Source: an uncultured Bdellovibrionales bacterium
GTDB lineage: Bacteria; Patescibacteriota; Minisyncoccia; Moranbacterales; UBA1568
DNA length: 64,000 bases
Direction: 5' to 3'
Assembly (NCBI GenBank): GCA_964398485.1
Contig: CAYNMD010000003.1
Span: forward strand, 1,334 to 65,333
Shown: one piece after another, positions 1 to 64,000 of the stretch
How the letters are laid out: each line of letters starts with the position of its first letter
How positions within the stretch are numbered: position 1 is the stretch's first letter
Position numbers and translations under genes: made by a program
Notes under the pieces: generated by a model
Databases searched by the model: none
What the model saw: only the letters and a program-made list of their open reading frames with translations
Told to the model about the DNA's origin: nothing

Positions 1-4
1 GGCT

Positions 5-751
5 GTGCGGGATATGGTACCTGATGGTCTCTTTCATCAACTAACTGGAACGAGATATGAATTCCAGGGTGAAAATATTTCTATTGACCCGAACAAGTAC
101 GAACTCGAAGAGAGACAAATTGGCTCTGGTTCTGAGAACAATGTCTACAAGCTTACTTCGCTTGATCCAAACCTTCCTTCACTCGTCATCAAGGTTGATC
201 GAACAGGTACCGAAGATGTCGATGTGCTCCTCGAGCGTGGTAAAGAGGTGCGTCGTGAATGGGAAACGATGAAAGAGTGGTACCAAAGTGTCCCTGGCCT
301 CGTGCCGGATGAGTTTTATTTTATTGGTCGTTCACCTATCGGCGGGAGAAATGCCCTCATTACCATCCAGGAATATTTGGGAACCAAAGATGAACTGCGG
401 GATTTTTTTCGCGATGTTTCTGCAGGACGATTGCATGAACTGCTGACGTCAGACACAGCGTTTCGTCGGGATTTCATTGCTTTTGCTCGGGTGACTATCG
501 AACATGCTGAGAAATATGATGAGATGATTGATACCATTGGCGTAAACAATTTGGTTTTGGCGGAGCGGCCAGAAGGAGCGAGACTGTTTCTTATCGATCC
601 GCATGTTATCAAGCATCCTCGGGGGACAGAGGTAGAAAATGAGCGTCAAGAACTGAGTGAGCAGCTGACTCGTCTCCGCACCATGCTCGCTGAAGCTGAA
701 GCAATAGAAGCGACTACTTCTTCTCCCGACACAGCCAGTATCTCGGCTTGA
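5..751 (+). CDS. atypical protein-kinase-like (RIO/KdoK-like fold) domain protein; 5' end may lie outside window
   Basis: Gly-rich loop-like IGSGSENNVYKL, conserved-Lys-like LVIKV, catalytic-loop-like GVNNLVL and metal-loop-like LIDPH; ORF opens at window edge (GTG at 5, in-frame ATG at 14). Confidence 0.35.
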   Translation: MRDMVPDGLFHQLTGTRYEFQGENISIDPNKYELEERQIGSGSENNVYKLTSLDPNLPSLVIKVDRTGTEDVDVLLERGKEVRREWETMKEWYQSVPGLVPDEFYFIGRSPIGGRNALITIQEYLGTKDELRDFFRDVSAGRLHELLTSDTAFRRDFIAFARVTIEHAEKYDEMIDTIGVNNLVLAERPEGARLFLIDPHVIKHPRGTEVENERQELSEQLTRLRTMLAEAEAIEATTSSPDTASISA

Positions 752-819
752 AAATGGAGGAGAAAAGGAGTAAGTTTGAGATAGAAAGCTCAAACGAGCC
801 TATTTTGGTGTTGTAACGC

Positions 820-3165
820 ATGAATTTATCAGAAAGAGATATCTGCACCAAGTTTATTACTCCATCCTTGACTAAGGCTGGATGGGATTTACATACCCAG
901 ATTCGTGAAGAAGTCTCGTTTACCGCTGGGCCGATCATGATTCGCGGGAAAACAATTTCACGTGGAGAGAGGAAGCGTGCTGACTACATTCTTTATTATC
1001 GAAACAATTTCCCTATTGCTCTCATTGAGGCAAAGGACGATACCCACAGTGTGGGTGACGGGATGCAGCAGGCATTGTCCTACGCAGAAGCACTCGATAT
1101 TCCTTTCGTCTATAGTTCTAATGGTTCTGGCTTTCTCGAACATGATCGATTACAAAATACATCCAATATTGAACAAGAACTCTCTCTCGACGACTTTCCG
1201 TCTCCCACTGATTTGTATGAGCGCTATATAAAGGAAAAGGCATTCAGTGGAGAAGAAGAGAGCATTCTTGCACAAGAGTATTTTGATGATGGTTCTGGAA
1301 AAGCTCCACGGTACTATCAGATCAATGCGATCAATCGTGCAGTCGAAGCAGTAACCAAAGGGAAAGATCGAATTATGCTCGTCATGGCGACGGGTACTGG
1401 CAAGACGTATACAGCGTTTCAAATTATCTGGCGCCTATGGAAAGCGCGAAAGAAACAGCGTATTCTTTTTCTTGTGGATCGGACGGCACTCGCTCAGCAG
1501 ACACTGACAGGAGAATTTCGTCATTTCGGTAATGCTGTGACCAAAATAGATGGCCCAAGTGTTGATAAGGCCTACGAAGTATACATTGCTCTCTATCAAG
1601 GCCTCATGGGCGGCGAAGAGATGGAGAAGTTCAAACAGTTCTCACCAGACTTTTTCGATCTCGTTGTTGTCGACGAGTGTCATCGTGGCAGTGCTAAAGA
1701 CGATGGCCTCTGGCGCTCCATTCTCGAGTATTACAAAAATGCTACGCAAATTGGTCTCACGGCAACGCCCAAGGCAGCTGATGATGCCAATAACTTTGAG
1801 TATTTCGGCGAGCCAGTCTATACCTACTCTCTCAAACAGGGGATTGAAGACGGTTTTCTCGCCCCGTACAAAGTCATTCGCTATCGCTTCAACTACGATG
1901 AATGGCGACCACCGCAAGGCTTCGTGGACAGGTATGGCGAACCGGTTCCTGATGAGATCTTTACTGAGTCGATGTTCGACCGTTCTATTGTTCTTGAGGA
2001 TCGCAATCGGGCTGTAGCCAAGTGTATCGCTGATTTCATGCGCGAGATTGACCCATTCCAAAAGGTGATTGTTTTCTGTGTTGATCAGGACCACGCCGAA
2101 CGGATGCGACGCTTTCTCGTGAACGCTCTCTCTGAATTCTGTTCTGAAAACTCACGCTATGTAGTGCGGATCACTGGAGATGATGCCTTTGGCAAGATGG
2201 AGATTGAACACTTCATCAATCCAGAGTCCAAATATCCCGTCATTGCGACGACTTCCAAACTGCTCTCGACGGGTGTCGATACACAGACGGTCAAACTCGT
2301 GGTACTCGATGCCCCGATGAATTCAATGACAGAGTTCAAACAGGTTATCGGTCGCGGGACACGCATCAATGAGCAGTACGACAAATACTACTTCACCATC
2401 ATGGACTTTCGCAATGTGACCCGGCTTTTTGCGGACCCAGCCTTTGATGGCGAACCGGTCAAAGTGTATGAACAGGATACTACCGATCCGCTCCAAGCTG
2501 CCCGTGCTATCGAAGCAGAAACACAGTCCGAAGCCGAAATTGCAGAGCATCACCCAGGGGAAGAGATTCTCATCGACGGTACTGATGATAATCCGAAACC
2601 CAAGAAAATCCACATTACCGATGGCGTGACGTTTGATGTGATCCAAAAGATCGTTCAGTATATTGATCCAAAAACCGGCAAACTCATTACCACTTCGCTT
2701 GAGGACTATAGCAAGTCAACGATTCGTGGTATATACTCTTCACTTGATGACTTCCTTAATCGTTGGCAAGCAACTGAGCGCAAAGATGCTATCATCACTG
2801 AACTGCGAGAACGCGGTGTACTCTTCGATGAACTCCAGAAAACCGTGGGGCAAGACTGTGATGTCTTTGATCTTATCCTTCATATAGCTTATGGACAGAA
2901 GCCACTCACGCGGAGCGAACGGTTGAAAAAAGTCCGCGAAAGTAATTATTTTGCCAAATACCAGGGAGTAGCGAGAGAAATTATCGATCATCTTCTCGAG
3001 AAATACGCCGAGTATGGTATCGCGGCGATCGATGATGTCGGTGATCTTCAGGTGACGCCGTTTACAGAGTACGGTACGGCGCTTGAAATTCTCGAGATAT
3101 TTGGTGGTCGGGAGCAGTATATGCAGACTGTCCGAGAGATTGAGCGAGAACTCTACCACGTCTAA
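820..3165 (+). CDS. hsdR: type I restriction enzyme R subunit (HsdR)
   Basis: N-terminal MNLSERDICTKFITPSL..., Walker A MATGTGKT, DEAD-box-like VVVDECHRGS, helicase motifs; ATG start verified at 820. Confidence 0.9.
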   Translation: MNLSERDICTKFITPSLTKAGWDLHTQIREEVSFTAGPIMIRGKTISRGERKRADYILYYRNNFPIALIEAKDDTHSVGDGMQQALSYAEALDIPFVYSSNGSGFLEHDRLQNTSNIEQELSLDDFPSPTDLYERYIKEKAFSGEEESILAQEYFDDGSGKAPRYYQINAINRAVEAVTKGKDRIMLVMATGTGKTYTAFQIIWRLWKARKKQRILFLVDRTALAQQTLTGEFRHFGNAVTKIDGPSVDKAYEVYIALYQGLMGGEEMEKFKQFSPDFFDLVVVDECHRGSAKDDGLWRSILEYYKNATQIGLTATPKAADDANNFEYFGEPVYTYSLKQGIEDGFLAPYKVIRYRFNYDEWRPPQGFVDRYGEPVPDEIFTESMFDRSIVLEDRNRAVAKCIADFMREIDPFQKVIVFCVDQDHAERMRRFLVNALSEFCSENSRYVVRITGDDAFGKMEIEHFINPESKYPVIATTSKLLSTGVDTQTVKLVVLDAPMNSMTEFKQVIGRGTRINEQYDKYYFTIMDFRNVTRLFADPAFDGEPVKVYEQDTTDPLQAARAIEAETQSEAEIAEHHPGEEILIDGTDDNPKPKKIHITDGVTFDVIQKIVQYIDPKTGKLITTSLEDYSKSTIRGIYSSLDDFLNRWQATERKDAIITELRERGVLFDELQKTVGQDCDVFDLILHIAYGQKPLTRSERLKKVRESNYFAKYQGVAREIIDHLLEKYAEYGIAAIDDVGDLQVTPFTEYGTALEILEIFGGREQYMQTVREIERELYHV

Positions 3166-3168
3166 TCT

Positions 3169-4596
3169 ATGTCCGAAATTCAAAATATCATCAAAAGCAT
3201 TCAGAATATCATGCGCAAAGACGCTGGAGTGGATGGTGATGCTCAGCGCCTCTCGCAGCTCGTGTGGATGCTCTTTCTCAAGATCTATGATGATCGAGAG
3301 AAAAACCTCGAAGCGATCGACCCGAGCTACCATTCCCCGATACCTGAGGAATTTCGCTGGCGCTACTGGGCTGCCAACCCCGAAGGGATCACGGGGGATG
3401 ATCTTCGCACCTTCATCGATAAAGATCTCTTTCCGGCGCTCAAAAACCTTTCTCTCCATGGGAGCAATCAAAATGCCGCTATCGTCCGGGGAGTCTTTGC
3501 CGACTCCTATAATTACATGAAGAACGGGACGCTCATACGACAAGTGGCCAACAAAATCAATGAAGTGAATTTCAACAAAAAAGCTGATCGTCACCAGTTT
3601 GGTGATATCTATGAAAAGCTGCTCAAGGATTTGCAGAGTGCTGGCAATGCTGGTGAATTCTATACTCCACGGCCACTCACCAACTTTGTGGTAGGGATGG
3701 TTGATCCGAAACTTGGAGAGAAAATCCTTGATCCGGCTTGTGGCACGGGCGGATTTCTCATCTCCACGCTCGAGCATATCCGTGCGCACGAGGTCAAGAC
3801 ACAGGATGACGAATCTGCTCTCGAGTCATTGCTCCATGGCGTCGAGTTGAAACCACTCCCACATCTCCTTGCGACAACCAATTTTCTCTTGCACGATGTT
3901 GGCAATCCGGCGACCATCAGACGCGATGATATGCTCTCGTATCCACTCACCTCGTATGGCCCGGCTGATCGAGTCGATGTGATCGTGGCCAATCCACCCT
4001 TTGGTGGAGTGGTGGCCGATGGGACCCAGGCCAATTTCCCGAGCGACCTCCGCACCAAAGATACTGCCCTTCTCTTTCTCATCCTCTTCATCCATCTCTT
4101 GAAGCCTGGTGGCAGAGCAGGGGTGGTGCTCCCAGATGGTGTTCTCTTTGGTGACAATACTGCTGCCAAGATCAAAGAAAAGCTCCTTGCCGAATGCAAT
4201 GTCCACACGATAGTGCGGCTTCCTGCCGGGGTCTTCAATCCCTATGCGGGGGTCAATACCAATCTCATTTTTTTTGAGAAAGGCCAGCCAACCAAAGAAG
4301 TGTGGTATTACCAGATGCCGCTCCCCGAGGGACTCCGTGCCTATACCAAGACACGGCCGATTACCGATGCTGAATTTGAACCGGTCAAGAAATGGTGGAG
4401 GAAGCGAAAAGAAAATGAATTTGCGTGGAAAGTTTCTATCAATCAAATCCGCGAGCGTAATTGGTCACTCGACTTCAAGAATCCTAACGGTCAAGTAGTT
4501 GAGGAACACAAAACCCCGAAGGAGATTTTGGGAGATATTGAGGACAAGGAAAAAGAAATTTCCAAACTGTTGAATGAGATGCGGCAAGAGATATGA
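3169..4596 (+). CDS. hsdM: type I RM N6-adenine DNA methyltransferase subunit (HsdM)
   Basis: N-terminal HsdM-N region, AdoMet motif DPACGTGGFL, catalytic VANPPFGG; 3 nt after hsdR stop. Confidence 0.9.
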   Translation: MSEIQNIIKSIQNIMRKDAGVDGDAQRLSQLVWMLFLKIYDDREKNLEAIDPSYHSPIPEEFRWRYWAANPEGITGDDLRTFIDKDLFPALKNLSLHGSNQNAAIVRGVFADSYNYMKNGTLIRQVANKINEVNFNKKADRHQFGDIYEKLLKDLQSAGNAGEFYTPRPLTNFVVGMVDPKLGEKILDPACGTGGFLISTLEHIRAHEVKTQDDESALESLLHGVELKPLPHLLATTNFLLHDVGNPATIRRDDMLSYPLTSYGPADRVDVIVANPPFGGVVADGTQANFPSDLRTKDTALLFLILFIHLLKPGGRAGVVLPDGVLFGDNTAAKIKEKLLAECNVHTIVRLPAGVFNPYAGVNTNLIFFEKGQPTKEVWYYQMPLPEGLRAYTKTRPITDAEFEPVKKWWRKRKENEFAWKVSINQIRERNWSLDFKNPNGQVVEEHKTPKEILGDIEDKEKEISKLLNEMRQEI

Positions 4597-5351
4597 ATAA
4601 ACTTGAATTAACAAGAGAGAATTTTCGTTTGCTTGCATCAATTATTTCATCTGCTACATCTGGGACGCTCTTTACTAAATTATTGATGGACGCCGGTTGG
4701 ACACCAGAATCAACGGCTTCACAGGCGTGGCAATTAGCAAGAAAATCCAAAGAAGACTATCTCTTTGATCAATTTGTGCAAATTGCAGAGCAAGGACGTG
4801 AGGACATTGTTGAGTTTGTTGTGGAGAAAACAATCATAAAAAGTAGTGTTTACTTCAAGAAAGGAGATAAAGACTATAAGTTTCCTCGAGATACCTTTAC
4901 GGCTCTAAAGAAAAAAGTTGGTAAAAAAGAAGTTGTTTTACAAAAGAAGGACGTTAAACTTTTTAATGAGAGGAAGTTTCACCCCTCAGTAGTTTTCGCA
5001 AGCAAGAGGCTTTTTTCCGATGGATACTATTCACAAGCAATCTTTGAGGCCTGCAAACTTTTAAATAAAAGAGTACAAGAACGCTCTGGTTCATCAAAAG
5101 ATGGAAAATCTTTGATGCTGGATGTTTTCAGTGTCAATAATCCTAGACTTAAATTCTCTGATATAACAAGTCAGTCAGGAAGAGATGAACAGGAGGGCTT
5201 TATGCATATCTTTGCTGGAGTAATGCAGGGAGTTAGAAACCCAAAGGGTCACGACATTATAGATCTCAGGGATTCGAGTCGTGCCTTGGAGTATATGAGT
5301 ATTGTGAGTCTTCTTTTTAGGAAGTTGGAGGAAATAGATAATGGAAAATAG
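4593..5351 (+). CDS. HEPN/Abi_C-like (TIGR02391-like) protein embedded in hsd operon
   Basis: C-terminal FAGVMQGVRNPKGHDIIDL carries an Rx4H HEPN-type motif (RNxxxH as in Abi_C); start ATG overlaps hsdM stop (ATGA at 4593-4596). Confidence 0.5.
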   Translation: MNKLELTRENFRLLASIISSATSGTLFTKLLMDAGWTPESTASQAWQLARKSKEDYLFDQFVQIAEQGREDIVEFVVEKTIIKSSVYFKKGDKDYKFPRDTFTALKKKVGKKEVVLQKKDVKLFNERKFHPSVVFASKRLFSDGYYSQAIFEACKLLNKRVQERSGSSKDGKSLMLDVFSVNNPRLKFSDITSQSGRDEQEGFMHIFAGVMQGVRNPKGHDIIDLRDSSRALEYMSIVSLLFRKLEEIDNGK

Positions 5352-6138
5352 AACCAAGTTTTTTATTTTTAGTGACGAGTCAGGAAGCTGGCATGATCCA
5401 GCAGATATTTACGTTAGGTCATGGGTCGTAATAACAAGTGAAGAATATAACAAGCTGCTGGCCAAGGTTGATGAAATTGCTAGTTTTATCGGATCAAAAG
5501 AACTATCGTGGAATACTTTAGCAGGCAACAAGAACCTCTTTCACTCATTTGATGGGATTAGTTTTAGGATTTTTATTACGGTCTCTTGTCCAAAAGATAT
5601 TTCATGGGGTACGAAATATCGGCTGACGAAAAATTTTGAAACGAGTATATTAGGTTTTGATTTTGGTGAGCTGGATGAAGGTTTAAGGGCATACATTAAA
5701 GATAGGATTTATAAAGATATAAAGAATGCATTATTTTTAAACTTCTATGAAAGGTATCATATTGAAAATGCAAAAAAGGGGATTGAACGCGTTATCAAAC
5801 CAACTGATTATGATTTGATATATCGTATTGATCCTCCACAGATGCCCCAAGAAGGATGGAAGAATATACTACAGAAAGTTGATAACTCTTCTTCAATTAA
5901 TATAGAATTTCCAAAATCAAGCCGGACACAAGGGATACAATTTGCAGATGTGGTTGCTGGTTGTTTCCGATCCTTGCTTTTAAAGGGTAGAAAGTTTGAA
6001 GAGTCAAAAGAGTTTTTAAAAGTTATTAAAGATCGCATTATACAGAAGAATAAGGAGAACCCAAATCCAAATCTAATATTTTTTGGAGAAATGAACAACG
6101 ATATAAAGTTAAACTGTGCAGATATCTGGAAGTACTGA
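5341..6138 (+). CDS. DUF3800-family protein embedded in hsd operon
   Basis: N-terminal FIFSDESGSW (DES motif) and C-terminal IQFADVVAGC (QxAD motif) typical of DUF3800; GGAGG RBS 9 nt upstream; overlaps previous gene by 11 nt. Confidence 0.5.
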   Translation: MENRTKFFIFSDESGSWHDPADIYVRSWVVITSEEYNKLLAKVDEIASFIGSKELSWNTLAGNKNLFHSFDGISFRIFITVSCPKDISWGTKYRLTKNFETSILGFDFGELDEGLRAYIKDRIYKDIKNALFLNFYERYHIENAKKGIERVIKPTDYDLIYRIDPPQMPQEGWKNILQKVDNSSSINIEFPKSSRTQGIQFADVVAGCFRSLLLKGRKFEESKEFLKVIKDRIIQKNKENPNPNLIFFGEMNNDIKLNCADIWKY

Positions 6139-6142
6139 ATTT

Positions 6143-7324
6143 ATGAACTACCCAACAAAAAAACTTGGAGAGGTTTGTGGAGTTGTTGGTGGGGGGACGC
6201 CATCGACAAAAGTTAGTGAATATTGGGGCAACAAATACCATTGGGTAACACCGAAGGACTTGGGCCAGTTGAAGAGTGTAGAGATTTCCCAGACCAATAA
6301 ACAAATTACCGATAGTGGATTAAGGGACTCTTCGGCAAAACTGCTTCCCGCTGGATCTGTTATCCTCTCATCTCGTGCCCCTATTGGATATGTTGCAATT
6401 AATACTGTGCCAATGGCTACGAATCAAGGATGTCGCAGTTTCGTATGTGGGCCGAAAGTTTTTAATAAGTATCTGTATTACTTTTTGATCGCCTCCCATG
6501 ACTATCTTCAAACATTGGGAGGCGGCTCAACTTTTCTTGAAGTTTCCGGATCACGTCTGAAAGAGATTGAAATCCGGGTTCCGCCTATTAGGGAGCAGGG
6601 GAAGATTGTTGCGAAGATAGAACGGCAATTTGCCAAGATGGACGAGGCCGCGCGGTTGCGCGCGGAGAGTGAGGCTCTTGCCGAAAAACTCCTCCCCGCC
6701 GCCCTCCACGAAATCTTCTCCTCACACAATTGGGATTTGGTCTCTCTCAGTGATGTGGTTACGAGTTTTCAATACGGTAGTTCAAAAAAAGCCTCTGATA
6801 TTGGTGAGGTTGTGTGTGTAAGAATGGGTAACTTACAGAGCGGTGAAATCGATTGGACAAATCTGAAATATGCTCCAGATAATGAAGAATTAGAGAAATT
6901 TTTTCTACGTGATGGTGATGTATTATTTAACCGTACCAACAGTCCTGAGCTTGTGGGCAAGACCGCAATTTATCGGGGTGATAGGCCCGCCATATTTGCT
7001 GGTTATTTGATTCGTATAAACTACGTACGGGATAAAGTGCTAGGACAATATTTAAACTATTGTCTTAATTCTGATTTTGCAAAAGACTTCTGTCAGAGAG
7101 TTAAAACGGATGGAGTAAGTCAGTCTAATATTAATGCGCAGAAGCTTGCAACATTTACCTTCCCACTTCCACCGCTTACAGAACAAAAGAAGATTGTGAA
7201 AAAGTTGGATGCTCTCGCTGAAAAGGTGAAGGCCCTCCGCGAGCTGCAGGCAGCTCAAGCAGCCGATCTCAAAGCCCTCAAGCAATCCATCCTCCATCAG
7301 GCATTCAGTGGAGATGGGAAGTAG
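6143..7324 (+). CDS. hsdS: type I RM specificity subunit (HsdS)
   Basis: Two target-recognition-domain halves separated by conserved coiled-coil repeats (LPPLTEQKKIVKKLDAL...; central AKMDEAARLRAESEALAEKLL); ATG at 6143 verified, 4 nt after DUF3800 stop. Confidence 0.85.
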   Translation: MNYPTKKLGEVCGVVGGGTPSTKVSEYWGNKYHWVTPKDLGQLKSVEISQTNKQITDSGLRDSSAKLLPAGSVILSSRAPIGYVAINTVPMATNQGCRSFVCGPKVFNKYLYYFLIASHDYLQTLGGGSTFLEVSGSRLKEIEIRVPPIREQGKIVAKIERQFAKMDEAARLRAESEALAEKLLPAALHEIFSSHNWDLVSLSDVVTSFQYGSSKKASDIGEVVCVRMGNLQSGEIDWTNLKYAPDNEELEKFFLRDGDVLFNRTNSPELVGKTAIYRGDRPAIFAGYLIRINYVRDKVLGQYLNYCLNSDFAKDFCQRVKTDGVSQSNINAQKLATFTFPLPPLTEQKKIVKKLDALAEKVKALRELQAAQAADLKALKQSILHQAFSGDGK

Positions 7325-7350
7325 ATATTGTCAGGGCGTACAATAGCGAT

Positions 7351-7590
7351 ATGAAAAATCAGTATCCTAATGATGGGAAGCGACATCCTGACCTCTCAGA
7401 TCTCTGGCACGAGATTGTCGAGGCAGCGCGGCCATTGGGAGCGAGCTCCTCTTTTTACCTCTGGGTCTTCGCTGTGGTTGCACTTATGTCGTACCCTGAT
7501 TGGCGGGCCATCGTCGGATGGGGGTTTGCGCTTTTTGGTTTGTGGGGGATTTTGTTCCTTCGCTCCCGGTTTCGTTTACCAATAAAGTGA
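7351..7590 (+). CDS. small membrane protein, hypothetical
   Basis: 79 aa ORF with two hydrophobic helices (FYLWVFAVVALM, GWGFALFGLWGILFL). Confidence 0.3.
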   Translation: MKNQYPNDGKRHPDLSDLWHEIVEAARPLGASSSFYLWVFAVVALMSYPDWRAIVGWGFALFGLWGILFLRSRFRLPIK

Positions 7591-7635
7591 AGGACTGAGT
7601 GCAACAGGGTGACGGACAAAAATTAAACGTACAGT

Positions 7636-8001
7636 ATGCCAAAAAAAGTTGAGACAGTAAGTGAATATATCATGACAGCACCAGCTTGGGCGCGGCCGAC
7701 GCTGCGAGAACTCCGTCGAGTGATTCGTGCCGCCGCTCCCAAGGCGAAGGAATCAATTAGTTATCACATGCCCTACTATGCCGAGGAAGGGCGCGTGGCG
7801 TATTTTGGAGCGTACCGAGATCACTGCAGTTTCCATTGGGTGAGTAGCGAGGACAAGCGAGAACTGAGTGAGGTTCTGAAAAAAGTGAAAGTAGCAGGGA
7901 GTACGCTGCATATTCCGCGCGGGGAGCGGGTACCGGTGAGAGTGATCACTCAATTGGTGCGAGCTCATGTGAAACATAATCTCGCTAAAAAGAGAAGATA
8001 G
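7636..8001 (+). CDS. DUF1801 (YdhG-like) domain protein
   Basis: 121 aa, PAWARPTLRELRRVIRAAAP...YHMPYY pattern typical of DUF1801. Confidence 0.45.
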   Translation: MPKKVETVSEYIMTAPAWARPTLRELRRVIRAAAPKAKESISYHMPYYAEEGRVAYFGAYRDHCSFHWVSSEDKRELSEVLKKVKVAGSTLHIPRGERVPVRVITQLVRAHVKHNLAKKRR

Positions 8002-8062
8002 ACTTTTTCGGAGATGACTCTAAGAGTACTACAATTACTGACTAATCATTCTCTAAAAAAAT

Positions 8063-8548
8063 ATGCATACAGCAGTTTTTACCAAAGATCTCGAACAGGG
8101 GACGCTTCGGGTCGAGCGCATGTTTGATGCCGCACCTGAGAAAGTGTGGCAGGCACATACACAGAGTGAGCTTCTTGGTGAATGGTGGGCACCCAAGCCA
8201 TGGAAAGCCGTGACGGTCTCGATGGATTTTCGTGAGGGAGGGAAGTGGCTCTATTACATGCTCGGGCCCGAGGGTGAGCGGCATTACTGCACGCAGACCT
8301 ATGAAACAATTGAGCCTGGGAAAAGCTTTATGGGTGAAGATTATTTTTGTGATGAAAACGGAGTGAAAAAAGAAGATATGCCCGTCTCTCACTGGACGAT
8401 GCAGCTCGTGCCACAGGAAAATGGTACAGAGATGATAACGACGGTGCGTTATGCCAAAGCGGATGATCTTCGCAAAGTAATTGAGATGGGCATGGAGGAG
8501 GGGTATGCCATGGGACTCAATCAGCTTGAGGCGTTCCTCAATAAATAA
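8063..8548 (+). CDS. SRPBCC / AHSA1-like (activator of Hsp90 ATPase homolog) domain protein
   Basis: FDAAPEKVWQAHTQSELLGEWWAPKPW pattern of AHSA1/polyketide-cyclase START-like fold. Confidence 0.55.
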   Translation: MHTAVFTKDLEQGTLRVERMFDAAPEKVWQAHTQSELLGEWWAPKPWKAVTVSMDFREGGKWLYYMLGPEGERHYCTQTYETIEPGKSFMGEDYFCDENGVKKEDMPVSHWTMQLVPQENGTEMITTVRYAKADDLRKVIEMGMEEGYAMGLNQLEAFLNK

Positions 8549-8565
8549 TTTTCTATCTTTTATAT

Positions 8566-9000
8566 ATGGCCAGAGTCAGTACCTATCTCAATTTTACTAA
8601 TCAAACAGAGCAGGCTTTCCATTTTTATCAAGAAGTGTTTGGGACACAATTGGTTGGCGAAGTGGCTCGTTTTGGAGACATACCACCTGCTGAGGGTATG
8701 CCGCCGCTTTCTGAGGAAGACAAACAGTTAGTCATGCATATGGAGCTCCCGATACTCGGTGGACATGTGCTTATGGGTACCGATGCTCCGGCTTCGATGG
8801 GCTTTGCGGTACAGCAGGGTAATGCTACTCACATCAATCTTGAACCAGATGCTCTAGAGGAAGCGAAGCGCTTGTTTGATGCGCTTTCTCAAGGGGGGAA
8901 AGTGGATATGCCTCTCCAAAAAATGTTTTGGGGTGCTCACTTTGCATCCTTTACGGATCGTTTTGGCGTGCACTGGATGATAAACTGTGCGGGAGCGTAG
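8566..9000 (+). CDS. VOC-family (glyoxalase/PhnB-like) protein
   Basis: YLNFTNQTEQAFHFYQEVFG...MHMELPILGGHVLMGTD...MFWGAHFASFTDRFGVHWMIN typical PhnB-like VOC fold. Confidence 0.55.
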   Translation: MARVSTYLNFTNQTEQAFHFYQEVFGTQLVGEVARFGDIPPAEGMPPLSEEDKQLVMHMELPILGGHVLMGTDAPASMGFAVQQGNATHINLEPDALEEAKRLFDALSQGGKVDMPLQKMFWGAHFASFTDRFGVHWMINCAGA

Positions 9001-9008
9001 GGAAGAGT

Positions 9009-9284
9009 ATGGGCGCGCTGCATCGAGTCCCTCAGGATCTCAAAGCAATTCTCGATAGTCAGTCTGATGTACGAAAGCAGTGGGAGAGTCTCACTCCACT
9101 TGCGCGGAATGAGTGGGTTTGTTATGTCACCATCGTCAAGAAACCTGAAACGAGAGCGAGCCATCTCCAAAGACTCGTGAGTGATCTCCGTGGTGGTAAA
9201 CGTCGTCCCTGCTGTTGGCCAGGCTGCCCACATCGTCGGCCCGAGGCTGCCAAATGGTTTGGTAAAAGAATGGCTAAAGTATAG
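9009..9284 (+). CDS. YdeI/OmpD-associated family protein
   Basis: PQDLKAILDSQSDVRKQWESLTPLARNEWVCYV pattern; ATG at 9009 chosen because the longer ORF overlaps previous gene. Confidence 0.4.
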   Translation: MGALHRVPQDLKAILDSQSDVRKQWESLTPLARNEWVCYVTIVKKPETRASHLQRLVSDLRGGKRRPCCWPGCPHRRPEAAKWFGKRMAKV

Positions 9285-9286
9285 AC

Positions 9287-9826
9287 ATGTTCCAGTACAC
9301 TGTGCGAAAAAGACGAGGGGCCAAGTATCTCCGGTTGAGAGTAGTTCCTCCTGGTGAGATTATTATTTCCGCCCCGACCTGGCTCGGAGGAGAGGCGATC
9401 GAGCAGTTTCTCGAAGAAAAGGCAGCGTGGCTCCGGGCCAAGCTTTCTCTCGTGAAGCATATCCCTCGGCGCCGAACGAAAAGAGAAGAGCGGCGAGACT
9501 ATGAAGAGAAAAAAGAAACAGCAAGAACTCTCGTAGAGGAGTGCGTGGTGAGACTCAATCAGGGCTATCGGTTTCCGGTCGGTCGCATCACGATCCGCAA
9601 TCAGAAAACTCGTTGGGGGAGCTGTTCGAGTCAGGGGAACCTGAGTTTTAATTACCGGATCGTTTATCTTTCGCCGAGAGAACGAGACTATATCGTCGTA
9701 CATGAACTCTGTCATCTCAAAGAAATGAATCACTCGCCTCGCTTTTGGGCGCTGGTGGAGAAAGCTATGCCGGATTACCTGGTGCTGCGGCGACGCTTGC
9801 GAGAACAGGGGAAGCTTTTGTACTAG
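9287..9826 (+). CDS. YgjP-like metal-dependent hydrolase (DUF45/M48-like, HExxH)
   Basis: [46 protein letters not shown] with HELCH zinc motif. Confidence 0.6.
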
Positions 9827-9830
9827 AACT

Positions 9831-10076
9831 ATGTATTTTCTCTATTTGCTCCAGTGCGCTGATGGGACGCTCTACACGGGGATCACAACCGATCTCAAGC
9901 GGCGACTTGCCGAACACAACACTTCGCTTCGAGGGGCAAAATATACACGGGGTCGTCGGCCAGTGGTACTTGTCTACAGTAAGAAGTTCCGCAGCCGCTG
10001 CGCCGCTTCGAGTGCCGAATCCCAAATGAAAAAACTTACTCGGGCGGAAAAGTTAGCTCTCTTTCAGGGTGAATAG
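9831..10076 (+). CDS. GIY-YIG nuclease family protein
   Basis: [30 protein letters not shown] classic GIY-YIG N-terminus. Confidence 0.6.
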
Positions 10077-10105
10077 GGTATACTGAAAAAAAGTATTTTG
10101 TTTTT

Positions 10106-10510
10106 ATGAATGCCAACAATGCATCAATGTGGTATGCGAGTCTGGTAAAGCCCTCCTGGGCACCGCCGGAATGGCTTTTTGGTCCAGTATGGACTGTGCT
10201 GTACGTCATTATTGCCGTCTCATTTGGCTATGTCGCCTGGCGGTATTTTCACAGGGCGCTTCCGGGGATAGTCCTTCTTCCCTTTATACTCAATATAGTC
10301 TTCAACTTGCTCTTTTCGCCGATCCAATTTGGTCTTCGAAATAATGAATTAGCCGCACTGGACATCCTTCTTGTACTTGGGACACTGCTCTGGGCACTCA
10401 TAGCCATCAGACCGTATGTGCCGTGGGTGAGTCTCGTTAATCTCCCGTACCTTATGTGGGTGAGTTTTGCTACGGTTCTCCAACTTACTATCACTTGGCT
10501 TAATCGCTAG
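10106..10510 (+). CDS. tspO: TspO/MBR family tryptophan-rich sensory protein
   Basis: WYASLVKPSWAPPEWLFGPVWTVLY signature, five TM helices. Confidence 0.65.
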   Translation: MNANNASMWYASLVKPSWAPPEWLFGPVWTVLYVIIAVSFGYVAWRYFHRALPGIVLLPFILNIVFNLLFSPIQFGLRNNELAALDILLVLGTLLWALIAIRPYVPWVSLVNLPYLMWVSFATVLQLTITWLNR

Positions 10511-10570
10511 GCCATTTCGAAAAGAGCTCTCATGATATACTGGAGGCGCTGATTTGATAAAGCTAAATGT

Positions 10571-10945
10571 ATGGCAAAATATGTCGATGGATTTGTGCTG
10601 CTGGTACCTAAGAAAAACCTCGAGGCGTACAAGAAAATGGCCAAAGAGGGTGGAAAGCTCTGGAAGGAATACGGAGCGCTTGATTACAAAGAGTGTCTTA
10701 TCGATGACGAGAAGCCTCAAGGGGTAGCCGTAACTTTTCGTAAATTGACTCAGGCGAAGCCAAGCGAAGTAATCGTCTTTTCATTTATCACCTATCGTTC
10801 CAAAAAACAGCGCGATGAGATCAATGCTAAGGTGTGGGCTTATTACGACAAGAAATATGCTGGCGACGAGCATCCGCCCATGCCGTTTGATATGAATCGC
10901 ATGTCTTTTGCTGGTTTCGAAGCCTTTGTGGACATGGCATCATAA
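10571..10945 (+). CDS. DUF1428 family protein
   Basis: MAKYVDGFVLLVPKKNLEAYKKMA...FGGF pattern typical of DUF1428. Confidence 0.45.
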   Translation: MAKYVDGFVLLVPKKNLEAYKKMAKEGGKLWKEYGALDYKECLIDDEKPQGVAVTFRKLTQAKPSEVIVFSFITYRSKKQRDEINAKVWAYYDKKYAGDEHPPMPFDMNRMSFAGFEAFVDMAS

Positions 10946-10984
10946 AATTCCTTTTGAAAGAGAGGCTAGTGCTACAATAAAAGC

Positions 10985-11494
10985 ATGGATACTCTCTCGC
11001 ATGCTTTGTATGGTGGTGTCGCTTTTGGTCGCCGCAGCCGGTGGAGTTATTGGCTGGCTTTCTTTTTTGGGATGGCGCCTGATCTTTTTTCGTTTGGTCT
11101 CTTTTTCCTTACTAATCTCTTCGGTATTACCGAGCGTCCTGATTGGTCAGCGGGGCCGCCACCAGAGTCGCTTATCCCAGGATATGTTCATGGGATGTAC
11201 GACATTACTCATAGTCTGGTCGTTTTTGCTGTAGTTTTTGCTGTAGTCTGGATTATTCGGCACCGACCATTATGGGAAATGCTTGGTTGGCCGCTCCATA
11301 TCCTCGTGGACATCCCGACCCATTCTTCGGAGTTTTTTCCGACACCTTTTCTGTGGCCGATTTCCGACTTTCATGTTGATGGTTATCCATGGAGTCGTCC
11401 AGAAATTTTTATTCCCAATGTTCTGTTGCTCATAGCTCTCTACGTCTGGTTTTGGTGGAAACGAAGGAAACAGCAAGAATCAAAAATGCTATGA
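10985..11494 (+). CDS. membrane-bound metal-dependent hydrolase (DUF457/YdjM-like)
   Basis: MDTLSHALYGG start with histidine-rich TM segments (HSLVVF, PLHILVDIPTHS). Confidence 0.45.
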   Translation: MDTLSHALYGGVAFGRRSRWSYWLAFFFGMAPDLFSFGLFFLTNLFGITERPDWSAGPPPESLIPGYVHGMYDITHSLVVFAVVFAVVWIIRHRPLWEMLGWPLHILVDIPTHSSEFFPTPFLWPISDFHVDGYPWSRPEIFIPNVLLLIALYVWFWWKRRKQQESKML

Positions 11495-11763
11495 AAAGAT
11501 ACTGCTACCTTATTTTGTTTATGGTCCTTGGGTTTCTCGTAGCTACTTTGATTCATGGTGTTCTCGAGATCCCCCTTCTTTTCTGGGTGCAAGCTGATCT
11601 TGAGATGGGTCAAACCAATTGGCTTTGGGAAATTTGGCCAATGACTCATCAAATAGGGGGTGTGTTTTTGTGGCTCAGTGGGACAGTAGTCGGATTTTTC
11701 TTGGGAAAAAAATTTTGGCGCATACTCTATATCGAAAAGCGCTACGGGACTCCGCGGTGGTAG
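11491..11763 (+). CDS. small membrane protein, hypothetical
   Basis: ATG at 11491 overlaps previous stop (ATGA); two to three TM helices. Confidence 0.3.
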   Translation: MKRYCYLILFMVLGFLVATLIHGVLEIPLLFWVQADLEMGQTNWLWEIWPMTHQIGGVFLWLSGTVVGFFLGKKFWRILYIEKRYGTPRW

Positions 11764-11814
11764 CGCTTGAGAAAATATTTTGACCCGAAGCAGTGTTCTG
11801 CAACGGGCCATGGG

Positions 11815-12036
11815 TTAGTTGACGAATTCATCGCCACCCTCGTCAGTCGAGGTGCGATTGACTGCTTTGGGATACTGATCAATCATTCCAACCCCAAAGA
11901 GTCTGGGATGCTGAGCGATTAGCACCCCGAGTGCTTCGCTAGGAGTGCCTCCTTCGTGGCCTGAGTGAGCGTTCTCGTTCTCATGAGCGTAAGCCTGATA
12001 GCCGGTAAGGGTTCGACGTATGATTATTTTGATCAT
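11815..12036 (-). CDS. hypothetical small protein
   Basis: 73 aa ORF, only minus-strand gene in this block; no recognised family. Confidence 0.25.
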   Translation of the reverse strand: MIKIIIRRTLTGYQAYAHENENAHSGHEGGTPSEALGVLIAQHPRLFGVGMIDQYPKAVNRTSTDEGGDEFVN

Positions 12037-12122
12037 CCAGACTCCTCTTCGGGAAGATTTCTGTCAACGTATTCCGCATCTTGCTCGAGCGGGAGAGGGC
12101 AGTGTACAATGACGGCATTCTT

Positions 12123-13112
12123 ATGTCAATTCGAACTGAACGTATCAATTTTTTCCGGCAGACTGTCCTAGATTTTCTCGAGAAATCTGGACGCTCTGAA
12201 CTTCCTTGGCGGAAGAAAAAAATCACTCCTTATGAAGTGTGGGTGTCTGAGGTTATGCTGCAGCAGACCCAGGTATCGCGTGTTATTGACTATTATCGTC
12301 GCTTCCTCAAACGTTTTCCAACGGTAGAGAAACTAGCACAGGCTCATTGGGAAGTATTCCTTCCTTACTATGAGGGGCTTGGCTACTATGCTCGGGGTCG
12401 GAATATGCTCCGAACGGCGAAGGCATTGGTAAAGGAGTACGGAGGACGATTTCCTCGAACAGTGTCAGAGCTGGAGCAGCTACCTGGTATTGGACCATAT
12501 ACAGCAAGGGCTATTGCCAGTTTTGCCTACGATGCCTCAGAGTTAGCGTGGGATACTAACCTCAAGCGAGTGCTTGGACGTTTCTTCTTTGGTGGGAAGG
12601 ATCGAGTGGGAGAGGAAGAGATGATTATGTTGAACAAAACCCTTGGAAAGGGAGCGCGAGAACTCAATGCTGCTCTTATGGATTTTGGGAGCGCCCTCTG
12701 CACGGCTCGGCCAAAATGTGCGAATTGCCCTCTCCAAAAGCGGTGTCAGTATTTCAAAGATCGGGGAAAACAAGAATTAGGGGCTCTTGTAAAAAAGGCA
12801 GCAGGATCTCAGAAGAAGGGGGATCAATCGCTCGTATTTTTACACGAGCGGCATCAACGCTATTTTTCGTCTCAAACAAAGCATTATCGGCCATTTCTTT
12901 TGCCCCCGGGGTATCTTACACGAGCTGCTATCAAAGAATTTTTTTTGAAAGAGTATAACCTTTCGGTGGCGGTACGCCCACCACACAGCGTGGCAATTCT
13001 TGGGGGAGTATCAGTATCCCTGGTCCATGCTCAGATTTTACTTGGAGAGCCCTCTTTCTCTGTTTTTCCCAAATCGGCCGTTGTCGAGTATACTAAAAGG
13101 GAAAAATTATAG
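12123..13112 (+). CDS. mutY: A/G-specific adenine DNA glycosylase (MutY)
   Basis: HhH-GPD motif LPGIGPYTARAIASFAY, [4Fe-4S] cluster loop CTARPKCANCPLQKRC; ATG at 12123 (longer ORF starts with TTG at 12081). Confidence 0.75.
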   Translation: MSIRTERINFFRQTVLDFLEKSGRSELPWRKKKITPYEVWVSEVMLQQTQVSRVIDYYRRFLKRFPTVEKLAQAHWEVFLPYYEGLGYYARGRNMLRTAKALVKEYGGRFPRTVSELEQLPGIGPYTARAIASFAYDASELAWDTNLKRVLGRFFFGGKDRVGEEEMIMLNKTLGKGARELNAALMDFGSALCTARPKCANCPLQKRCQYFKDRGKQELGALVKKAAGSQKKGDQSLVFLHERHQRYFSSQTKHYRPFLLPPGYLTRAAIKEFFLKEYNLSVAVRPPHSVAILGGVSVSLVHAQILLGEPSFSVFPKSAVVEYTKREKL

Positions 13113-13120
13113 GTACGCTT

Positions 13121-14179
13121 ATGCAAGTACGCCAGCTGAATGTGTATTTCTTCTTCTTTCTCCTTATCGGCGGATCAGTGGTGGCGTTTTATATTTTCCA
13201 GCCATTTTTGACAGCTATTCTGGCTGCCGCCATTCTCTCTATTTTGTTCAAGCCACTCTATCGATTCCTTACCCAATCTTTCCGAGGGAGTGAAATCTGG
13301 GGTTCATTTGCTGCCTGTCTCGCGGTTGCTCTCCTGATCGTAACCCCGATTATTGTTACGTTGTCATTGGCAGTAGTTGAGGCCAATAATCTCTACCAAA
13401 CTATTGCTCAGGACCAAACCATTGACGAGCTTATTCACTCAGGTGTTGGTTATCTCAATAGTCAGCCGCTTACTCATTATGTATTTAGCGAGGAAATTCT
13501 CAATCCTGATAAAATCGCGAGTGATATCAAGACTTTTGGAACCAATGCCCTGAGTATTCTTCAGACGGCTTATCAGAGTGTAACGCACTTCTTCTTCTGG
13601 ACGTTTATTATGTTTTTCACCCTGTTTTATCTCTTTATCGATGGAGAGAATGCCTTCCGATATCTCTTGCGGCTGTCGCCACTCAAGAATGAACACGAGA
13701 AGTTGTTGACCGAGAAATTTATCTCTATCAGTCGAGCTACTCTCAAAGGGACATTGGTGGTAGGGACGGTCCAAGGACTTCTCGGAGGGATCGCTTTTTG
13801 GATAGTGGGAGTGCCATCGCCAGCTATTTGGGGCCTTATGATGATTCTTCTTTCGATGATTCCACTGATTGGTTCAGCTCTCATCTGGCTTCCAGCAGCC
13901 CTCTTCCTCCTCTTAATTGGTGATATTTGGCAGGGGGTCTTCCTTTTGGCTGTTGGCTTTGGTGTGATCTCTGTTATCGACAATATTTTACGGCCACGCT
14001 TTGTGGGGAAGGATACACAGATGCATCCTCTGATGATTTTCTTTGCTATTATCGGAGGGATCACTTATTTTGGTCTCCCAGGGTTTGTGATTGGACCCAT
14101 CTTTATTTCCCTTTTCCTCGCTCTGTGGGAAATCTATGCTGTTGAGTTCAAGACCCAGCTTGAGCAGTTTAACGCTTAA
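13121..14179 (+). CDS. AI-2E family transporter (UPF0118/PerM-like)
   Basis: 8 TM helices, conserved GxxGGxxxFW-like segments typical of AI-2E family. Confidence 0.65.
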   Translation: MQVRQLNVYFFFFLLIGGSVVAFYIFQPFLTAILAAAILSILFKPLYRFLTQSFRGSEIWGSFAACLAVALLIVTPIIVTLSLAVVEANNLYQTIAQDQTIDELIHSGVGYLNSQPLTHYVFSEEILNPDKIASDIKTFGTNALSILQTAYQSVTHFFFWTFIMFFTLFYLFIDGENAFRYLLRLSPLKNEHEKLLTEKFISISRATLKGTLVVGTVQGLLGGIAFWIVGVPSPAIWGLMMILLSMIPLIGSALIWLPAALFLLLIGDIWQGVFLLAVGFGVISVIDNILRPRFVGKDTQMHPLMIFFAIIGGITYFGLPGFVIGPIFISLFLALWEIYAVEFKTQLEQFNA

Positions 14180-14190
14180 GCCCATTTCTT

Positions 14191-15012
14191 ATGATTGAGT
14201 GGTGGCAGACGCTTCCTCAGTTTATTGATCCAGTTGCCTTTTCTCCGTTTGGGTTTCCAATTCCTTGGTACACCATCTGTTATCTTCTGGGGGTTATTTT
14301 TGCAACCATTTTTTTTGTGAGTCTTTTGAGGCGCAAGGGGCTAGTGATTTCCGAAGATGGAACCATAGAGCTCATCGTTTCAGTACTCTGGGGAGTAATT
14401 ATTGGAGCTCGACTTGGCTATGTGCTCTTCTATGGAGATAGTAGTTATTGGGAGGAACCATGGAGGATTATTTCCCCATACGACTTTACTCTGGGTGAAT
14501 GGATAGGTATCCGGGGACTCAGTTTTCATGGTGGACTTATCGGAGGAGCAATTGGTTTGTGGCGATTCACTCGTGAAGGAAACAGGGATTTTTGGGGAAT
14601 AGCGGATGCTTTGGTACAAGCGGTACCTATTGGGATTTTATTTGGCCGGTTGGGGAATTTTTTGAATCATGAAATTCCGGGCAAAATTACGGAACTCGCT
14701 ATAGGCATGCAGTGGTTTTTAGAGGAGGGGGTATTGCGCCATCCCGTGACGCTCTATGAGGCACTTGCTGAAGGAGGGTTACTCTTTTTCTTCTTGGTGC
14801 TGGTCAATCGATTACAGGCGAGGTCTGGTAACGTTACAGCCCTCTTTCTTATTGGATATGGAGTGATTCGGTTTGTTATGGAATTTTTTCGTGAGGTAAG
14901 CATCATTCAGAGTCTGGGTATTACTGCAGGCCAGGCACTATCAACAGTACTTGTTTTATGGGGAGTACTCCTTCTTTTTAGGCAATCTCGCCAACCGCTT
15001 GTGGTACAATAG
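14191..15012 (+). CDS. lgt: prolipoprotein diacylglyceryl transferase
   Basis: Lgt signature GRLGNFLNHE and YGxxxG-containing TM pattern. Confidence 0.8.
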   Translation: MIEWWQTLPQFIDPVAFSPFGFPIPWYTICYLLGVIFATIFFVSLLRRKGLVISEDGTIELIVSVLWGVIIGARLGYVLFYGDSSYWEEPWRIISPYDFTLGEWIGIRGLSFHGGLIGGAIGLWRFTREGNRDFWGIADALVQAVPIGILFGRLGNFLNHEIPGKITELAIGMQWFLEEGVLRHPVTLYEALAEGGLLFFFLVLVNRLQARSGNVTALFLIGYGVIRFVMEFFREVSIIQSLGITAGQALSTVLVLWGVLLLFRQSRQPLVVQ

Positions 15013-15058
15013 AAGGGTATAGTTTCTCGAGATCTTCTCTATAGAGCACGCTTCTATC

Positions 15059-16057
15059 ATGCGTCGATCATACCAAAATCAACATCACGAACCATTATCT
15101 ACTCGCCGTATTCTTGATGGTGTAGTACGGGGTGTTTTTGACACACCGAAGCCAGTTCATTTTGAGAACAAGCCACTGGTTACTCCACCAATGGTACGAG
15201 CCAGGAGACAGCTTGATGCTGTGCTGCTTCGAGAAAAAGAAAAGCGGGGCTGGTCATATCGAACGTCTCGAGTGGCGAGAGTGCTCTTTTTTCGTCGGCT
15301 TCAGATATGGAATCGAAGATTTATGCGACGCCTGGGCCGTTTTCTCCCTGATTTTGACGGTATCCCGCCTAAAAAAGCTCTGTATGCATCCCTTATTGGA
15401 GGGGTAAGTTTTGGCATGGTAGCCATGTCAATGTTTCAGGGTTTTACCGATAAAAATGCCGAGGCTATGCCGGTAGCCACTGTTGCAGAACCTGCTTCTC
15501 AAGAAGTGATTAGTCGCGAGCTTGGTATCGAAAATCAAAGGTATAATCCAGATAATGATATTTTCCTTCAATTCTTCACTGAATCTGAAAAAGAGGAGTA
15601 CGGTGAGCAAATTCGTTCACTGGTGGCTGGGTATCCAATCGAGGACATGCTCCCTTATATTTTGGAAAAGGATCGGGTAGTAGCTGCTTTTTTGGTTGGT
15701 ATCGCCAAGAAAGAGTCTAACTGGGGGAAACGTGTACCAGTCTTGGATGGTCAGGATTGCTTTAACTATTGGGGCTACCGAGGTGTGCGGCGACTGATGG
15801 GTACGGGTGGACATACCTGCTTTAATAGTCGTAAAGATGCTGTTGATACGGTAGCTAGTCGTTTGGAAAAACTCATCCATTCTAACAAACTGGATACTCC
15901 GGCTAAGATGATTATCTGGAAGTGTGGGTATAGTTGTGATGGACATAGTCGTGAGAGTGTTCGCAAGTGGATCGCTGATGTTGATATGTATTTCCAGGAG
16001 CTTCAGGGAACGGATGAAGAGGATGGTTTAGTGATGAATCCAGCAGTTACTCCATAG
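15059..16057 (+). CDS. membrane-anchored protein with C-terminal GH73 (glucosaminidase)-like domain; paralog of 16401..17210
   Basis: TM segment ALYASLIGGVSFGMVAMSMF; C-terminal FLVGIAKKESNWGKR...FNYWGYRG resembles ESGWG/NxFGIKG motifs of FlgJ/Atl glucosaminidase domains; four conserved Cys. Confidence 0.4.
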   Translation: MRRSYQNQHHEPLSTRRILDGVVRGVFDTPKPVHFENKPLVTPPMVRARRQLDAVLLREKEKRGWSYRTSRVARVLFFRRLQIWNRRFMRRLGRFLPDFDGIPPKKALYASLIGGVSFGMVAMSMFQGFTDKNAEAMPVATVAEPASQEVISRELGIENQRYNPDNDIFLQFFTESEKEEYGEQIRSLVAGYPIEDMLPYILEKDRVVAAFLVGIAKKESNWGKRVPVLDGQDCFNYWGYRGVRRLMGTGGHTCFNSRKDAVDTVASRLEKLIHSNKLDTPAKMIIWKCGYSCDGHSRESVRKWIADVDMYFQELQGTDEEDGLVMNPAVTP

Positions 16058-16097
16058 GTGTTCGGTCGAGAGAGGGTTTTATAGAGAAAAAAACAAT

Positions 16098-16190
16098 ATG
16101 CAAGAAATGAAACTTGATCTTAGGCGGGTGGCCCCACTCGCGTTAGGGCTTACTACATTGGCTGTGATGGCGGCTTTTCTTTTGGCCTAA
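16098..16190 (+). CDS. possible 30-aa hydrophobic micro-protein between the paralogs
   Basis: ATG ORF MQEMKLDLRRVAPLALGLTTLAVMAAFLLA followed by terminator-like hairpin; below ORF-track size cutoff. Confidence 0.2.
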   Translation: MQEMKLDLRRVAPLALGLTTLAVMAAFLLA

Positions 16191-16223
16191 CTCTTCTTTT
16201 GAACCGAGTCTGGCTGGTTTTTA

Positions 16224-16252
16224 CCGAGACCCTTCGGGGGGCTCTGTTTTTA
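16224..16252 (+). terminator. rho-independent terminator-like hairpin plus T-run
   Basis: GAGaCCC-ttcg-GGGgGCTC stem followed by TGTTTTTATT. Confidence 0.4.
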
Positions 16253-16400
16253 TTATATTGACATTATTTAAATTTTATTGTTTAAATTTAAATTTAAAAT
16301 ATTCAAAATAATGCTTTATATAAGCCAAAATTTTTTAAAAAGTGGTGAAAATTGATTGACGGGAGGGTATTTTTTTGGTAGGATTGAGCTTGTGTCTTTT

Positions 16401-17210
16401 ATGATACATTCTCCCTACAATTGCTTTCCAGGTCGTCAGGCCTTAGTGGTTTCCTCCCTTCAGAAGCGAGTCTTCTTGAGGAGTGCCTCTCTTTTCCTCC
16501 TGATTTCTCTCCTTGGTTTTTCTTTCTTCGTCCCTCCTTCGGTGATGGCGGCAGAGGCTCCTTCCCTAGAAAAAGAGGAGACTTTGGAGTTTTCGTTAGA
16601 TGATTTTGAACAGCGGTTTTCATTGGGTAATCAAACCAAGGATCTTTGTGCATGGGAACGTGATTTGGGGTTTTTCCTCTCTCGTGAGCGCGCTACCGAA
16701 AGTAGGGTTGAGACTATTGATTGTACCGAAAGACTACAGAATACTGCTTTGCGTGAAATGAAACCGGAGTATCAATCTGGCGATAGCGAGCTCAAGCAGG
16801 AGATTCAAGAACTTGCCAAAGGATTCCCTCTTGAGGAAATGGCAGGAGCTATTGCTCGCTATGATAGAGAAATTGCTGGTCTTATAGTTGGTATCGGAAA
16901 GAAAGAATCAAACTGGGGAAAGCGAACTCCTAAGCTTCTCGGTGAGGAATGCTATAACTATTGGGGCTATCGAGGAGTGGGTACGCGCGGGTTTACCCCG
17001 GATGGTTATGGTTGCTGGGAGAAGCCTGAAGAAGCCGTCAAGGCTATTGGTGACCGATTGGTGAAACTACGTGAAATCAGGCTTAGTGCTGAACCAGCTC
17101 GGATGATTGTCTGGAAATGTGGTAATTCCTGTGCTGGACATAGCGACGAGAGTGTTCGCAAGTGGATTGCTGATGTGAACTTTTATTTCCAAGAAATCGC
17201 GAGAAATTAA
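16401..17210 (+). CDS. secreted protein with GH73 (glucosaminidase)-like domain; paralog of 15059..16057
   Basis: Signal-peptide-like LFLLISLLGFSFFVPPSVMAAEA; IVGIGKKESNWGKRTP...YNYWGYRG...KCGNSCAGHSDESVRKWIADVNFYFQE is a near-copy of the C-terminus of the upstream gene. Confidence 0.4.
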   Translation: MIHSPYNCFPGRQALVVSSLQKRVFLRSASLFLLISLLGFSFFVPPSVMAAEAPSLEKEETLEFSLDDFEQRFSLGNQTKDLCAWERDLGFFLSRERATESRVETIDCTERLQNTALREMKPEYQSGDSELKQEIQELAKGFPLEEMAGAIARYDREIAGLIVGIGKKESNWGKRTPKLLGEECYNYWGYRGVGTRGFTPDGYGCWEKPEEAVKAIGDRLVKLREIRLSAEPARMIVWKCGNSCAGHSDESVRKWIADVNFYFQEIARN

Positions 17211-17226
17211 TTTGGACTATCATCTG

Positions 17227-17262
17227 AAAACACCTCGAGAAAGTGGGGGTGTTTTTTATTTT
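17227..17262 (+). terminator. terminator-like hairpin
   Basis: AAAACACC-loop-GGTGTTTT followed by TTATTTTT. Confidence 0.4.
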
Positions 17263-17316
17263 TCAGTATAGTCCAAAGGGGGTGGTATACTAAAAATATA
17301 AGTCTTGTCTTGAGAT

Positions 17317-18255
17317 ATGAGTTGGCTCGCATACGCCCTTGGTGGTTATCTTTTCAATGCGGTAACAGCAATTTTTGATAAGTTTCTTCTCTCTGATCGA
17401 GTCAAGGAGCCGTGTGTGTATGCTTTTTTTGTGGCCGTACTTTCCCTTTTTGCCATTGTATTTGTACCGTTTGGAGTACAGTGGATTCCTTGGCAAACGA
17501 TCGTGGTATTTGTGATTTCTGGTGTTTTGTTTCTGTACGGCTTGGTTGCTTTTTACAATGCCGTAAAACGTAGTGAAATTTCACGAGTGGCCCCATTAGT
17601 AGGGATTGCTATTTCAGTGATTGCTGGAGTGGCTTCACTCGCCTTTGGACCAGCGGCTACGATGTCGTTTTCACCGCTCAATTTTCTTTCCTTGTTTCTT
17701 CTTTTGGGAGGTGCCTTTTTGGTCGCTTTTGATTTGCCACTCAAACCCAATGATGCACTCATGAAGTCGACGCTGCTGGCAGGTGCTTTGATGGCTCTCT
17801 CACTCATTTTTCTCAAGACCGGCTATCGTAATGCTGATTTTATCAATGGTTTAGTTTGGTCGAGACTTGGTTTTGTGCTGGGGGGATTTTCTCTCTTTAT
17901 TATTCCGCAATACCGCAATGCTATCCTGGAGAGCACGCACGCTATGACGGTGGCAAGTAAAGATAATTTTGTAACTGGATCACTGTTTGTTCTCAATAAG
18001 GTATTTGGTGCGGTGGCTACTTTTCTTCTAACCTATGCTGCTTATCTAGGTCCCATTACCTTTATTCAGGCGCTCAACGGCATTCAATATGCTTTTGTTT
18101 TACTTTTGGCTTTACCACTTTCTTTTTACTTCCCTCATATTTTTGAGGAGAAATTATTATTTTGGGATTGGGCCCAGAAAGTTTTTGCTGTGCTACTGAT
18201 CATTTTGGGGATGTGGCTTGCTGTTCATTCGGGAGTGGATTTTCTTTTTCTCTAA
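17317..18255 (+). CDS. polytopic membrane protein (about 10 TM, DMT/EamA-like topology)
   Basis: Ten hydrophobic helices in two halves; no catalytic motif recognised. Confidence 0.4.
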   Translation: MSWLAYALGGYLFNAVTAIFDKFLLSDRVKEPCVYAFFVAVLSLFAIVFVPFGVQWIPWQTIVVFVISGVLFLYGLVAFYNAVKRSEISRVAPLVGIAISVIAGVASLAFGPAATMSFSPLNFLSLFLLLGGAFLVAFDLPLKPNDALMKSTLLAGALMALSLIFLKTGYRNADFINGLVWSRLGFVLGGFSLFIIPQYRNAILESTHAMTVASKDNFVTGSLFVLNKVFGAVATFLLTYAAYLGPITFIQALNGIQYAFVLLLALPLSFYFPHIFEEKLLFWDWAQKVFAVLLIILGMWLAVHSGVDFLFL

Positions 18256-18258
18256 CCT

Positions 18259-19287
18259 ATGCAGAACTGGAAAGGGGTACTTAAGGTAATCACTATCACA
18301 CTACTCAGCCTTCTTTTGTGTATTGGGACAGTGTTTTTGTATTTTAATCTACCTGGCCCCATGCCCCGTGAAGATGTTCATCTCGGCATGACCTTTTCTT
18401 CTCGCTATGCGACCGATCTTGGTCTTGATTGGCAAGAAACATATCGAGCGCTTCTCTACGATATGGGAGTCAAGAAACTACGTATACCGGTGTATTGGGA
18501 TTTGGTGGAGTCAGAGCCCGGGAAAACTTATTATGCTGACGTTGATTGGCAGATAGAAGAAGCAAAGAAGGCTGGGGCAGAAGTTATTCTCTCTGTTGGT
18601 CAACGGGTCCCGCGCTGGCCAGAATGCCATATTCCAGGTTGGGCTAAAGAAAAAAGCGATGAAGAGCGCCAGCAGGCACTCAAGGGATTTCTTGCTGAAA
18701 CTGTAAATCGCTATAAACACGAATCAGTAATTACAACTTGGCAAGTAGAGAACGAGCCCTTTCTTGTTTTCTTTGGTGAGTGTCCACCACTTGATGTGGG
18801 CTTTCTTGAAGAAGAGGTGGCTCTCGTAAAGGCGCTCGATGGAGAGAGACAGCGACCAGTGCTTTTGACTGATAGCGGTGAACTTTCTATTTGGACAAGA
18901 GCGGCCAAACGGGGTGATATTTTTGGGACGACCATGTATCGCATGATTTATAAAGGCGGGTGGGGATATGTTACCTATCCAATTGGGCCAAATTTTTTCC
19001 GAGCCAAGGAATGGCTGGTGAGGCTTGTCACTGATCAGGAACACTTTATGGTTATCGAACTTCAGGCGGAGCCCTGGGCTAATGGTTGGGTGGGAAATGT
19101 TTCGCTTCCCGAACAATTTATTACGATGAATGAAAAACTCCTCGAAGAAAATGTGACGTACGCGAGAAGGGTAGGATTTCAGGATATCTATCTGTGGGGT
19201 GGGGAATGGTGGTACTGGCTTAAAACTAAAAAAGACTATCCAGCTGTGTGGGAAAAGGGGAATGAGTTGTTTGAAAAGTATCGATAA
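18259..19287 (+). CDS. membrane-anchored glycoside hydrolase, clan GH-A (GH5/GH42-like)
   Basis: N-terminal TM anchor, catalytic acid/base motif QVENEP, (beta/alpha)8-like pattern. Confidence 0.5.
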   Translation: MQNWKGVLKVITITLLSLLLCIGTVFLYFNLPGPMPREDVHLGMTFSSRYATDLGLDWQETYRALLYDMGVKKLRIPVYWDLVESEPGKTYYADVDWQIEEAKKAGAEVILSVGQRVPRWPECHIPGWAKEKSDEERQQALKGFLAETVNRYKHESVITTWQVENEPFLVFFGECPPLDVGFLEEEVALVKALDGERQRPVLLTDSGELSIWTRAAKRGDIFGTTMYRMIYKGGWGYVTYPIGPNFFRAKEWLVRLVTDQEHFMVIELQAEPWANGWVGNVSLPEQFITMNEKLLEENVTYARRVGFQDIYLWGGEWWYWLKTKKDYPAVWEKGNELFEKYR

Positions 19288-19298
19288 TTTATTACGAT

Positions 19299-19715
19299 AT
19301 GAATTTGAATAAAGAGATGGTCATTAAAATTGTGCATAGTATCAACATTCTATTGATGGTATGCTTTTCCCCTATCATGTTATTCGTATTTCTTTTTGCT
19401 TTATCTGATGTAGTAGATCGTTCGAACTTCACTAGTCCACTGGTTATTGAAGCTTTCGGATATCTACTGGTAGTGGTATTTGGTTTGCTCGCTTTAAAAA
19501 AGCGACATTTGCTTTTTATCAGCCTGTTAGGGTGGGTGCTTTTGTGGTGGGGGAACTATATGGATATAGACAATGCTCAGAAGGGAGAGCAGTTCGCTTG
19601 TGTGACGATGAGACAAGATCCGCTTTGTGTCGAAAGAGATGATGGGACTATGGAGTGTAGCGGGGGCACTTTAGCTGGTGTGTATCCACAGGTCTGTAAT
19701 GGAATCTCAAAATGA
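19299..19715 (+). CDS. membrane protein, hypothetical
   Basis: Three TM helices then Cys-containing tail; stop overlaps next start. Confidence 0.3.
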   Translation: MNLNKEMVIKIVHSINILLMVCFSPIMLFVFLFALSDVVDRSNFTSPLVIEAFGYLLVVVFGLLALKKRHLLFISLLGWVLLWWGNYMDIDNAQKGEQFACVTMRQDPLCVERDDGTMECSGGTLAGVYPQVCNGISK

Positions 19716-20200
19716 TTCTTATACTCGACAATATTCGGAGTGCTCACAATGTGGGAGCAATATTTCGGACGGCGGATGGAGCTGGTATTGAGAAGCTGTA
19801 TTTGGTTGGGATTACTCCTCAGCCAACCGCAAAAAAGCTGTATCTAACCGATGCCGAAAAAACACTTCGAAAAACAGCGTTGGGAGCAGAGGAGAACGTT
19901 TCCTGGCAATCAGTGAAGACGATTGGGCCGCTCCTGAAAAAACTCAAGGAGGAAGGGTATATTTTGGTAGCTCTCGAGCAATCAGAACAGAGTGTCGACT
20001 ACCGATCATGGCAACCTCCTCGGGGTGGTTTGGTGGCGCTCATTGTGGGCAATGAAATAGAGGGGGTATCGACCAATGCTCTCAAACAATGCGATGTGAT
20101 TATTGAACTTCCGATGCGAGGAAAGAAGAATTCCCTTAATGTATCGGTAGCAGCTGGTATTGCCATGTATCACCTGTCAGCTACAATGGAGAAGCAGTGA
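19712..20200 (+). CDS. SpoU/TrmH-family RNA 2'-O-methyltransferase
   Basis: MILILDNIRSAHNVGAIFRTADGAG and IVGNEIEGV motifs of SPOUT class. Confidence 0.7.
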   Translation: MILILDNIRSAHNVGAIFRTADGAGIEKLYLVGITPQPTAKKLYLTDAEKTLRKTALGAEENVSWQSVKTIGPLLKKLKEEGYILVALEQSEQSVDYRSWQPPRGGLVALIVGNEIEGVSTNALKQCDVIIELPMRGKKNSLNVSVAAGIAMYHLSATMEKQ

Positions 20201-20222
20201 CCTGATCTAAGTAACAGTATGA

Positions 20223-20945
20223 ATGTCTATGAAAGAAAAGAAGATTGCCGTGTTTGATATTGATGGGACCATTTTTCGAAAAAATCTGCATTTTGAACTT
20301 ATTAATGAGTTAGCTTGGATGAACATCTTTCCGCATGAGGTTCGGAGGAAGTTGACTGAGGTATATACGAATTGGCTTGAGCACGAAGGAACATATGAGG
20401 ACTACCGAAAGGCGCTCGTGGAGCTTTATGCAAAACATATCAAAGGGGTCTCCGAAGAACAGGTAAAAGAGGCGGCCAAGATTGTTATCCCATTTCAGGC
20501 CAAGCGTACCTATATTTTTGCTGAAGAACTTATTCAAAAGTTACGCTCGGAAGATTATCATTTCTTGGCTGTTTCTGGATCGCCACAGGAAATTGTAGAG
20601 GAGTACAATCGCCATTACCTTCATTTTGATCATGTTTTTGGAAGCGTCTACGAACGAGATAAGGATGGAATATATACTGGAAGGGCAGAGTTCGAGCCAT
20701 CTCTTAACAAAGGGGAGGTAGTGAAACAGTATGTGTATGAACATGGGCTTACCCTCGAAAATTCTTATGGTGTCGGTGATACTGAATCAGATGGGGGATT
20801 CCTTAGGTTAGTGACCTATCCGATTGCGTTTAACCCAAATCAAAATCTCAAAGGGCTTGCAGAGAGAGAGGGTTGGCGTATGGTAGTAGAGAAAAAAGAT
20901 GTTGTCTATGAGTTCGGCAGTACCACTCAGGCAGTAGTTTCGTAG
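20223..20945 (+). CDS. HAD-superfamily hydrolase (HAD-IB, phosphoserine-phosphatase-like)
   Basis: Motif I FDIDGTI, motif III K...GVGDTESDGGF. Confidence 0.65.
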   Translation: MSMKEKKIAVFDIDGTIFRKNLHFELINELAWMNIFPHEVRRKLTEVYTNWLEHEGTYEDYRKALVELYAKHIKGVSEEQVKEAAKIVIPFQAKRTYIFAEELIQKLRSEDYHFLAVSGSPQEIVEEYNRHYLHFDHVFGSVYERDKDGIYTGRAEFEPSLNKGEVVKQYVYEHGLTLENSYGVGDTESDGGFLRLVTYPIAFNPNQNLKGLAEREGWRMVVEKKDVVYEFGSTTQAVVS

Positions 20946-21094
20946 GTTATTTAAACAAGATCAATATTATTTATGAATCTTAACTCAAAGTTGGATGATT
21001 TTCTCAAGTCAACCGTCTGGCTCTGGCTCCCGTTCTATGCTTTTTTTGCCCTCTTGAAGGAGTGGCGGGAGCATGTCAATAAAGAGTAAGGGGT

Positions 21095-21478
21095 GTGCAC
21101 CGGTTGTCTGTAGCGTGGCGTTGGGGTTTTATGCTGTTCTTGTGGATGGGCGTTATTTTTCTTTTCTCCCATCAGCCAGGGAGTGGTAAAGACTGGGAGC
21201 CACCGCTATGGTATGTACTCGAGAGGAAATCAGCCCACGTGGTTGAATACGCTATTTTGATGGCTCTAGCTCTTCGGTGGTTTTCCTTCTTGTATCCGCA
21301 GGAGTCTTGGAAAAAAGTGAGCTTGGTAAGTTTTCTTTTTGCAGTTACCTATGGATTTTTTGATGAGATACACCAGTCGTTTATTTTTGGTCGTGGAGCA
21401 AGATTATCTGATGTTCTGATTGATGCTGGAGGAGCATTTTTGATTGGCCTTTTATATACTGCCTGGAAGAGGAGGTAA
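21095..21478 (+). CDS. VanZ-family membrane protein
   Basis: GFFDEIHQSFIFGRGARLSDVLIDAGGAFLIGL VanZ signature. Confidence 0.6.
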   Translation: MHRLSVAWRWGFMLFLWMGVIFLFSHQPGSGKDWEPPLWYVLERKSAHVVEYAILMALALRWFSFLYPQESWKKVSLVSFLFAVTYGFFDEIHQSFIFGRGARLSDVLIDAGGAFLIGLLYTAWKRR

Positions 21479-21486
21479 AAAGCGAT

Positions 21487-23037
21487 ATGAGTCTTTCCAA
21501 TAATCTTTTGCAAAAGCTGAGAGAGTGGCGTGATCGTCAGGCTCGGATTGAAGGGGTCGAGGGGTACCGCGTTCTTCCCAATCAGACACTGGAGTTTATT
21601 GCTACAACACTGCCTCATTCCAAAGAGGAACTTTGCGATATCAAGGGGATTAAGGATGCAAAATTTCGTAAATACGGGAAGGAGATTCTCAAAATTGTAA
21701 GTGAAGAAGATAGAGAAATTCACACAGAAACAGGCCTCACTCATATCAATGAACCATCTTCTGAACAGAATACTCCCGGGTCTAGAGCATTAACGGTATC
21801 TCAGTTTTTGGATGGTCTCAATCTGGAACTCTCAGGGATGGCGGCCCGCATTCGGGGTGAAGTGACAAGTGTCGATGTCCGTGAGCGAGTAGTATACTTT
21901 AGTCTTAAGGATAAACAGGATGAGAGCGTTCTGAGCTGTCTTATATTTCGGTACCAGTATGATTTGAGTGGAGTATCAATTGAAGTGGGGATGGAAATTA
22001 TCGTGGAAGGGGCACCTGATATCTATAAGCCATCAGGTCGTCTGAGTGTTCGAGCTGGTTCTATCGAGTATGCCGGTGAGGGAGCGCTGAAGCAGGCATA
22101 TCTTAAACTCTACCAATTACTCACGGATGAAGGAGTATTTTCTCCAGAAAATAAGGAACCAATACCTACTTTTCCTCGGAGGATAGCCTTGATCACTTCG
22201 CAGGATGGCGCTGCTATTGGTGACTTCACTTCCAATCTTGTTCGAGCTGGCATAAAGGTAGATTTTTACCCAACTTTAGTTGAGGGAAAGAAAGCAGTTT
22301 TTGATATCATTCGCGCTTTAGAATATTTTAATCAAAAGCCGGATCAGTATGATGTGCTGGTACTCATCCGTGGTGGTGGCAGCTTGGAGAGTTTACAGGC
22401 ATTCAATACAGAGTCACTGGTAAGAGCCGTTTATCATTCCAAGATACCTGTACTAGCTGGCATTGGCCATGAGCGAGACATTTCTTTGGCTGCTTTGGCA
22501 GCAGATAAGATGGTGTCAACTCCTACAGCAACAGCCAAAGAGTTATCGCGAGGTTATGATATGGCAAGAGAGAATCTGGAAAAGATCCAGGCTTGGCTAC
22601 TGATGGTCTCGGGAAGAGTCATGCTTCAAGGGAGTGCACTTCTTGACGAACAAGAAAGACTGCTTCGAGGTAGTTTTGATGAAGTGTTTGAGCATTTTAT
22701 GGATGCCAAGCAATCTTTTGAGCAGAAAGCATTATTTTTGCCAGAGTATATAAGGATGACTCGTACTTTACTGGCTCAACGGTCAGCTGCTCTCATAATG
22801 AAGCTGCAGGATGCCCTGAGTCATACCAATCTGTGGATAGAACATCAGACAAGACAATTAACTCAGTATGATCCCGTTCGGGTTTTACAACTTGGATACA
22901 GTCTTGTACGGAAGAATGGTCAGATAATCCGCCAATCTAGTGATCTTAGTGTGGGGGACAGAGTCCGTATACAACTTGGGAGAGGTGCGCTAGAATCAGA
23001 AGTAAAGCAAATTTATCCCGAGGGGGAACTATTATAG
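21487..23037 (+). CDS. xseA: exodeoxyribonuclease VII large subunit with N-terminal HRDC domain
   Basis: N-terminal 70 aa LLQKLREWRDRQARIEGVEGYRVLPNQTLEFIATTLP...KFRKYGKEILKIV is HRDC-like; followed by OB-fold RIRGEVTSV and ExoVII catalytic region. Confidence 0.8.
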   Translation: MSLSNNLLQKLREWRDRQARIEGVEGYRVLPNQTLEFIATTLPHSKEELCDIKGIKDAKFRKYGKEILKIVSEEDREIHTETGLTHINEPSSEQNTPGSRALTVSQFLDGLNLELSGMAARIRGEVTSVDVRERVVYFSLKDKQDESVLSCLIFRYQYDLSGVSIEVGMEIIVEGAPDIYKPSGRLSVRAGSIEYAGEGALKQAYLKLYQLLTDEGVFSPENKEPIPTFPRRIALITSQDGAAIGDFTSNLVRAGIKVDFYPTLVEGKKAVFDIIRALEYFNQKPDQYDVLVLIRGGGSLESLQAFNTESLVRAVYHSKIPVLAGIGHERDISLAALAADKMVSTPTATAKELSRGYDMARENLEKIQAWLLMVSGRVMLQGSALLDEQERLLRGSFDEVFEHFMDAKQSFEQKALFLPEYIRMTRTLLAQRSAALIMKLQDALSHTNLWIEHQTRQLTQYDPVRVLQLGYSLVRKNGQIIRQSSDLSVGDRVRIQLGRGALESEVKQIYPEGELL

Positions 23038-23046
23038 TTTTGTACT

Positions 23047-23256
23047 ATGACAAAGGAAAAGGAAATGTCGCTTGGTGAATCCTTGAAGCAACTTGAGGCT
23101 ATTACTGAATGGTTTGATCAGCAGGAGGCGATCGATGTCGAACGTGCCTTGGAAAAAGTGAAGGAGGGTGCAAAGCTTCTTCGCTCGAGTCGAGAGAAGT
23201 TAAAACAGGTAGAAAATGAATTTCAGGTTATTCGCCAGGAACTTGAACAGGAGTAG
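23047..23256 (+). CDS. xseB: exodeoxyribonuclease VII small subunit
   Basis: 69 aa coiled-coil, LEAITEWFDQQEAIDVERALEKVKEGAKLL typical XseB. Confidence 0.75.
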   Translation: MTKEKEMSLGESLKQLEAITEWFDQQEAIDVERALEKVKEGAKLLRSSREKLKQVENEFQVIRQELEQE

Positions 23257-23307
23257 TTTTTTGCCTCTCTTGATCCAGTGGTATACTAAAAGAAACACAA
23301 ATACTCA

Positions 23308-25008
23308 ATGCATCGGTTTGTCGGAGATATTTCTATTGTTTTAGGTGGAGCAGCTGGCCAAGGGGTCCAGACTGTTGAGTCTTTGCTTGTACAAATTCTC
23401 AAGCGAGAGGGATATTTTGTTTTTGCTTGTAAAGAATACATGTCGCGTATACGTGGCGGCTCTAACTCCACTGAGATCAGAATTACCAATAAAAAACGAA
23501 GGGCGTTTGTAAAGAAGATTGATCTTCTCTTTGCTCTTGATAAAGAAGTGGTTCCTCATCTCAAGCATCGGATTACGAGTAAAACAGTGATTGTTGGAGA
23601 GAAATCAAAAGTGTGTGAAACGAATTGTAGTGTAGTGGATATTCCCTTTAGCCGCTTTGCCTCCGAACTTGGACATCCGATATATACCAGTACAGTTGCC
23701 GTTGGGGTGGTGCTCGGTCTGCTCCAGGCAGATGAGGAGACGTTCCACGCTTATTTGCGGACGCATTTCTCTCGCAAGGGCGATGAAGTAGTTGCAAAAA
23801 ATATAGAAGCAGCCAAGAAGGGTTTTGCTCACGGGAGACACATCGCTTTTGTAGAGGGCATAGAGATTGCTTTACCTCGAAATAATCAGGGAAGTGACAA
23901 GGAGCTTCTGTTGGAGGGGATAGATGCAGTAGGGATGGGAACTTTGGCTGCTGGCTGCAATTACATCTCTTCATATCCTATGTCTCCAGGGACAGGACTC
24001 TTGACCTATCTCGCGCAGCATAGTAAGGAATTTGGTGTAGTTGTTGATCAGGCCGAAGATGAAATTGCTGCCGTAAATCAGGGAATTGGAGCCTGGTATG
24101 CGGGGGCACGAGCGATCGTTACTACTTCAGGAGGTGGTTTTTCGCTTATGACCGAAGGAGTGAGTCTCTCCGGTATGATCGAGACGCCAGTTGTTATCCA
24201 TATTGGACAGCGACCAGGGCCAGCGACGGGACTTCCGACGAGGACCGAGCAAGCTGATCTGAATCTGGCTCTGTATGCGGGACATGGTGAATTTCCACGA
24301 GCTATTTTCGCACCCGGGTCTCCGGAGGAGGCATATTTGTGTATGCAGCAAGCTTTTGAGATGACTGATCGGTTTCAGGTGCCAGTGATGGTGCTTACGG
24401 ACCAATATTTATTGGACAGTATCACTACTGTTGCATTACAAGAACTCGTGAGTGTACGTTGGAAAAATCATGTTGTCAAAACAACTCGTGATTATCAACG
24501 CTATGCCATGACCAAAGATGGAGTGTCTCCAAGAGGTATTCCGGGGTATGGTACTGGTTTAGTGGGAGTGGACAGTGATGAACACGATGCTGACGGCCAC
24601 ATTACCGAGAGTCATGTTGTTCGCCTAGAGCAGCATGAAAAACGCTTGAGAAAATTGGATGGTCTTCTTGAGGAAACACTTCCGCCAGTAGTAAGAGGTA
24701 ATATTAAAAAAGCTAAGACCGTAGTAGTTACTTGGGGATCAAATCTTGGGCCAGCAGAAGAAGCTCTTGAGATTTTTGGTAATCCGGAGTTTGCCCAAGT
24801 GCATTTTTCCCAGGTCTATCCTTTGTCACCAGTTGGGAAAAAATTACTCGAAAAGAAGCAGATAGTAGTTGTTGAAAATAATGCCACTGGCCAATTTGCT
24901 CATCTCCTGGAGCGTGAGTATGGGGTAGAGGTTGGTAAAAGGATACTTCAGTACGATGGCAATCCCTTTGCTGTGGAGGATTTGGTGAATAGATTGAGAA
25001 AAATATAG
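23308..25008 (+). CDS. 2-oxoacid:ferredoxin oxidoreductase alpha subunit (fused gamma-alpha)
   Basis: Gamma-domain LGGAAGQGVQT at N-terminus, then alpha-domain with GHGEFPRAIFAPGSPEEA. Confidence 0.8.
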   Translation: MHRFVGDISIVLGGAAGQGVQTVESLLVQILKREGYFVFACKEYMSRIRGGSNSTEIRITNKKRRAFVKKIDLLFALDKEVVPHLKHRITSKTVIVGEKSKVCETNCSVVDIPFSRFASELGHPIYTSTVAVGVVLGLLQADEETFHAYLRTHFSRKGDEVVAKNIEAAKKGFAHGRHIAFVEGIEIALPRNNQGSDKELLLEGIDAVGMGTLAAGCNYISSYPMSPGTGLLTYLAQHSKEFGVVVDQAEDEIAAVNQGIGAWYAGARAIVTTSGGGFSLMTEGVSLSGMIETPVVIHIGQRPGPATGLPTRTEQADLNLALYAGHGEFPRAIFAPGSPEEAYLCMQQAFEMTDRFQVPVMVLTDQYLLDSITTVALQELVSVRWKNHVVKTTRDYQRYAMTKDGVSPRGIPGYGTGLVGVDSDEHDADGHITESHVVRLEQHEKRLRKLDGLLEETLPPVVRGNIKKAKTVVVTWGSNLGPAEEALEIFGNPEFAQVHFSQVYPLSPVGKKLLEKKQIVVVENNATGQFAHLLEREYGVEVGKRILQYDGNPFAVEDLVNRLRKI

Positions 25009-25011
25009 CGT

Positions 25012-25869
25012 ATGATCGACAAGAAATTGTATGATATGCCCCATAAGACGGATATAGCCTGGTGTCCAAGCTGTGGCAATTTTCCTATCCTCAATATTGT
25101 AAAAACCGCTCTTGCAGAACTCGATATTCCACCAACAGAAGCTGTTATTTGTTCGGGTATCGGTCAGGCTGCCAAGGCCCCTCACTATCTGCGAGTAAAT
25201 TACTTTAATGGTCTTCATGGGAGGGCCTTACCTCCAGCAACGGCTATCAAAATCGCTAATCCAAAACTCACGGTTATTGCTGAGTCAGGTGATGGTGACA
25301 CCTATGGGGAAGGAGGTAATCATTTTCTGCACACCATACGGAGAAACCCTGATATCACCAATATTGTTCATAACAACATGATTTACGGCCTCACTAAGGG
25401 ACAGGCTTCACCAACGAGTGAAAGAGGTATGGTGACGCCAGTTCAGACAACTGGAGTAATTATAGAGCCCTTTAATCCAATAGCTGTTGCCCTTTCTTGT
25501 GGAGCCACTTTTGTGGCGAGAGCTTTTTCTGGTGACGTTGTCCAGGCAGTCAAAATTGTAAAAGAGGCTATACAGCATAAAGGATATGCTTTGGTAGATA
25601 TTTTCCAGCCGTGTGTAGTATTTAATAAACAGAATACCTACCAGTGGTTTAAGCAGAATACCTACTACCTCAATGAAGAGCATGATCAATCTAATCGCTC
25701 GAAAGCTTTTGAAATTGCGTTTGACATGTCTAAATTGGCTCTAGGAGTTATTTATCAAGAAACTGGCCGAAAAACATATGAGCAATTGATTCGTGACACA
25801 GATGAGTCTCTTCATCAAATCCGTTCAGGAGTTTCCTTGAAGGACTTTTTTATGAGAAACTATAAATGA
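25012..25869 (+). CDS. 2-oxoacid:ferredoxin oxidoreductase beta subunit (TPP-binding)
   Basis: AWCPSCGNF and TPP-binding [15 protein letters not shown]; 4 nt after alpha subunit. Confidence 0.8.
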
Positions 25870-25984
25870 TCAGGAGTTGGCGGCGGGGTGATGTTCTTGT
25901 GCTCTTCTATTTTAAATGGGTAGTTTTTATAAAAATAAAATGCATTTTTATGTGGCAGAAGTGGCGTGAGTATTCCTTATTTTT

Positions 25985-28501
25985 TTGCTTGACCTTTTTT
26001 GTTCCTTGTTTTTCTTTCCTGCACAAGTTGATGCCGCATGTAGCTTTGACGGAAATTTAACTTGGGGGGGAGGGAATTGCAGTGCCAATATGAGCGTAAC
26101 TGCTGAAGACGGTCAATCCAGGTCAGCTAATAACACTAATCAGGGTTATACTGGCCGAATAACGTATGTTTGTAACGGAAGTGATTGGGCAAAAGTAAGT
26201 GAAACATGTACTCAGTCAAGCGGTCTTTCGGTTGCAGCTAACCTTAGTCCAAGTACGGTTTCTCCAGGAGGGACTTTTAGTGCGGAGTGGTCTATTAGTG
26301 GAGCTACGTCGTGTAGTCTTCATACTCAGATTTCTAAGAGCGGTGGTGAAGTTACTGATGACACTGTAAATTTTCCAACAACAAGTGGGAGAAGTAGTTA
26401 TACTTTCAAGGCTGGTGAGGTAGCCGCTTTTTACACCCTTACCTGTTCTGGTGGGGGAGAAACAAAATCTGCTTCTGATTCAGTGCTTGTTACTCCAACG
26501 ATTAATTCAGTTACAGTGAGTCCAACTACAATCTCAGCTGGTTCATCAGCTACAGTTACGGTAGTTTCTACGAATGCAGGTAGTTGCCATATTGCCAATA
26601 CAGCCGTTGTTTTCCCTAGTCCTAATAGTTCGGTAAGCTTTTCTCCTACGCGATCTGGTTCTTATACAGTAATTTGTTCATTGCCTGGGGGTAGAGGAGG
26701 GACGGCTCAAAAAAGTTTTTCTATCACTGTTACTTCTGCTTCTCCTACCGCGCCAACGGCCACTATATCTGCCAACGGTACGGAGGGAAGAAACACGAGT
26801 GCCCCAGGGTCTCTTCCGGCAGCTGTTATCACAAGCAGCGGCAGTGCAACGGTCTCTTGGTCATCAACACAGGCCACAAGTTGTAAGTTGGGTGGAACAA
26901 ACAAAGTAACTGGTTGGAATGCCGGGACAGTGGAGACTTCGGGGAGTAAATCTTTCGCAGCGAGTGATTTTACTACCGGTGCTGGTTACTATACATTTAC
27001 CGTTCAGTGCACCAATGCTGCGGGAGAGTGGTCATCTACCATTGGGGTTGATGTAGTACTACAGGGTGGTACAGGGGGTGGTGATAATCCTCCTCCCGGT
27101 GGTGGGGGCTCGGCTCCGGGGGTGCCAACGGGTTTGGCGGCTACACCTGGGGACTGTAATACCGGGAAGATTGTACTAACCTGGAATGCGGTAACTGGGG
27201 CTACTTCATATCAACTACGTGATGGAACCACTCAGATTTACAATAGTTCAGCACGGACTTTCACACATACCAATCTTGCAGCTGGATCGACTCATAATTA
27301 TACGGTCAGAGCAAGGAATAACAGTGGCGACTCGGCATTTTCTTCACCGGCAGTAGTGGCCACTGCTCCTATGACGGTTTGTTCACCTGTAATTAATGCT
27401 TTTTCTACGGACAAGGCGACGTTAGCTACTCCTGGACCAGTTACTTTGAGTTGGCAAACTACTCGAACAGCGAGTTGTACTGCTTCAGGCGACTGGAGCG
27501 GCTCGGTAACTCCACTGACAGGTTCGCGAGTAGTCACTGTCAATAGTACGAGTACTTACTACCTGGTCTGTATGGATACCAATGGTAATACCACTGAAGA
27601 AAAGTCAGTTACTGTGACCGTGGGTAACTCCTCTTGTACTCCAAATAATTCCTGTGCAGCGAGTCGCTGTACGTTTGAACAGTGCTCTGACGGCTGTGGG
27701 GGATTTATTGGTGGGACACAGGACTGTGATGACTCACTCTGTATCCCAGATAATAGTTGTATCCTCACCACCCCAGTTGGTTCCTACTGTACTAATAATT
27801 GTGGCCAACAGGTTCCCGGAGGAATGAGTACGGGCGGTGGTGATAATCCAAATCAATGTACGCCAACTATTAGCTGTAACCCCGCTGAAACGTGTACGGG
27901 AGCTACCTGCTGGAATGGCTGTGCCAATATTGCTGGTACTAAAGATTGTAGTACTACTCCCATTATTGTTTCCACCTCCCCCGTCCTCTTCCAGAATCCA
28001 CTCAAATTCAATAATCCTCACGATCTCCTTACTACGCTCCTTACCTTCTTCCAGGGGATTATAGTAATACTCTCCCTCATCATGATTATCATCGGAGCCT
28101 TCCTCTACATTACCTCAGCTGGAGATGAAGGAAGAATGACTCAAGGAAAAAAAGCTATCTTAGCCGCCCTCATAGGTCTCGCCTTAGGTATCGCTGCCCC
28201 TGCCTTCCTCAGAGAGATAGCTTCTATCCTCGGTTGGGGTACCCCCAATCTCCCCAGTGGAGTAGGCACTTCCCTCACTCTCATTCAGATAGCGACCAAT
28301 GTCCTCAACTTTCTTCTGACGATCATTGGTATCCTCGCTATCATCATGCTCGTGATTGGAGGCATTATGTACCTTACCGCAGCTGGAAATGAAGATACTC
28401 TTGATAAAGGCAAAAGAATCGTAAAATACTCTCTCATTGGCATTACGATTGCCTTAGCTTCTCTTGTTCTCGTAAAGGCGGTAGCGGGGCTGCTATCGTA
28501 G
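25985..28501 (+). CDS. large Ser/Thr/Cys-rich surface protein with Fn3-like domains and two tandem C-terminal pilin-like TM hairpins
   Basis: Signal-like N-terminus, Ig/Fn3-like repeats (fibronectin-III pattern LTWNAVTGATSYQLRDGT...YTVRARNNSGDS), Cys-rich module, then twice TM-AG(D/N)E-basic loop-TM (…FLYITSAGDEGRMTQGKKAILAALIGLALG… and …IMYLTAAGNEDTLDKGKRIVKYSLIGITIAL…). Confidence 0.6.
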   Translation: MLDLFCSLFFFPAQVDAACSFDGNLTWGGGNCSANMSVTAEDGQSRSANNTNQGYTGRITYVCNGSDWAKVSETCTQSSGLSVAANLSPSTVSPGGTFSAEWSISGATSCSLHTQISKSGGEVTDDTVNFPTTSGRSSYTFKAGEVAAFYTLTCSGGGETKSASDSVLVTPTINSVTVSPTTISAGSSATVTVVSTNAGSCHIANTAVVFPSPNSSVSFSPTRSGSYTVICSLPGGRGGTAQKSFSITVTSASPTAPTATISANGTEGRNTSAPGSLPAAVITSSGSATVSWSSTQATSCKLGGTNKVTGWNAGTVETSGSKSFAASDFTTGAGYYTFTVQCTNAAGEWSSTIGVDVVLQGGTGGGDNPPPGGGGSAPGVPTGLAATPGDCNTGKIVLTWNAVTGATSYQLRDGTTQIYNSSARTFTHTNLAAGSTHNYTVRARNNSGDSAFSSPAVVATAPMTVCSPVINAFSTDKATLATPGPVTLSWQTTRTASCTASGDWSGSVTPLTGSRVVTVNSTSTYYLVCMDTNGNTTEEKSVTVTVGNSSCTPNNSCAASRCTFEQCSDGCGGFIGGTQDCDDSLCIPDNSCILTTPVGSYCTNNCGQQVPGGMSTGGGDNPNQCTPTISCNPAETCTGATCWNGCANIAGTKDCSTTPIIVSTSPVLFQNPLKFNNPHDLLTTLLTFFQGIIVILSLIMIIIGAFLYITSAGDEGRMTQGKKAILAALIGLALGIAAPAFLREIASILGWGTPNLPSGVGTSLTLIQIATNVLNFLLTIIGILAIIMLVIGGIMYLTAAGNEDTLDKGKRIVKYSLIGITIALASLVLVKAVAGLLS

Positions 28502-28509
28502 GAAGGGGA

Positions 28510-28545
28510 ACAACAAAAAACCACCCAAATAGGATGGTTTTTTAA
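28510..28545. terminator. bidirectional terminator-like hairpin between surface-protein gene and rpmA
   Basis: AAAAACCACC-caaata-GGATGGTTTTTT. Confidence 0.35.
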
Positions 28546-28564
28546 TCTAAGTTTGAGGAGAGAT

Positions 28565-28849
28565 CTACTTTGTCTCAGGTAAGACGTGAACAAACATTCT
28601 TTTAGCAAGTTTTCCGGTGAAGGCCTTTACTTTGCGTTCTTCAAACTTCACCACGCCGTCAATGAGTGAAAAGAGAGTATCATCGGCGCCGCGCTCTACG
28701 TTTTTTCCAGCATGAAACTTGGTACCACGCTGTCTGACAATGATGTTGCCTTCGTCGGCTCGCTGTCCACCAAAAATCTTTACTCCAAGACGCTTGGAAA
28801 TTGAATCGCGGCCAAGACTGGTTGATCCACCGGCTTTTCTGGTTGCCAT
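28565..28849 (-). CDS. rpmA: 50S ribosomal protein L27
   Basis: [16 protein letters not shown]...FHAGKNV hallmark L27 sequence. Confidence 0.9.
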
Positions 28850-28911
28850 ACAAGTAGAGTTCTAGTACACTAAGGGGTCAAATAATATGCTTTGAGGAGT
28901 ATAACATATCC

Positions 28912-29325
28912 GTGTTAACTGTCAACAGTCCTATGCAAAGAATGGGGGAATATAGGGATAGTCTAATAAATTGGCTTAAACAAAGCAAAAATAAGCTTCT
29001 TTTGGGATCAAGTTATCTTGTAATTGGAGTTCTTTGTTTTGAGGCGGGATGGCTTCAAAAAAGCCTTGTTGCGAGCGAGTCTTTTGAATTTACTATAGAG
29101 ACAAAAACTCTTCAAATAGCTCCTCAGGTTGAAGAAATTCAATTGGCAGTTCCCCCTAAGACTACTGATCAGGTATGTCGATTTATTGGCAGTAAGAAAT
29201 CAAATAAGTATCATCACCCGCAGTCTCGTTGTGCTAAACAAATTAAGCAGGAGAATCAGATTTGTTTTTCTTCTGTAGAAGCAGCACAAGCTCGGCATTA
29301 TGTGCCCGGATGTTTGGAATTGTAG
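28912..29325 (+). CDS. membrane-anchored protein with Ada-like zinc-binding domain
   Basis: TM helix LLLGSSYLVIGVLCF; C-terminal KYHHPQSRCAKQIKQENQICFSSVEAAQARHYVPGC matches Ada_Zn_binding pattern (Cys...eN..F.s.eeA...Gy.PC). Confidence 0.45.
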   Translation: MLTVNSPMQRMGEYRDSLINWLKQSKNKLLLGSSYLVIGVLCFEAGWLQKSLVASESFEFTIETKTLQIAPQVEEIQLAVPPKTTDQVCRFIGSKKSNKYHHPQSRCAKQIKQENQICFSSVEAAQARHYVPGCLEL

Positions 29326-29339
29326 TGAGAGTAGTATGA

Positions 29340-30551
29340 ATGTGGCATAATGGGGCTATGTCACATCAATATCAAAAGCAATATCAGGAACTGTTTAATC
29401 GAAATAAAGTAAGATTCCTTTCAGGCCTCTCCTTTGGTATTGGTTTTCTTGATGCCCTTCTTCTCTATATTCTATCTTCGTATTTTATTCAGGTGGCTGG
29501 CGAAGAAAATATCGGCTGGTTTTACTTTTTTGCTTTTGCTCTGGTGCTCTGGTGGCTTATTCGACTACAGCCCTTGGTCCGTCGTTTTGGATCAGCGCGG
29601 CTTCTCCTTTTTCTTTTAACTAATCTCATTGCCTTGAGTGTTATTCTCAGTCTCGATGGGCCTTCTTGGTTTGGAGCTGGACTCCTTCTGTTTTTCATAG
29701 TGTGCAGCAATCTTGTTTGGTCAGTGATGGACGTGTTGGTTGAAGACTTTTCTGCCGACCATGTTTCTGGGAGGGTGCGGGGATTTTATCTTACCGTATT
29801 AAACCTTGGTCTCTTGATGGCGCCTTGGCTTTCGACAAAAGTTCTGAGTCAATTTGGATACTCTGGTGTTTTCTCTCTCCTTACTTTTGGCTATACTCTC
29901 GTGTTTCTTGCTGCTCTCCTTGGTCTGAGATCGCACAAAACAAAACCACTTGTTCGTATTTCTTTTTCTACAACTCTAATTAAGGCCTGGAAAAACCGAA
30001 ATATTCGCATTATTTATCTCTTGTCGTGGATGCTCGAGTTTTTTTATGCCATTATGATTGTTTACGCACCAATCCTCCTTATAGAGCAACAGCTTGATTG
30101 GCAAGATATTGGAGTAGTGTTTACTATTATGCTCCTGCCTTTCGTATTGATACAGTATCCACTTGGGATTTTGGCAGACAAAAAATATGGTGAACGCGAG
30201 CTTCTTTTTCTCTCCCTTGTCATTATGGGGATAGCCACCTTGTTTTTTGCTATGAGCCATCACCTTTCTCTAGTTGAGTGGGGAGCCATTCTGTTTCTTA
30301 CTCGTGTAGGTGCCGCGGCTCTTGAGGTCCTTCGAGACTCATTTTTTTACAAGCAAATTGGCCCTCAAGATACAGATATGGTGGCATTTTTCCGTACGGC
30401 AAGACCAGTGGCGAATATTGTTGGGGCTGGTATGGCGGTGCTTTTTCTCGCTTATTGGGATACTGCCGCCCTCTTTCTTCTGGTAGGGGGGCTTTCCCTT
30501 CTTTTTGCTGGCAGCAGCCTTTTTCTCAAAGATACTCAGCCTACAGCTTAG
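29340..30551 (+). CDS. MFS transporter
   Basis: 12 TM helices in 6+6 arrangement. Confidence 0.6.
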   Translation: MWHNGAMSHQYQKQYQELFNRNKVRFLSGLSFGIGFLDALLLYILSSYFIQVAGEENIGWFYFFAFALVLWWLIRLQPLVRRFGSARLLLFLLTNLIALSVILSLDGPSWFGAGLLLFFIVCSNLVWSVMDVLVEDFSADHVSGRVRGFYLTVLNLGLLMAPWLSTKVLSQFGYSGVFSLLTFGYTLVFLAALLGLRSHKTKPLVRISFSTTLIKAWKNRNIRIIYLLSWMLEFFYAIMIVYAPILLIEQQLDWQDIGVVFTIMLLPFVLIQYPLGILADKKYGERELLFLSLVIMGIATLFFAMSHHLSLVEWGAILFLTRVGAAALEVLRDSFFYKQIGPQDTDMVAFFRTARPVANIVGAGMAVLFLAYWDTAALFLLVGGLSLLFAGSSLFLKDTQPTA

Positions 30552-30617
30552 CCTTTATTTTGGCTGTTTTGCGAGGGATGGTATGATAAAAAAGGGGAAA
30601 TTCTCCCATTTTACTCT

Positions 30618-31334
30618 ATGGTTTACGCCGTTCGGTTAGAGCAGTTTGAAGGACCGCTCGAAATTTTGTTGTCACTTATTGAAAAAGAGAAACTGGATAT
30701 TACCCGGGTCTCTTTGGCACAGGTGGCTGATCAATACCTAGAGTATCTCGAACGAGAACAAGATTTGCCCCTGGAGTCGCTTTCACGCTTCCTTTCCATT
30801 GCAGCAAGATTGATTTTGCTCAAATCACGGGCATTGCTGCCACTGCTTGTCTTTACTGATGATGAAGAAGAATCCATAGTGGATCTTGAGTGGCAGTTGC
30901 GAGAGTATAAACGTTATCGTGAGGCTGGGCTACACTTGGGTCAGCTCCTCACAAGGAAACGTTATTCCTATGTTCGAGATCGATCAGTTCAGATGGAGAC
31001 AGGTATGTTTTTCCCGCCAGCACACCTAGGGGTAATAGATTTGCGCCAGGCTTTTGAGGCGGTTCTTGGAGAAATACCAATATTTGAAAAGCTTGAAGAG
31101 GTTGAATTACAGCAAATTGTCCGACTAGAAGAGAAGATGGCTTTTTTTCGGGAAACGCTAACAGAAAGAATGGAGACTTCTTTTCGTGCAATGACTCAAA
31201 AAGTGGAGAGTCGCGTAGAGCTTATTGTTTCATTTCTTGCCTTGTTGCAATTAATAAAAGAGAAGTTTATTGTTGTTGAACAACGAGAACGTTTTGGTGA
31301 TATTGCTATTCGTCATCGTTCCGAAGTTGTCTGA
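30618..31334 (+). CDS. scpA: segregation and condensation protein A
   Basis: FEGPLEILLSLIEKEKLDITRVSLAQVADQYL ScpA N-terminus. Confidence 0.8.
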   Translation: MVYAVRLEQFEGPLEILLSLIEKEKLDITRVSLAQVADQYLEYLEREQDLPLESLSRFLSIAARLILLKSRALLPLLVFTDDEEESIVDLEWQLREYKRYREAGLHLGQLLTRKRYSYVRDRSVQMETGMFFPPAHLGVIDLRQAFEAVLGEIPIFEKLEEVELQQIVRLEEKMAFFRETLTERMETSFRAMTQKVESRVELIVSFLALLQLIKEKFIVVEQRERFGDIAIRHRSEVV

Positions 31335-31343
31335 TTTATCATT

Positions 31344-31931
31344 ATGTCCATCTCCTCTCAGCAAGTAGCACAGCTTGAAGCGCTCCTCTATGTGAGCGGT
31401 GAAGCCTTAGAAAAAAAGAAGATTGAAGAACTTCTTGATGTGAGCGCAGAGGAGCTTGCTTCCGTTATAGCAGTGCTTCATGAGCGGTATCAGGACAGCC
31501 ATTCTGGTCTTATGCTTATTGAACATGGTAGTGTCCTTGAAATTGCTACCAAGCCAGATCATGCTACTGTAATTGAGAAATTTACTAAAAGTTTTTTGCA
31601 GGAAAATCTCTCTAAGGCAGCCCTTGAAGTATTGGCTATTATTGCCTACCGAGGGCCGATTACTCGGGCTGCTATTGAATCAATTCGAGGGGTGAATTGC
31701 AGTTTTACTTTACGTAATCTTTTGATTCGGGGACTGATCACTCGGGAAGAGAATCCAGAAGATAACCGAGAGTATGTCTATACAGCTTCACTGTCTTTAC
31801 TTGAAAAACTTGGTATTGCCTCCCAAAATGAGCTACCTGATTTTTCAACACTTTCTCAGGACGTGAGATTGCAAGAGTCGAAGTCGGTGGAGGATACAGC
31901 AAGTCAAAATACTACTCAAACTGTTTCATGA
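31344..31931 (+). CDS. scpB: segregation and condensation protein B
   Basis: LEALLYVSGEAL...winged-helix repeats typical of ScpB; immediately follows scpA. Confidence 0.8.
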   Translation: MSISSQQVAQLEALLYVSGEALEKKKIEELLDVSAEELASVIAVLHERYQDSHSGLMLIEHGSVLEIATKPDHATVIEKFTKSFLQENLSKAALEVLAIIAYRGPITRAAIESIRGVNCSFTLRNLLIRGLITREENPEDNREYVYTASLSLLEKLGIASQNELPDFSTLSQDVRLQESKSVEDTASQNTTQTVS

Positions 31932-32965
31932 TGATACGATTTCTTTTTTTGTTACTCATGATAGGTGTTACTTGGGGGGCGTGGATTTTAAAGGAACGTC
32001 CGCAGTTTCTTTTGGATATTGCTCTTGGTGAATGGGGAATACTCAGTAAATGGGTTGCTCCTCCTGCACCGTCCGCAGTACCAGAAGCTCCTTTTGCGTC
32101 TATTCCTTTTATTGCTGAGAATCGGGGAGCCTCGGCAGTTTTTCAGCCACATCTGCGAGATTTTGCACCCCGTCTTTCGGTGCCAACAGCTCATGCCGCT
32201 ATTCTGCTTGATGCCGAGACAGGAAAGGAACTCTATGCTCGAAATGCTCACGACCGACGTCAGGTAGCCTCTCTTACCAAACTTTTTACCGCGCTCATTG
32301 TAGCAGAACAAATTAAAGATTTGGAGACACTTGTGACTATTGATGAAGAAGCAGTTTATGCTGATGGTACGCGAGTGGGTTGTCCCCGATCTGGCTTTTG
32401 TAATGGAGTAAGACTTCAAGTGGGTGAACAGATAACAGTTCGTAACCTTCTTAAGGCGGCTCTTATGAATAGTGCGAATGACGCCGCCACAGCGCTAGGA
32501 AAACATCTCGGAGGATCAGTATCGGGTTTTGCTGTCATAATGAACAAGCGAGCAGTTGAACTTGGTCTTACTGATTCTCATTTTTGCACCCCGTCAGGAT
32601 TGGAGATAGATGGCCAAGAGTCTGAATGTTATTCTAGTGCTACTGATATGGCTAAAGTGGCTGCTGCTAGTTTGAAACACCCTATTTTGTGGGATATTAT
32701 GCAGTTGAAAGAGACCATTATTACCTCCCATGATGGTTCCCGAGAGCATGAGCTTTTTAACACTAATCAACTTTTAGGTTCGATGCCCAACCTCCTTGGG
32801 ACAAAAACTGGATTTACCCCTATGGCTGGGTATTCACTGCTAGCGGTTGCTAATCATCCTGATGGAAATCATCCAGTAGTTGCGGTAGTGCTCAATGATC
32901 CATATCGTTGGGAGAGTATCCAATCTATGTTTTCTTGGAGTTTTCAGGCTTATGATTGGATATGA
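31928..32965 (+). CDS. D-alanyl-D-alanine carboxypeptidase (S11 peptidase, PBP5-like)
   Basis: SxxK (ASLTKLFT), SxN (NSANDAA), KTG (GTKTGFT) motifs; N-terminal TM. Confidence 0.75.
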   Translation: MMIRFLFLLLMIGVTWGAWILKERPQFLLDIALGEWGILSKWVAPPAPSAVPEAPFASIPFIAENRGASAVFQPHLRDFAPRLSVPTAHAAILLDAETGKELYARNAHDRRQVASLTKLFTALIVAEQIKDLETLVTIDEEAVYADGTRVGCPRSGFCNGVRLQVGEQITVRNLLKAALMNSANDAATALGKHLGGSVSGFAVIMNKRAVELGLTDSHFCTPSGLEIDGQESECYSSATDMAKVAAASLKHPILWDIMQLKETIITSHDGSREHELFNTNQLLGSMPNLLGTKTGFTPMAGYSLLAVANHPDGNHPVVAVVLNDPYRWESIQSMFSWSFQAYDWI

Positions 32966-32974
32966 TGATGTCTC

Positions 32975-34123
32975 TTGTTTGCTACTTTAGTTTTAGTGTA
33001 TAGAAATACTTCTATGGATTCTCTTGCTCTAGCTCAGTTTCAGAATTTACCAGTCGTGATGAATGTCGTTAAGGTGCTCATGACAGGGCTTCTTTCATTT
33101 ATTCTTGCTTTTCTTCTGACCCCTCTCTGGACCCATATCTTGTATAAGTACAAAATTGGTATTCGAATTAAAGAGAATGGGGTGAGTGGTGACAAACTTA
33201 CTTTTGTTTCAAAGCTTCACGCCTGGAAGGCTGGTACTCCAACAATGGGAGGCCTTATTGTGTGGGCTACGGTTCTTATTTTAGCTCTGGCATCAGAGTG
33301 GATATTCCCTTGGGTGGCTCAACTTTTGGATATAAATTTCATTGCTAGACTTGATTTCCTGAAGCGTTCACAGACTTGGCTACCGCTTTTCACCTTAGTT
33401 ATGGCTGGTCTTCTGGGACTTTTGGATGATTACATGAGTGTGCGAGGTAAGGGGACAAATAAAGGCGGGGGAATGCGGTTCCTATTTCGATTTTGGTGGT
33501 TGTTTGCCATTGCTGGATTAGGCGCCTGGTGGTTTTATTCCAAGCTTGGCTGGGATACTCTGCATCTCCCTGCAATTGGTGACTTTACTATTGGTTGGTG
33601 GTATATCCCACTCTTCTTATTTGTGATTCTTTTTACGGCTATTTCTTCCAATGAAACTGACGGTCTGGATGGTCTCAATGGCGGAGTACTGCTTATGGCC
33701 TTTAGTTCTTTTGCTCTTCTTGCTTTTATGCATAACAAGGTTGATTTGGCGAGTTTCTGTGCGGCGGTAGCCGGAGCACTTATGGCTTTCCTTTGGTTTA
33801 ATGTGTATCCAGCTCGTTTCTTTATGGGTGATACGGGCGCTATTTCACTTGGAACTACTCTTGGGGTAGTGGCAATGCTGACAAATTCTGCTCTCGTTCT
33901 TTTTATTATCGTCTTTGTGTATCTTCTGGAGTCAGGTAGTGTTGCTCTACAGCTTTTTTCGAAGCGTTTTTTGGGAAGAAAGATATTCTTGGCGGCGCCA
34001 CTCCATCATCACTTTGAAGCTAGGGGTTGGCCAGAACCAAAAGTGGTTATGCGGGCTTGGATTTTTACCGCACTGACAGCTTTACTTGGAGTTATTGTGG
34101 GGATTGTTGGTATGGGACAATGA
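32975..34123 (+). CDS. mraY: phospho-N-acetylmuramoyl-pentapeptide transferase
   Basis: NVYPARFFMGDTGAISLG and HHHFE motifs; TTG at 32975, alternative ATG at 33014. Confidence 0.85.
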   Translation: MFATLVLVYRNTSMDSLALAQFQNLPVVMNVVKVLMTGLLSFILAFLLTPLWTHILYKYKIGIRIKENGVSGDKLTFVSKLHAWKAGTPTMGGLIVWATVLILALASEWIFPWVAQLLDINFIARLDFLKRSQTWLPLFTLVMAGLLGLLDDYMSVRGKGTNKGGGMRFLFRFWWLFAIAGLGAWWFYSKLGWDTLHLPAIGDFTIGWWYIPLFLFVILFTAISSNETDGLDGLNGGVLLMAFSSFALLAFMHNKVDLASFCAAVAGALMAFLWFNVYPARFFMGDTGAISLGTTLGVVAMLTNSALVLFIIVFVYLLESGSVALQLFSKRFLGRKIFLAAPLHHHFEARGWPEPKVVMRAWIFTALTALLGVIVGIVGMGQ

Positions 34124-34144
34124 AATAAATAACAATTGTATATT

Positions 34145-35200
34145 ATGGCGTTGCGCGAGTTAGCTACCCTAGATGTTTCAGGGAAAAAAGTATTAGTGAG
34201 AGTTGATTTCAACGTTGAATTGAAGGATGTTGCTCATGTTCAGGAGGGCTACAAACTTGAGGTGGCGAAAAAAACAATTGATACCCTGTTCAAACTTGGA
34301 GCGAAACAAGTAGCTCTCCTTACTCATTTTGGAAGACCAAAGGGTGATCGTGACCCTGCTCATTCAACGCAACAGATTGTTTCAGAGGTCGCTCGTGTCC
34401 TGGATCGCGAGGTTGTTTTTGTTCCCGATTGTATTGGTGATGAGGTCTCAAAAGCACTCGTTGTGGTACCAAGTAATGCAGTGCTCCTTTTAGAAAATGT
34501 ACGTTTTTATTCTGAAGAAGAGGCTAATGATGAATTATTTGCTCAAGCATTGGCTAAACCATTTGATGTTTATGTCAATGAGGCTTTTGGGGTATGCCAT
34601 CGAGCCCATGCCTCAGTAGTGCGTCTCCCAGGACTTCTTCCGAGCGCAGCAGGCCTTCATCTTATGGAGGAGCTGACTCGATTGGATGCTATTAAAGAAT
34701 CTCCTGCTCGACCAGCAGTGGCTATTATTGGAGGGGCAAAGATTGAGACAAAGCTTCCTTTGATCCAGGCTTTTGCAGAAAGTTATGATTGTGTTTTAGT
34801 AGGTGGAAAAATTGCTAATGAAGCCTTGGATCAGAACCTTTCGTTTAATGATAAGGTTCTTTTGCCAAAAGATTTTGACTCACCAAATCGTTTTGATATA
34901 GGACCGACGACAGCGGCTTATTACGCTCAGATAATTAAAAAGGCCAAAACTATTGTTTGGAATGGTCCAATGGGAAAGTTTGAGGAAAAACCTTATGATA
35001 TTGGTACGAAGCTTGTTTTGGAGGCTATTCTTGAAAGTGAGGCAAATGTAGTGATTGGTGGAGGTGAGTCATTAGCGATTCTTGAAGAGGTTGGTGTGTT
35101 CCATAAAATTGGCTTTGTTTCGAGTGGTGGTGGGGCTATGCTGGAGTATCTTTCAGGGCATGCTTTACCAGGGTTGGAAGCGCTCCGCATGACACAATAA
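34145..35200 (+). CDS. pgk: phosphoglycerate kinase
   Basis: KKVLVRVDFNV, LLENVRF, GGGA motifs; ATG at 34145 (TTG at 34136 possible). Confidence 0.9.
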   Translation: MALRELATLDVSGKKVLVRVDFNVELKDVAHVQEGYKLEVAKKTIDTLFKLGAKQVALLTHFGRPKGDRDPAHSTQQIVSEVARVLDREVVFVPDCIGDEVSKALVVVPSNAVLLLENVRFYSEEEANDELFAQALAKPFDVYVNEAFGVCHRAHASVVRLPGLLPSAAGLHLMEELTRLDAIKESPARPAVAIIGGAKIETKLPLIQAFAESYDCVLVGGKIANEALDQNLSFNDKVLLPKDFDSPNRFDIGPTTAAYYAQIIKKAKTIVWNGPMGKFEEKPYDIGTKLVLEAILESEANVVIGGGESLAILEEVGVFHKIGFVSSGGGAMLEYLSGHALPGLEALRMTQ

Positions 35201-35224
35201 TTTTATCCTTTTTACGTTTGATGT

Positions 35225-36511
35225 ATGTCAAAGATTCAGATGGTGCAAGCTCGTGAAATTCTTGACTCTCGTGGAAACCCAACCGTGGAAGCTTTCGTCT
35301 CTCTTGAAGATGGCACAAAAGCGAGTGCTTCGGTACCATCTGGGGCTTCAACTGGCACCCATGAGGCTTGGGAACTTCGAGATGGAGATTTGGGCCGTTA
35401 CCGTGGTCAAGGGGTGTTACGGGCGGTGAACTATATTAATACAGAGATAGCTGAGCGCGTAAAAGGAATGGAGGCCGCGGAACAATTTTTGATTGATACT
35501 GCCATGAAAGAACTTGATGGCACTGAAAATAAATCTCGTTTAGGAGCGAATGCTATTCTAGGGGTTTCCCTAGCGGTGTGCCGGGCTGCAGCTCACAGCG
35601 CTAAAATTCCTCTCTACCAACATATTGCTATGCTTACAGAGAGAGAGCTAAAGAGCTTATCTTTACCGATGCCCATGTTTAATATTGTGAACGGTGGGAA
35701 GCATAGTAATTCTGGATTATCTGTCCAAGAATTTAAAGTGGTTCCAATGGGGGTTGTTGGGTATCGTGAGCAACTTCGAGCAGGTAGCGAGATTTTTCAT
35801 GCGTTGGCTGACATTCTTGATGAGGCGGGATTTCAGACGAGCGTTGGTGATGAGGGTGGTTTTGCTCCACGACTAGAAAGTCATGAGCGTCAACTGGAGA
35901 TGATTAGTCAAGCTATTGAAAAAGCAGGCTATACACGTGGGAAGGAGATATTTCTCGATCTCGATGTTGCTGCTCAATCATTTTACGACAAAGAAAAGGA
36001 GAGTTATGTTCTTCTGCCAGAAGGGGTGGTTTTGTCTCGAGATAATCTTATCAATCTCTACCGTGAATGGATCGACCGTTTTGATATTATCTCACTTGAA
36101 GATGGTCTTCATGAGGAGGACTGGTCCGGTTGGGCGGTTATGAAAGAAAAACTTTTAGCTCAGCCAACCAAACTGGGTAGCGAAGTGATGCTGGTAGGTG
36201 ATGATCTTTTAGTGACTAATTCTCAGCGGCTCGCACGGGCTATTGAAGCGGATGCTTGCAATGCGGTTCTTATCAAAGTTAACCAAATTGGTACTGTTAC
36301 AGAGACTCTCGAATGCATGAAGTTGGCTGAAGAGCATGGGTTTCGTCGAGTTATTTCTCATCGGTCAGGAGAAACAACCGATGATTTTATAGCCGACCTT
36401 GCTGTTGGTGCTGGTGCTGAATATATTAAAACAGGATCCCTTGCCCGCGGAGAACGTCTTGTAAAATATAATCGATTGCTTGTTATTGATGAGGAACTTA
36501 AATCCTTGTAG
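35225..36511 (+). CDS. eno: enolase
   Basis: AREILDSRGNPTVEA N-terminus, SHRSGETED-type motif (SHRSGETTDDF). Confidence 0.95.
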   Translation: MSKIQMVQAREILDSRGNPTVEAFVSLEDGTKASASVPSGASTGTHEAWELRDGDLGRYRGQGVLRAVNYINTEIAERVKGMEAAEQFLIDTAMKELDGTENKSRLGANAILGVSLAVCRAAAHSAKIPLYQHIAMLTERELKSLSLPMPMFNIVNGGKHSNSGLSVQEFKVVPMGVVGYREQLRAGSEIFHALADILDEAGFQTSVGDEGGFAPRLESHERQLEMISQAIEKAGYTRGKEIFLDLDVAAQSFYDKEKESYVLLPEGVVLSRDNLINLYREWIDRFDIISLEDGLHEEDWSGWAVMKEKLLAQPTKLGSEVMLVGDDLLVTNSQRLARAIEADACNAVLIKVNQIGTVTETLECMKLAEEHGFRRVISHRSGETTDDFIADLAVGAGAEYIKTGSLARGERLVKYNRLLVIDEELKSL

Positions 36512-36552
36512 GATACAAAGAGGGTTTTAAAAGTCAAAACAAACATTGATGT

Positions 36553-37563
36553 ATGCGAAGAGTGACTTGTGTTGGCTCGGCTTCGAAAGATATTTTTTTT
36601 CCTACTGCCGAAGGAGTGATTTTTAACACCCCAGAAGATCTTACTTCACAAGTCAAAGTGGCTTTTGAGTTGGGTGGAAAGTTTCGAGTAGATGATCGAT
36701 ATGAGGGAGTTGGCGGCGTAGCTGCCAACGTAGCGGTTGGCCTTGCCCGGTTGGGTATTGAATCACACTGTTATAGCCACCTCGGAGCAGATGATATCGG
36801 AAGGGGGATAAAAAAACTCCTTGAACAAGAGGGGGTAGGGACGGATCTCCTTGAGCTCGATCAGCATGTTCAATCAGATCTCTCAGCTATTGTGGTTATT
36901 ACCCAGACGGGTGATAGGATTATATTTCACAATCGTGATGCTAATGAGAAACTTCAGATTGAACCTGAAAAATTGACTCATACTGACTGGCTCTATATTA
37001 GTTCGCTCAATGGTGATTGGCGAAAAAATTTGGCCAAACTTAGGAAAGTTGCTCAGGAGCGTGGTTTGCGAATGGCGTGTAACCCCGGTCAACATAATAT
37101 CAAGGATGATCCTGCATTAATTTGGGATTGGCTTAGCGAGGTACATGCTTTGTTTTTAAATAAAGATGAGGCTATTGAAATTTTGCTTGCTAATCAAGTC
37201 GAAACGCAATCAGAAAAACTTCAGGATGAGCGGCATTTGCTCGAACTGTTGCGCCAACAAGGACCAGAAGTAGTCGTAATCACCGACGGTAAACGGGGAG
37301 CTTGGGCTGCTGATTACAAGTCAATTTGGCACGCAGAGAGCTTTGAGCCGAATGGGCTTGTTGACACCACTGGTGGTGGAGATGCCTTTGGGTCAGGCTT
37401 TTTTGCTGCATATCTCAAGGGATTTCCTTTGGAAACGTGTATTCAGTACGGGATATGCAACGCTGGTAATGTGGTGGGGTATTATGGCGCAACCCCTGGA
37501 TTATTGGATGAGCAACGGATGCTCCAGTTTATTGATAAAGTTAAACGAACGAAACTCATTTAG
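36553..37563 (+). CDS. PfkB-family carbohydrate kinase (ribokinase-like)
   Basis: C-terminal DTTGGGDAFGSGFFAAYL PfkB signature 2. Confidence 0.7.
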   Translation: MRRVTCVGSASKDIFFPTAEGVIFNTPEDLTSQVKVAFELGGKFRVDDRYEGVGGVAANVAVGLARLGIESHCYSHLGADDIGRGIKKLLEQEGVGTDLLELDQHVQSDLSAIVVITQTGDRIIFHNRDANEKLQIEPEKLTHTDWLYISSLNGDWRKNLAKLRKVAQERGLRMACNPGQHNIKDDPALIWDWLSEVHALFLNKDEAIEILLANQVETQSEKLQDERHLLELLRQQGPEVVVITDGKRGAWAADYKSIWHAESFEPNGLVDTTGGGDAFGSGFFAAYLKGFPLETCIQYGICNAGNVVGYYGATPGLLDEQRMLQFIDKVKRTKLI

Positions 37564-37591
37564 TGGTATACTGAAAGTACGTACAAAAAGT

Positions 37592-38860
37592 ATGGGTTTT
37601 TTCTCTCGTTTTGGATGGGGTCAGCGTGAAAATCTTTTTCTCGCACTCGATATTGGTACCGAGGTGGTCAAAGCCCTCGTTTTTCGGGTTGATTCTGAAA
37701 CTCGTACAGGTCAGGTTATCGGTGTTGGAAGAGCCCCACAACGTGTAGGCAATATGCAAAGTGGTGCCGTCTCGGATATTAATGGTGTTATTCTCTCATC
37801 GCGAGAAGCTATAGAGCTTGCCAAAGAGCATGCTCAGGTGAAACATGTTGAAAAAAGTATCATTGGTGTTGCTGGAGAACTTGTGAAAGGAACTACTACA
37901 ACTGTGCATTATGAGCGAGTAAATCCCGAAGTTAAGATCGGTATTCCCGAATTAAAAATGATCATCGGTAAGGTGCAAGAAAAAGCCTATGAGCGTATCA
38001 AAAAACAACTTGCCTGGGAAACTGATCAACAAGATATAGAGGTGAAGCTCATTAATGCGGCGTTGGTGGATGTACGGATTGATGGTTATCACGTAGTGAA
38101 CCCATTTAACTTTCAAGGGAAAGATGTATCGATGAGTGTTTTTAATGCTTATGCACCGATGGTTCATCTTGGAGCACTACAGACAATAGCTGATGAACTT
38201 GATCTCGACCTGCTTTCTATTGTAGCGGAGCCATTTGCGGTGGCGCGATCGGTAGAGGTGGAAGACATGCTTGATTTCAGTGCTATCTTTATCGATATTG
38301 GCGGCGGAACAACTGATATTGCTGTAGTGCGGAACGGGGGATTGGAGGGAACGAAAATGTTTGCTCTTGGAGGAAGAGCTTTTACAAAACGCATTGCTCA
38401 GGAATTTTCAATCAAGTATGAACAAGCGGAGCAGATGAAGCTTGACTATTCATCACGTCGTCTCAAGCCAGAGGATACTGATCGGATCAAGGCTCTTTTT
38501 ACCGATGACTGTCGCGTGTGGCTCGGTGGGGTAGAACTTTCCCTGGTTGAATTTGCAGAAACAGATCTCTTGCCATCAAAAATCTATCTCTGTGGTGGTG
38601 GGTCGGCCCTTCCTGAAATCAAACAAGCTCTCCTTTCCCAAGATTGGTTTAAACACCTCCCTTTTGCCCGACCACCGGAAGTTTCTTTTCTTCAGCCAAA
38701 AGATATTCGTCGGGTAGAAGACCTTACCGGTCAACTAGTTACCCCGCAGGATGTTACTCCGCTTGGATTAGCTCACCTAGCTCTTATTGAGGCGCTCGAA
38801 GAAGAGAAAATGCTGGCGGGGATTCTTCAGGATAGTATGCACTCGCTTGAACGAAGATAG
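37592..38860 (+). CDS. ftsA: cell division protein FtsA
   Basis: LALDIGTEVVKALVF actin-fold start, IDIGGGTTDIAVV phosphate-2 motif; ATG at 37592 chosen (longer ORF overlaps PfkB gene). Confidence 0.8.
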   Translation: MGFFSRFGWGQRENLFLALDIGTEVVKALVFRVDSETRTGQVIGVGRAPQRVGNMQSGAVSDINGVILSSREAIELAKEHAQVKHVEKSIIGVAGELVKGTTTTVHYERVNPEVKIGIPELKMIIGKVQEKAYERIKKQLAWETDQQDIEVKLINAALVDVRIDGYHVVNPFNFQGKDVSMSVFNAYAPMVHLGALQTIADELDLDLLSIVAEPFAVARSVEVEDMLDFSAIFIDIGGGTTDIAVVRNGGLEGTKMFALGGRAFTKRIAQEFSIKYEQAEQMKLDYSSRRLKPEDTDRIKALFTDDCRVWLGGVELSLVEFAETDLLPSKIYLCGGGSALPEIKQALLSQDWFKHLPFARPPEVSFLQPKDIRRVEDLTGQLVTPQDVTPLGLAHLALIEALEEEKMLAGILQDSMHSLERR

Positions 38861-38877
38861 TCCGATATCATAAACAT

Positions 38878-40845
38878 ATGCGTGAAACGCACTATATAGA
38901 TATTGATGAGGAAATAATTACCGCGGTAAGTCGCCTGCGACATTCGAACCAGGTGGAGAACGTTTTTGTTTTCCCTAAGCGAGCCCTGATTCTCCAAAGC
39001 ATTGTAAATCTACGTCTTTTGGAAAGAGAGGCTCAAAAACTTGGAAAAAAAATCATTATTACTACTCAGGATGAGGCTGGGAAAAAGCTAGCCGAGCGAG
39101 CGGGATTAATGGTTGAGGCTTACAGTGAAAGAGTCCCTCTCGAGCACATTATTCCTCAGCAGAAAATTACGAGTGAGCCAATACCTGTAAACGGAGCTGC
39201 TAAATCATCCCTAATGAGTCCTGCTTCGATTCCTGTTACGAGCGAGACATTAGGGAGTTCCGATTTCTATGCCCCTCCTCAGGTTATTTCACCATCAGAT
39301 CAAGGAATGCCACTCACCCAGGAATCAGCTTCCATTCGTCAGACAATGCCATTACCTCGACCTATTCGAGTTCGCAATTCTAATCCCTCCACTCTTACGA
39401 GCCTCAACTCTATGCGAAGCGACGGGGTAGTAGCGCGACCACCAATCAATCCAGTAACACGGCAGGCGCCAACATCTCCGGTGACTCGTCCAATCCCGAT
39501 GGTTCAAGAGGAAAAAAGTCACGCTGCACCACTTCAGACACCAGTATCAATTCGCCAGGGACGCCTAGAAAGATTCATGGGGGGCAATAATCAATCAATA
39601 GCAAAGAGTGTACCTCCAACCAAGGAACGAGAAGTATCTACGGAAAGATATTCTTCATCAAGTAAACGAGGTGGCGACAGCACCTCATTTCGTTGGGCAA
39701 TTCCTTTCGGGATAATGCTTTTTATTGGAGGTATCGGTTTCTTGGGCTGGTATGTTTTCTTTCCAAAAGTTGTTATTACGCTTACCCCTCAATCTGCTGA
39801 ACAGGTCGTAAAATTACAAATATCGGCTGCTGCTGGATCTGGTGACGCTGCTACCGTTGCTGCTCGGGTGATAAGTTTTGAAAAAACGTTTCAGACAAAG
39901 GATTCGGCAACGGGCACAGCTGCTGCTGGTGATGCGAGTAAGGCTCGGGGGAGTATCCGTATTTATAATGATTTTAGTAGTGATAGCCAACCCTTGGTAG
40001 CAACAACGCGATTTGAAACTGCTGATGGAAAAATATTTCGTCTGGTCCAAAGTGTTGTGGTCCCTGGGGTAAAGGAGAAGGATGGGAAGCGTGAACGAGG
40101 AGTAGTAGAGGCGGTTGTGGTAGCTGATCAGGCTGGGTCTCAGTATAATGTTTCTCCAACCAAATTTACTATCCCTGGATTTAAAGGAGGGTCAAAGTAT
40201 GAAAAATTTAGCGCTGAATCAGTTCAAAAATTTAATGGAGGGAGTGATGGCGGGGTCGGTGGAGGTACGACGCAAAAACTGGTTTCAAATGACGACAAAG
40301 AGCGAGCGGCTAAAAAAACAATCGATGAATCTCGCTCACATGTTCTTGAAGAGGTGAGAAAGCAGCTTGGAGAGGAAGAAGAGCTTCTTGAAGATTCTCT
40401 TTTGATTGAGAAGATTTCTGATACCGTTACACCGACGGTAGGGAGTGCGGCGGCAGAATTTACTTACGAAGGACGTTATTTAGTTAAGGTTTTTGTTATC
40501 AATGAAACCGAAGTGAAAAAAAGAATTGAGGCAGAAAGAGTGAATGCCTCCGGGGTAAGTCTCTCTCCGAAAGCATATACTAAAAAATACACGGCACTCC
40601 TTCCAAAGTATGAAACCAGCCAGGTGGATATGACCGTGGAGAGTACCATTCTCTTTGAAGCACCCATTGATATAGCAATGGTTCGTCAAAATCTCTTGGG
40701 TAGGAATGAGGCTGGAATCAAAGAATTTCTAGGATCTCACCCAGAAATTGAGCGGCTTCAGGTAGAGTTTAAACCGCAACTTCTCGTCTCCACTATCCCC
40801 GAAGATGCAGATCGGGTTGAGGTGGAGCTACTTACAGCTCAGTAG
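38878..40845 (+). CDS. bitopic membrane protein of unknown function in division-gene position
   Basis: About 80-aa N-terminal domain, Pro/Ser-rich linker, single TM (WAIPFGIMLFIGGIGFLGWYVFF), about 370-aa extracytoplasmic domain; no ftsZ follows ftsA. Confidence 0.4.
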   Translation: MRETHYIDIDEEIITAVSRLRHSNQVENVFVFPKRALILQSIVNLRLLEREAQKLGKKIIITTQDEAGKKLAERAGLMVEAYSERVPLEHIIPQQKITSEPIPVNGAAKSSLMSPASIPVTSETLGSSDFYAPPQVISPSDQGMPLTQESASIRQTMPLPRPIRVRNSNPSTLTSLNSMRSDGVVARPPINPVTRQAPTSPVTRPIPMVQEEKSHAAPLQTPVSIRQGRLERFMGGNNQSIAKSVPPTKEREVSTERYSSSSKRGGDSTSFRWAIPFGIMLFIGGIGFLGWYVFFPKVVITLTPQSAEQVVKLQISAAAGSGDAATVAARVISFEKTFQTKDSATGTAAAGDASKARGSIRIYNDFSSDSQPLVATTRFETADGKIFRLVQSVVVPGVKEKDGKRERGVVEAVVVADQAGSQYNVSPTKFTIPGFKGGSKYEKFSAESVQKFNGGSDGGVGGGTTQKLVSNDDKERAAKKTIDESRSHVLEEVRKQLGEEEELLEDSLLIEKISDTVTPTVGSAAAEFTYEGRYLVKVFVINETEVKKRIEAERVNASGVSLSPKAYTKKYTALLPKYETSQVDMTVESTILFEAPIDIAMVRQNLLGRNEAGIKEFLGSHPEIERLQVEFKPQLLVSTIPEDADRVEVELLTAQ

Positions 40846-40926
40846 TACTGAGAATAGCTGATTGATAAAAATATGATTTTTTGGTAAGCTGTCTTCGCTT
40901 CGGATTTTCTCTATTAAAGAATTCTT

Positions 40927-41196
40927 ATGGCTAGTGAACCATCACAAGAAGAGCTCGATAGACGCCAGAGCCGAAGGAGAATTGAGAGTGACCTGTTTGC
41001 TCTTGAAGCTGAAAGTTCTGGTATGGTTCGTCGTCGTGATGATCAGATAGTCTTACTACAAAATTTGCGTCAAAAAGAACGTTTGGCTCAGGCTCAAGTT
41101 ACTGAGGCTGAAACTGAACTTGAGAGATTTGAAGCAAGAATTCTTGAGAAGCAGGGGGAAATCGACCGTCTAAAGAAGAAACTTCGTCTTTTATGA
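40927..41196 (+). CDS. coiled-coil protein, hypothetical
   Basis: 89 aa, heptad-rich, no TM. Confidence 0.3.
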   Translation: MASEPSQEELDRRQSRRRIESDLFALEAESSGMVRRRDDQIVLLQNLRQKERLAQAQVTEAETELERFEARILEKQGEIDRLKKKLRLL

Positions 41197-41411
41197 CTCA
41201 GGATACCTATCTTCGTATAGTAAAGCAGGTATTAGCAACCGATTCGAGTGTTCGGGTCTATGATTCTCATCAATCAAAACTCAATTCTTTAGCGAGGCGC
41301 GTTGCTCGGGGGGAGTGCTCTCCAAAAGATACTATTGCTGATATCGAGAGTATTTTTCATCCTTGGATAAGCCGATCGCTTAAAGAGAGTCTTGAAAGAG
41401 CTCTTCGTTAA
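41193..41411 (+). CDS. hypothetical protein
   Basis: 72 aa, start overlaps previous stop. Confidence 0.3.
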   Translation: MTQDTYLRIVKQVLATDSSVRVYDSHQSKLNSLARRVARGECSPKDTIADIESIFHPWISRSLKESLERALR

Positions 41412-41429
41412 TCTATACCACTACCAGTT

Positions 41430-43196
41430 ATGCTGACATCACAAGAATTACGAGAGAAATACCTGGCTTTTTTTAAAGAACGTAGCCACGCGGTTATTCC
41501 CTCTGCTCCACTCGTGCCAGAAAATGATCCCTCGGTACTGTTTAACACCGCTGGAATGCAGCCACTTGTTCCCTATCTCCTCGGGAAGCCACACCCAATG
41601 GGAAAGCGCATCGTAGACGTTCAAAAATGTGTCCGTACAGGAGATATTGATGATGTGGGTGATGATACCCATCTTACTTTTTTTGAAATGCTTGGTAATT
41701 GGTCTCTTGGAGATTATTTTAAACAGGATTCAATAGAATGGTCTTGGGAGTTTTTGACAAGCAAAGAGTGGCTTGGCCTTGATCCAAAAATGCTCTCAGT
41801 AACTGTTTTTGAGGGGGATGCTAATGCTCCGCGAGATGAAGAATCTGCATCGATTTGGAAATCACTGGGAGTCCCAGAAAATCGCATCGCTTATCTTCCT
41901 GCTGAAGATAACTGGTGGGCAGCTGGACCAACTGGTCCTTGTGGTCCAGATACAGAAATATTTTATTGGGTTGGAGCAGGAGAACCTCAGGGTAATAAAG
42001 GATCCCATTCCAGGGAGTGGATGGAGATTTGGAATAATGTTTTCATGCAATATAACCGTATTGATGAGAAGACTCTCGAAAAGCTTCCTGCCCCCTGTGT
42101 CGATACGGGTATGGGACTTGAGCGCACGATTGTGACTTTGAATGGACTGAAACATGTCTATGAAACAGATGCTTTTTCTGATGCTTTGCGGAATATCAGA
42201 GAGAAGGTAGGAGAGGGAAGCTATCAGGAGCGTTCAGCTCGTATTATCGTCGATCATCTCAGAGCAGCTACGCATATGATTGCTGATGGGGTGGTGCCAA
42301 AAAATGTTGACCAAGGGTATATTCTTCGTCGTCTCATCCGTCGGGCTATTCGAGAGTTCTACAAAATGGGTTATGAAAAACCAGTTGTTGCTGATATCGC
42401 CGAACTCTTTATTGCTAAGTTTGAAACAGTGTATACAACAGTAAAAGAACGTAAAGCAACCATTCTAGAGGAGCTTATTCGTGAGGAGACCAAATTTAGG
42501 AATACTCTTGCCAAGGGTCTAAAAGAATTTGAACAACGTATCAAAGCAGAAGACTTTTCCGGTAAAGATGCCTTTGATCTTTTTTCTACGTACGGTTTTC
42601 CATTAGAAATGACCCAAGAACTCGCGCGAGAAAAGAATATTTCTATTGACCCATCCTCCTTTCGGGAAGAATTCAAAAAACATCAAGACCTTTCCCGAAC
42701 TGCAGCTGCTGGAAAATTTAAGGGCGGATTAGGCGGGGATAGTCCTAAAATTACTGCTTTTCATACAGCAACCCATCTCATGCTCGCAGCGCTCAGGAAA
42801 GAGCTCGGAACTCATATCCATCAGGCTGGATCAAATATTACCGAAGAGCGCACTCGTTTTGATTTTACTCATCCAGAAAAGGTATCCCGGGAAGTATTGG
42901 ATCGAGTGGAAAACTATGTCAATGAGGCTATTACGGCTGGGGCAGAAGTTACTATTACGGTCATGCCCAAAGAAGAGGCCAAGGCTCAGGGGGTAGAGGG
43001 AAGTTTTTGGGAAAAATACCCAGATAAAGTCAATGTGTATCAGGTAAAGAGTCGTGATACGATCTATTCACAAGAGCTTTGTGGTGGTCCTCATGTTGCC
43101 AACACCCAAGAGATAGGACATTTTGGTCGGTTTCGAATCATCAAAGAAGAGGCTTCTTCAGCTGGTGTGCGTCGTGTCAAAGGTATATTTGAGTAA
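41430..43196 (+). CDS. alaS: alanine--tRNA ligase, compact form (catalytic plus editing domain, no C-Ala domain)
   Basis: Class II motifs (FFEMLGNWSLGDYFK, GMGLERT), editing-domain HTATHLMLAAL...ERTRFDF; only 588 aa. Confidence 0.85.
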   Translation: MLTSQELREKYLAFFKERSHAVIPSAPLVPENDPSVLFNTAGMQPLVPYLLGKPHPMGKRIVDVQKCVRTGDIDDVGDDTHLTFFEMLGNWSLGDYFKQDSIEWSWEFLTSKEWLGLDPKMLSVTVFEGDANAPRDEESASIWKSLGVPENRIAYLPAEDNWWAAGPTGPCGPDTEIFYWVGAGEPQGNKGSHSREWMEIWNNVFMQYNRIDEKTLEKLPAPCVDTGMGLERTIVTLNGLKHVYETDAFSDALRNIREKVGEGSYQERSARIIVDHLRAATHMIADGVVPKNVDQGYILRRLIRRAIREFYKMGYEKPVVADIAELFIAKFETVYTTVKERKATILEELIREETKFRNTLAKGLKEFEQRIKAEDFSGKDAFDLFSTYGFPLEMTQELAREKNISIDPSSFREEFKKHQDLSRTAAAGKFKGGLGGDSPKITAFHTATHLMLAALRKELGTHIHQAGSNITEERTRFDFTHPEKVSREVLDRVENYVNEAITAGAEVTITVMPKEEAKAQGVEGSFWEKYPDKVNVYQVKSRDTIYSQELCGGPHVANTQEIGHFGRFRIIKEEASSAGVRRVKGIFE

Positions 43197-43218
43197 AATA
43201 TTTTCCCATAAAATAATG

Positions 43219-43258
43219 CAGCCCGCTGATATTCTTGTTGGAATAAGCGGGCTGTTTT
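43219..43258. terminator. bidirectional rho-independent terminator
   Basis: Perfect CAGCCCGCT / AGCGGGCTG stem with 17-nt loop, followed by TTTT. Confidence 0.6.
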
Positions 43259-43301
43259 CATGATGACTTGGTGCGAGAGTAACTTGCTGGAGCTACTCGT
43301 G

Positions 43302-43862
43302 CTAGCCTGCCTTGCGCAGTGCTGTAGCAGGTACCCGAGCTTGAGTGCCCTTTACTCTCCCGCGGATGAGGACCCTCTCATCCGTCTCAATGGTTGATGG
43401 TTGTCCTGGCGTGAGATGGAGTGGTGACTCGACGATCGTATCGCGCGGGTCTTCTACTACTACCCAGGGAGGCGGACCTAGATGCTGCTCAAGTTGAGCA
43501 TGTGTTTGAGCCTCGATCCCTAACACAAGGGTAACGAGCTCGCCGTTATCGAAGATGCTCTCCATGGAAGTCGGTTGGGTTGATACAGGAACTGGAGCAA
43601 TCCCTTCTTGTAGCGACTCGAATCCAGCTGTCACTCTATCCATGAGCGCCTGGGTTTCGTGAAACTCCAAGTTTGTAGTTAGCATATATGCTTCCTCTGG
43701 ATATTTTGTGTACTTCCCCGGGTAAGGGGACACAAGATTCAAACCAAGCTCCACGGGCGCATCCAGACTTGTTGTTAAAGTCCTAAACGCCCGAGTGTAC
43801 TCCGAAAGTATACTTGAGTCAAGAGCGCTGGTCAAAGGCTTATACAAGCCAAAAGTTGACAA
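43302..43862 (-). CDS. hypothetical protein (GC-rich ORFan)
   Basis: 186 aa ORF on minus strand, GC-rich relative to neighbours; no family recognised. Confidence 0.35.
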   Translation of the reverse strand: MSTFGLYKPLTSALDSSILSEYTRAFRTLTTSLDAPVELGLNLVSPYPGKYTKYPEEAYMLTTNLEFHETQALMDRVTAGFESLQEGIAPVPVSTQPTSMESIFDNGELVTLVLGIEAQTHAQLEQHLGPPPWVVVEDPRDTIVESPLHLTPGQPSTIETDERVLIRGRVKGTQARVPATALRKAG

Positions 43863-43906
43863 AATAACGGGAGTGCGCTAGAGTAGTCAGGTATCAAAAA
43901 CTATCT

Positions 43907-44212
43907 ATGATTGCTATTATCCAAACCGGTGGCAAGCAGTACCAGGTGACTGTCGGCACCAAACTCAAAATCGAGAAGCTGGAGGCTGCTGTTGGTGAAA
44001 CGGTGACCTTTCCTGCCCTCTTTGTTGGTGATGAAAAGAAGGTTGCGGTAGGTATTCCCGAACTCAAAGAAAAGGTATCAGCTACCGTTCTCGCTCACGG
44101 GAAAATGGCTGAAGTAAAAGGTATTCGTCATAAGGCTAAAAAGCGAGAGCTTACTCGTTATGGGCACCGCCAGCCTTGTACTGAAGTAGAAATCACTCAG
44201 ATTGGCGCCTAG
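43907..44212 (+). CDS. rplU: 50S ribosomal protein L21
   Basis: MIAIIQTGGKQYQVTVG hallmark L21 start. Confidence 0.9.
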   Translation: MIAIIQTGGKQYQVTVGTKLKIEKLEAAVGETVTFPALFVGDEKKVAVGIPELKEKVSATVLAHGKMAEVKGIRHKAKKRELTRYGHRQPCTEVEITQIGA

Positions 44213-44220
44213 TAAAATAA

Positions 44221-44250
44221 AAACCCGCTCACCGGAGCGGGTTTTTTGTT
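44221..44250. terminator. bidirectional rho-independent terminator (rplU / recR)
   Basis: AAACCCGCTC-accg-GAGCGGGTTT followed by TTTTGTT. Confidence 0.65.
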
Positions 44251-44260
44251 GTCCTCTTTT

Positions 44261-44854
44261 TCAGAGTGTTTGACGATTATTGAGCGAAGAAGAGAGAGTG
44301 AGCTCATCAACGTATTCGATATCACCACCGGTAGCCATACCACGGGCAATACGAGTTATCTTGGTAGGCAGGTCTTTAAGTTTTGTTTTCAGGAAAAGGG
44401 AGGTGAGATCTCCTTCAGTAGTTGGGTTAAGCGCTAATATGACCTCTTTGATATGCTCACTTTCAATACGAGAAAGAAGCTCGCTTATATGAAGCTCTTG
44501 TTCCTTGGCGTTATTACTACCTTCAAGTACTCCGCCAAGCACATGATATCTTCCCTCAAAACTTCCTGTCCGTTCAATGGCGATCACATCAAGTGGTTCT
44601 TCTACGACACAGAGAACGCCATTTGATCGCTTTGCATCATTACAGAAGACACATAGGTGATTCTCTGTGATGTAGAAACATCGTTCACAGGGTTTAAGTC
44701 CGCTGAGATTTTCTAGGCACTCCGCAAAAGCAGTGAGTTTTGACGCATCTTGTTTGAAGAGATAGAGCACGAGTCGCTCGGCCATTTTTGGACCTATGGA
44801 TGGAAGACTGGAGAAGTGGGCGATCAAGTTCTGAAAGGCCTTTGGATACTGCAT
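44261..44854 (-). CDS. recR: recombination protein RecR
   Basis: HhH LPSIGPKMAERL, C4 zinc finger CERCFYITENHLCVFC, Toprim. Confidence 0.9.
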   Translation of the reverse strand: MQYPKAFQNLIAHFSSLPSIGPKMAERLVLYLFKQDASKLTAFAECLENLSGLKPCERCFYITENHLCVFCNDAKRSNGVLCVVEEPLDVIAIERTGSFEGRYHVLGGVLEGSNNAKEQELHISELLSRIESEHIKEVILALNPTTEGDLTSLFLKTKLKDLPTKITRIARGMATGGDIEYVDELTLSSSLNNRQTL

Positions 44855-44882
44855 AACCTAATAGATCTCTATTTTTTATGTA

Positions 44883-46265
44883 TTATTCGTGAGTACCCAT
44901 GGGGGGCTGATGAATTTTTTCGAGACTCTTGTAGCTCGCTGAGTTTTCCTCAAAGAAGAGGGTTACTTGGCCTACGGGACCATTACGATGTTTGGCAATA
45001 ATAACCTCAACAATGCCTTTGTTAGGGGTGTCTGGTCTTACTCTATCTTCACGATACAGGAACATAACAACGTCAGCATCTTGTTCGATACTTCCTGATT
45101 CACGGAGATCGGAAAGTTTTGGTCTTTGATCTGGTCTTGATTCTACTGCACGAGAAAGCTGGGAAAGAGCTACGATAGGAATATTGAGTTCACGAGCAAG
45201 TTGTTTCAGTCCTCGAGAAATTTCGGAAATTTCCTGAACGCGGTTGTCGCCTGAACGCGCTCGCCCTTCCATAAGCTGGAGATAGTCGATGATAATAAGT
45301 CCGAGATTATGTTCAGCTTGGAGACGTCTTGCCATAGTACGCATTTCCATGATGTTGAGCGATCCGGAGTCATCGATAAAAATAGGGGCTTCAGAGAGTA
45401 CTCCCATGGCATCGGAGAGTTTCTCAAAGTCATTGTCAGGTCCTTCGCTTTTGAGTTTACCTGTACGAAGGCGCCAAAGGTCTACTCCTGCCTGAGCGGC
45501 AAGCATACGGTCAATAAGTTGATCAGAACCCATTTCAAGAGAGAAAATACCAACCGGTACTTTGGCATGGATACCTACTTGGCGAGCAATATCAAGAGCG
45601 AAAGAGGTTTTACCAACCGATGGCCTAGCAGCCAAAATAACAAGATCTGACTTTTGGAGGCCAGCCAGAATATTATCAAGATCAGGAAAGTGGGTGGGGA
45701 CACCGCGCATAGCCCCACTGTTTTTATGGAGCTCGTCAATACGGTCAAAGGCTGATTCCAAAACACTGCGAATAGAGATGAAATCTTGCTTGATGTATTT
45801 TTGAGAAATTTGAAAAAGCTTTTGCTCAGCTTCATCGAGCACTTTTTGGACATCTTCAGAGTCGTCATATCCCATCTCGACGATTTCTGAAGCTGCTCCG
45901 ATGAGTCTCCGAAGAAGGGCTTTTTTCTGTACAAGTTTGGCGTAATGAACGATGTTGGAGGCTGAAGGGACAGAGTTTACCAGAGAAGCAAGGTAGCCTG
46001 ATCCACCCACTCGTTCGAGTTCTTTTTTCTCTTCGAGACGGTTGGCGAGAGAAAGTACATCAATTGGCTCGCGTTCCTCGTAGAGCGCGAGCATGGATTC
46101 ATAGATACGGTTGTGATCTTCCTTGTAGAAATCACCCACCTTCACGAGGTCAGCCACTTTAATAATGGCGTCTTTTTCAAGCATGAGGGCTCCCAAAACT
46201 GATTGCTCGGCCTCGATTGAATGCGGGGGAATGCGGATATGAGTCGCGGTAGATTTTTCTGGCAT
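44883..46265 (-). CDS. dnaB: replicative DNA helicase DnaB
   Basis: Walker A ARPSVGKTSFAL, helicase motifs H1a-H4, N-terminal DnaB domain. Confidence 0.9.
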   Translation of the reverse strand: MPEKSTATHIRIPPHSIEAEQSVLGALMLEKDAIIKVADLVKVGDFYKEDHNRIYESMLALYEEREPIDVLSLANRLEEKKELERVGGSGYLASLVNSVPSASNIVHYAKLVQKKALLRRLIGAASEIVEMGYDDSEDVQKVLDEAEQKLFQISQKYIKQDFISIRSVLESAFDRIDELHKNSGAMRGVPTHFPDLDNILAGLQKSDLVILAARPSVGKTSFALDIARQVGIHAKVPVGIFSLEMGSDQLIDRMLAAQAGVDLWRLRTGKLKSEGPDNDFEKLSDAMGVLSEAPIFIDDSGSLNIMEMRTMARRLQAEHNLGLIIIDYLQLMEGRARSGDNRVQEISEISRGLKQLARELNIPIVALSQLSRAVESRPDQRPKLSDLRESGSIEQDADVVMFLYREDRVRPDTPNKGIVEVIIAKHRNGPVGQVTLFFEENSASYKSLEKIHQPPMGTHE

Positions 46266-46422
46266 AAGCAGGACTCGTTCAAAGATTGCAGTTTGTAGTA
46301 TATCGACTTTCTGAGGAGAGCGCTATGTGGACGGAGTGTTCATAAATCACTGATATTCTCTACTATTGACAAAATTAATGATTTATAATAAAGTCAAACT
46401 TCGTACCTTACCAGGAGATCCT

Positions 46423-46770
46423 ATGAATATGCCACGACCGGAGTTCATCCGTGGCATATTGCCTCGGGAGCTCATAGATGATCCGAGCATTGTCATGCTC
46501 AGTCCCAAGCCGTGTCAGCTGCATCGTCACACACCCATATTTGAGACGGTGTCGCATGGTGCTGGTGGTGCTGAGCGATTCGTCATTCTTCCCTCACCAG
46601 GAGTCTTGCAGGATCGCACGGTGCTGCACTATTTCACGAGCCCGCAGATCTATCGCTGGTGGATGAAGCATTGTGGTCGGGGCTTGCGTGGTGCCATCAT
46701 CTATCCGACCCTCTACAACGTCCAGGGAGAGAGAGTCTCTGGTGCTCTCCTTCTTGTAGCTTACGGCTGA
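46423..46770 (+). CDS. hypothetical protein (GC-rich ORFan)
   Basis: ATG at 46423 preceded by AGGAGATCC; 115 aa; higher GC than flanks. Confidence 0.3.
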   Translation: MNMPRPEFIRGILPRELIDDPSIVMLSPKPCQLHRHTPIFETVSHGAGGAERFVILPSPGVLQDRTVLHYFTSPQIYRWWMKHCGRGLRGAIIYPTLYNVQGERVSGALLLVAYG

Positions 46771-46807
46771 TGTCCATCGCGATGTCAGCCGTGAATTATT
46801 TCTAAAC

Positions 46808-48217
46808 TTACTTTCGTCTTACTTTTTGACCCTGTGGCGTGTCCTCTACCATAAAACCAAGCTTAAGAAATTCATCACGCAGTTCATCTGATCGATGGAA
46901 ATCTTTATTAGCCCGAGCTTGAGCTCGTTCATCGAGTAATGCCTGGACTTCACCAGGTATTTCTATAGCCTCCTCTCGGAGACCGAAAAGATCGTTTATT
47001 TTTTGGAAAAATGCAATGTGACGATCGGCATCAATAGGGGCACTTGTATCTAGAGCGAGATTGAGCTGTTGGCAGAGTTTTAGCGTTAAAGCCAAAACTT
47101 TGGGGGTATTGAGGTCATCATGAATAGCGGTGGTGACTTCAGTATCAATTTCGGAACCAAGGGTGTCTTGGGAATTTTGTTGGTTGGTGTAATTTTGCAG
47201 ACGTTCCACTACAGCAAAAATTGTTTCTTTGTTTTTCCGAGCCTGTGCCAATGCTTCCCAGGTGAAGTTCATTTGTGAACGGTAGTGGGCCGAAAGATAA
47301 AGCAATCTGAGATCCATAGCAGAATAACCACGCTCCTCGATATCTTCGAGTCGATAGAAATTCCCTTTGGACTTGGACATTTTTTCTCCATTGACGAGGA
47401 GGTGACGGGTATGGACCCAGTAGCGGACAAAGGGAGCGTCATTACCGCATTCACTCTGAGCAATCTCAGCTTCATGGTGAGGGAAGATATTGTCCTCACC
47501 GCCGGTATGAATATCGATCGTCGGGCCAAGGGTGGCGAGATTCATAGCCGAGCATTCGATATGCCAGCCTGGATAGCCGGTACCCCAGGGTGACTCCCAA
47601 TGCATCAGGTGTCCTTCGGGGCTTTTAAGCCAGAGAGCGAAGTCCCAAGGGTTTTTCTTATCGGGGTGTTCTTCGAGTCTGGCTCCAACTTTGAGTTTTT
47701 CCAAGGTGTTGCCTGAGAGCGCCCCGTATTGTTTGAACTGAGTCACATCAAAGAATACGTTGCCATTTTTTTCGTAAGCGAAACCTTTCTCAATGAGCCC
47801 TTGAATGAACTCGATCATCTGCGCTACATACGCTGTCGCTCGAGGTTCCTGATGAGCCCGTTTGATATTGAGCTTTTCTTCGGTGGTGTGATAATAGTCA
47901 GTGTAGAAACGAGCGATTTCTTCTGGTGTCCTTCCTTCTTTGGTAGCTTTTCTGACGAGTTTGTCTTCACCACTATCACCCTGACCGAGATCGTCGGCCG
48001 TGAGATGACCAACATCGGTGATGTTTTTGACATGCTCTACCGTGAGGCTATTGCTTTCGAGAGCGCGCCGCAAGGTGTCCGCCATTACATAGGACCTCAA
48101 ATTGCCGATATGGACATAATCATACACGGTTGGACCACAAGTATACATTTTTACTTGACCAGCCGTGAGCGGTTCAAAAACTTCTTTCTGTTTAGTGAGG
48201 GTATTGTAGAGTTCCAT
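46808..48217 (-). CDS. cysS: cysteine--tRNA ligase
   Basis: HIGH-type motif HIGN, KMSKS motif KMSKSKGN, class I catalytic core. Confidence 0.9.
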   Translation of the reverse strand: MELYNTLTKQKEVFEPLTAGQVKMYTCGPTVYDYVHIGNLRSYVMADTLRRALESNSLTVEHVKNITDVGHLTADDLGQGDSGEDKLVRKATKEGRTPEEIARFYTDYYHTTEEKLNIKRAHQEPRATAYVAQMIEFIQGLIEKGFAYEKNGNVFFDVTQFKQYGALSGNTLEKLKVGARLEEHPDKKNPWDFALWLKSPEGHLMHWESPWGTGYPGWHIECSAMNLATLGPTIDIHTGGEDNIFPHHEAEIAQSECGNDAPFVRYWVHTRHLLVNGEKMSKSKGNFYRLEDIEERGYSAMDLRLLYLSAHYRSQMNFTWEALAQARKNKETIFAVVERLQNYTNQQNSQDTLGSEIDTEVTTAIHDDLNTPKVLALTLKLCQQLNLALDTSAPIDADRHIAFFQKINDLFGLREEAIEIPGEVQALLDERAQARANKDFHRSDELRDEFLKLGFMVEDTPQGQKVRRK

Positions 48218-48267
48218 GACAAAAATGTTGTAGCTTTGCCTCTAGCATAGGGGTGAATGACGGTAAA

Positions 48268-48299
48268 ATCAAGAAAATCCCTGAACGGAGGGATTTTTG
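48268..48299. terminator. hairpin between corA and cysS
   Basis: AAATCCCT-gaacgg-AGGGATTT followed by TTGATTC. Confidence 0.3.
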
Positions 48300-48339
48300 A
48301 TTCTTCTGTTTTTAATGAGTATAGGGTGGCGGAGAGGAA

Positions 48340-49251
48340 TCAGATCCACTTTTTCCATTTGAAAATAAAGAGAGTGGAGAGGGAAAGGACGATCATGACA
48401 ATAAAGTGAATCCAAAATCCCAAGGGGCTCCCATCAAAGGGGAGATTGACCACGTTCATTGACATGGCATTGGAGTAGACAGAAAGGGGAAGAATGACCG
48501 CCGAAAACACCGTCAGCACCTTCATTGTTTGGTCCAGCTTATTGGAGAGAAGAGAGTTGTTGGTAGCCTCGAGCGCTTCGATTGTTTCTTTGCTTGACTC
48601 GAGCATGTTCCAGATACGGATATTGGTGCTGATGAGGTCTTGAAAATATACCCGCAATTCTTTGGGGATGAATGGCTGATCAAGGAGCGCAATAGATTCG
48701 AGGAGTGACCGTTGTGGCTTGAGGGTACGGCGGAAATTGAGAATATCTCGTTTGACCACGGAAATTTCAGCTACCATTTCTTTCTCGAGGCCAGCAAACA
48801 CCTTGGTTTCAATAGAGTCGAGTTTTTCTGAAATATGTTTCAGTTTGGGGAAACAGGATTCGAGAAGAATTTGGAGTAGTCTATAGAGAGTATGCGCTGG
48901 CGTAGCCTCAAGGTATTCGTGGCGTAGCGAAGGCCGACTTTCGAGATCATCAAAGAATTTATCAATTTGATAAATATGGTGTCGATGACCAGTAATGAGG
49001 TGATCCTTGGTGAGGATAATATCAAGCTCTCCAGGGTACGTCGTTCGCTCCTTGACATCAAACAGTGGGACATGGAGCGAAAAGAAGAGGCAGTTCGAAT
49101 ACCGGAGTACCCGAGGCTGATAGCTCGGGGTGACAAGCTCTTCGATGACCAGCGGATGAATATCGAAATGTTCACTGAGGTAATCGATATCGTCCTTTCC
49201 AGGAGTCTCAAAATCGATCCAGGTCAAATCTTTATGTTCGAGGATGCGCAT
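48340..49251 (-). CDS. corA: CorA-family magnesium transporter
   Basis: Two C-terminal TM helices with MSMN (GMN-like) loop; start set to MRILEHKDLTWIDF (49251) because the longer ORF overlaps yidD. Confidence 0.7.
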   Translation of the reverse strand: MRILEHKDLTWIDFETPGKDDIDYLSEHFDIHPLVIEELVTPSYQPRVLRYSNCLFFSLHVPLFDVKERTTYPGELDIILTKDHLITGHRHHIYQIDKFFDDLESRPSLRHEYLEATPAHTLYRLLQILLESCFPKLKHISEKLDSIETKVFAGLEKEMVAEISVVKRDILNFRRTLKPQRSLLESIALLDQPFIPKELRVYFQDLISTNIRIWNMLESSKETIEALEATNNSLLSNKLDQTMKVLTVFSAVILPLSVYSNAMSMNVVNLPFDGSPLGFWIHFIVMIVLSLSTLFIFKWKKWI

Positions 49252-49327
49252 TTTCTGTTGATTTTTTTCTAGTATATCAGGCCACTCTCTAGTTGACAAA
49301 GCAAGAGGGGAGGCGTATCCTCGTCCT

Positions 49328-49585
49328 ATGTTCCGCAAGCTCCTTTTGGCTCTCATCCGGCTCTATCAAAAGACACTTTCTCTCAACCATGGTCTCATAG
49401 GCTATGTAGTGTCCGAACGTTTTTGCCGGTTTCATCCAACTTGCTCTGAGTACACCTACCAGGCTATAGAACGCTGTGGCGTATTCCGAGGTAGCTGGAT
49501 GGGATGCAAACGCATCCTCCGCTGCCACCCATGGTCCGAAGGCGGTTACGACCCAGTCGTTCCATCTGAGGAAAAAGATCGTTAA
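49328..49585 (+). CDS. yidD: membrane protein insertion efficiency factor YidD
   Basis: [19 protein letters not shown] signature of YidD. Confidence 0.7.
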
Positions 49586-49604
49586 GAGTCACTAGGAGTC
49601 AAAC

Positions 49605-49805
49605 TTGAACCAAGTGTTGGAAAGACATGTGGTGCCCCAGCGCTCTTGCGCTGGTCTCGTGTTTCCTGCAGAGCCGGTGCGCAAGGTGTTCTGCCACCGT
49701 GTCGAACGCCCGGTGAGTCCGAGCATGGCACACTCCTACTTCAAGTCGGGGGATCCGAAATGTGGGGGCTGCAGCCACGCCCAGCTGTGCCAGAACGACA
49801 ACTAG
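49605..49805 (+). CDS. small Cys-containing ORF A in GC-rich island (TTG start)
   Basis: AGGAG 6 nt upstream of TTG; 66 aa; CGGCSHAQLC cluster; about 60% GC. Confidence 0.2.
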   Translation: MNQVLERHVVPQRSCAGLVFPAEPVRKVFCHRVERPVSPSMAHSYFKSGDPKCGGCSHAQLCQNDN

Positions 49806-49818
49806 GGAGGGAATCCAG

Positions 49819-50091
49819 ATGATTCATGACCTTCATGGTATGCGTCGTCCGCAGGCCTATGGCCGGCGACGGCGCGAACATCAGCAGGGCTTCGCTCTGT
49901 TGACTCCCGCTGTCGAGGCTCACCTGACCGAAGCGGCCACCGATCAACATCCACCGGTGCTGCGCTTCGAGTGCGCTCGCAACCCACAAGGTGGTACGGT
50001 GACGGTCGCCACGGCCCGGCGTCTCTATGCCCGCGGAAGCGGTGAGTGCAGCGCCTGTCGTCACCAACGTGACTGCAGCAACATCACCTGA
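49819..50091 (+). CDS. small ORF B in GC-rich island
   Basis: GGGAGGG RBS 7 nt upstream of ATG; 91 aa; ECSACRHQRDC. Confidence 0.25.
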   Translation: MIHDLHGMRRPQAYGRRRREHQQGFALLTPAVEAHLTEAATDQHPPVLRFECARNPQGGTVTVATARRLYARGSGECSACRHQRDCSNIT

Positions 50092-50105
50092 AGAAGGAGT
50101 GCACC

Positions 50106-50321
50106 ATGGTCACGGTATCGTCACCACAAGGTCAACGTCTGCGGCAATCTGGCGCTGCGCCCATTTATGGCGTGGCCACCAACATCTACTGCCGGCGAGT
50201 CCAACGTGAACTCCCTGTCGGTCAGATTCGCCAGACGCTGTTCGAGCCCAAGAACTCGAGCTGCACCTTGTGCAAGGAAGGGAACGGCGGTCAGTTCCCT
50301 TGCCAGGCCAAGCAGACGTAG
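50106..50321 (+). CDS. small ORF C in GC-rich island
   Basis: GAAGGAG RBS upstream of ATG; 71 aa; C-x-x-C pairs. Confidence 0.25.
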   Translation: MVTVSSPQGQRLRQSGAAPIYGVATNIYCRRVQRELPVGQIRQTLFEPKNSSCTLCKEGNGGQFPCQAKQT

Positions 50322-50337
50322 GAGCGAGCACGGATCT

Positions 50338-50577
50338 ATGAGTATTCTCCGCAAGGACGGACGCTCTGGCTTCGAGGTCGTGTCCTGCATCAACCCAGGC
50401 TGCTCCCACACCTATCTCCTCGGTCAACCCTATGGGAGACACACCTCTCCCGAGGGCAAAGAGGGTGGTACCTGTTCCAAAGCTTGTGAAGACGCCTTTA
50501 CGGCTCTCATGAGAAGGAAGCAGGAGGAAGCGCTTCGTGCTGATAGCCGGTGGCAAGATCTCATGCCTGCAACCTGA
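50338..50577 (+). CDS. small ORF D in GC-rich island (zinc-ribbon-like)
   Basis: 79 aa; CINPGCSH...CSKAC four-Cys arrangement. Confidence 0.25.
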   Translation: MSILRKDGRSGFEVVSCINPGCSHTYLLGQPYGRHTSPEGKEGGTCSKACEDAFTALMRRKQEEALRADSRWQDLMPAT

Positions 50578-50649
50578 ACATCTTCCATCTTCGAGGGACT
50601 GTCACTCAACGAGTGGTGGTCCCTCGCAACATATCTGGAGGGAAAATTA

Positions 50650-50940
50650 GTGGACAGAATCATTTCGGCCGAGCTTCGGCTCACCCTGGTAGTGATCTTT
50701 ATGGGTGACCCGGACCCACTTCAGACGCTCGTGAGTAGCGACGTGCTTTTCTTGGCGAGAGAAGATCCCTTCGCTGAGACACTCTTCGATCAGGAGCGGT
50801 ATACATTGCCACAGCCGATGATTCGTTTGGTCGAGCTGCCAAGGCCGCATGGCTTCTCGTCCTATGGTCCGCCGCACTATCGGCGCTGGCCACTCAATCG
50901 TTCCACCCGTCGCCATCAACGCGGCAAACACTCGAGGTAA
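50650..50940 (+). CDS. small ORF E in GC-rich island (GTG start)
   Basis: GGAGGG upstream of GTG; 96 aa. Confidence 0.2.
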   Translation: MDRIISAELRLTLVVIFMGDPDPLQTLVSSDVLFLAREDPFAETLFDQERYTLPQPMIRLVELPRPHGFSSYGPPHYRRWPLNRSTRRHQRGKHSR

Positions 50941-50943
50941 ACC

Positions 50944-51150
50944 ATGCGAGAAAATAAGTTCGGCCCTTTCTTTCCGGGCACCCGTGTCCTGTGCCTTGCC
51001 GCCAGTCCACTTGGGGGCGGCGCTCGAATCCTTCTTTCGGAAGCAGCCAGGAGGTACAACCGCTACGAGGATGGATCAAGTAGCCCTTGCCTTTGCTGTG
51101 GTGACCCCAAGATGCCGTGCCGTGCCCTACGCCAAGCCATGAGGCAGTGA
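50944..51150 (+). CDS. small ORF F in GC-rich island
   Basis: 68 aa; PCLCCGDPKMPC cluster; 3 nt after ORF E stop. Confidence 0.2.
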   Translation: MRENKFGPFFPGTRVLCLAASPLGGGARILLSEAARRYNRYEDGSSSPCLCCGDPKMPCRALRQAMRQ

Positions 51151-51290
51151 GGGGGACACATATCCGCAATGTCCACTTGTGGATGCGTTTGTTTCATCAG
51201 AACACTGCCAAGCATCCCGAAGAGTAGGACAACCGGCCCAGGAGGGGAATACCTCACCTGGGCCGTAACATTTTTCTACAGACACTCTTA

Positions 51291-51317
51291 TTAGCACTCT
51301 ACTTGACAGAGTGCTAA
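51291..51317 (+). promoter_or_regulatory. CIRCE heat-shock operator (HrcA binding site)
   Basis: Perfect TTAGCACTC-N9-GAGTGCTAA inverted repeat immediately upstream of hrcA. Confidence 0.85.
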
Positions 51318-51331
51318 TGCATTTTTATAAT
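51303..51331 (+). promoter_or_regulatory. sigma-70-type promoter overlapping CIRCE, predicted leaderless hrcA transcript
   Basis: TTGACA (51303-51308, inside CIRCE spacer) -17 nt- TATAAT (51326-51331); predicted TSS about 7 nt later coincides with A of hrcA ATG at 51338. Confidence 0.45.
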
Positions 51332-51337
51332 AGGGAT

Positions 51338-52087
51338 ATGAATAGTCGTCAACGCGAAGTCCTCGCCGCTATCGTCGAACTCTATACCAAGACCGCCGAG
51401 CCCGTAGGTTCGGAGGCACTTTTGGAACGGCATCATTTCCCGGTGAGTTCTGCGACTCTCCGGAATGATATGCTCTCGCTCGAAGAAGCGGGGTACCTCT
51501 ATCAGCCACACACGAGTGCCGGCCGCATCCCGACCGATGAGGGGTACCGCTACTATGTCGAAGAAATGATGGGGGACAAACCGCTCAGTAAGCGTGACCA
51601 GCTCCATCTCCAAGAAGAATTCCTCAAACTCCAAGCCAAGCATACCCGGACCGTCCGCACCACGGCCAAACTTCTCTCGGCTCTCTCAGGTAATTTGGCT
51701 GTCTCGGGAGTCATTGGGAAAGATGAAGTCTATGATTTTGGGATGAAGTCACTTATCGAAAAACCAGAGTTTCAAGAAATGGATGAGCTGTGTCGCCTCG
51801 TCGAAACGATGGATACGCTCGATGAGCGCATCGACATGCTTCTCGAAAGTGTGGCTGATGGTGAGACCAAAATTTTTATCGGGAAAGAAAATCCGCTCGC
51901 GGGTGCCGAGAACTGTGCCATGGTGGTCTCGCCCTATCGTGATTCATCCGGCGAGCGCGGTATCCTCGCTATCATCGGTCCCAAACGTATGGAATACGCC
52001 AAGAACAAATCCCTCATTGAGCACATGAAAAAACTCCTCTCCTCATCGCTTATCGTTATCATCATTCCATGGAATCTCCTCAGCTAA
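51338..52087 (+). CDS. hrcA: heat-inducible transcription repressor HrcA (short form)
   Basis: N-terminal wHTH MNSRQREVLAAIVELYTKTAEPVGSEAL...SSATLRNDMLSLEEAGYL; CIRCE upstream; grpE-dnaK downstream. Confidence 0.8.
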   Translation: MNSRQREVLAAIVELYTKTAEPVGSEALLERHHFPVSSATLRNDMLSLEEAGYLYQPHTSAGRIPTDEGYRYYVEEMMGDKPLSKRDQLHLQEEFLKLQAKHTRTVRTTAKLLSALSGNLAVSGVIGKDEVYDFGMKSLIEKPEFQEMDELCRLVETMDTLDERIDMLLESVADGETKIFIGKENPLAGAENCAMVVSPYRDSSGERGILAIIGPKRMEYAKNKSLIEHMKKLLSSSLIVIIIPWNLLS

Positions 52088-52221
52088 CCGAGCAAACTTC
52101 TCCCGAGGAAGAAACAAAGGATTCTTTGGATGAAGCGATGCTCACCGAAGCCGAACGCGCCGCTCAGTTTGAACTCATTAAATCAGCCATCTCACGTAGT
52201 TCGTAAATTTCAACAACTCAT

Positions 52222-52773
52222 ATGACACAGAAATCATCATCCACACCGCAGCCAATCGATGAAACGCTCGTATCTGAAGAGGTTACTCGAGAAGCAGGAG
52301 GAGAAATGCCTGACGCTGAAGTTGAGTCAAAAAGTGAGTGGCAGGAAAAAGCGGAAGAATATCTCACTGATCTCCAACGCCTCCAAGCTGACTTCGAGAA
52401 TTACAAGAAGCGCCAGCAGGCAGAAAGCAAAGAATTTTCCGCTCACCTTGCCAAAGCAATCGTCTCCGATCTTATCCCTGTGCTCTCTAATCTCCAAGCA
52501 GCGGCCGATCATGTGCCAGCTGACCTCCGTGAGAGTCCTTGGGTCATGGGTATCACCTATATCGAAAAACAATTCGAAGACGCTCTCAAAAATTACGGCG
52601 TCACCCCAATCGAAGTAAAGCCGGGCGACCCATTCAACCCCACCGAACACGAAGCGGTTGATCAGCAAACCAAAGACGGAGAAGAAAGTGAACACAAGAT
52701 AGAAAAGGTAGTCCAGAAAGGTTACAAAATGGGCGAACGAGTAATCAAAGCAGCGAGGGTGATAGTTTCCTAA
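52222..52773 (+). CDS. grpE: nucleotide exchange factor GrpE
   Basis: [14 protein letters not shown] coiled coil, C-terminal beta-domain; between hrcA and dnaK. Confidence 0.85.
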
Positions 52774-52808
52774 CGTTAATAATCGTAAATCACAATAACT
52801 ACAAGTAT

Positions 52809-54743
52809 ATGGCAAAAATTCTTGGTATCGACCTCGGAACCACCAACTCGGCAATGTCAATTGTCGAAGGTGGGAGTCCATCGGTCATTGAAAACAAGGA
52901 GGGGAATCGCACCACTCCATCGATGGTAGCGATCAGTAAAACGGGGGAGCGTCTCGTGGGACTCCTTGCCAAGCGGCAAGCCGTCACCAATCCCGAGAAC
53001 ACTCTCTTCTCAGTCAAGCGCCTCATCGGTCGCCGTTTTGAGGACGACGAAGTGCAGCGTGACATGAAGACTCTTCCCTACAAAGTGATCAAGGCCGAGC
53101 ATGGCGTCAAAGTTGTGATGGGTGGCAAGGAATACAGTCCACAGGAAATCTCGGCTATGGTCCTCCAAAAGCTCAAGAGTGATGCCGAAGAAAAGCTTGG
53201 TGAGAAAATTACCGACGCCGTGATTACGGTCCCAGCGTATTTCGATGATGCCCAGCGCAAAGCTACCAAAGAAGCTGGGGAAATTGCTGGTCTCAATGTC
53301 CGTCGTATCATCAATGAACCAACTGCCGCCGCGCTCGCCTATGGCTTCAACAAGAAGAAAGACGAGAAGATCGCCGTCTATGACCTCGGTGGTGGTACGT
53401 TTGATATCTCTATCCTCGAAGTATCCGAAGATACCGTCGAAGTGAAATCAACCAATGGCGATACCCATCTTGGTGGTGATGACTTTGATCAGAAAATCAT
53501 TCACTGGATCTTGGATGAGTTCAAGAAACAAGAAGGACTCGACCTCTCAAAGGATCCACTCGCTCTCCAGCGTATCAAGGAGTCAGCTGAAAAGGCCAAG
53601 ATCGAGCTTTCGACTGCCATGGAGACCGAAATCAATCAGCCATTTATTACGAGTGGTGCCGATGGTCCCAAGCACCTCGTCATGAAACTCACCCGCGCCA
53701 AACTCGAAGAGCTCGTCCATGAGCTCGTGCAGGGGACGCTCGAACCAGTGAAGAAAGCCCTCGCCGATGCCAAGCTCAGCGCCAGTGACATCAATGAAGT
53801 AGTCATGGTGGGTGGTATGACCCGAATGCCCTTGGTTCTCGCGACCGTGGAGAAATTCTTTGGGAAGAAACCCAATATCTCGGTGAATCCGGATGAAGTC
53901 GTCGCTGTCGGTGCCGCTATCCAGGGAGGAGTCTTGGAGGGATCGGTCAAAGACGTGCTCCTTCTCGATGTGACTCCACTGACCTTTGGGATCGAGACTC
54001 TTGGTGGCGTACGGACACCCCTCATCGAGCGCAACACCACTATTCCTGCGAGCCGCTCTCAGGTTTTCTCGACGGCTGCCGACAATCAGCCGCAGGTCGA
54101 GATCCACGTGCTCCAGGGTGAGCGTGAAATGGCTGCCGATAACAAGTCTCTCGGCCGTTTTGTCCTCGATGGTATCCCACCAGCGCCTCGTGGCATCCCA
54201 CAGATCGAAGTCTCCTTTGATATCGATGCTAGTGGCATCCTCTCGGTCACGGCCAAAGACAAAGCTAGTGGCAAAACCCAGTCGATCCGTATCGAAAGCT
54301 CGACCGGTCTCTCCAAAGAAGAAGTGGAACGCATGAAAAAAGATGCCGAGCTCCACGCCGAGGAAGATAAGCGCAAGAAAGAGTTGATCGAGGCTCGCAA
54401 TATGGCCGATACGCTTGCCTACAGTACCGAAAAGGCTATGCGTGATGCCGGAGACAAAATTACGGCCGATGAGAAGAAACCAGTCGAAGAAGCCATCACC
54501 GCGCTCAACGCTGTGAAGAATGGTGATGACCTGGAGGCTATCAAGAAAGCGACTGAAAATCTCTCACAGGCCGCTCAGAAAATTGGTGAGAAACTCTACA
54601 GGGCTGCCCAAGAAGCCCAGGCTGCTCAGACAGGAGCTACTGGTGCTGATACTCCCAAGGCAGATGAGGAAAATGCTCCAAAGGACGCGGAAGTGGAGGA
54701 GAAGCCAAAGGATGAGGGTGCCAGTGAACAACCGAAACAGTAA
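52809..54743 (+). CDS. dnaK: molecular chaperone DnaK
   Basis: [19 protein letters not shown], full Hsp70 NBD+SBD. Confidence 0.95.
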
Positions 54744-54748
54744 TGACC

Positions 54749-54778
54749 AAGCGGGGCCTGAGTGCCCCGCTTTGATTA
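54749..54778 (+). terminator. rho-independent terminator after dnaK
   Basis: AAGCGGGGC-ctgagt-GCCCCGCTT then TGATT. Confidence 0.6.
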
Positions 54779-54792
54779 GAATAAAAATAAAT

Positions 54793-55392
54793 ATGTCGCA
54801 AGTTGATCCGTATTATTGGTTTGTCCAGGGGCGTCAATATTTGATCGCTGCTGAGACATTATTAGATCGAATAATAAAAAATGGAAATCAATTATCTTAT
54901 GTTGGCAAACCATTGAAAGATAAGGCCATTGAGAAAAGACTAGATAGTAATGATGCTTATTTATTTTTTCCATTGATGCTGTTGTTCTACCACGGTATTG
55001 AGCTATTCTTAAAAGCACTGTACATAATCGAAAATGGTAAAAGATACAAAAATGATCACGAAATTACCTCAATTTTAAATGCAGTAGACAAGAATACGGA
55101 TTTCAAGGTAATTGTTGATGAGGTTAAAAAATATACTTATTTCCTAGACAAAAATTTCCCAGAGTTTCATCAATGGTTAACTCTCAATAAATTTACGATC
55201 GATTCCTTCTACTTGTTTCTAAGGTATCCATCTACCACGATAGGTAAACGTCCGGGAATTGAAATTTTTCAAATCGAAGTACTGGGTCTAGAAACTAAAA
55301 CATTACCCCATTATCGTAAATTAAGAGCCGCAATTAGAAGCATTATCAAAGGTGGAGTAATAGTACTTCGTAAACATAAAGGTGTTAAATAA
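54793..55392 (+). CDS. hypothetical protein, strongly AT-rich ORF (possible HEPN-like Rx4H motif)
   Basis: 199 aa, about 30% GC versus about 46% host; GKRYKNDHEITSIL contains R-x4-H; ATG at 54793 just after dnaK terminator. Confidence 0.4.
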   Translation: MSQVDPYYWFVQGRQYLIAAETLLDRIIKNGNQLSYVGKPLKDKAIEKRLDSNDAYLFFPLMLLFYHGIELFLKALYIIENGKRYKNDHEITSILNAVDKNTDFKVIVDEVKKYTYFLDKNFPEFHQWLTLNKFTIDSFYLFLRYPSTTIGKRPGIEIFQIEVLGLETKTLPHYRKLRAAIRSIIKGGVIVLRKHKGVK

Positions 55393-55465
55393 ACATGGTT
55401 TTATGTCTCAACAAATCTTCATCATCTACATCACCCACTTTAGTCTGGCTGAAGCCAAGCGGGGG

Positions 55466-55510
55466 TAAAAAATTCAAACGGCGACACCTAGGTGGGGTCG
55501 CCGCTTTGTT
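55466..55510 (-). terminator. repeat hairpin copy 1 (minus-strand terminator of 55533..56177)
   Basis: + strand AAAAAATTCAAACGGCGACACC-taggt-GGGGTCGCCG; on minus strand reads hairpin then TTTGAATTTTTT. Confidence 0.55.
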
Positions 55511-55532
55511 TGCTGGCTGTTGCCAGATTGGA

Positions 55533-56177
55533 TCAGGCGCGGCGATAGCGTCGCGTCTGGATGGGCGCTTCCGAGAAGTTGCGCTCGAAGAAGTTGGTGA
55601 GCCAGGTGGCGATCATGAAGCCGCCGATGAAGGAGAAGGCGACTGCCGCCAAGAGGAGGAACAGGATGAAGATTCGTCCATCACGACTCTCGGAGAGCGT
55701 TTCACTCACGAACTCACCCACTTCGCTGGCGGCTTTGCCGGTGTGTTGGATGGCACCCCAGGTGTTGTGGAGCTGTGCTCCCACGTTGTACACCGCCGAA
55801 CCGACCGAAGCGAAGTCGCGCCGCTCGAACGCAGCCTTGACCGAGTGAATGGTGATGGCCAATCCTGTTCCGAGCAGGGGAATGATGATTGCCACGTACC
55901 AGAGATCGAAGATAGCCTTCATGAACTGCTTGGCTTCTTCGGGTGTCAGTTTCGGCTCTTCACCAGTCGTGAGCCAGGCAGTGGCCAGAAACGCGAACAG
56001 GATGAGGAGCGGCATCGAAAAGCCGATACCAGCCTGGAACTTGGCGCTCCAGAGAACGAAACGGAGGAAGGCACCACCCTGAGCTCGCACCACTTGGCGC
56101 GACACGCCCACCACATAGCAGTTCCAGGTCGCGATCGCGATGTTGAGAGCGAGCAGGAAGAAAACCAATGCGCTCAT
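55533..56177 (-). CDS. polytopic membrane protein (cassette gene 1, GC-rich)
   Basis: 214 aa, 5-6 TM helices; AAGGTGA RBS 7 nt upstream of ATG; flanked by the repeat promoter module and repeat terminator. Confidence 0.45.
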   Translation of the reverse strand: MSALVFFLLALNIAIATWNCYVVGVSRQVVRAQGGAFLRFVLWSAKFQAGIGFSMPLLILFAFLATAWLTTGEEPKLTPEEAKQFMKAIFDLWYVAIIIPLLGTGLAITIHSVKAAFERRDFASVGSAVYNVGAQLHNTWGAIQHTGKAASEVGEFVSETLSESRDGRIFILFLLLAAVAFSFIGGFMIATWLTNFFERNFSEAPIQTRRYRRA

Positions 56178-56240
56178 AGATCGGTCACCTTTGCAAAGGA
56201 CTCGATACGGATGCAGCCGATCCTGGTTGGAGAAAATCTA

Positions 56241-56290
56241 CCAACGAGATATTAAAGCATTTTATCGGATAAAAATCAAGGGTGTATAAT
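56241..56290. repeat. promoter module copy 1 (bidirectional)
   Basis: CCAACGAGATATTAAAGCATTTTATCGGATAAAAATCAAGG shared with 57540..57582; minus-strand reading gives TTGATT-17-TTTAAT; plus strand has TGTATAAT extended -10 (56283-56290) before DUF3467 gene. Confidence 0.5.
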
Positions 56291-56322
56291 AAGCAGTATA
56301 ATGAGTAAAGAAAATTCGTTGT

Positions 56323-56619
56323 ATGACTCAACCACAAACAAATCAAATTCAAATCAAGGCGAGTGATGACAAGGTAAAGGGGGAGTATGCCAACATGATG
56401 CAGGTGATGCACACCCAAGAAGAATTTGTCGTTGATTTCCTCAATGTGTTTCCGCCAGCAGGGACTCTCAACGCTCGTGTTATCGTCAGTCCTGGCCATA
56501 TGAAGCGCATCGTGGCAGCACTCGCGGACAATCTCGCTAAGTATGAAAAGCAATTCGGAGCGGTGAAGCCCAGTGATGCTCCTACTCAGAACCCCATCGG
56601 TTTTACAGATAGGGGGTAG
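56323..56619 (+). CDS. DUF3467 family protein
   Basis: 98 aa; GEYANMMQVMHTQEEFVVDFLNVFPP...ARVIVSPGHMKRIVAALADNLAKYEKQFG pattern of DUF3467. Confidence 0.45.
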   Translation: MTQPQTNQIQIKASDDKVKGEYANMMQVMHTQEEFVVDFLNVFPPAGTLNARVIVSPGHMKRIVAALADNLAKYEKQFGAVKPSDAPTQNPIGFTDRG

Positions 56620-56825
56620 TATCTATGTTGACAGAAATTTAATTTAATGATATTTTTTTGGTGCCCTCGGCTCATCAAGAGCTTAGCGTCATGAAAGGTG
56701 GGGGATGGTTGGTTGCATACGCTAGTGACCCAAAACCGCAATAGAGAGTTGGACGTCTCTATTGGCTATCGTCTAACGGAATAGCTCGGTCTCCATGTGG
56801 GACGCGGGCTTTTCATTTTTTTGGT

Positions 56826-56870
56826 CTATAAATTCAAACGGCGACCTTGTGGTGGGGTCGCCGCTTTGTT
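56826..56870 (-). terminator. repeat hairpin copy 2 (minus-strand terminator of 56890..57486)
   Basis: ATAAATTCAAACGGCGACC-ttgtggt-GGGGTCGCCG, same element as copies 1 and 3. Confidence 0.55.
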
Positions 56871-56889
56871 TCCGGTGTTCCGGATGGGG

Positions 56890-57486
56890 TCAATCAAAGG
56901 TGCTGTCGGGTCCTGTAGCGGCAGTCTCGATGGCACCTCCGCCGGAGTCTCCGCTGCGGGCAACGGGTTCGGCCAGAGTATCAGCCGACGCTGCGCTCTG
57001 CTGCGGTCGTGCGTAGCAGGCGGCTCCAGAGTCTTGTGGTTTGATGGGCTCGCCCGTAGCGTCAACAGCATCAGCTTTCGGGTCGCAGGGACGACCATCT
57101 GTCTCCAAACTCTCGGGACGAATCGCGTCACGGATGACCTCGACGACCACTGCGCCAGCCTGGACCACATCGGCGATGTCATCGAGATCAATGTCGACCT
57201 CATCACCGTTAGGCTGGACGGAGGGAGCGGCACGCCGTTCCGATTGTGGGTGGAGTTGGCGAGTCGACGTTGGTCTGGAGGTCGCTTGGGCAGACGGTCG
57301 CCCAAATGGGTACTGGATCTCTTCGGCAGTCAGTTCCCTGATACCAGTTGACCGAGCACGCCGAGCGAGCCGCTGCCGCTCTTCCTCTGCTTCCTGCTTG
57401 CTCTTGCGGCGCGACCAGAGCAGGCCAACGATGGCGAACAGCAGAATGACACAGCCTAAAGCCCACAACAGGGTTTCGATGGACAT
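56890..57486 (-). CDS. N-terminally TM-anchored protein (cassette gene 2, GC-rich)
   Basis: 198 aa; TM LLWALGCVILLFAIVGLLW then charged/acidic Ala/Pro-rich domain; AGGAGA RBS 5 nt upstream. Confidence 0.4.
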   Translation of the reverse strand: MSIETLLWALGCVILLFAIVGLLWSRRKSKQEAEEERQRLARRARSTGIRELTAEEIQYPFGRPSAQATSRPTSTRQLHPQSERRAAPSVQPNGDEVDIDLDDIADVVQAGAVVVEVIRDAIRPESLETDGRPCDPKADAVDATGEPIKPQDSGAACYARPQQSAASADTLAEPVARSGDSGGGAIETAATGPDSTFD

Positions 57487-57539
57487 GGGTTCTCCTGAAA
57501 GGTGCTGTTTCTCAGCTTTTTGAGCTGGCTGGTGAGCAA

Positions 57540-57598
57540 TTCACCAACAGAGTATTAAAGCATTTTATCGGATAAAAATCAATGGCTACTGTATAACT
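57540..57598. repeat. promoter module copy 2
   Basis: CCAACAGAGTATTAAAGCATTTTATCGGATAAAAATCAATGG (about 90% identical to copy 1), followed by TGTATAAC. Confidence 0.5.
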
Positions 57599-57619
57599 TA
57601 AAAAATCTAAAATTAAGTA

Positions 57620-57660
57620 TAAAAAAATTCAAACGGCGACACCTGGGTAGGGTCGCCGTC
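57620..57660 (-). terminator. repeat hairpin copy 3 (minus-strand terminator of 57715..57954)
   Basis: AAAAAATTCAAACGGCGACACC-tgggt-AGGGTCGCCG. Confidence 0.55.
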
Positions 57661-57714
57661 GTAGTTGTGGCTGCTGCCAAATTTGAAGCCCTGACGCAAT
57701 GGTAGCGTGACCAT

Positions 57715-57954
57715 CTACCATGGATCATCCTTGGATGGACAAACAATTTGAGTAGAGGCGAAGTCGCCAACGTCCTGGCCTATCCATTCGGGTGGACAGG
57801 GTGTCCATTGGCCATCGTCAGCATCGAAGACATCACCCCGCTTGACCGTCTCTGGTGATCGGCGAAGTTTCCCGTAACACCAGTTGTGATCATTTCTAGA
57901 GTGAGTGTGAAACTCATCACTTGTTTGGGAATTTCCCCTAAAAGGAAATGACAT
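57715..57954 (-). CDS. small Cys-containing protein (cassette gene 3)
   Basis: 79 aa; GGGAGA RBS 6 nt upstream; own TTGACA-17-TAAATA promoter (rc of about 58011-58045). Confidence 0.35.
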   Translation of the reverse strand: MSFPFRGNSQTSDEFHTHSRNDHNWCYGKLRRSPETVKRGDVFDADDGQWTPCPPEWIGQDVGDFASTQIVCPSKDDPW

Positions 57955-58447
57955 GCTGATCTCCCGTGATCAGATCTTCAACAAGGGACCCCTTGCTGAT
58001 TGCTGGTATATTTACAGGCTTTGAGCGTAAATGTCAACGAAACTTCCCTTTACAAGCGCTCTTTTTGTGCTAGGCTAGAGCCGGATCAAGGCGCCAAGGG
58101 GGCGTAGTACACTGCTCAGTCCGATCCGTTTTTTCGTTCGTTTCGTGTTTTTCTTTACGTGTACTTGAGCAAAGACCCGTCATCTCATGTGGCGGGGAGC
58201 GGGGCAGTAGCGCCCTGCATTCGTGTTTCCTTGTGGCGATCCCCGGCGGATCTGGCATCGACGCCTGTCGAGCCTGCCCTCCGACGGGGCGACGGGGACC
58301 CGGCTGTCCAATGAAAGCCACCCCCACGCAGCCCGGGTTCCGTGCGACCTGTTGCAGCTTTTGGCTGCGAGCCTGACCGACGGTGAGCCCCCTTGGCCAA
58401 CGTACGGAAATTTGGTTCTTTTCAACTCATTCTCTCGGGAGTATGCC
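57955..58447 (+). ncRNA. GC-rich structured non-coding region upstream of RT (candidate retron msr-msd or DRT-type ncRNA)
   Basis: About 490 nt without credible ORF (only overlapping GC-frame ORFs), multiple hairpins (CGGATC...GATCCG + T-run at 58095-58160; GCAGC-tttt-GCTGC at 58365-58380; GGGACCCGG...CCCGGGTTCC), ends at RT RBS. Confidence 0.35.
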
Positions 58448-59530
58448 ATGCTTGACATGATACTGCACCCGAGAACAATCGCGGTGCTCTGTGGTGGCTG
58501 GCCCACTATCGAATTTCACGAGAAGCTTGTCCGTGGGAAAAAACGGCTAATCGGCTCACCCAATCGAGCGATGAAAAGGCTCCACGAGCTCTTTGGCCAA
58601 TACCTCAAGCAAGCTATCAGCGCGACCAGAAGCGATGGCTATGGGGTGCGCAAGCTTCCTTCATCATTTGGTTGTGTACCGGGTTCGAACCCGATGAAAA
58701 ATGCCAACGAGCATGCCAAAGGTCAGTGGTGCTTCTATATCACTGACCTTTTTGACGCTTATGGCCACGTTTCGCTAGAGCGACTGGCACGTTTAGTGAC
58801 CTTCATCCTTCGTTATGAGGACTACGCTGATGAGGTTTCGCTTGGCTGGTTTGGTCTCGATGATCGCACAGAGTATCTGACACGTGACTCCGCGTATGCG
58901 CCTACGCTAAGTTTTCTGCGGGCTCACTTTGCTGGGCAATACGGAAGAGGATTGGCTATTGGGGGACCGCTATCGCCGTACCTCATGAACCTCTACTGCG
59001 AAGTGTTTGTTGACATGCCGCTCCGCAAACTCTGCGAACGACGTGAAATTACCTACACTCGCTATGTTGATGACCTGGTTTTTTCGGCCAATCAGTTCAT
59101 TGGAAGAGAGACAAGAAGGAGAATTCGGGCCATCATTGAGCGTGGCGGCTTTAGCGTCAATCACAAGAAGTCGTGGGTGAGACTCCACTCAATGGGTCAG
59201 GCGAGCGTGACCAAGTGGGGTATCGAACGCCAAGCTAACGATGGGCGGGTACTACGTATCACCTACCCTCAGCGCAAGCGGCGACTCCTCCACGGCATCA
59301 TCCACAGTTATCTCACCCAACAAATGGACTGGCCGGAAAAGGTAAGTGGCTGCGTAGCAGAGTTCCTCTACTACTACAAACAAGCGGAGCGGAGCGGGAT
59401 GCTCACTGCTACCGACCACAAGACAATGGAGCTGTGCCTACAGTTCAAGACTGAGTGGGACAAGTACGGTGGGCCCAAGTACCAATTGGGTCGACGCTAT
59501 CAGGCAAAACTTCGTGCGAGAAAGCGCTGA
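58448..59530 (+). CDS. reverse transcriptase (retron/DRT-type, RT domain only)
   Basis: RT motifs: ITDLFDAY (motif A), GLAIGGPLSPYLMNLY (QGxxxSP-type motif B'), YTRYVDDLVFS (YxDD motif C), VNHKKS (motif D/E); NANEH resembles retron NAxxH; 361 aa, no maturase/endonuclease domain; ATG at 58448 with GGGAG RBS. Confidence 0.8.
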   Translation: MLDMILHPRTIAVLCGGWPTIEFHEKLVRGKKRLIGSPNRAMKRLHELFGQYLKQAISATRSDGYGVRKLPSSFGCVPGSNPMKNANEHAKGQWCFYITDLFDAYGHVSLERLARLVTFILRYEDYADEVSLGWFGLDDRTEYLTRDSAYAPTLSFLRAHFAGQYGRGLAIGGPLSPYLMNLYCEVFVDMPLRKLCERREITYTRYVDDLVFSANQFIGRETRRRIRAIIERGGFSVNHKKSWVRLHSMGQASVTKWGIERQANDGRVLRITYPQRKRRLLHGIIHSYLTQQMDWPEKVSGCVAEFLYYYKQAERSGMLTATDHKTMELCLQFKTEWDKYGGPKYQLGRRYQAKLRARKR

Positions 59531-59647
59531 GATAGAGACAATGGTCTTACTCGGCGCTTGTTTTTTATTTGAAATCAATGCCACAGAAGCCATAGCCAAG
59601 AAGAGGAGAAAAGGGTAGGATGGAGGTGAACGTATACTCTTTATCCT

Positions 59648-60613
59648 ATGCTCGAAAAACTCAAGAACATCTTCTATCGACCAGACTTTTTTCGAAGACA
59701 AGAATTTACTACTGGTCAGGCGCTCTCATTTTATTCCCTCTCCGTTTTCTTTCTCGTTCTTGGTCTTTCACTGATCCTTATCCCAGCCGCCTGGGGGATA
59801 AACCGTTTTTTTGAGTCAGCCCAGTGGCAAGAACAAAAGCAAATTATCGAGACACTCTATCCAGCTGGTCTCGTGCTTACTTTGGAACATGGCAAACTGA
59901 CTACCAATCAAGCTGCCCCCGTTGTTATTCCCTTTCCCAAGGAATGGGTAAAAAATGGTGCCTGCAACAAAAAGAAACATTGTGAACAGCGCGAACTTCC
60001 AGTGAATCTCTTGGTGATAGATAAAAGTGCTGAGCTCTCTCGCAAAGCTATCGAGTCTCGTGATACCCTCGTTCTCGCAAGTGAAACCGAAATTGGCATG
60101 AGCAACCCTCGTCGAGGTGAAACCAGAATATTTAGTACGGCTGAATTCAACTTTGATCAAAAGATTGTCGTAAATAAGGACTCCTTCGTTTACTGGATAA
60201 ATCGAGGAGCGAGTATAGTTCAAACAGCTATCCTTTTTCTCCTTGCTGTGCTCCCACTCATCATGTTTGTGGTGCTTTGGGTAGGGTACATCATGTACAG
60301 TCTCTTGGGCGCACTCGTGGTATGGCTCGCTGCTCATATCAGAAATCACCGGCTTACGTATGGGCGGGCATATCTTTCGACACTCTATTTGCTCCCAGCC
60401 TCATTTCTTATGATGGTGGTTATGTCAGCAATGAGTTATCGTATCCCGCTTCTCTTTACGATTATTCTCTTTGGTATGGCGCTCCTCAATTTTGACCGGC
60501 GGGCCAAGGAAAAAGTTCTTCCAGGGCCATTTACTGATACTCATGCAGCTGTAATCCAAGAGGCCCCAACCACTCCTGCACGACCAACTTCTGAGAATAA
60601 AGAGATCTCATAG
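59648..60613 (+). CDS. polytopic membrane protein (DUF1189-like), host-like composition
   Basis: 321 aa; N-terminal TM, about 150-aa soluble segment, then four TM helices; AT-rich like host. Confidence 0.4.
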   Translation: MLEKLKNIFYRPDFFRRQEFTTGQALSFYSLSVFFLVLGLSLILIPAAWGINRFFESAQWQEQKQIIETLYPAGLVLTLEHGKLTTNQAAPVVIPFPKEWVKNGACNKKKHCEQRELPVNLLVIDKSAELSRKAIESRDTLVLASETEIGMSNPRRGETRIFSTAEFNFDQKIVVNKDSFVYWINRGASIVQTAILFLLAVLPLIMFVVLWVGYIMYSLLGALVVWLAAHIRNHRLTYGRAYLSTLYLLPASFLMMVVMSAMSYRIPLLFTIILFGMALLNFDRRAKEKVLPGPFTDTHAAVIQEAPTTPARPTSENKEIS

Positions 60614-60639
60614 CAAGTAATACGTTTAATAACATTGTT

Positions 60640-60804
60640 ATGGACAAAGTGAAAGTAGAAAATCATAGTTTTACAGCGTTCTCATGGTGCGCAGGTTGGC
60701 TCTTCACGGTCGGTTTTCTTGGTCTTTCTTTTTGGAAGGGAGTCTTGGCTATCGCTATCTGGCCATACTATATCGGGGAATACGTAAGTAGTCTCATAAG
60801 ATAG
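60640..60804 (+). CDS. possible 54-aa small membrane protein
   Basis: ATG ORF MDKVKVENHSFTAFSWCAGWLFTVGFLGLSFWKGVLAIAIWPYYIGEYVSSLIR, below track cutoff. Confidence 0.2.
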   Translation: MDKVKVENHSFTAFSWCAGWLFTVGFLGLSFWKGVLAIAIWPYYIGEYVSSLIR

Positions 60805-60829
60805 GAAAATAAAACCGTTTATACCCAAA

Positions 60830-61261
60830 ATGGATCGTATGGCTGAACTGAAGACCAAGGTAAATAACAAAAGTCCATTGGCTTTTATCAAGACTATTGC
60901 TAATGAAGAGAAACGTAAGGATGCAGAGCAGTTACTCAGGATTTTTACTGAAGTAACTGGAGAGAAACCAAGGATGTGGGGTGAGAGTATTATTGGCTAC
61001 GGGCAATATCACTACGAATCAGAACGAAGCAGTCAAAAGGGCGATTGGCCACTGACTGGTTTCTCGCCACGCAAAGCAGCATTGACGATATATATCATGC
61101 CTGGTTTTGAGGCCTACGCTGATCTCATGAAGGATCTCGGCGCATGTAAGACGAGTCGATCTTGCCTCTACGTAAAACATCTCTCTGATCTTCATATCCC
61201 TACGCTCAAAAAACTCATCAAATGCTCCGTGACTGATATGCGCCGTAAATATAACGCCTGA
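60830..61261 (+). CDS. DUF1801 (YdhG-like) domain protein
   Basis: FIKTIANEEKRKDAEQLLRIFTEVTGEKPRMWGESIIGYGQYHY typical DUF1801. Confidence 0.5.
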   Translation: MDRMAELKTKVNNKSPLAFIKTIANEEKRKDAEQLLRIFTEVTGEKPRMWGESIIGYGQYHYESERSSQKGDWPLTGFSPRKAALTIYIMPGFEAYADLMKDLGACKTSRSCLYVKHLSDLHIPTLKKLIKCSVTDMRRKYNA

Positions 61262-61342
61262 TGTTTGCAGGTGACTTTGTTGACGCAGTTTCTTTTTTCG
61301 TATACAACAGCAGTATCATAGCTATCTCTTGGAGAGGGACCT

Positions 61343-61714
61343 ATGTCCAAGTCGCTTTTATTGGCTTGTCTCGTGGCAGCTATCGCGCTCGCCACTTGCA
61401 GCGGAAAGAAGGCTCACTCACAGGCAAGATCAATTCCGACCGTTCCGGACTATGAGATCAAAGCGGTCGAAGCCGCCTGTGAACATGGGGGGACAGTACT
61501 CCATTTCCTTCTTCGAGAAACTGAGGGGGAGAAACAGCCGATCACCAAGAAGATGTACTGCATCGATAAACAAGGGCGGCGGGTGCTCCGTATCGAATGC
61601 AGTCACCAACGCTCTCGCTGCGAAACGCCAGTGGTGACCGAGGATTCAGTCGAGGGATTCAGACAGCTCCTTCGTGTTATGGAGGGCAATCCCAACACTG
61701 GTATCGATACCTGA
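61343..61714 (+). CDS. lipoprotein, hypothetical (GC-rich)
   Basis: Signal peptide with lipobox LATC (MSKSLLLACLVAAIALATCSG). Confidence 0.4.
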   Translation: MSKSLLLACLVAAIALATCSGKKAHSQARSIPTVPDYEIKAVEAACEHGGTVLHFLLRETEGEKQPITKKMYCIDKQGRRVLRIECSHQRSRCETPVVTEDSVEGFRQLLRVMEGNPNTGIDT

Positions 61715-61843
61715 GTTATGTTCAATCCTGGGCCACGTCCACATGTCTGGAGGTGGCCCAAGCTTTTTATAAAAAGAAGGCCCACCGACCGGTCTCAGTC
61801 AGGTGGGTTCCTTATTTGGCCAAGTTTGGCCGTTGCACTGTTC

Positions 61844-62203
61844 TCAGGTAGCAGCGTTCACATCAGCGGGCGTGAGCTGAATACTTCCATCCGGATGCAG
61901 CAGGACGAGATAGCTCGGCCGCTCCTTATTGGCATCGAGATCAGGCCGATTTGGCACTCTCAAACGAGGAAAGATGTCCAGATGACCACCCGAAGCAGTG
62001 GGGTAGAACTGTCCTTCAGCATGAGTGACGTACCGCACGCCATCCTGCGTCACCCACTTGAGACGAAGACTGTCTCCATCACGATCCTTGATGTCTTCAG
62101 TGATGATGGCATCGTTCGCCGGTACCCGGCAATCGAAACACTGTCTCAGAGCCAAGGCAAAGGCATTGCGAGCCAGCTGGGCAACTTCTTGAGAAAATGA
62201 CAT
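61844..62203 (-). CDS. hypothetical protein (GC-rich)
   Basis: 119 aa minus-strand ORF, no family recognised. Confidence 0.3.
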   Translation of the reverse strand: MSFSQEVAQLARNAFALALRQCFDCRVPANDAIITEDIKDRDGDSLRLKWVTQDGVRYVTHAEGQFYPTASGGHLDIFPRLRVPNRPDLDANKERPSYLVLLHPDGSIQLTPADVNAAT

Positions 62204-62364
62204 GGCGAATCTCCTGTGGATGAGAATCAGGGAGAGCGATGCTACCCATCACTCATGGCGCTACCTTGGCATACTCCTTGTTTTTGGTCAAGAAAAAGAA
62301 GAGCAGCAGACCCTCGGTGAGAATCTACTGCTAAAGCAGTCCGCCCAGCGCCAGTCCCTGATGA

Positions 62365-62550
62365 CTAGACGCCGTGCTTGACCTCGTCGGGCATATGGGT
62401 GGTCATCCCATTCATGGTGTCATCATCACCATCGAGGAGGCTGTCATAGGGAACGGGATCACCTCGAAAGCGCTTGAACACTGACACGATGATGAGTCCC
62501 GCCACCAGGACCAAAAGTCCGAGGAGAAGGGTGGTAAACCAGGTGGGCAT
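62365..62550 (-). CDS. small single-TM protein
   Basis: ATG at 62550 with GGAGGT RBS; TM TLLLGLLVLVAGLIIVSVF then acidic tail. Confidence 0.3.
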   Translation of the reverse strand: MPTWFTTLLLGLLVLVAGLIIVSVFKRFRGDPVPYDSLLDGDDDTMNGMTTHMPDEVKHGV

Positions 62551-62665
62551 CGAGTACCTCCAGGGCGTCAGTTGACGATACTTTATCCCTACCATAATCT
62601 CTCGAAACGAGCAAATGTAATTTGGTTCTTTGTCAAAGAGCAGTATACTCAAAAGAAAACATCCT

Positions 62666-63670
62666 ATGTTTAAAACATTGACGCTGGTTGCTGTAGCTAT
62701 TGGACTCTTTGGAGTGGTGTATTTCTTTTCTCTCTACCAAAAAGACCAGCAAAGATTACAAGAGGAAGCAAGACAATTGATACTAGAGAAAAATCAACAA
62801 AAGATCACGCCTCGATATGAGGGTGAAATTTTGACTCACGAGGAGTCTGCTTATCCAGGAACTCTTCCTGTAAAAAATTCTTCAGGAGTAGCTTTTCCAC
62901 TCCAAGGGAAGGATAATTCTCCTCAGGATACTCAAAAGAAAATTCTTCCTGATACTACTTCAACCCTGGAGAGTCCAGTCAAAGTAGCTACCAAGGATGG
63001 GAAGCAATATTTTTTAGTTGGCCAACCAATGGGCCAAAATGGAGAGGAACCTCGGAAAATAATCTTTTCTCTCCCGGGTCATGGATCTACTGCCGAACAG
63101 GATTATGCTGCCTGGAAGCCGCAGCTGATTGAGAATGGAACCTATGCACTGGCTAGTCTCAATTGGTGGGATGGCGAAGGGGAAAAAATCAATGATTATT
63201 ACCGGCCCGATGAGGTGCTGGCGCAAATAAAGGCTTTTCTTGAGACCTATGGATATACTGCTGATGATAGAGTGATACTTTCTGGTTTCTCTCGCGGAAG
63301 TACCAATACCTATCCAGTCAAAGCTTACGATGGAGTAAGTGGGACACCTATTATTGACGCGGTTATTTCTGCTTCTGGGAAATATCAGTCGGATTTTCCT
63401 CTCACGCCGCATCAGTCAAATTCACTTGATGGAAAGATCTACCAAGGAGTACCCTGGGTACTCGTCTGTGGGGAACGAGATGATAATCCTGAACGCGATG
63501 GTTGTATTGGTATGGAAGAAACAAGGAGTTACTTAACCCAAGCTGGCGCAGAAGTTCTCGCTCTCCTCAAAGATCCACAGGGTGGTCACGGGTCTTTCCA
63601 TCAAAGCCCACTCAAACTGGCTCGTCAAGCTCTCGAGCTTCTCGATGCCAAATTCGTTCAGAAGAAGTGA
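62666..63670 (+). CDS. secreted alpha/beta-hydrolase (esterase/lipase-like)
   Basis: N-terminal TM/signal, nucleophile elbow GFSRGS (GxSxG), catalytic His near C-terminus (GGHGSFH). Confidence 0.5.
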   Translation: MFKTLTLVAVAIGLFGVVYFFSLYQKDQQRLQEEARQLILEKNQQKITPRYEGEILTHEESAYPGTLPVKNSSGVAFPLQGKDNSPQDTQKKILPDTTSTLESPVKVATKDGKQYFLVGQPMGQNGEEPRKIIFSLPGHGSTAEQDYAAWKPQLIENGTYALASLNWWDGEGEKINDYYRPDEVLAQIKAFLETYGYTADDRVILSGFSRGSTNTYPVKAYDGVSGTPIIDAVISASGKYQSDFPLTPHQSNSLDGKIYQGVPWVLVCGERDDNPERDGCIGMEETRSYLTQAGAEVLALLKDPQGGHGSFHQSPLKLARQALELLDAKFVQKK

Positions 63671-63684
63671 TATAATGGAAATAT

Positions 63685-64000
63685 ATGGGAAAAAATAGTC
63701 TCCGCATAGCTTCATTTCTCTTCTCTGGCGCTCTCTTGGTAGTTGCCTGGTTTTGGGTACTCTATAGTGAGGAAAATCGCAGGCTCGCGCAAGCAGCCAA
63801 ACGAGAGACCGAGTACCTCGATGAACTCCGTGCCATCGACAGTGATCGAAAGGCTTATTTTGAGAGTATTGCTGCTACTCGCAAGGAGCAGCTCGAAGCT
63901 ATGGAGGCAGCCAAAGCCCAATATGAGGCGCTTTTAAAAAGTCAGGCTGATCAAGTCAAAGCACAAACCAAGGCTACTACTCAAGTGGTAAGTAAGCCAG
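63685..64000 (+). CDS. membrane-anchored coiled-coil protein, 3' partial (runs off window)
   Basis: ATG at 63685, TM FLFSGALLVVAWFWVLY, then Ala/Gln/Lys-rich coiled coil; no stop before window end. Confidence 0.35.
   Translation, partial: MGKNSLRIASFLFSGALLVVAWFWVLYSEENRRLAQAAKRETEYLDELRAIDSDRKAYFESIAATRKEQLEAMEAAKAQYEALLKSQADQVKAQTKATTQVVSKP

Follow-up and report, generated by a model that had tools for sequence, protein, structure and literature searches.

Three unrelated minus-strand genes in a 64 kb stretch of DNA (the window) each end in a copy of one hairpin element, which we call W. We consider it probable, at roughly 60%, that W is the terminator of a portable regulatory toolkit of four module families, and that the repeats guide the shuffling of gene cassettes as the promoter-early stem-loops (PeSLs) of T4-type phages do. 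This reading was drawn from sequence comparison. The toolkit would comprise two promoter families, P and Q, and two terminator families, W and X/Y, all built into small transcription units. A hypervariable island lies at the same place in related metagenomic genomes, from dnaK to a DUF1189 gene, and in the window and the relatives' sequences the four families are restricted to this island, in at least five genomes. The window is cellular chromosome, with genes for PGK, enolase, AlaRS, CysRS, DnaB and FtsA, and we found no phage structural or integration genes near the cassettes. Coordinates of the features are given in Table 1.

Table 1. Features of the cassette array and its neighbours (positions in the window)
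Feature	Position	Strand	Description
W copy 1, subtype W2	55464..55532	-	Small hairpin, A-rich linker, main hairpin GCGGCGAC..GTCGCCG (core 55479-55506), then TTTGAATTTTTT; flanked by the 214-aa gene and, convergent with it, an AT-rich HEPN-like gene on the plus strand
214-aa cargo gene	55533..56177	-	Predicted five-helix membrane protein; 59% GC; phrog_37671
P copy A	56213..56289	-	Predicted -35 TTGATT (56279-56274), 17-nt spacer, -10 TTTAAT (56256-56251); 5'-UTR stem-loop GTTGGTAGA..TCTCCAAC
DUF3467 gene	56323..56619	+	Conserved island-edge gene between both P/W cassettes; outside any cassette
W copy 2, subtype W2	56824..56889	-	Weaker tail TTTGAATTTATAG
198-aa cargo gene	56890..57486	-	N-terminal membrane anchor and acidic low-complexity tail; 62% GC
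P copy B	57520..57591	-	Predicted -35 TTGATT (57582-57577), -10 TTTAAT (57559-57554); 5' stem-loop TGGTGA..TCACCA
W copy 3, subtype W1	57621..57688	-	Between tandem genes
79-aa cargo gene	57715..57954	-	Small protein rich in beta structure; conserved Cys and Trp residues; 49% GC
Q	57969..58045	-	Predicted -35 TTGACA (58037-58032), 17-nt spacer, -10 TAAATA (58014-58009)
Q 5' stem-loop	57999-57978	-	CAGCAAGGG..CCCTTGTTG
Retron-type unit	58093..59530	+	RT ORF ends at 59530, start probably near 58449
Candidate ncRNA of retron-type unit	58093-58103 / 58387-58397		Bounded by this 11-nt perfect inverted repeat

W is a predicted intrinsic terminator

The 16-mer AAATTCAAACGGCGAC occurs at exactly three plus-strand sites in the window (55470, 56830 and 57625), and no further match with up to three mismatches was found elsewhere in its 64 kb. 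A 42-nt alignment of the repeat covers positions 55470-55511, 56830-56871 (88%) and 57625-57666 (83%). The arms CGGCGAC and GTCGCCG and the tail TTTGAATTT are invariant in all three copies, differences being restricted to the 11-nt loop and the flanks. These copies bear out the original prediction that one element, a hairpin followed by a T-run, ends three unrelated minus-strand genes. Its length had been put at 45 nt; the repeat is indeed present three times, but the conserved element extends over about 66-70 nt and includes a small upstream hairpin, which shows a compensatory change (GGCaacaGCC, CCGGaacaCCGG, GGCagcaGCC). A position 20-55 nt past the stop codons had been proposed, and the hairpins do start close downstream, at 26 nt for the 214-aa gene, 23 nt for the 198-aa gene and 56 nt for the 79-aa gene. 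The genes had also been described as consecutive and GC-rich. They are unrelated minus-strand neighbours, but the 198- and 214-aa units are separated by the plus-strand DUF3467 gene and some 200 nt of non-coding DNA; and while the 214- and 198-aa genes have 59% and 62% GC, the 79-aa gene has 49%, against 53% for dnaK and 46% for the window.

On the minus strand, W folds with -26.5 and -25.8 kcal/mol in 76-nt and 73-nt contexts (z = -4.7 and -5.6), and copy 3 with -31.4 kcal/mol in a 106-nt context (z = -3.3). The GC-rich stem of 10-11 bp is followed by UUUGAAUUU. Across 10 copies, pairing holds for 94% of stem cells, and divergent members have two pairs changed on both sides. The tail reads UUUGAAUUUUUU in copies 1 and 3 and, more weakly, UUUGAAUUUAUAG in copy 2, whose U-tract is interrupted. 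All W and X/Y copies, at all loci compared, have the same orientation as the cassette genes. With its stable GC-rich stem-loop, 3' U-rich tract and co-oriented position just past the stop codon, W is predicted to be a Rho-independent (intrinsic) terminator module. Copies 1 and 2, which lie between convergent genes, carry an A-tract that yields a T-rich tail on the opposite strand, so that their plus strand reads as a hairpin followed by CTTTGTTT; these two copies may act as bidirectional terminators. Copy 3 has no A-tract on its 5' side. No Rfam family reached its gathering threshold in the window (the single sub-threshold match, Atu_C9, is meaningless at 16.8 bits against a threshold of 40), and ARAGORN found no tRNA there.

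Outside the modules the three genes have no similarity in protein or DNA, and tandem gene duplication was rejected for this reason. The 214-aa protein alone matched PHROGs, in a phage family without an assigned function (phrog_37671), and has distant relatives on GC-rich viral contigs; for the 198-aa protein only close homologues were found; and members of the 79-aa family occur at the edge of the island in five related genomes. Neither Pfam nor PADLOC gave a match for any of the three proteins. AlphaFold modelled the 214-aa protein as a five-helix bundle (pLDDT 83) and the 79-aa protein as a small beta fold (pLDDT 72), and neither model had a PDB match with E < 0.1. Module-flanked genes of the island are mostly without a Pfam match, and a PADLOC search of an AT-rich paralogue family and other island genes returned nothing convincing.

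Predicted promoters complete the cassettes

Among the intergenic repeats of the 64 kb window, just two families reach a length of 28 nt, W and P. P, which the original prediction did not mention, is a promoter-like repeat upstream of the 214- and 198-aa genes, exact over 30 nt and similar over 48-77 nt; from -35 to -10, copies A and B are identical at 30 of 30 positions. P and Q are predicted to be sigma-70-like promoters. In terms of sequence, each of the three cassette genes thus has P or Q upstream and W downstream. Copy 3 of W lies 29 nt upstream of P copy B, and together they form a composite terminator-promoter junction (57688-57520). Because the modules bracket each gene in this way, each gene would form a self-sufficient, moron-like unit of promoter, ORF and terminator.

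Modules and genes occur in varied combinations in related islands

Comparison with the relatives showed that cassette content and control elements both vary. Downstream of the 198-aa gene there is W in the window and a Y-type hairpin at loci L016 and L040. The 3' side of the 214-aa gene carries W in the window, X in L019, and in L039 an additional 76-aa gene and then a Y-like start. Conversely, no fewer than two other genes are followed by W in L038, where it has two copies, and one gene in L033 is followed by a W-like copy. X ends four consecutive transcription units in L019, where its hairpin is weak (-7.6 kcal/mol, z about 0). As predicted promoters, P stands upstream of three different genes and Q upstream of at least five, and the terminator-promoter junctions include W-P, W-Q, Y-Q and X-P. 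In L039 the DUF3467 gene is replaced from codon 6 on by a different membrane-protein gene. The modular assembly that had been proposed from the window was therefore upheld: the same gene is found with different terminators, the same terminator with different genes, and blocks of homology end mostly at modules.

The modules might instead be ordinary terminators and promoters that resemble one another through recent local duplication of an expression shell or through gene conversion between nearby copies; they would then have no role in moving genes, and the island would vary for unrelated reasons. Some observations fit such an account. All its W copies lie within 2.2 kb, the promoters of the 198- and 214-aa genes are identical over their 30 nt, and the terminators of these two genes belong to one subtype, as local conversion would produce; in addition, unrelated genomes such as L010 repeat terminators after tandem paralogues. 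Other observations speak against it. The core of W copy 3 is identical to an L038 copy at 40 of 40 positions and thereby nearer to the copies of that genome than to its two neighbours in the window, although identity between orthologous genes is no more than 66-80%. At the orthologous dnaK terminator, by contrast, the stem has been kept and the loop has not. The same four families also recur in varied combinations in at least five genomes, their homology blocks terminate at modules, and apparent scars of exchange are present. We therefore regard local duplication or conversion without a role in gene movement as unlikely. The promoter of the 214-aa gene is itself chimeric: from -35 to -10 it matches that of the 198-aa gene in the same genome, and its 5' UTR matches that of the L019 orthologue.

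Homology mostly ends at the modules

Three homology blocks mark the likely borders of exchange. Against L016 and L040, similarity begins within the W/Y hairpin and reaches the first base of the Q -35 element (56852-58037); against L019, it runs from the stop codon to the -35 element of P (55533-56284); and against L039, one end of the block (55517-56337) lies 16 nt past the stop. Five of these six ends fall in or at W, Y, Q or P, in a small sample in which informative strain pairs are few (about five junctions) and partial W-Y similarity may draw BLAST ends into the modules. Two junctions lie outside modules, at codon 5 of DUF3467 and inside the RT gene. Earlier events seem to have left scars: L016 has half a Y hairpin, and in L038 a W copy is followed by a truncated Q.

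On the reading we favour, P and Q, each with its 5'-UTR stem-loop, and the terminators W and X/Y would flank small genes, most of them ORFans, within a hyperplastic island. Because modules of 40-80 nt recur inside one genome and from genome to genome, they could serve as homology patches. At these patches the genes that lie between could be swapped, deleted or inserted by recombination, by gene conversion or with incoming DNA, and the expression signals would stay put while those genes are exchanged; such a mechanism has been proposed for the PeSLs. We infer that the modules cause the shuffling and do not just mark the borders of units.

The identity of 40 of 40 positions, loop included, exceeds what a terminator needs and could reflect sequence-specific recognition or very recent transfer, as opposed to simple reuse. 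Along this line, W could be the site of a dedicated site-specific or hairpin-targeting system, whether of attC, IS110, IS200 or IS605 type, a group IIC intron target, or the substrate of an unknown recombinase that would insert or excise cassettes at the folded hairpin. W is a 28-nt palindrome (AAACGGCGACACCTAGGTGTCGCCGTTT), perfect but for a bulge of 3 nt, its loop as well as its stem is conserved between divergent genomes, and the W-like copy of L033 has the bulge on the opposite side, as though the hairpin had been flipped. In the sampled island stretches, moreover, hairpin-bearing cassette genes point mostly in one direction and each transcription unit has a single hairpin, an arrangement like that of an integron array. 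Yet the junctions occur at the stop codon, 16 nt after it, between two hairpins or inside a loop, with no single crossover point, and the cassettes have predicted promoters of their own. The attC core-site consensus is RYYYAAC ... GTTRRRY; the W ends TTCAAAC and GTTTGAA do not fit it, and W is shorter than typical attC sites. A survey of the window's 30 largest ORFs found no integrase, transposase or RAYT, and the Pfam lists for 10-20 kb around the islands of L016, L019, L033 and L038 show none either. A dedicated system of this kind therefore appears quite improbable. It would be a long shot, too, to regard W as a terminator that is also the recognition hairpin of an undescribed integrase-free, integron-like cassette system, which would work either in natural transformation, on the single strand in its folded form, or by W-primed reverse transcription of cassette mRNAs, and which would assemble and rearrange arrays of ORFan genes that carry their own expression signals; the palindrome, the loop conservation and the apparent flip in L033 are what this idea rests on.

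W is confined to the island in the sequences compared

Within the window, W occurs three times in 2.2 kb and not at all in the remaining 62 kb. A scan of genome contigs for ATTCAAACGGCGAC-N4-16-GTCGCCG gave 14 single matches at chance level in unrelated taxa and none in a related genome; a metagenome scan for W returned one related contig (LLBZ010001347.1, assembly LLBZ01) and one chance match. The search for more copies that had been suggested thus revealed no REP-like ubiquity. It bears on the possibility that W is a selfish REP-, BIME- or MITE-type repeat, inserted after genes and tolerated there or co-opted as a terminator, since several near-identical copies of a short extragenic palindrome 3' of genes are what such a repeat would leave. 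Against this, W has the confined distribution just described, every copy is co-oriented with its upstream gene, no terminal inverted repeat with target-site duplication was seen at W, and RAYT was absent from the ORFs and Pfam lists surveyed. We consider a selfish repeat very improbable. The earlier suggestion of a small mobile hairpin element likewise found no support as regards self-mobility, as neither transposase nor integrase was seen in the same survey and junction positions vary.

A phage origin of the modules was also considered and rejected. In viral contigs W and P had no match, while Q and Y had matches at chance level only, none of which extended under nhmmer; no modules were found in IMG/VR contigs.

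The cassettes are separable from the neighbouring reverse transcriptase

About 500 nt from the 79-aa gene lies a retron-like RT (PADLOC RT_II-A, E = 7e-21) with a candidate ncRNA. This proximity could suggest that their common 3' hairpin singles out the three mRNAs as RT templates or partners, and that the genes are accessories or effectors of the RT; the original prediction had called them possible effectors or accessory genes of the same island. The cassette genes are, however, divergent from the RT, unlike retron effectors, and lie outside the RT-ncRNA operon. L016 has a truncated RT with an unrelated gene in its place, and the 79- and 196-aa cassettes are kept there with their W copy; in L040 a different gene and a Y hairpin occupy the RT's place upstream of the 79-aa gene. 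No RT was called in the 20 kb examined in L019, L033 or L038, where cassette homologues and W or X/Y arrays are present. With homologues that persist where the RT is truncated or absent, accessory or effector status was rejected, and we find a role of the hairpin in marking RT templates or partners scarcely credible.

Implications

If our reading is true, one uncultured bacterial lineage diversifies a chromosomal hotspot as T4-type phages do their hyperplastic regions, and the PeSL-type mechanism extends to cellular genomes. Portable promoters and terminators would keep newly placed genes expressed and at the same time supply homology for the next exchange. The motifs of P, Q, W and X/Y would give a sequence handle for locating, in metagenomes, the pool of variable genes that these organisms carry, and the repeated modules would account for the poor assembly of the island, visible as N-gaps within it in the related assembly LLBZ01. 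For annotation, identical terminators after unrelated genes would indicate a recombination-prone cassette array and not an operon or a set of RT accessories.

Comparison with known systems

Like REP/BIME elements and DNA uptake sequences (DUS), W is a short GC-rich palindrome that is reused 3' of genes and could serve as a terminator or mRNA stabiliser; those elements occur in hundreds of copies genome-wide, whereas W is found in one island. The Neisseria DUS is GCCGTCTGAA, and uptake-sequence pairs double as terminators. The 3' arm of W, GCCGTTTGAA, is one base off this sequence; we rejected a DUS reading because W is not dispersed, and take the resemblance as coincidence.

Integrons share with the array, in the sampled stretches, the mostly uniform gene direction and the single imperfect palindrome 3' of each transcription unit, as well as palindromes that are homogeneous within a genome beside variable cassette content. 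They differ from it in that no IntI integrase was found here (in the 30 largest window ORFs and the Pfam lists of L016, L019, L033 and L038) and no attI site, and in that these cassettes have their own predicted promoters, a hairpin followed by a T-run, and varying junctions.

Phage morons (Cumby, Davidson and Maxwell 2012, PMC3594210) are another parallel. Each cassette is likewise an independent unit with its own predicted promoter and terminator, presence differs among relatives, and the 214-aa protein belongs to a phage family, phrog_37671. GC content gives a mixed picture: two of the three genes (59-62%) depart from their surroundings (46%), the third has 49%, and dnaK has 53%. Unlike morons, the cassettes lie outside any recognisable prophage, in an array at a single chromosomal hotspot, and they draw their predicted promoters and terminators from a small common set, a feature that the definition of a moron does not include.

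To our knowledge, modules of PeSL type have been reported in T4-like phages only; limited literature searches for comparable bacterial islands gave nothing relevant. In T4-type phages, PeSLs act as mobile regulatory cassettes (Arbiol et al. 2010, PMC2839356; Comeau et al. 2014, PMC4122927). The island resembles them in its repeated sigma-70-like promoters and terminator stem-loops within an ORFan-rich hyperplastic region, in the indels and replacements between close relatives that are bounded by motifs (here in a small sample), in the proposed double role of the motifs as expression signals and recombination homology, and in the composite junction at 57688-57520, where a terminator is followed by a promoter. 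It differs in that the host is a cellular chromosome and not a T4-like phage, that promoter and terminator modules are separable (W-P, W-Q, Y-Q, X-P) and not a single composite of about 100 bp, that the promoters have a conserved 5'-UTR stem-loop, and that none of the modules was found in IMG/VR contigs. Because of the cellular chromosome and the independent assortment of promoters and terminators, we call the system PeSL-like in its working and not a member of that class.

A repeated hairpin lies downstream of three cargo genes

The window is cellular chromosome, with a type I restriction system, PGK, enolase, AlaRS, CysRS, DnaB, FtsA, CorA and hrcA-grpE-dnaK. Three cargo units are placed between dnaK and a DUF1189 gene, adjoined by a retron-type reverse transcriptase (RT). 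The repeat on which the original prediction was built is real: the window contains exactly three copies of the 16-mer AAATTCAAACGGCGAC (Table), and allowing three mismatches revealed no fourth in the 64 kb. The copies of this element, W, agree fully in the arms CGGCGAC and GTCGCCG and in the tail TTTGAATTT, and variation is restricted to the 11-nt loop and the flanks. On the minus strand every copy is a strong hairpin, followed by UUUGAAUUUUUU or, in copy 2, by UUUGAAUUUAUAG; folding energies of 76-nt and 73-nt contexts were -26.5 and -25.8 kcal/mol (z = -4.7 and -5.6). The 214-, 198- and 79-aa genes, all on the minus strand, have their stop codons 26, 23 and 56 nt, respectively, before the start of the hairpin. 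Although the repeat had been put at 45 nt, the conserved element is longer, about 66–70 nt, and takes in a small upstream hairpin with compensatory change (GGCaacaGCC, CCGGaacaCCGG, GGCagcaGCC). In copies 1 and 2, located between convergent genes, the 5' side carries an A-tract, and the opposite strand therefore also reads as a hairpin with a T-rich tail; the A-tract is absent from copy 3, whose flanking genes are in tandem. Judged from the sequence, the anatomy and position of W are most likely those of an intrinsic terminator. W could instead be a REP- or MITE-like repeat, and a ubiquitous REP-like element was the case held against the original prediction; however, the copies are confined to 2.2 kb of the 64-kb window, and only one contig of a related assembly matched in a metagenome scan.

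The cargo genes are unrelated, as had been described, with no mutual similarity outside the repeats. However, they are not strictly consecutive: between the 198- and 214-aa units there is a DUF3467 gene on the plus strand, together with about 200 nt of non-coding sequence. High GC content is clear in only two of them, at 59% and 62%; the 79-aa gene has 49% and the window 46%. The 214-aa protein falls in phrog_37671, and GC-rich viral contigs encode distant relatives of it. No cargo function emerged from searches with Pfam and PADLOC or from fold searches.

Window features and homology blocks shared between islands
Feature	Position	Strand	Remarks
Type I restriction-modification operon	820-7324	+	HsdR, HsdM, HsdS
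dnaK	52809-54743		island flank
AT-rich gene	54793-55392	+	33% GC
W copy 1 (42-nt alignment, repeat search)	55470-55511		AAATTCAAACGGCGAC at 55470 (+)
W copy 2	56830-56871		88%; AAATTCAAACGGCGAC at 56830 (+)
W copy 3	57625-57666		83%; AAATTCAAACGGCGAC at 57625 (+)
W tail tract, 3' of hairpin			UUUGAAUUU
P modules	56250-56279, 57553-57582	-	TTGATT, 17-nt spacer, TTTAAT
Candidate small non-coding unit	56628-56825	+	between DUF3467 gene and W copy 2
Candidate retron ncRNA	58093-58397	+	11-nt perfect inverted repeat GCCAAGGGGGC / GCCCCCTTGGC, arms 58093-58103 and 58387-58397
RT	about 58449-59530	+	retron-type
DUF1189 gene	59648-60613		other island flank
Block, window and L016/L040	56852-58037		ends inside W/Y hairpin and at first base of Q -35
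Block, window and L019	55533-56284		ends at stop codon and at P -35
Block, window and L039	55517-56337		ends 16 nt past stop and at DUF3467 codon 5; L039 goes on with a different gene
Block, L016 and L040	L016 9882-11111 / L040 295-1535		ends at Y repeats

Promoter-like modules precede the cargo genes

Overlooked in the original prediction was a second, 30-nt exact repeat upstream of the 214- and 198-aa genes. About five bases past the TTTAAT of this module, P, there is a stem-loop, GTTGGTGA..TCACCA or GTTGGTAGA..TCTCCAAC. Upstream of the 79-aa gene the promoter-like module is a different one, Q (TTGACA, 17 nt, TAAATA), followed by the stem-loop CAGCAAGGG..CCCTTGTTG. No intergenic repeat family of at least 28 nt other than W and P occurs in the whole window, the remaining repeats lying within two paralogous genes near 15–17 kb. 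Each cargo gene would constitute a complete unit of predicted promoter, ORF and terminator.

Modules and genes are combined differently in related islands

Related loci were recovered by exact or near-exact protein look-ups in other assemblies. L001 and L041 represent the same strain as the window; L016–L018, L039 and L040 come from strains about 94–95% identical in DNA; L019–L026, L033–L037 and L038, the last including L032, are more distant, with orthologous genes 66–80% identical. In all of them the dnaK–DUF1189 interval forms a hypervariable island. Most of its small genes lack a Pfam match, and the cassettes do vary between relatives: gene sets overlap yet differ in number and order. Profile searches, built from the window and a few relatives, revealed four module families across the islands, the predicted promoters P and Q and the predicted terminators W and X/Y (X/Y core ACCGACC..GGCCGGT). 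Every match was co-oriented with cassette genes, and none fell in the housekeeping flanks sampled. In the L038 island (GCA_002838105.1), four runs of N (14606-14820, 15111-15349, 15843-16099, 16835-17066) fit assembly trouble from repeated modules or strain heterogeneity.

The proposed modular assembly was supported across genomes, the same gene having different terminators and the same terminator following different genes. The 198-aa gene is followed by W in the window and by Y in L016 and L040, the sequences being the same through the small hairpin and divergent beyond it. The 214-aa gene ends in W in the window and in X in L019; in L039 a 76-aa gene comes next, with the beginning of a Y-like hairpin after it. 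W is also found 3' of at least two other genes in L038. In L033 one gene is followed by a W-like copy, and the W variant 3' of the 79-aa gene has a stem altered on both sides (CGGCAGC / GCTGCCG) and an unchanged loop. P precedes the 214- and 198-aa genes and, in L038, an 83-aa gene, and Q at least five different genes; terminator–promoter junctions are of the types W-P, W-Q, Y-Q and X-P. L019 independently repeats the pattern, with four consecutive transcription units each ending in X, a hairpin distinct from W.

Our main explanation, to which we assign a probability of roughly 60%, is that W is an intrinsic terminator among portable modules whose shared patches are used for cassette exchange. 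The repeated modules offer 40–80 nt patches of homology within the hotspot, and genes could be exchanged at these patches, which the comparative pattern fits. The array might alternatively be integron-like; however, no integrase or transposase was found among the window's 30 largest ORFs, the cassettes have their own predicted promoters, the W ends do not fit an attC core and the junctions vary.

Terminator-like hairpins at L038 5231-5306, 7788-7863 and 11292-11367, L033 17239 and L019 13126 (minus strand) have the outer frame AACGGCAG..CTGCCGTTT in common with W but differ from it in the interior; the lineage may have a wider, diversifying terminator family of which W is one branch. Compared with window 55479-55506, the W-like copy at L033 13067-13123 has its 3-nt bulge on the other side of a central CCTAGG palindrome (ACCTAGGTAGG against CCCACCTAGGT) while its outer flanks keep their orientation, as if the interior of the hairpin had been inverted.

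Homology breakpoints and conservation of W

The breakpoint set (Table) is small and includes a junction at 59175, inside the RT gene, that is not at any module. Since the junction positions differ, homology-guided or illegitimate exchange is favoured in this small sample over a site-specific cut. What look like scars of earlier events are seen at two places: only the 3' half of a Y hairpin is left upstream of Q in L016, and behind a W copy in L038 there is a truncated Q abutting a convergent AT-rich gene.

Identity between the window and L038 is 80% for dnaK, 80% for DUF3467, 69% for the 79-aa gene and 66% for DUF1189, yet the core of W copy 3 is identical to an L038 copy at 40 of 40 positions. 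In a control, the orthologous dnaK terminator, the stem is kept across genomes and the loop is different in each. W thus appears to be under sequence-level constraint or to have spread recently.

Plain local duplication or gene conversion probably contributes as well, as the P pair and the pair formed by W copies 1 and 2 suggest, but would leave the cross-genome combinatorics unexplained. The two window P copies are identical from -35 to -10, and the 5' UTR of the copy upstream of the 214-aa gene matches the L019 orthologue, so that this copy looks chimeric. How plain duplication appears can be seen at L010, from an unrelated Geoanaerobacter MAG, where two near-identical copies of a similar terminator (AACGGCGACCAATTGGTCGCCGTTTGA; 4950-5060 and 5840-5950) lie about 890 nt apart, accompanied by identical last codons, apparently through an ordinary tandem gene duplication.

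The reverse transcriptase and variable neighbours

The RT was assigned by Pfam (RVT_1) and PADLOC (RT_II-A, E = 7e-21). Just upstream, a 305-nt GC-rich non-coding stretch, with a G directly after the first arm, is delimited by the inverted repeat and is plausibly an msr-msd ncRNA with a1/a2 arms. There is no obvious effector gene on the RT strand, the next gene being the conserved DUF1189 gene. The cargo genes had been proposed as possible effectors or accessory genes of the island. A role as RT accessories is disfavoured, as arrays occur without an intact RT: in L016 an unrelated 419-aa gene has taken the place of a truncated RT, L040 has a different gene there, and no RT was called near the cassette arrays of L019, L033 and L038.

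In L016, 94% identical to the window, the replacement (8153-9785 against window 58038-59174) extends over the candidate ncRNA and into the RT, whose N-terminal two-thirds are lost; the new gene is AT-rich, and a leftover 112-aa ORF matches the RT C-terminus. Paralogues of the 419-aa gene occur in the islands of L016 (309 aa), L019 (192 and 250 aa) and L038 (269 aa). The family gave no Pfam match and no convincing PADLOC match, with one marginal AbiEi hit (E = 0.0066) for the L038 member.

The candidate small non-coding unit has a consensus-like promoter (TTGACA, 17 nt, TATTTT, with TG in front), then about 165 nt with several hairpins, and ends in GCUCGGUCUCC..GGGACGCGGGC and UUUUCAUUUUUUU. 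Its fold is no better than that of shuffled sequence (z = -1.0), it has no Rfam match, and the region is replaced in L016. The very AT-rich gene directly 3' of dnaK is convergent on W copy 1 and has a weak HEPN-domain match (E = 0.0012, below the Pfam cut-off). Relatives hold unrelated AT-rich genes at this position; the dnaK-side edge of the island is therefore also variable. Elsewhere in the window, Hypoth_Ymh and DUF3800 genes are inserted between the M and S genes of the type I operon, another defence-type cluster.

Comparison with known systems

The closest described system appears to be the PeSLs of T4-type phages, in whose hyperplastic regions recurrent motifs of promoter and stem-loop bound the indels between close relatives and are proposed mediators of shuffling (PMC2839356, PMC4122927). 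Morons are defined at their core by their own promoter and terminator and a deviating GC content (PMC3594210); the island units resemble them in having their own predicted promoter and terminator, and GC content stands clearly apart from that of the window in two of the three genes. In contrast to both, the island lies in a cellular chromosome, its promoters and terminators are separable, and its modules are absent from IMG/VR. We therefore describe the island as one that would work like PeSLs and morons rather than as a member of either.

Follow-up and report, generated by a model that had tools for sequence, protein, structure and literature searches.

Organization of the locus

The window, that is, the whole 64,000-nucleotide stretch of DNA that was analysed, carries a reverse transcriptase (RT) gene. 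Comparison with related loci indicates that this gene comes immediately after a promoter of its own and a strongly covarying structured RNA of about 320 nt, and that the RNA gene is real. Four elements of the locus are described here, and the parts of the RNA are given below.

58049..58076, plus strand: predicted promoter of the non-coding RNA (ncRNA), with -35 TTTACA at 58049-58054, a 16-nt spacer and the extended -10 TGCTAGGCT at 58068-58076
~58082..58400, plus strand: structured ncRNA of about 320 nt, placed by comparative evidence, with 63% GC over 58083-58397
58415..58441, plus strand: conserved GUUCUUUUCAAC element (58415-58426) and Shine-Dalgarno sequence GGGAG (58437-58441), between repeat a2 of the RNA and the ATG
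58448..59530, plus strand: retron-like reverse transcriptase of 360 aa with an intact YVDD catalytic motif

The ORF at 58448..59530 matched RVT_1 in Pfam (E=5.8e-14). No other domain was found in the Pfam search, and the AF2 model of the 360 aa (pLDDT 90), which has about 90 residues beyond RT7, showed no extra domain. The initial annotation had described a stand-alone RT without fused domain, preceded by a structured ncRNA of the same orientation; RVT_1 as the only Pfam match and the covariation across loci bear this out. The RT motifs listed there were all present (YITDLFDAY, GLAIGGPLSPYLMNL as motif B′, YVDD and KNANEH), and D100, D208 and D209 were invariant when 40 homologues were aligned. 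The ATG at 58448, and not the in-frame GTG at 58223, was taken as the start codon because of the N-termini of the homologues and the Shine-Dalgarno sequence at 58437-58441. A U-rich block similar to UUCUUUUCAA and a GGAG were also found between a2 and the ATG in the family loci.

The gap upstream of the RT (57955..58447) is 493 nt long. The ORFs inside it were not conserved and were of the type expected from GC-rich DNA, and most related loci likewise have a gap without genes, about 450-1100 nt in length, ahead of the RT, in agreement with the earlier view that no credible ORF lies upstream. About 490 nt of structured non-coding DNA had been proposed for this gap. RNA accounts for 58082-58400, only about two thirds of it, and positions 57955-58081 are intergenic DNA and promoter.

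The promoter was compared among 13 family loci, in which matches were read by eye from the sequences. The extended -10 (TGnTAnnnT) ended 6-7 nt ahead of a GGATC motif in 11 of the 13 loci, and a near-match with unchanged spacing was present in the remaining two. The TTTACA was kept in the window locus and in the related loci L083, L082, L084, L171 and L174. Judged from the promoter, the 5′ end of the RNA would be near 58082. The RNA extends at least to a2 and is probably read on into the RT mRNA; a terminator between a2 and the ATG was looked for and none was found. The RNA was assigned to the plus strand because conserved U-G pairs would become A-C mismatches on the other strand.

Covariation defines the structure of the upstream RNA

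Single-sequence folding of 57955-58460 was not better than chance on either strand (z about -0.95), and the structure of the RNA was therefore based on covariation only. The strong hairpins noted upstream of the RT in the initial annotation are no evidence by themselves (z = -0.95), but the presence of structure was supported by covariation. The parts of the RNA, all on the plus strand, are as follows.

58083..58087, plus strand: PK 5′ strand GGAUC, pairs with 58123-58127
58089..58092, plus strand: X 5′ strand AGGC, pairs with 58371-58374 (GCCU)
58093..58103, plus strand: a1, the 5′ strand of P1, GCCAAGGGGGC, a perfect 11-bp inverted repeat with 58387-58397
58104..58109, plus strand: 5′ bulge GUAGUA; G58104 is the candidate priming (branching) G
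58110..58121, plus strand: B (P1b) 5′ strand CACUGCUCAGUC, pairs with 58375-58385
58123..58127, plus strand: PK 3′ strand GAUCC, pairs with 58083-58087
58128..58175, plus strand: C-poor linker of variable length, U-rich in the window, with GUAG-like repeats in other members
58176..58225, plus strand: conserved core in the reduced form of the window lineage, with P2 (58176-58183/58189-58196), P4 (58199-58205/58212-58218) and then AUUCGUG
58226..58370, plus strand: variable GC-rich 3′ domain with several hairpins, candidate template (msd-like) region
58371..58374, plus strand: X 3′ strand GCCU, pairs with 58089-58092
58375..58385, plus strand: B (P1b) 3′ strand GACCGACGGUG, pairs with 58110-58121
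58387..58397, plus strand: a2, the 3′ strand of P1, GCCCCCUUGGC, pairs with a1

The terminal helices were aligned by hand in a register of our own choice, and the partner-shuffle control covers the covariation, not the choice of register. A search for a1/a2 flanking repeats with a branching G, and for covariation in homologous loci, had been suggested in the initial annotation; the repeats, a candidate G at their junction and the covariation were found. The long-range a1/a2 inverted repeat was present in every locus with the full RNA (13/13), its letters changing while the pairing was kept. Across these loci, 137/137 pairs of P1 were canonical and 8 of the 11 columns covaried. The repeats enclose 268-375 nt in the eight loci scanned and the window locus, the remaining loci having similar spacing, and the distance from the end of a2 to the ATG was 26-60 nt in the family loci. 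The first unpaired base after a1 was G in 11/13 loci, and in the other two the second base was G. The priming role of G58104 is proposed purely by analogy with retron biology.

Helix B contained compensatory changes in L082, as detected by RNAalifold, and its five P1-proximal pairs were canonical in 60/60 cases in 12 loci, which none of 2000 shuffles matched. The template strand beside a2 is itself paired in this helix, an arrangement that speaks against a retron-like mechanism. Two further helices, PK and X, both covary and cross P1 and B. For PK, 65/65 pairs were canonical in 13 loci, with one compensatory change (GGAUU:AAUCC in L171). For X, 57/59 pairs were canonical and columns 1, 4 and 5 covaried, and 0/2000 partner shuffles reached the observed value. 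Written as paired strands, PK is GGAUC:GAUCC and X is RGGNN:NNCCY. A nested outward extension of P1 (an "AAGG" pairing after a2) was also considered and dropped, because it differed from locus to locus whereas covariation supports the crossing helix X.

The linker carries the tandem motif (ACGTAGCAA) x 4.1 in L171, and GUAG-like repeats are present in L084, L002 and L001. The core that follows consists of P2/P3/P4 in the 10 loci other than the window locus, L083 and L082. In these 10 loci it was 93% paired, compared with 79% for shuffles and 43-65% for slid controls, and 12 of the 18 core pairs showed compensatory changes. The core model (R1) missed the window locus, L083 and L082 because their core is without hairpin P3. 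The core covariance model was also run against 76 loci of other retron-like RTs and gave no match, indicating that the RNA and the RT form a specific pair, and the two are inherited together. The sequence of the 3′ domain is poorly conserved across the family, yet it is rich in hairpins, and MAFFT alignment of whole RNAs was unreliable in this half. The window RNA and that of L083 share 80% nucleotide identity over 410 nt, with compensatory changes, and the 3′ hairpins were kept by compensation between them (for example GCAGC/GCUGC to GUAGUC/GACUAC). No Rfam model matched the RNA at permissive E-values in positions 54500-62000 of the window and in 8 related loci, and no published description of this RT-RNA family was found.

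The position of the RNA, directly upstream of the RT in the same orientation with no terminator detected before the ATG, could also be that of a cis-acting leader (5′ UTR). Such a leader would mainly control the translation or stability of the RT, for example by autoregulation, and would never be reverse-transcribed. The conserved U-rich block and Shine-Dalgarno sequence 3′ of a2 agree with this, and so do the mutually exclusive pairings of X/PK and P1/B, which look like a switch. However, at 320-420 nt, a covarying RNA that has a conserved core and a long terminal stem would be a very large leader for a 360-aa protein, the layout of a1/a2 plus G has a specific precedent as primer and template, and the Shine-Dalgarno sequence and start codon are in no conserved helix. 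We regard a mainly regulatory leader as decidedly improbable.

The RT is most similar to retron RTs

Both sequence and fold scores place retron RTs as the nearest known relatives of the RT. All top matches in PADLOC were retron RT models (3.5e-21 to 1e-15). The best of them, RT_II-A, reached 74 bits over a partial alignment, the RT_Ec107-like model gave 8.8e-16, and the DRT9/UG28 model was not among the best 25 of the 59 PADLOC matches. The order in NCBIfam was retron_St85 (3.9e-19), group II intron RT (4e-8) and Drt2 (6e-7). When the family profile was compared with PDB sequences, the RTs of Ec78, Ec83, Ec67 and Ec86 (1e-12 to 1e-10) preceded GsI-IIC (6e-7) and DRT2 (2.5e-5). Foldseek with the AF2 model likewise gave retron Eco2, Eco8, Eco7 and Ec86 first (top retron 2e-13), and the DRT9 structure (8e-9, TM 0.49) came behind all retron matches.

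The scores were far under all cut-offs, and by type-specific or curated model the RT fits none of the 13 described retron types. The best NCBIfam retron model, retron_St85, gave 69 bits against a cut-off of 235, and the values were 28.9 against 390 for Drt2 (NF041746), 21 against 200 for Drt3a and 32.7 against 300 for the group II intron model TIGR04416. Ten more distant relatives from a representative search (E = 6e-56 to 1e-27) reached at most 115 bits with the retron type models.

Two retron-specific regions were compared. According to Mestre et al. 2020 (PMC7736814), retron RTs carry the NAxxH motif of region X between RT2 and RT3. The NANEH segment, which had been likened to this motif, did align with region X (NAaaH in the Ec78 RT); in the RT it reads N85-A86-N-E-H89, and among 40 sequences N85 and H89 were invariant and A86 was at least 90% conserved. 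Region Y of retron RTs is the VTG triplet, in which Mestre et al. 2020 (PMC7736814) found the G to be conserved best. Members of the present family instead read [V/I]-T-[K/Q/R], with T255 invariant and the G absent, and HMM alignment put the VTK of the family opposite the VTG of Ec78 and Ec83.

Group II intron RTs were the second-best matches in both sequence and structure, and diversity-generating retroelements (DGRs) predominate among the RTs of CPR bacteria (PMC8632793). A remnant of a mobile group II intron or of a DGR is nevertheless hardly credible at this locus. In addition to the low TIGR04416 score, no maturase or endonuclease domain was found by Pfam or in the AF2 model, and no intron or other Rfam model matched in the window and the 8 related loci. 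No template/variable repeat pair was present, nor any direct repeat of more than 22 nt in 57500-59700. Moreover, purifying selection clearly acts on the RNA and the RT together.

Distribution and neighborhood of the family

The family comprises about 130 clusters at 90% identity, and 36 at 50% identity with E<1e-30. The labelled members are almost all from Patescibacteria (CPR). A genome scan with the single RT protein gave no match; with the family alignment, at least 4 clear members were obtained among the best 80 loci, the rest being mostly ordinary retron RTs. A metagenome scan with the same alignment gave at least one clear family locus among the matches listed. Other family loci were obtained by exact-protein look-up. 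One member (L169/L170) has an intact RT and has lost the RNA's 5′ half along with a1.

No neighboring gene was conserved across the 15 family loci compared, and PADLOC gave no match for the neighbors of the RT in the window. The order HSP70 ... RT-DUF1189 was shared by the window and L083. The RT is located near DnaK in the window and next to BipA in L084 and L171; in L088, L174 and the P0108 locus it has RNase R on one side and SMC on the other. Within lineages, the position of the module is kept. An SMC_N neighbor in three loci was considered as a possible partner and rejected, being the housekeeping SMC (TIGR02168, 485 bits).

The initial annotation had placed the RT in an island of about 4 kb with 60% GC and took this as a sign of horizontal acquisition. 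The island was overstated: 2-kb windows around the locus had 48-52% GC, compared with an average of about 45% over the whole window, high and low values alternated, and only the RNA reached about 63%. The argument from GC content fails on these values, and the locus is syntenic with related genomes.

The location among housekeeping genes (DnaK, RNase R/SMC, BipA) and the positions kept within lineages would suit an RT-RNA particle that has been domesticated, is inherited vertically and serves the cell in these reduced genomes, for example in DNA repair or nucleic-acid metabolism, and not in defence. The viral contigs and phage genomes that were searched yielded no member of the family, and defence genes adjacent to the RT in the window were absent by PADLOC. 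On the other hand, the family is small and patchy, as the at least 4 clear members among the best 80 loci illustrate, which is not what an essential function predicts. Half of the RNA was lost in one lineage, and positive evidence for a cellular substrate is nil. A domesticated particle of this kind appears improbable to us.

Relationship to retrons and DRT systems and a possible mechanism

As judged from sequence, the RT-RNA module represents an undescribed family of the retron/DRT kind, which would presumably synthesize cDNA. It falls outside both the retrons and DRT2/DRT9 as these are delimited. The original assignment to a retron or a DRT2/DRT9-type system therefore stands only in part: retron RTs are nearest and a1/a2 with the G are present, but the scores are below the cut-offs (69 against 235 bits for the retron model, 29 against 390 for Drt2), VTG is absent and no effector was found. 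The low scores, the absence of VTG, the lack of an effector and the L169/L170 member without a1 all speak against the retron-like mechanism considered below, as do the size of the RNA and its crossing helices.

The module resembles retrons in that an ncRNA and then an RT are encoded on the same strand, in that the RNA has the inverted repeats a1/a2, with a candidate branching G directly after a1 in 11/13 loci, and in that a conserved 5′ half is joined to a variable 3′ half rich in hairpins. It differs from them in the VT[K/Q/R] in place of VTG and in the additional covarying helices B, X and PK, which would give a pseudoknot or an alternative fold. The strong sequence conservation of the family RNA and the absence of an effector are further differences, and msDNA is only presumed here. 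In both length and sequence conservation, the RNA enclosed by a1/a2 (268-375 nt) exceeds a typical retron msr-msd. To our knowledge, retron ncRNAs have no equivalent of the crossing PK and X helices. There is a precedent for retrons without effector, since the clade2_Ec107like lineage is without accessory genes (bioRxiv 10.64898/2026.05.14.725207).

We give about an even chance to the locus being a self-contained, retroelement-derived module, with promoter, ncRNA of about 320 nt and retron-like RT of 360 aa probably on one transcript, that works by a retron-like cDNA mechanism. In such a mechanism, the RT would bind its own RNA in the 5′ half, where the sequence is conserved (P2-P5, msr-like), and the a1:a2 stem (P1) together with helix B would bring the variable GC-rich 3′ domain beside the unpaired G58104. 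The RNA would prime the synthesis as well as template it, and a portion of the 3′ domain would be copied into single-stranded cDNA kept with the RNP. As conserved effector genes are lacking, the particle of RT, RNA and cDNA may itself be the functional unit, whether as an anti-phage sensor that needs no effector or by way of a factor whose gene lies elsewhere.

UG2/DRT2 and UG28/DRT9 are also effector-less and have a large upstream ncRNA, RT and ncRNA both being required, and the high sequence conservation of the UG28 ncRNA has been remarked on (PMC9226505). The module is like them in consisting of one protein gene and a large, conserved, separately promoted upstream ncRNA without effector, and the sequence conservation of its RNA is unusually high as well. 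By analogy, the RNA could be a scaffold and template for non-retron synthesis (template jumping, rolling-circle synthesis, or the copying of the C-poor, repeat-bearing linker into cDNA that is repetitive or homopolymeric), in which case there would be no 2′-5′ branch and the cDNA or its product would be the effector. The short tandem motifs of the linker, such as (ACGTAGCAA) x 4.1 in L171 and the GUAG-like repeats of L084, L002 and L001, fit with this, and X and PK join distant segments and could serve template repositioning or RNA-RNA oligomerisation. However, by score the RT does not belong to the UG/Abi lineage and lies far nearer to retron RTs: DRT2 gave 29 bits (cut-off 390) and 2.5e-5, DRT9 gave 8e-9 where the top retron reached 2e-13, and the RT is without a long C-terminal alpha-repeat domain. 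No conserved open frame for a neo-like product was found either: between the PK 5′ strand and a2, no frame was stop-free across the family in either orientation, and only 2 of the 13 RNAs were open, in an antisense frame. Template-flanking direct repeats were not seen, X5/X3 and PK5/PK3 being complementary pairs. We consider synthesis in the manner of DRT2/DRT9 rather unlikely.

A further reading, possible but doubtful, is that the module is mechanistically not a retron and belongs to a novel, Patescibacteria-specific class of RT-RNA machines, mostly inherited in place. PK and X would then form a pseudoknotted core or head-to-tail RNA contacts that assemble an oligomeric RNP, and the product would be other than msDNA, for example repetitive cDNA of the linker, with no effector and possibly a cellular role.

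Much of bacterial diversity belongs to the Patescibacteria, and retrons, DRT2, DRT3 and DRT9 were each found to use a different chemistry. A second Patescibacteria-specific RT system with a large conserved RNA would extend this set of RT-ncRNA machines. The module is minimal (about 1.5 kb, one protein, defined at the nucleotide level) and can be synthesized directly and tested in a heterologous host. Mutations in a1/a2, G58104, B, X and PK form a covariation-backed set for dissecting priming and folding. If a defined cDNA is made, the module would also be a candidate for compact tools that produce DNA in the manner of retrons.

UG38 is a small UG/Abi group from Parcubacteria, Nealsonbacteria and Atribacteria, with a stand-alone RT and members from metagenomic genomes only (PMC9226505). 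The RT family described here is unlikely to be identical with it, as the RT scores with retron models and not with UG/Abi, the comparison with UG38 being one of description only. The two have in common a stand-alone RT and an overlapping host range (CPR).

The RT gene and its family

The RT gene (58448..59530, + strand) encodes a 360-aa protein that matched Pfam RVT_1 (E=5.8e-14) and contained all RT motifs named in the initial annotation. A longer RT starting from an in-frame GTG at 58223 was rejected. Homologue starts match M58448 and a Shine-Dalgarno sequence, GGGAG, lies at 58437-58441, thus the 360-aa reading is correct. Across 40 aligned homologues (A1), the catalytic D100, D208 and D209 were invariant, as were N81, N85 and H89, part of a SNPxKNAxxH segment. 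The AlphaFold model had a mean pLDDT of 90 and a pTM of 0.84.

Of 5.8 billion proteins searched, 134 were relatives at E<=1e-5. Among the 120 listed, identity went down to ~40%, and nearly all were 340-420 aa long with RVT_1 as sole domain. The few named relatives were from Candidatus Moranbacteria, Minisyncoccota and "Patescibacteria group", and a single partial sequence carried the label Zixiibacteriota. An exhaustive search of 1.84 billion representatives, made without a profile, yielded 36 clusters at E<1e-30, and weaker matches merged gradually with ordinary 300-aa retron-like RTs. The titled genome matches, among those listed, were Parcubacteria, Patescibacteria and Saccharibacteria. No family member was found in IMG/VR viral contigs (best match, 27% identity) or in the phage genomes searched.

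A conserved structured RNA precedes the RT gene

No conserved ORF lies in the 493-nt gap (57955..58447) that separates the RT gene from the minus-strand ORF upstream (which reaches 57954), in agreement with the initial annotation. The strong hairpins it had cited did not stand out, because single-sequence folding gave z of about -0.95 on both strands, no better than shuffled, and those hairpins are therefore not evidence by themselves. An 18-nt hairpin at 57956-57973 (CTGATCACGGGAGATCAG on the - strand), outside the RNA and next to where the 79-aa minus-strand ORF starts, was not conserved in L083 or L082.

Family loci (L001-L004, L082-L089, L169-L175) were gathered by exact-protein look-up and scans. 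Most had a gene-free gap of ~450-1100 nt 5′ of the RT, shorter in L173 and the locus of member protein P0108, where upstream ORFs were called. The upstream region of the window was 80% identical to that of L083 over 410 nt (RT proteins, 74%) and recognisably akin to that of L082 (RT, ~62-65%), with compensatory hairpin changes among close relatives (e.g., GCAGC/GCUGC to GUAGUC/GACUAC). A long-range inverted repeat is present in every locus; some 270-375 nt lie between its arms, and it stops 26-60 nt 5′ of the ATG. Its arms differ in sequence between loci while pairing is preserved (5′/3′ arms: window, GCCAAGGGGGC/GCCCCCTTGGC; L085, GCCAGGAAGAA/TTCTTCCTGGC; L088, GCCGGGAAGC/GCTTCCCGGC; L174, GCTGGGGAGC/GCTCCCCAGC). 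The features of the RNA in the window are as follows.

58049-58054, +: -35 TTTACA, conserved promoter element
58068-76, +: extended -10, conserved promoter element
58083-87, +: PK5
58089-92, +: X5
58093-58103, +: a1
58104-09, +: bulge GUAGUA
58110-21, +: B5
58123-27, +: PK3
58128-75, +: C-poor linker (GUAG-like repeats here in other members)
58176-58225, +: conserved core
58226-58370, +: variable GC-rich multi-hairpin domain
58371-74, +: X3
58375-85, +: B3
58387-97, +: a2
58415-26, +: conserved GUUCUUUUCAAC, between a2 and Shine-Dalgarno
58437-41, +: Shine-Dalgarno, then ATG at 58448

Helix strands were hand-curated in 13 loci, with 2000 partner shuffles as control for P1, B and X.

Table. Pairing of the long-range helices
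P1 (a1:a2), terminal stem: 137/137 canonical; covariation in 8/11 columns; 0/2000 shuffles reach observed
B, after the 5-13-nt 5′ bulge: 60/60 canonical; covariation; 0/2000 shuffles reach observed
X, RGGNN adjoining a1 on its 5′ side, paired with NNCCY adjoining the B 3′ strand on its 5′ side: 57/59 canonical; columns 1, 4 and 5 covary; 0/2000 shuffles
PK, GGAUC with GAUCC: 65/65 canonical; one double change (GGAUU:AAUCC in L171)

For the core, a covariance model (P2/P3/P4, 95 positions) was built from 10 training loci, in which it scored 54-86 bits. In the core alignment (A6), 93% of cells were paired vs 79% in shuffles, 12/18 pairs showed compensatory change, and sliding the partners lowered pairing to 43-65%. 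A P2 pair (columns 14/66) is U-G in seven loci and C-A in three, an isosteric wobble exchange that suggests functional importance. The model misses the window, L083 and L082 because their reduced core lacks P3, and it gave no match in the 76 loci searched that carry other retron-like RTs; Rfam 15 had no match to the RNA. Flanking a1/a2 repeats and covariation in homologous loci, which the initial annotation had proposed to look for, were thus both present, the latter in P1, B, X and the core. On this comparative evidence, the predicted upstream RNA is real.

Conserved U-G pairs place the RNA on the RT strand. The extended -10 (TGnTAnnnT) stops 6-7 nt 5′ of GGATC in 11/13 loci, the other two having near-matches at equal spacing (read by eye), and TTTACA was also seen in several loci. 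From these promoter elements the RNA should begin at ~58082 (predicted start), with GGAUC at its extreme 5′ end. The GUUCUUUUCAAC-like block, kept at the equivalent position of family loci outside every predicted helix, could be a pause site, processing site or ribosome standby site. A pure leader function of the RNA is quite unlikely.

P1 and B are crossed by X and PK, X5 lying against the outer end of P1 and X3 against the inner end of B, so that a single nested fold of all four helices is impossible. Three arrangements are possible: a compact core with a pseudoknot, in which P1 is folded back on the similar-length B; alternation of the pairings over time; or intermolecular, head-to-tail formation of X and PK.

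In L171 (378-414; also L172), the single-stranded linker carries (ACGTAGCAA) x 4.1, perfect and in tandem, and L084, L002, L001 and L089 have looser GUAG/GCAG repeats at the equivalent position. The P1 bulge (GUAGUA, GCAGU, GCUGU) is similar to this motif. Two Candidatus Moranbacteria assemblies (L169/L170, 2650-3000; P0014) encode an intact RT (346 aa, YVDD) and retain the 3′ part of the RNA (X3 TACCT, B3, a2 GCCCCCTTGGC); GGATC, a1 and the 5′ core are missing, and no a1 copy was found within 3 kb. Either this module is decaying or its RT is able to work without the full RNA.

Genomic surroundings

All-against-all BLAST of neighbours found no protein conserved beside the module family-wide, only lineage-level synteny. 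Common neighbours were downstream DUF1189 and a 54-aa ORF (window, L083), BipA (L084, L171), cupin and ThrRS (L003, L004), and RNase R with a 738-aa protein (L088, L174 and, from the gene table, the P0108 locus). The 738-aa protein is a housekeeping SMC (TIGR02168, 485 bits). The window's neighbour genes had zero PADLOC matches.

The initial annotation had placed the RT in a horizontally acquired GC-rich island. GC in 2-kb windows around the module was only 48-52% vs about 45% overall, with local peaks of 57-61% alternating with troughs of 31-48%, and the 63% GC of the RNA alone is expected of a structured RNA. Neither the island nor the acquisition was borne out; GC profile and synteny argue for a stable chromosomal resident, not a recent arrival. 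A domesticated cellular role of the module is unlikely.

GC falls sharply to 31-32% at 54800-55400 of the window, just downstream of dnaK and inside ORF 54520..55392; no family is assigned to the C-terminal part of this ORF (MSQVDPYYWF...), and the composition suggests an insert of foreign DNA separate from the RT module. In the CPR genomes of L088 and L174 (6217-8433 and 4468-6693, - strand), the SMC is only ~740 aa vs ~1180 TIGR02168 positions, and its coiled coil appears much shortened. L003 8973-9034, upstream of the threonyl-tRNA synthetase gene, matched a T-box leader below threshold (36.8 bits, E=1.3e-4).

A retron-like module outside the defined types

The best 25 of 59 PADLOC matches were all retron RT models (3.5e-21 to 4.9e-12, <=74 bits), with group II intron RT, DRT2, Drt3a and DRT9 absent from these 25. 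The family profile against PDB sequences ranked Ec78, Ec83, Ec67 and Ec86 retron RTs (1e-12 to 1e-10) above the group II intron GsI-IIC (6e-7) and DRT2 (2.5e-5). Foldseek with the AF2 model gave 2e-13 to 1e-10 for retron Eco2, Eco8, Eco7, Ec86, Ec83 and Ec78, 3e-11 for group II intron RT, 1.6e-9 for DRT2 and 8e-9 for DRT9. All NCBIfam scores were below cut-off: retron_St85, 69 bits (235); group II intron RT, 32.7 (300); Drt2, 28.9 (390); Drt3a, 20.6 (200). Of the initial "retron- or DRT-like" label, the retron likeness stood, while no type model reached its cut-off. DGRs make up ~80% of CPR RTs (FEMS review, PMC8632793); an intron or DGR remnant is extremely improbable here.

Retron RTs carry NAxxH in region X, then VTG in region Y (Mestre et al., PMC7736814). 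In the HMM alignment to Ec78 RT, the family "NAekH" faces "NAaaH", confirming the likeness first noticed in NANEH, whereas "VTK" faces "VTG", the G position being K, Q or R in all family members (A1). Since region Y departs from VTG, no type model reached its cut-off and no effector neighbour is conserved, the module belongs to none of the defined retron types; it is a retron-like RT-ncRNA module outside them all. For ten remoter relatives drawn from the 1.84 billion representatives (E = 6e-56 to 1e-27), no retron type model gave more than 115 bits, which places that RT sequence space outside current types.

The layout matches that of the primer-template of a retron, with terminal a1/a2 repeats, an unpaired G right after a1 (in 11/13 loci), a conserved 5′ half (possible RT handle), a variable hairpin-rich 3′ half beside a2, and the RT gene downstream. 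The RNA is probably the cognate template or scaffold of the RT. In the full explanation, whose chances we put as even, the RT would bind its own RNA and make cDNA from part of the 3′ domain, the bulge G being the most likely priming site, and the resulting RNP would act without a dedicated effector. A DRT2/DRT9-like mode, the strongest rival, is a modest possibility: it shares the effector-less architecture and would suit the repeat-bearing linker, but the nearest RTs are those of retrons and the RNA has no conserved open frame.

Full-text literature searches on CPR/Patescibacteria (Parcubacteria, Saccharibacteria) retrons, RTs and ncRNAs turned up no account of the family. A UG/Abi survey (PMC9226505) lists a small CPR group, UG38; a 2026 survey of SPIRE retron diversity (bioRxiv 10.64898/2026.05.14.725207) does not mention Patescibacteria. 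The upstream region of a remoter CPR RT (L005, Candidatus Saccharimonadia; 27% identical, 5950-6924) lacks the family core motifs and gave no core model match. Directly upstream of this RT, a perfect 12-bp inverted repeat (GGGTGGTCTGGA / TCCAGACCACCC; 5626-5976) encloses 327 nt, so that a large a1/a2-bounded RNA may characterise a wider clade of CPR RTs.
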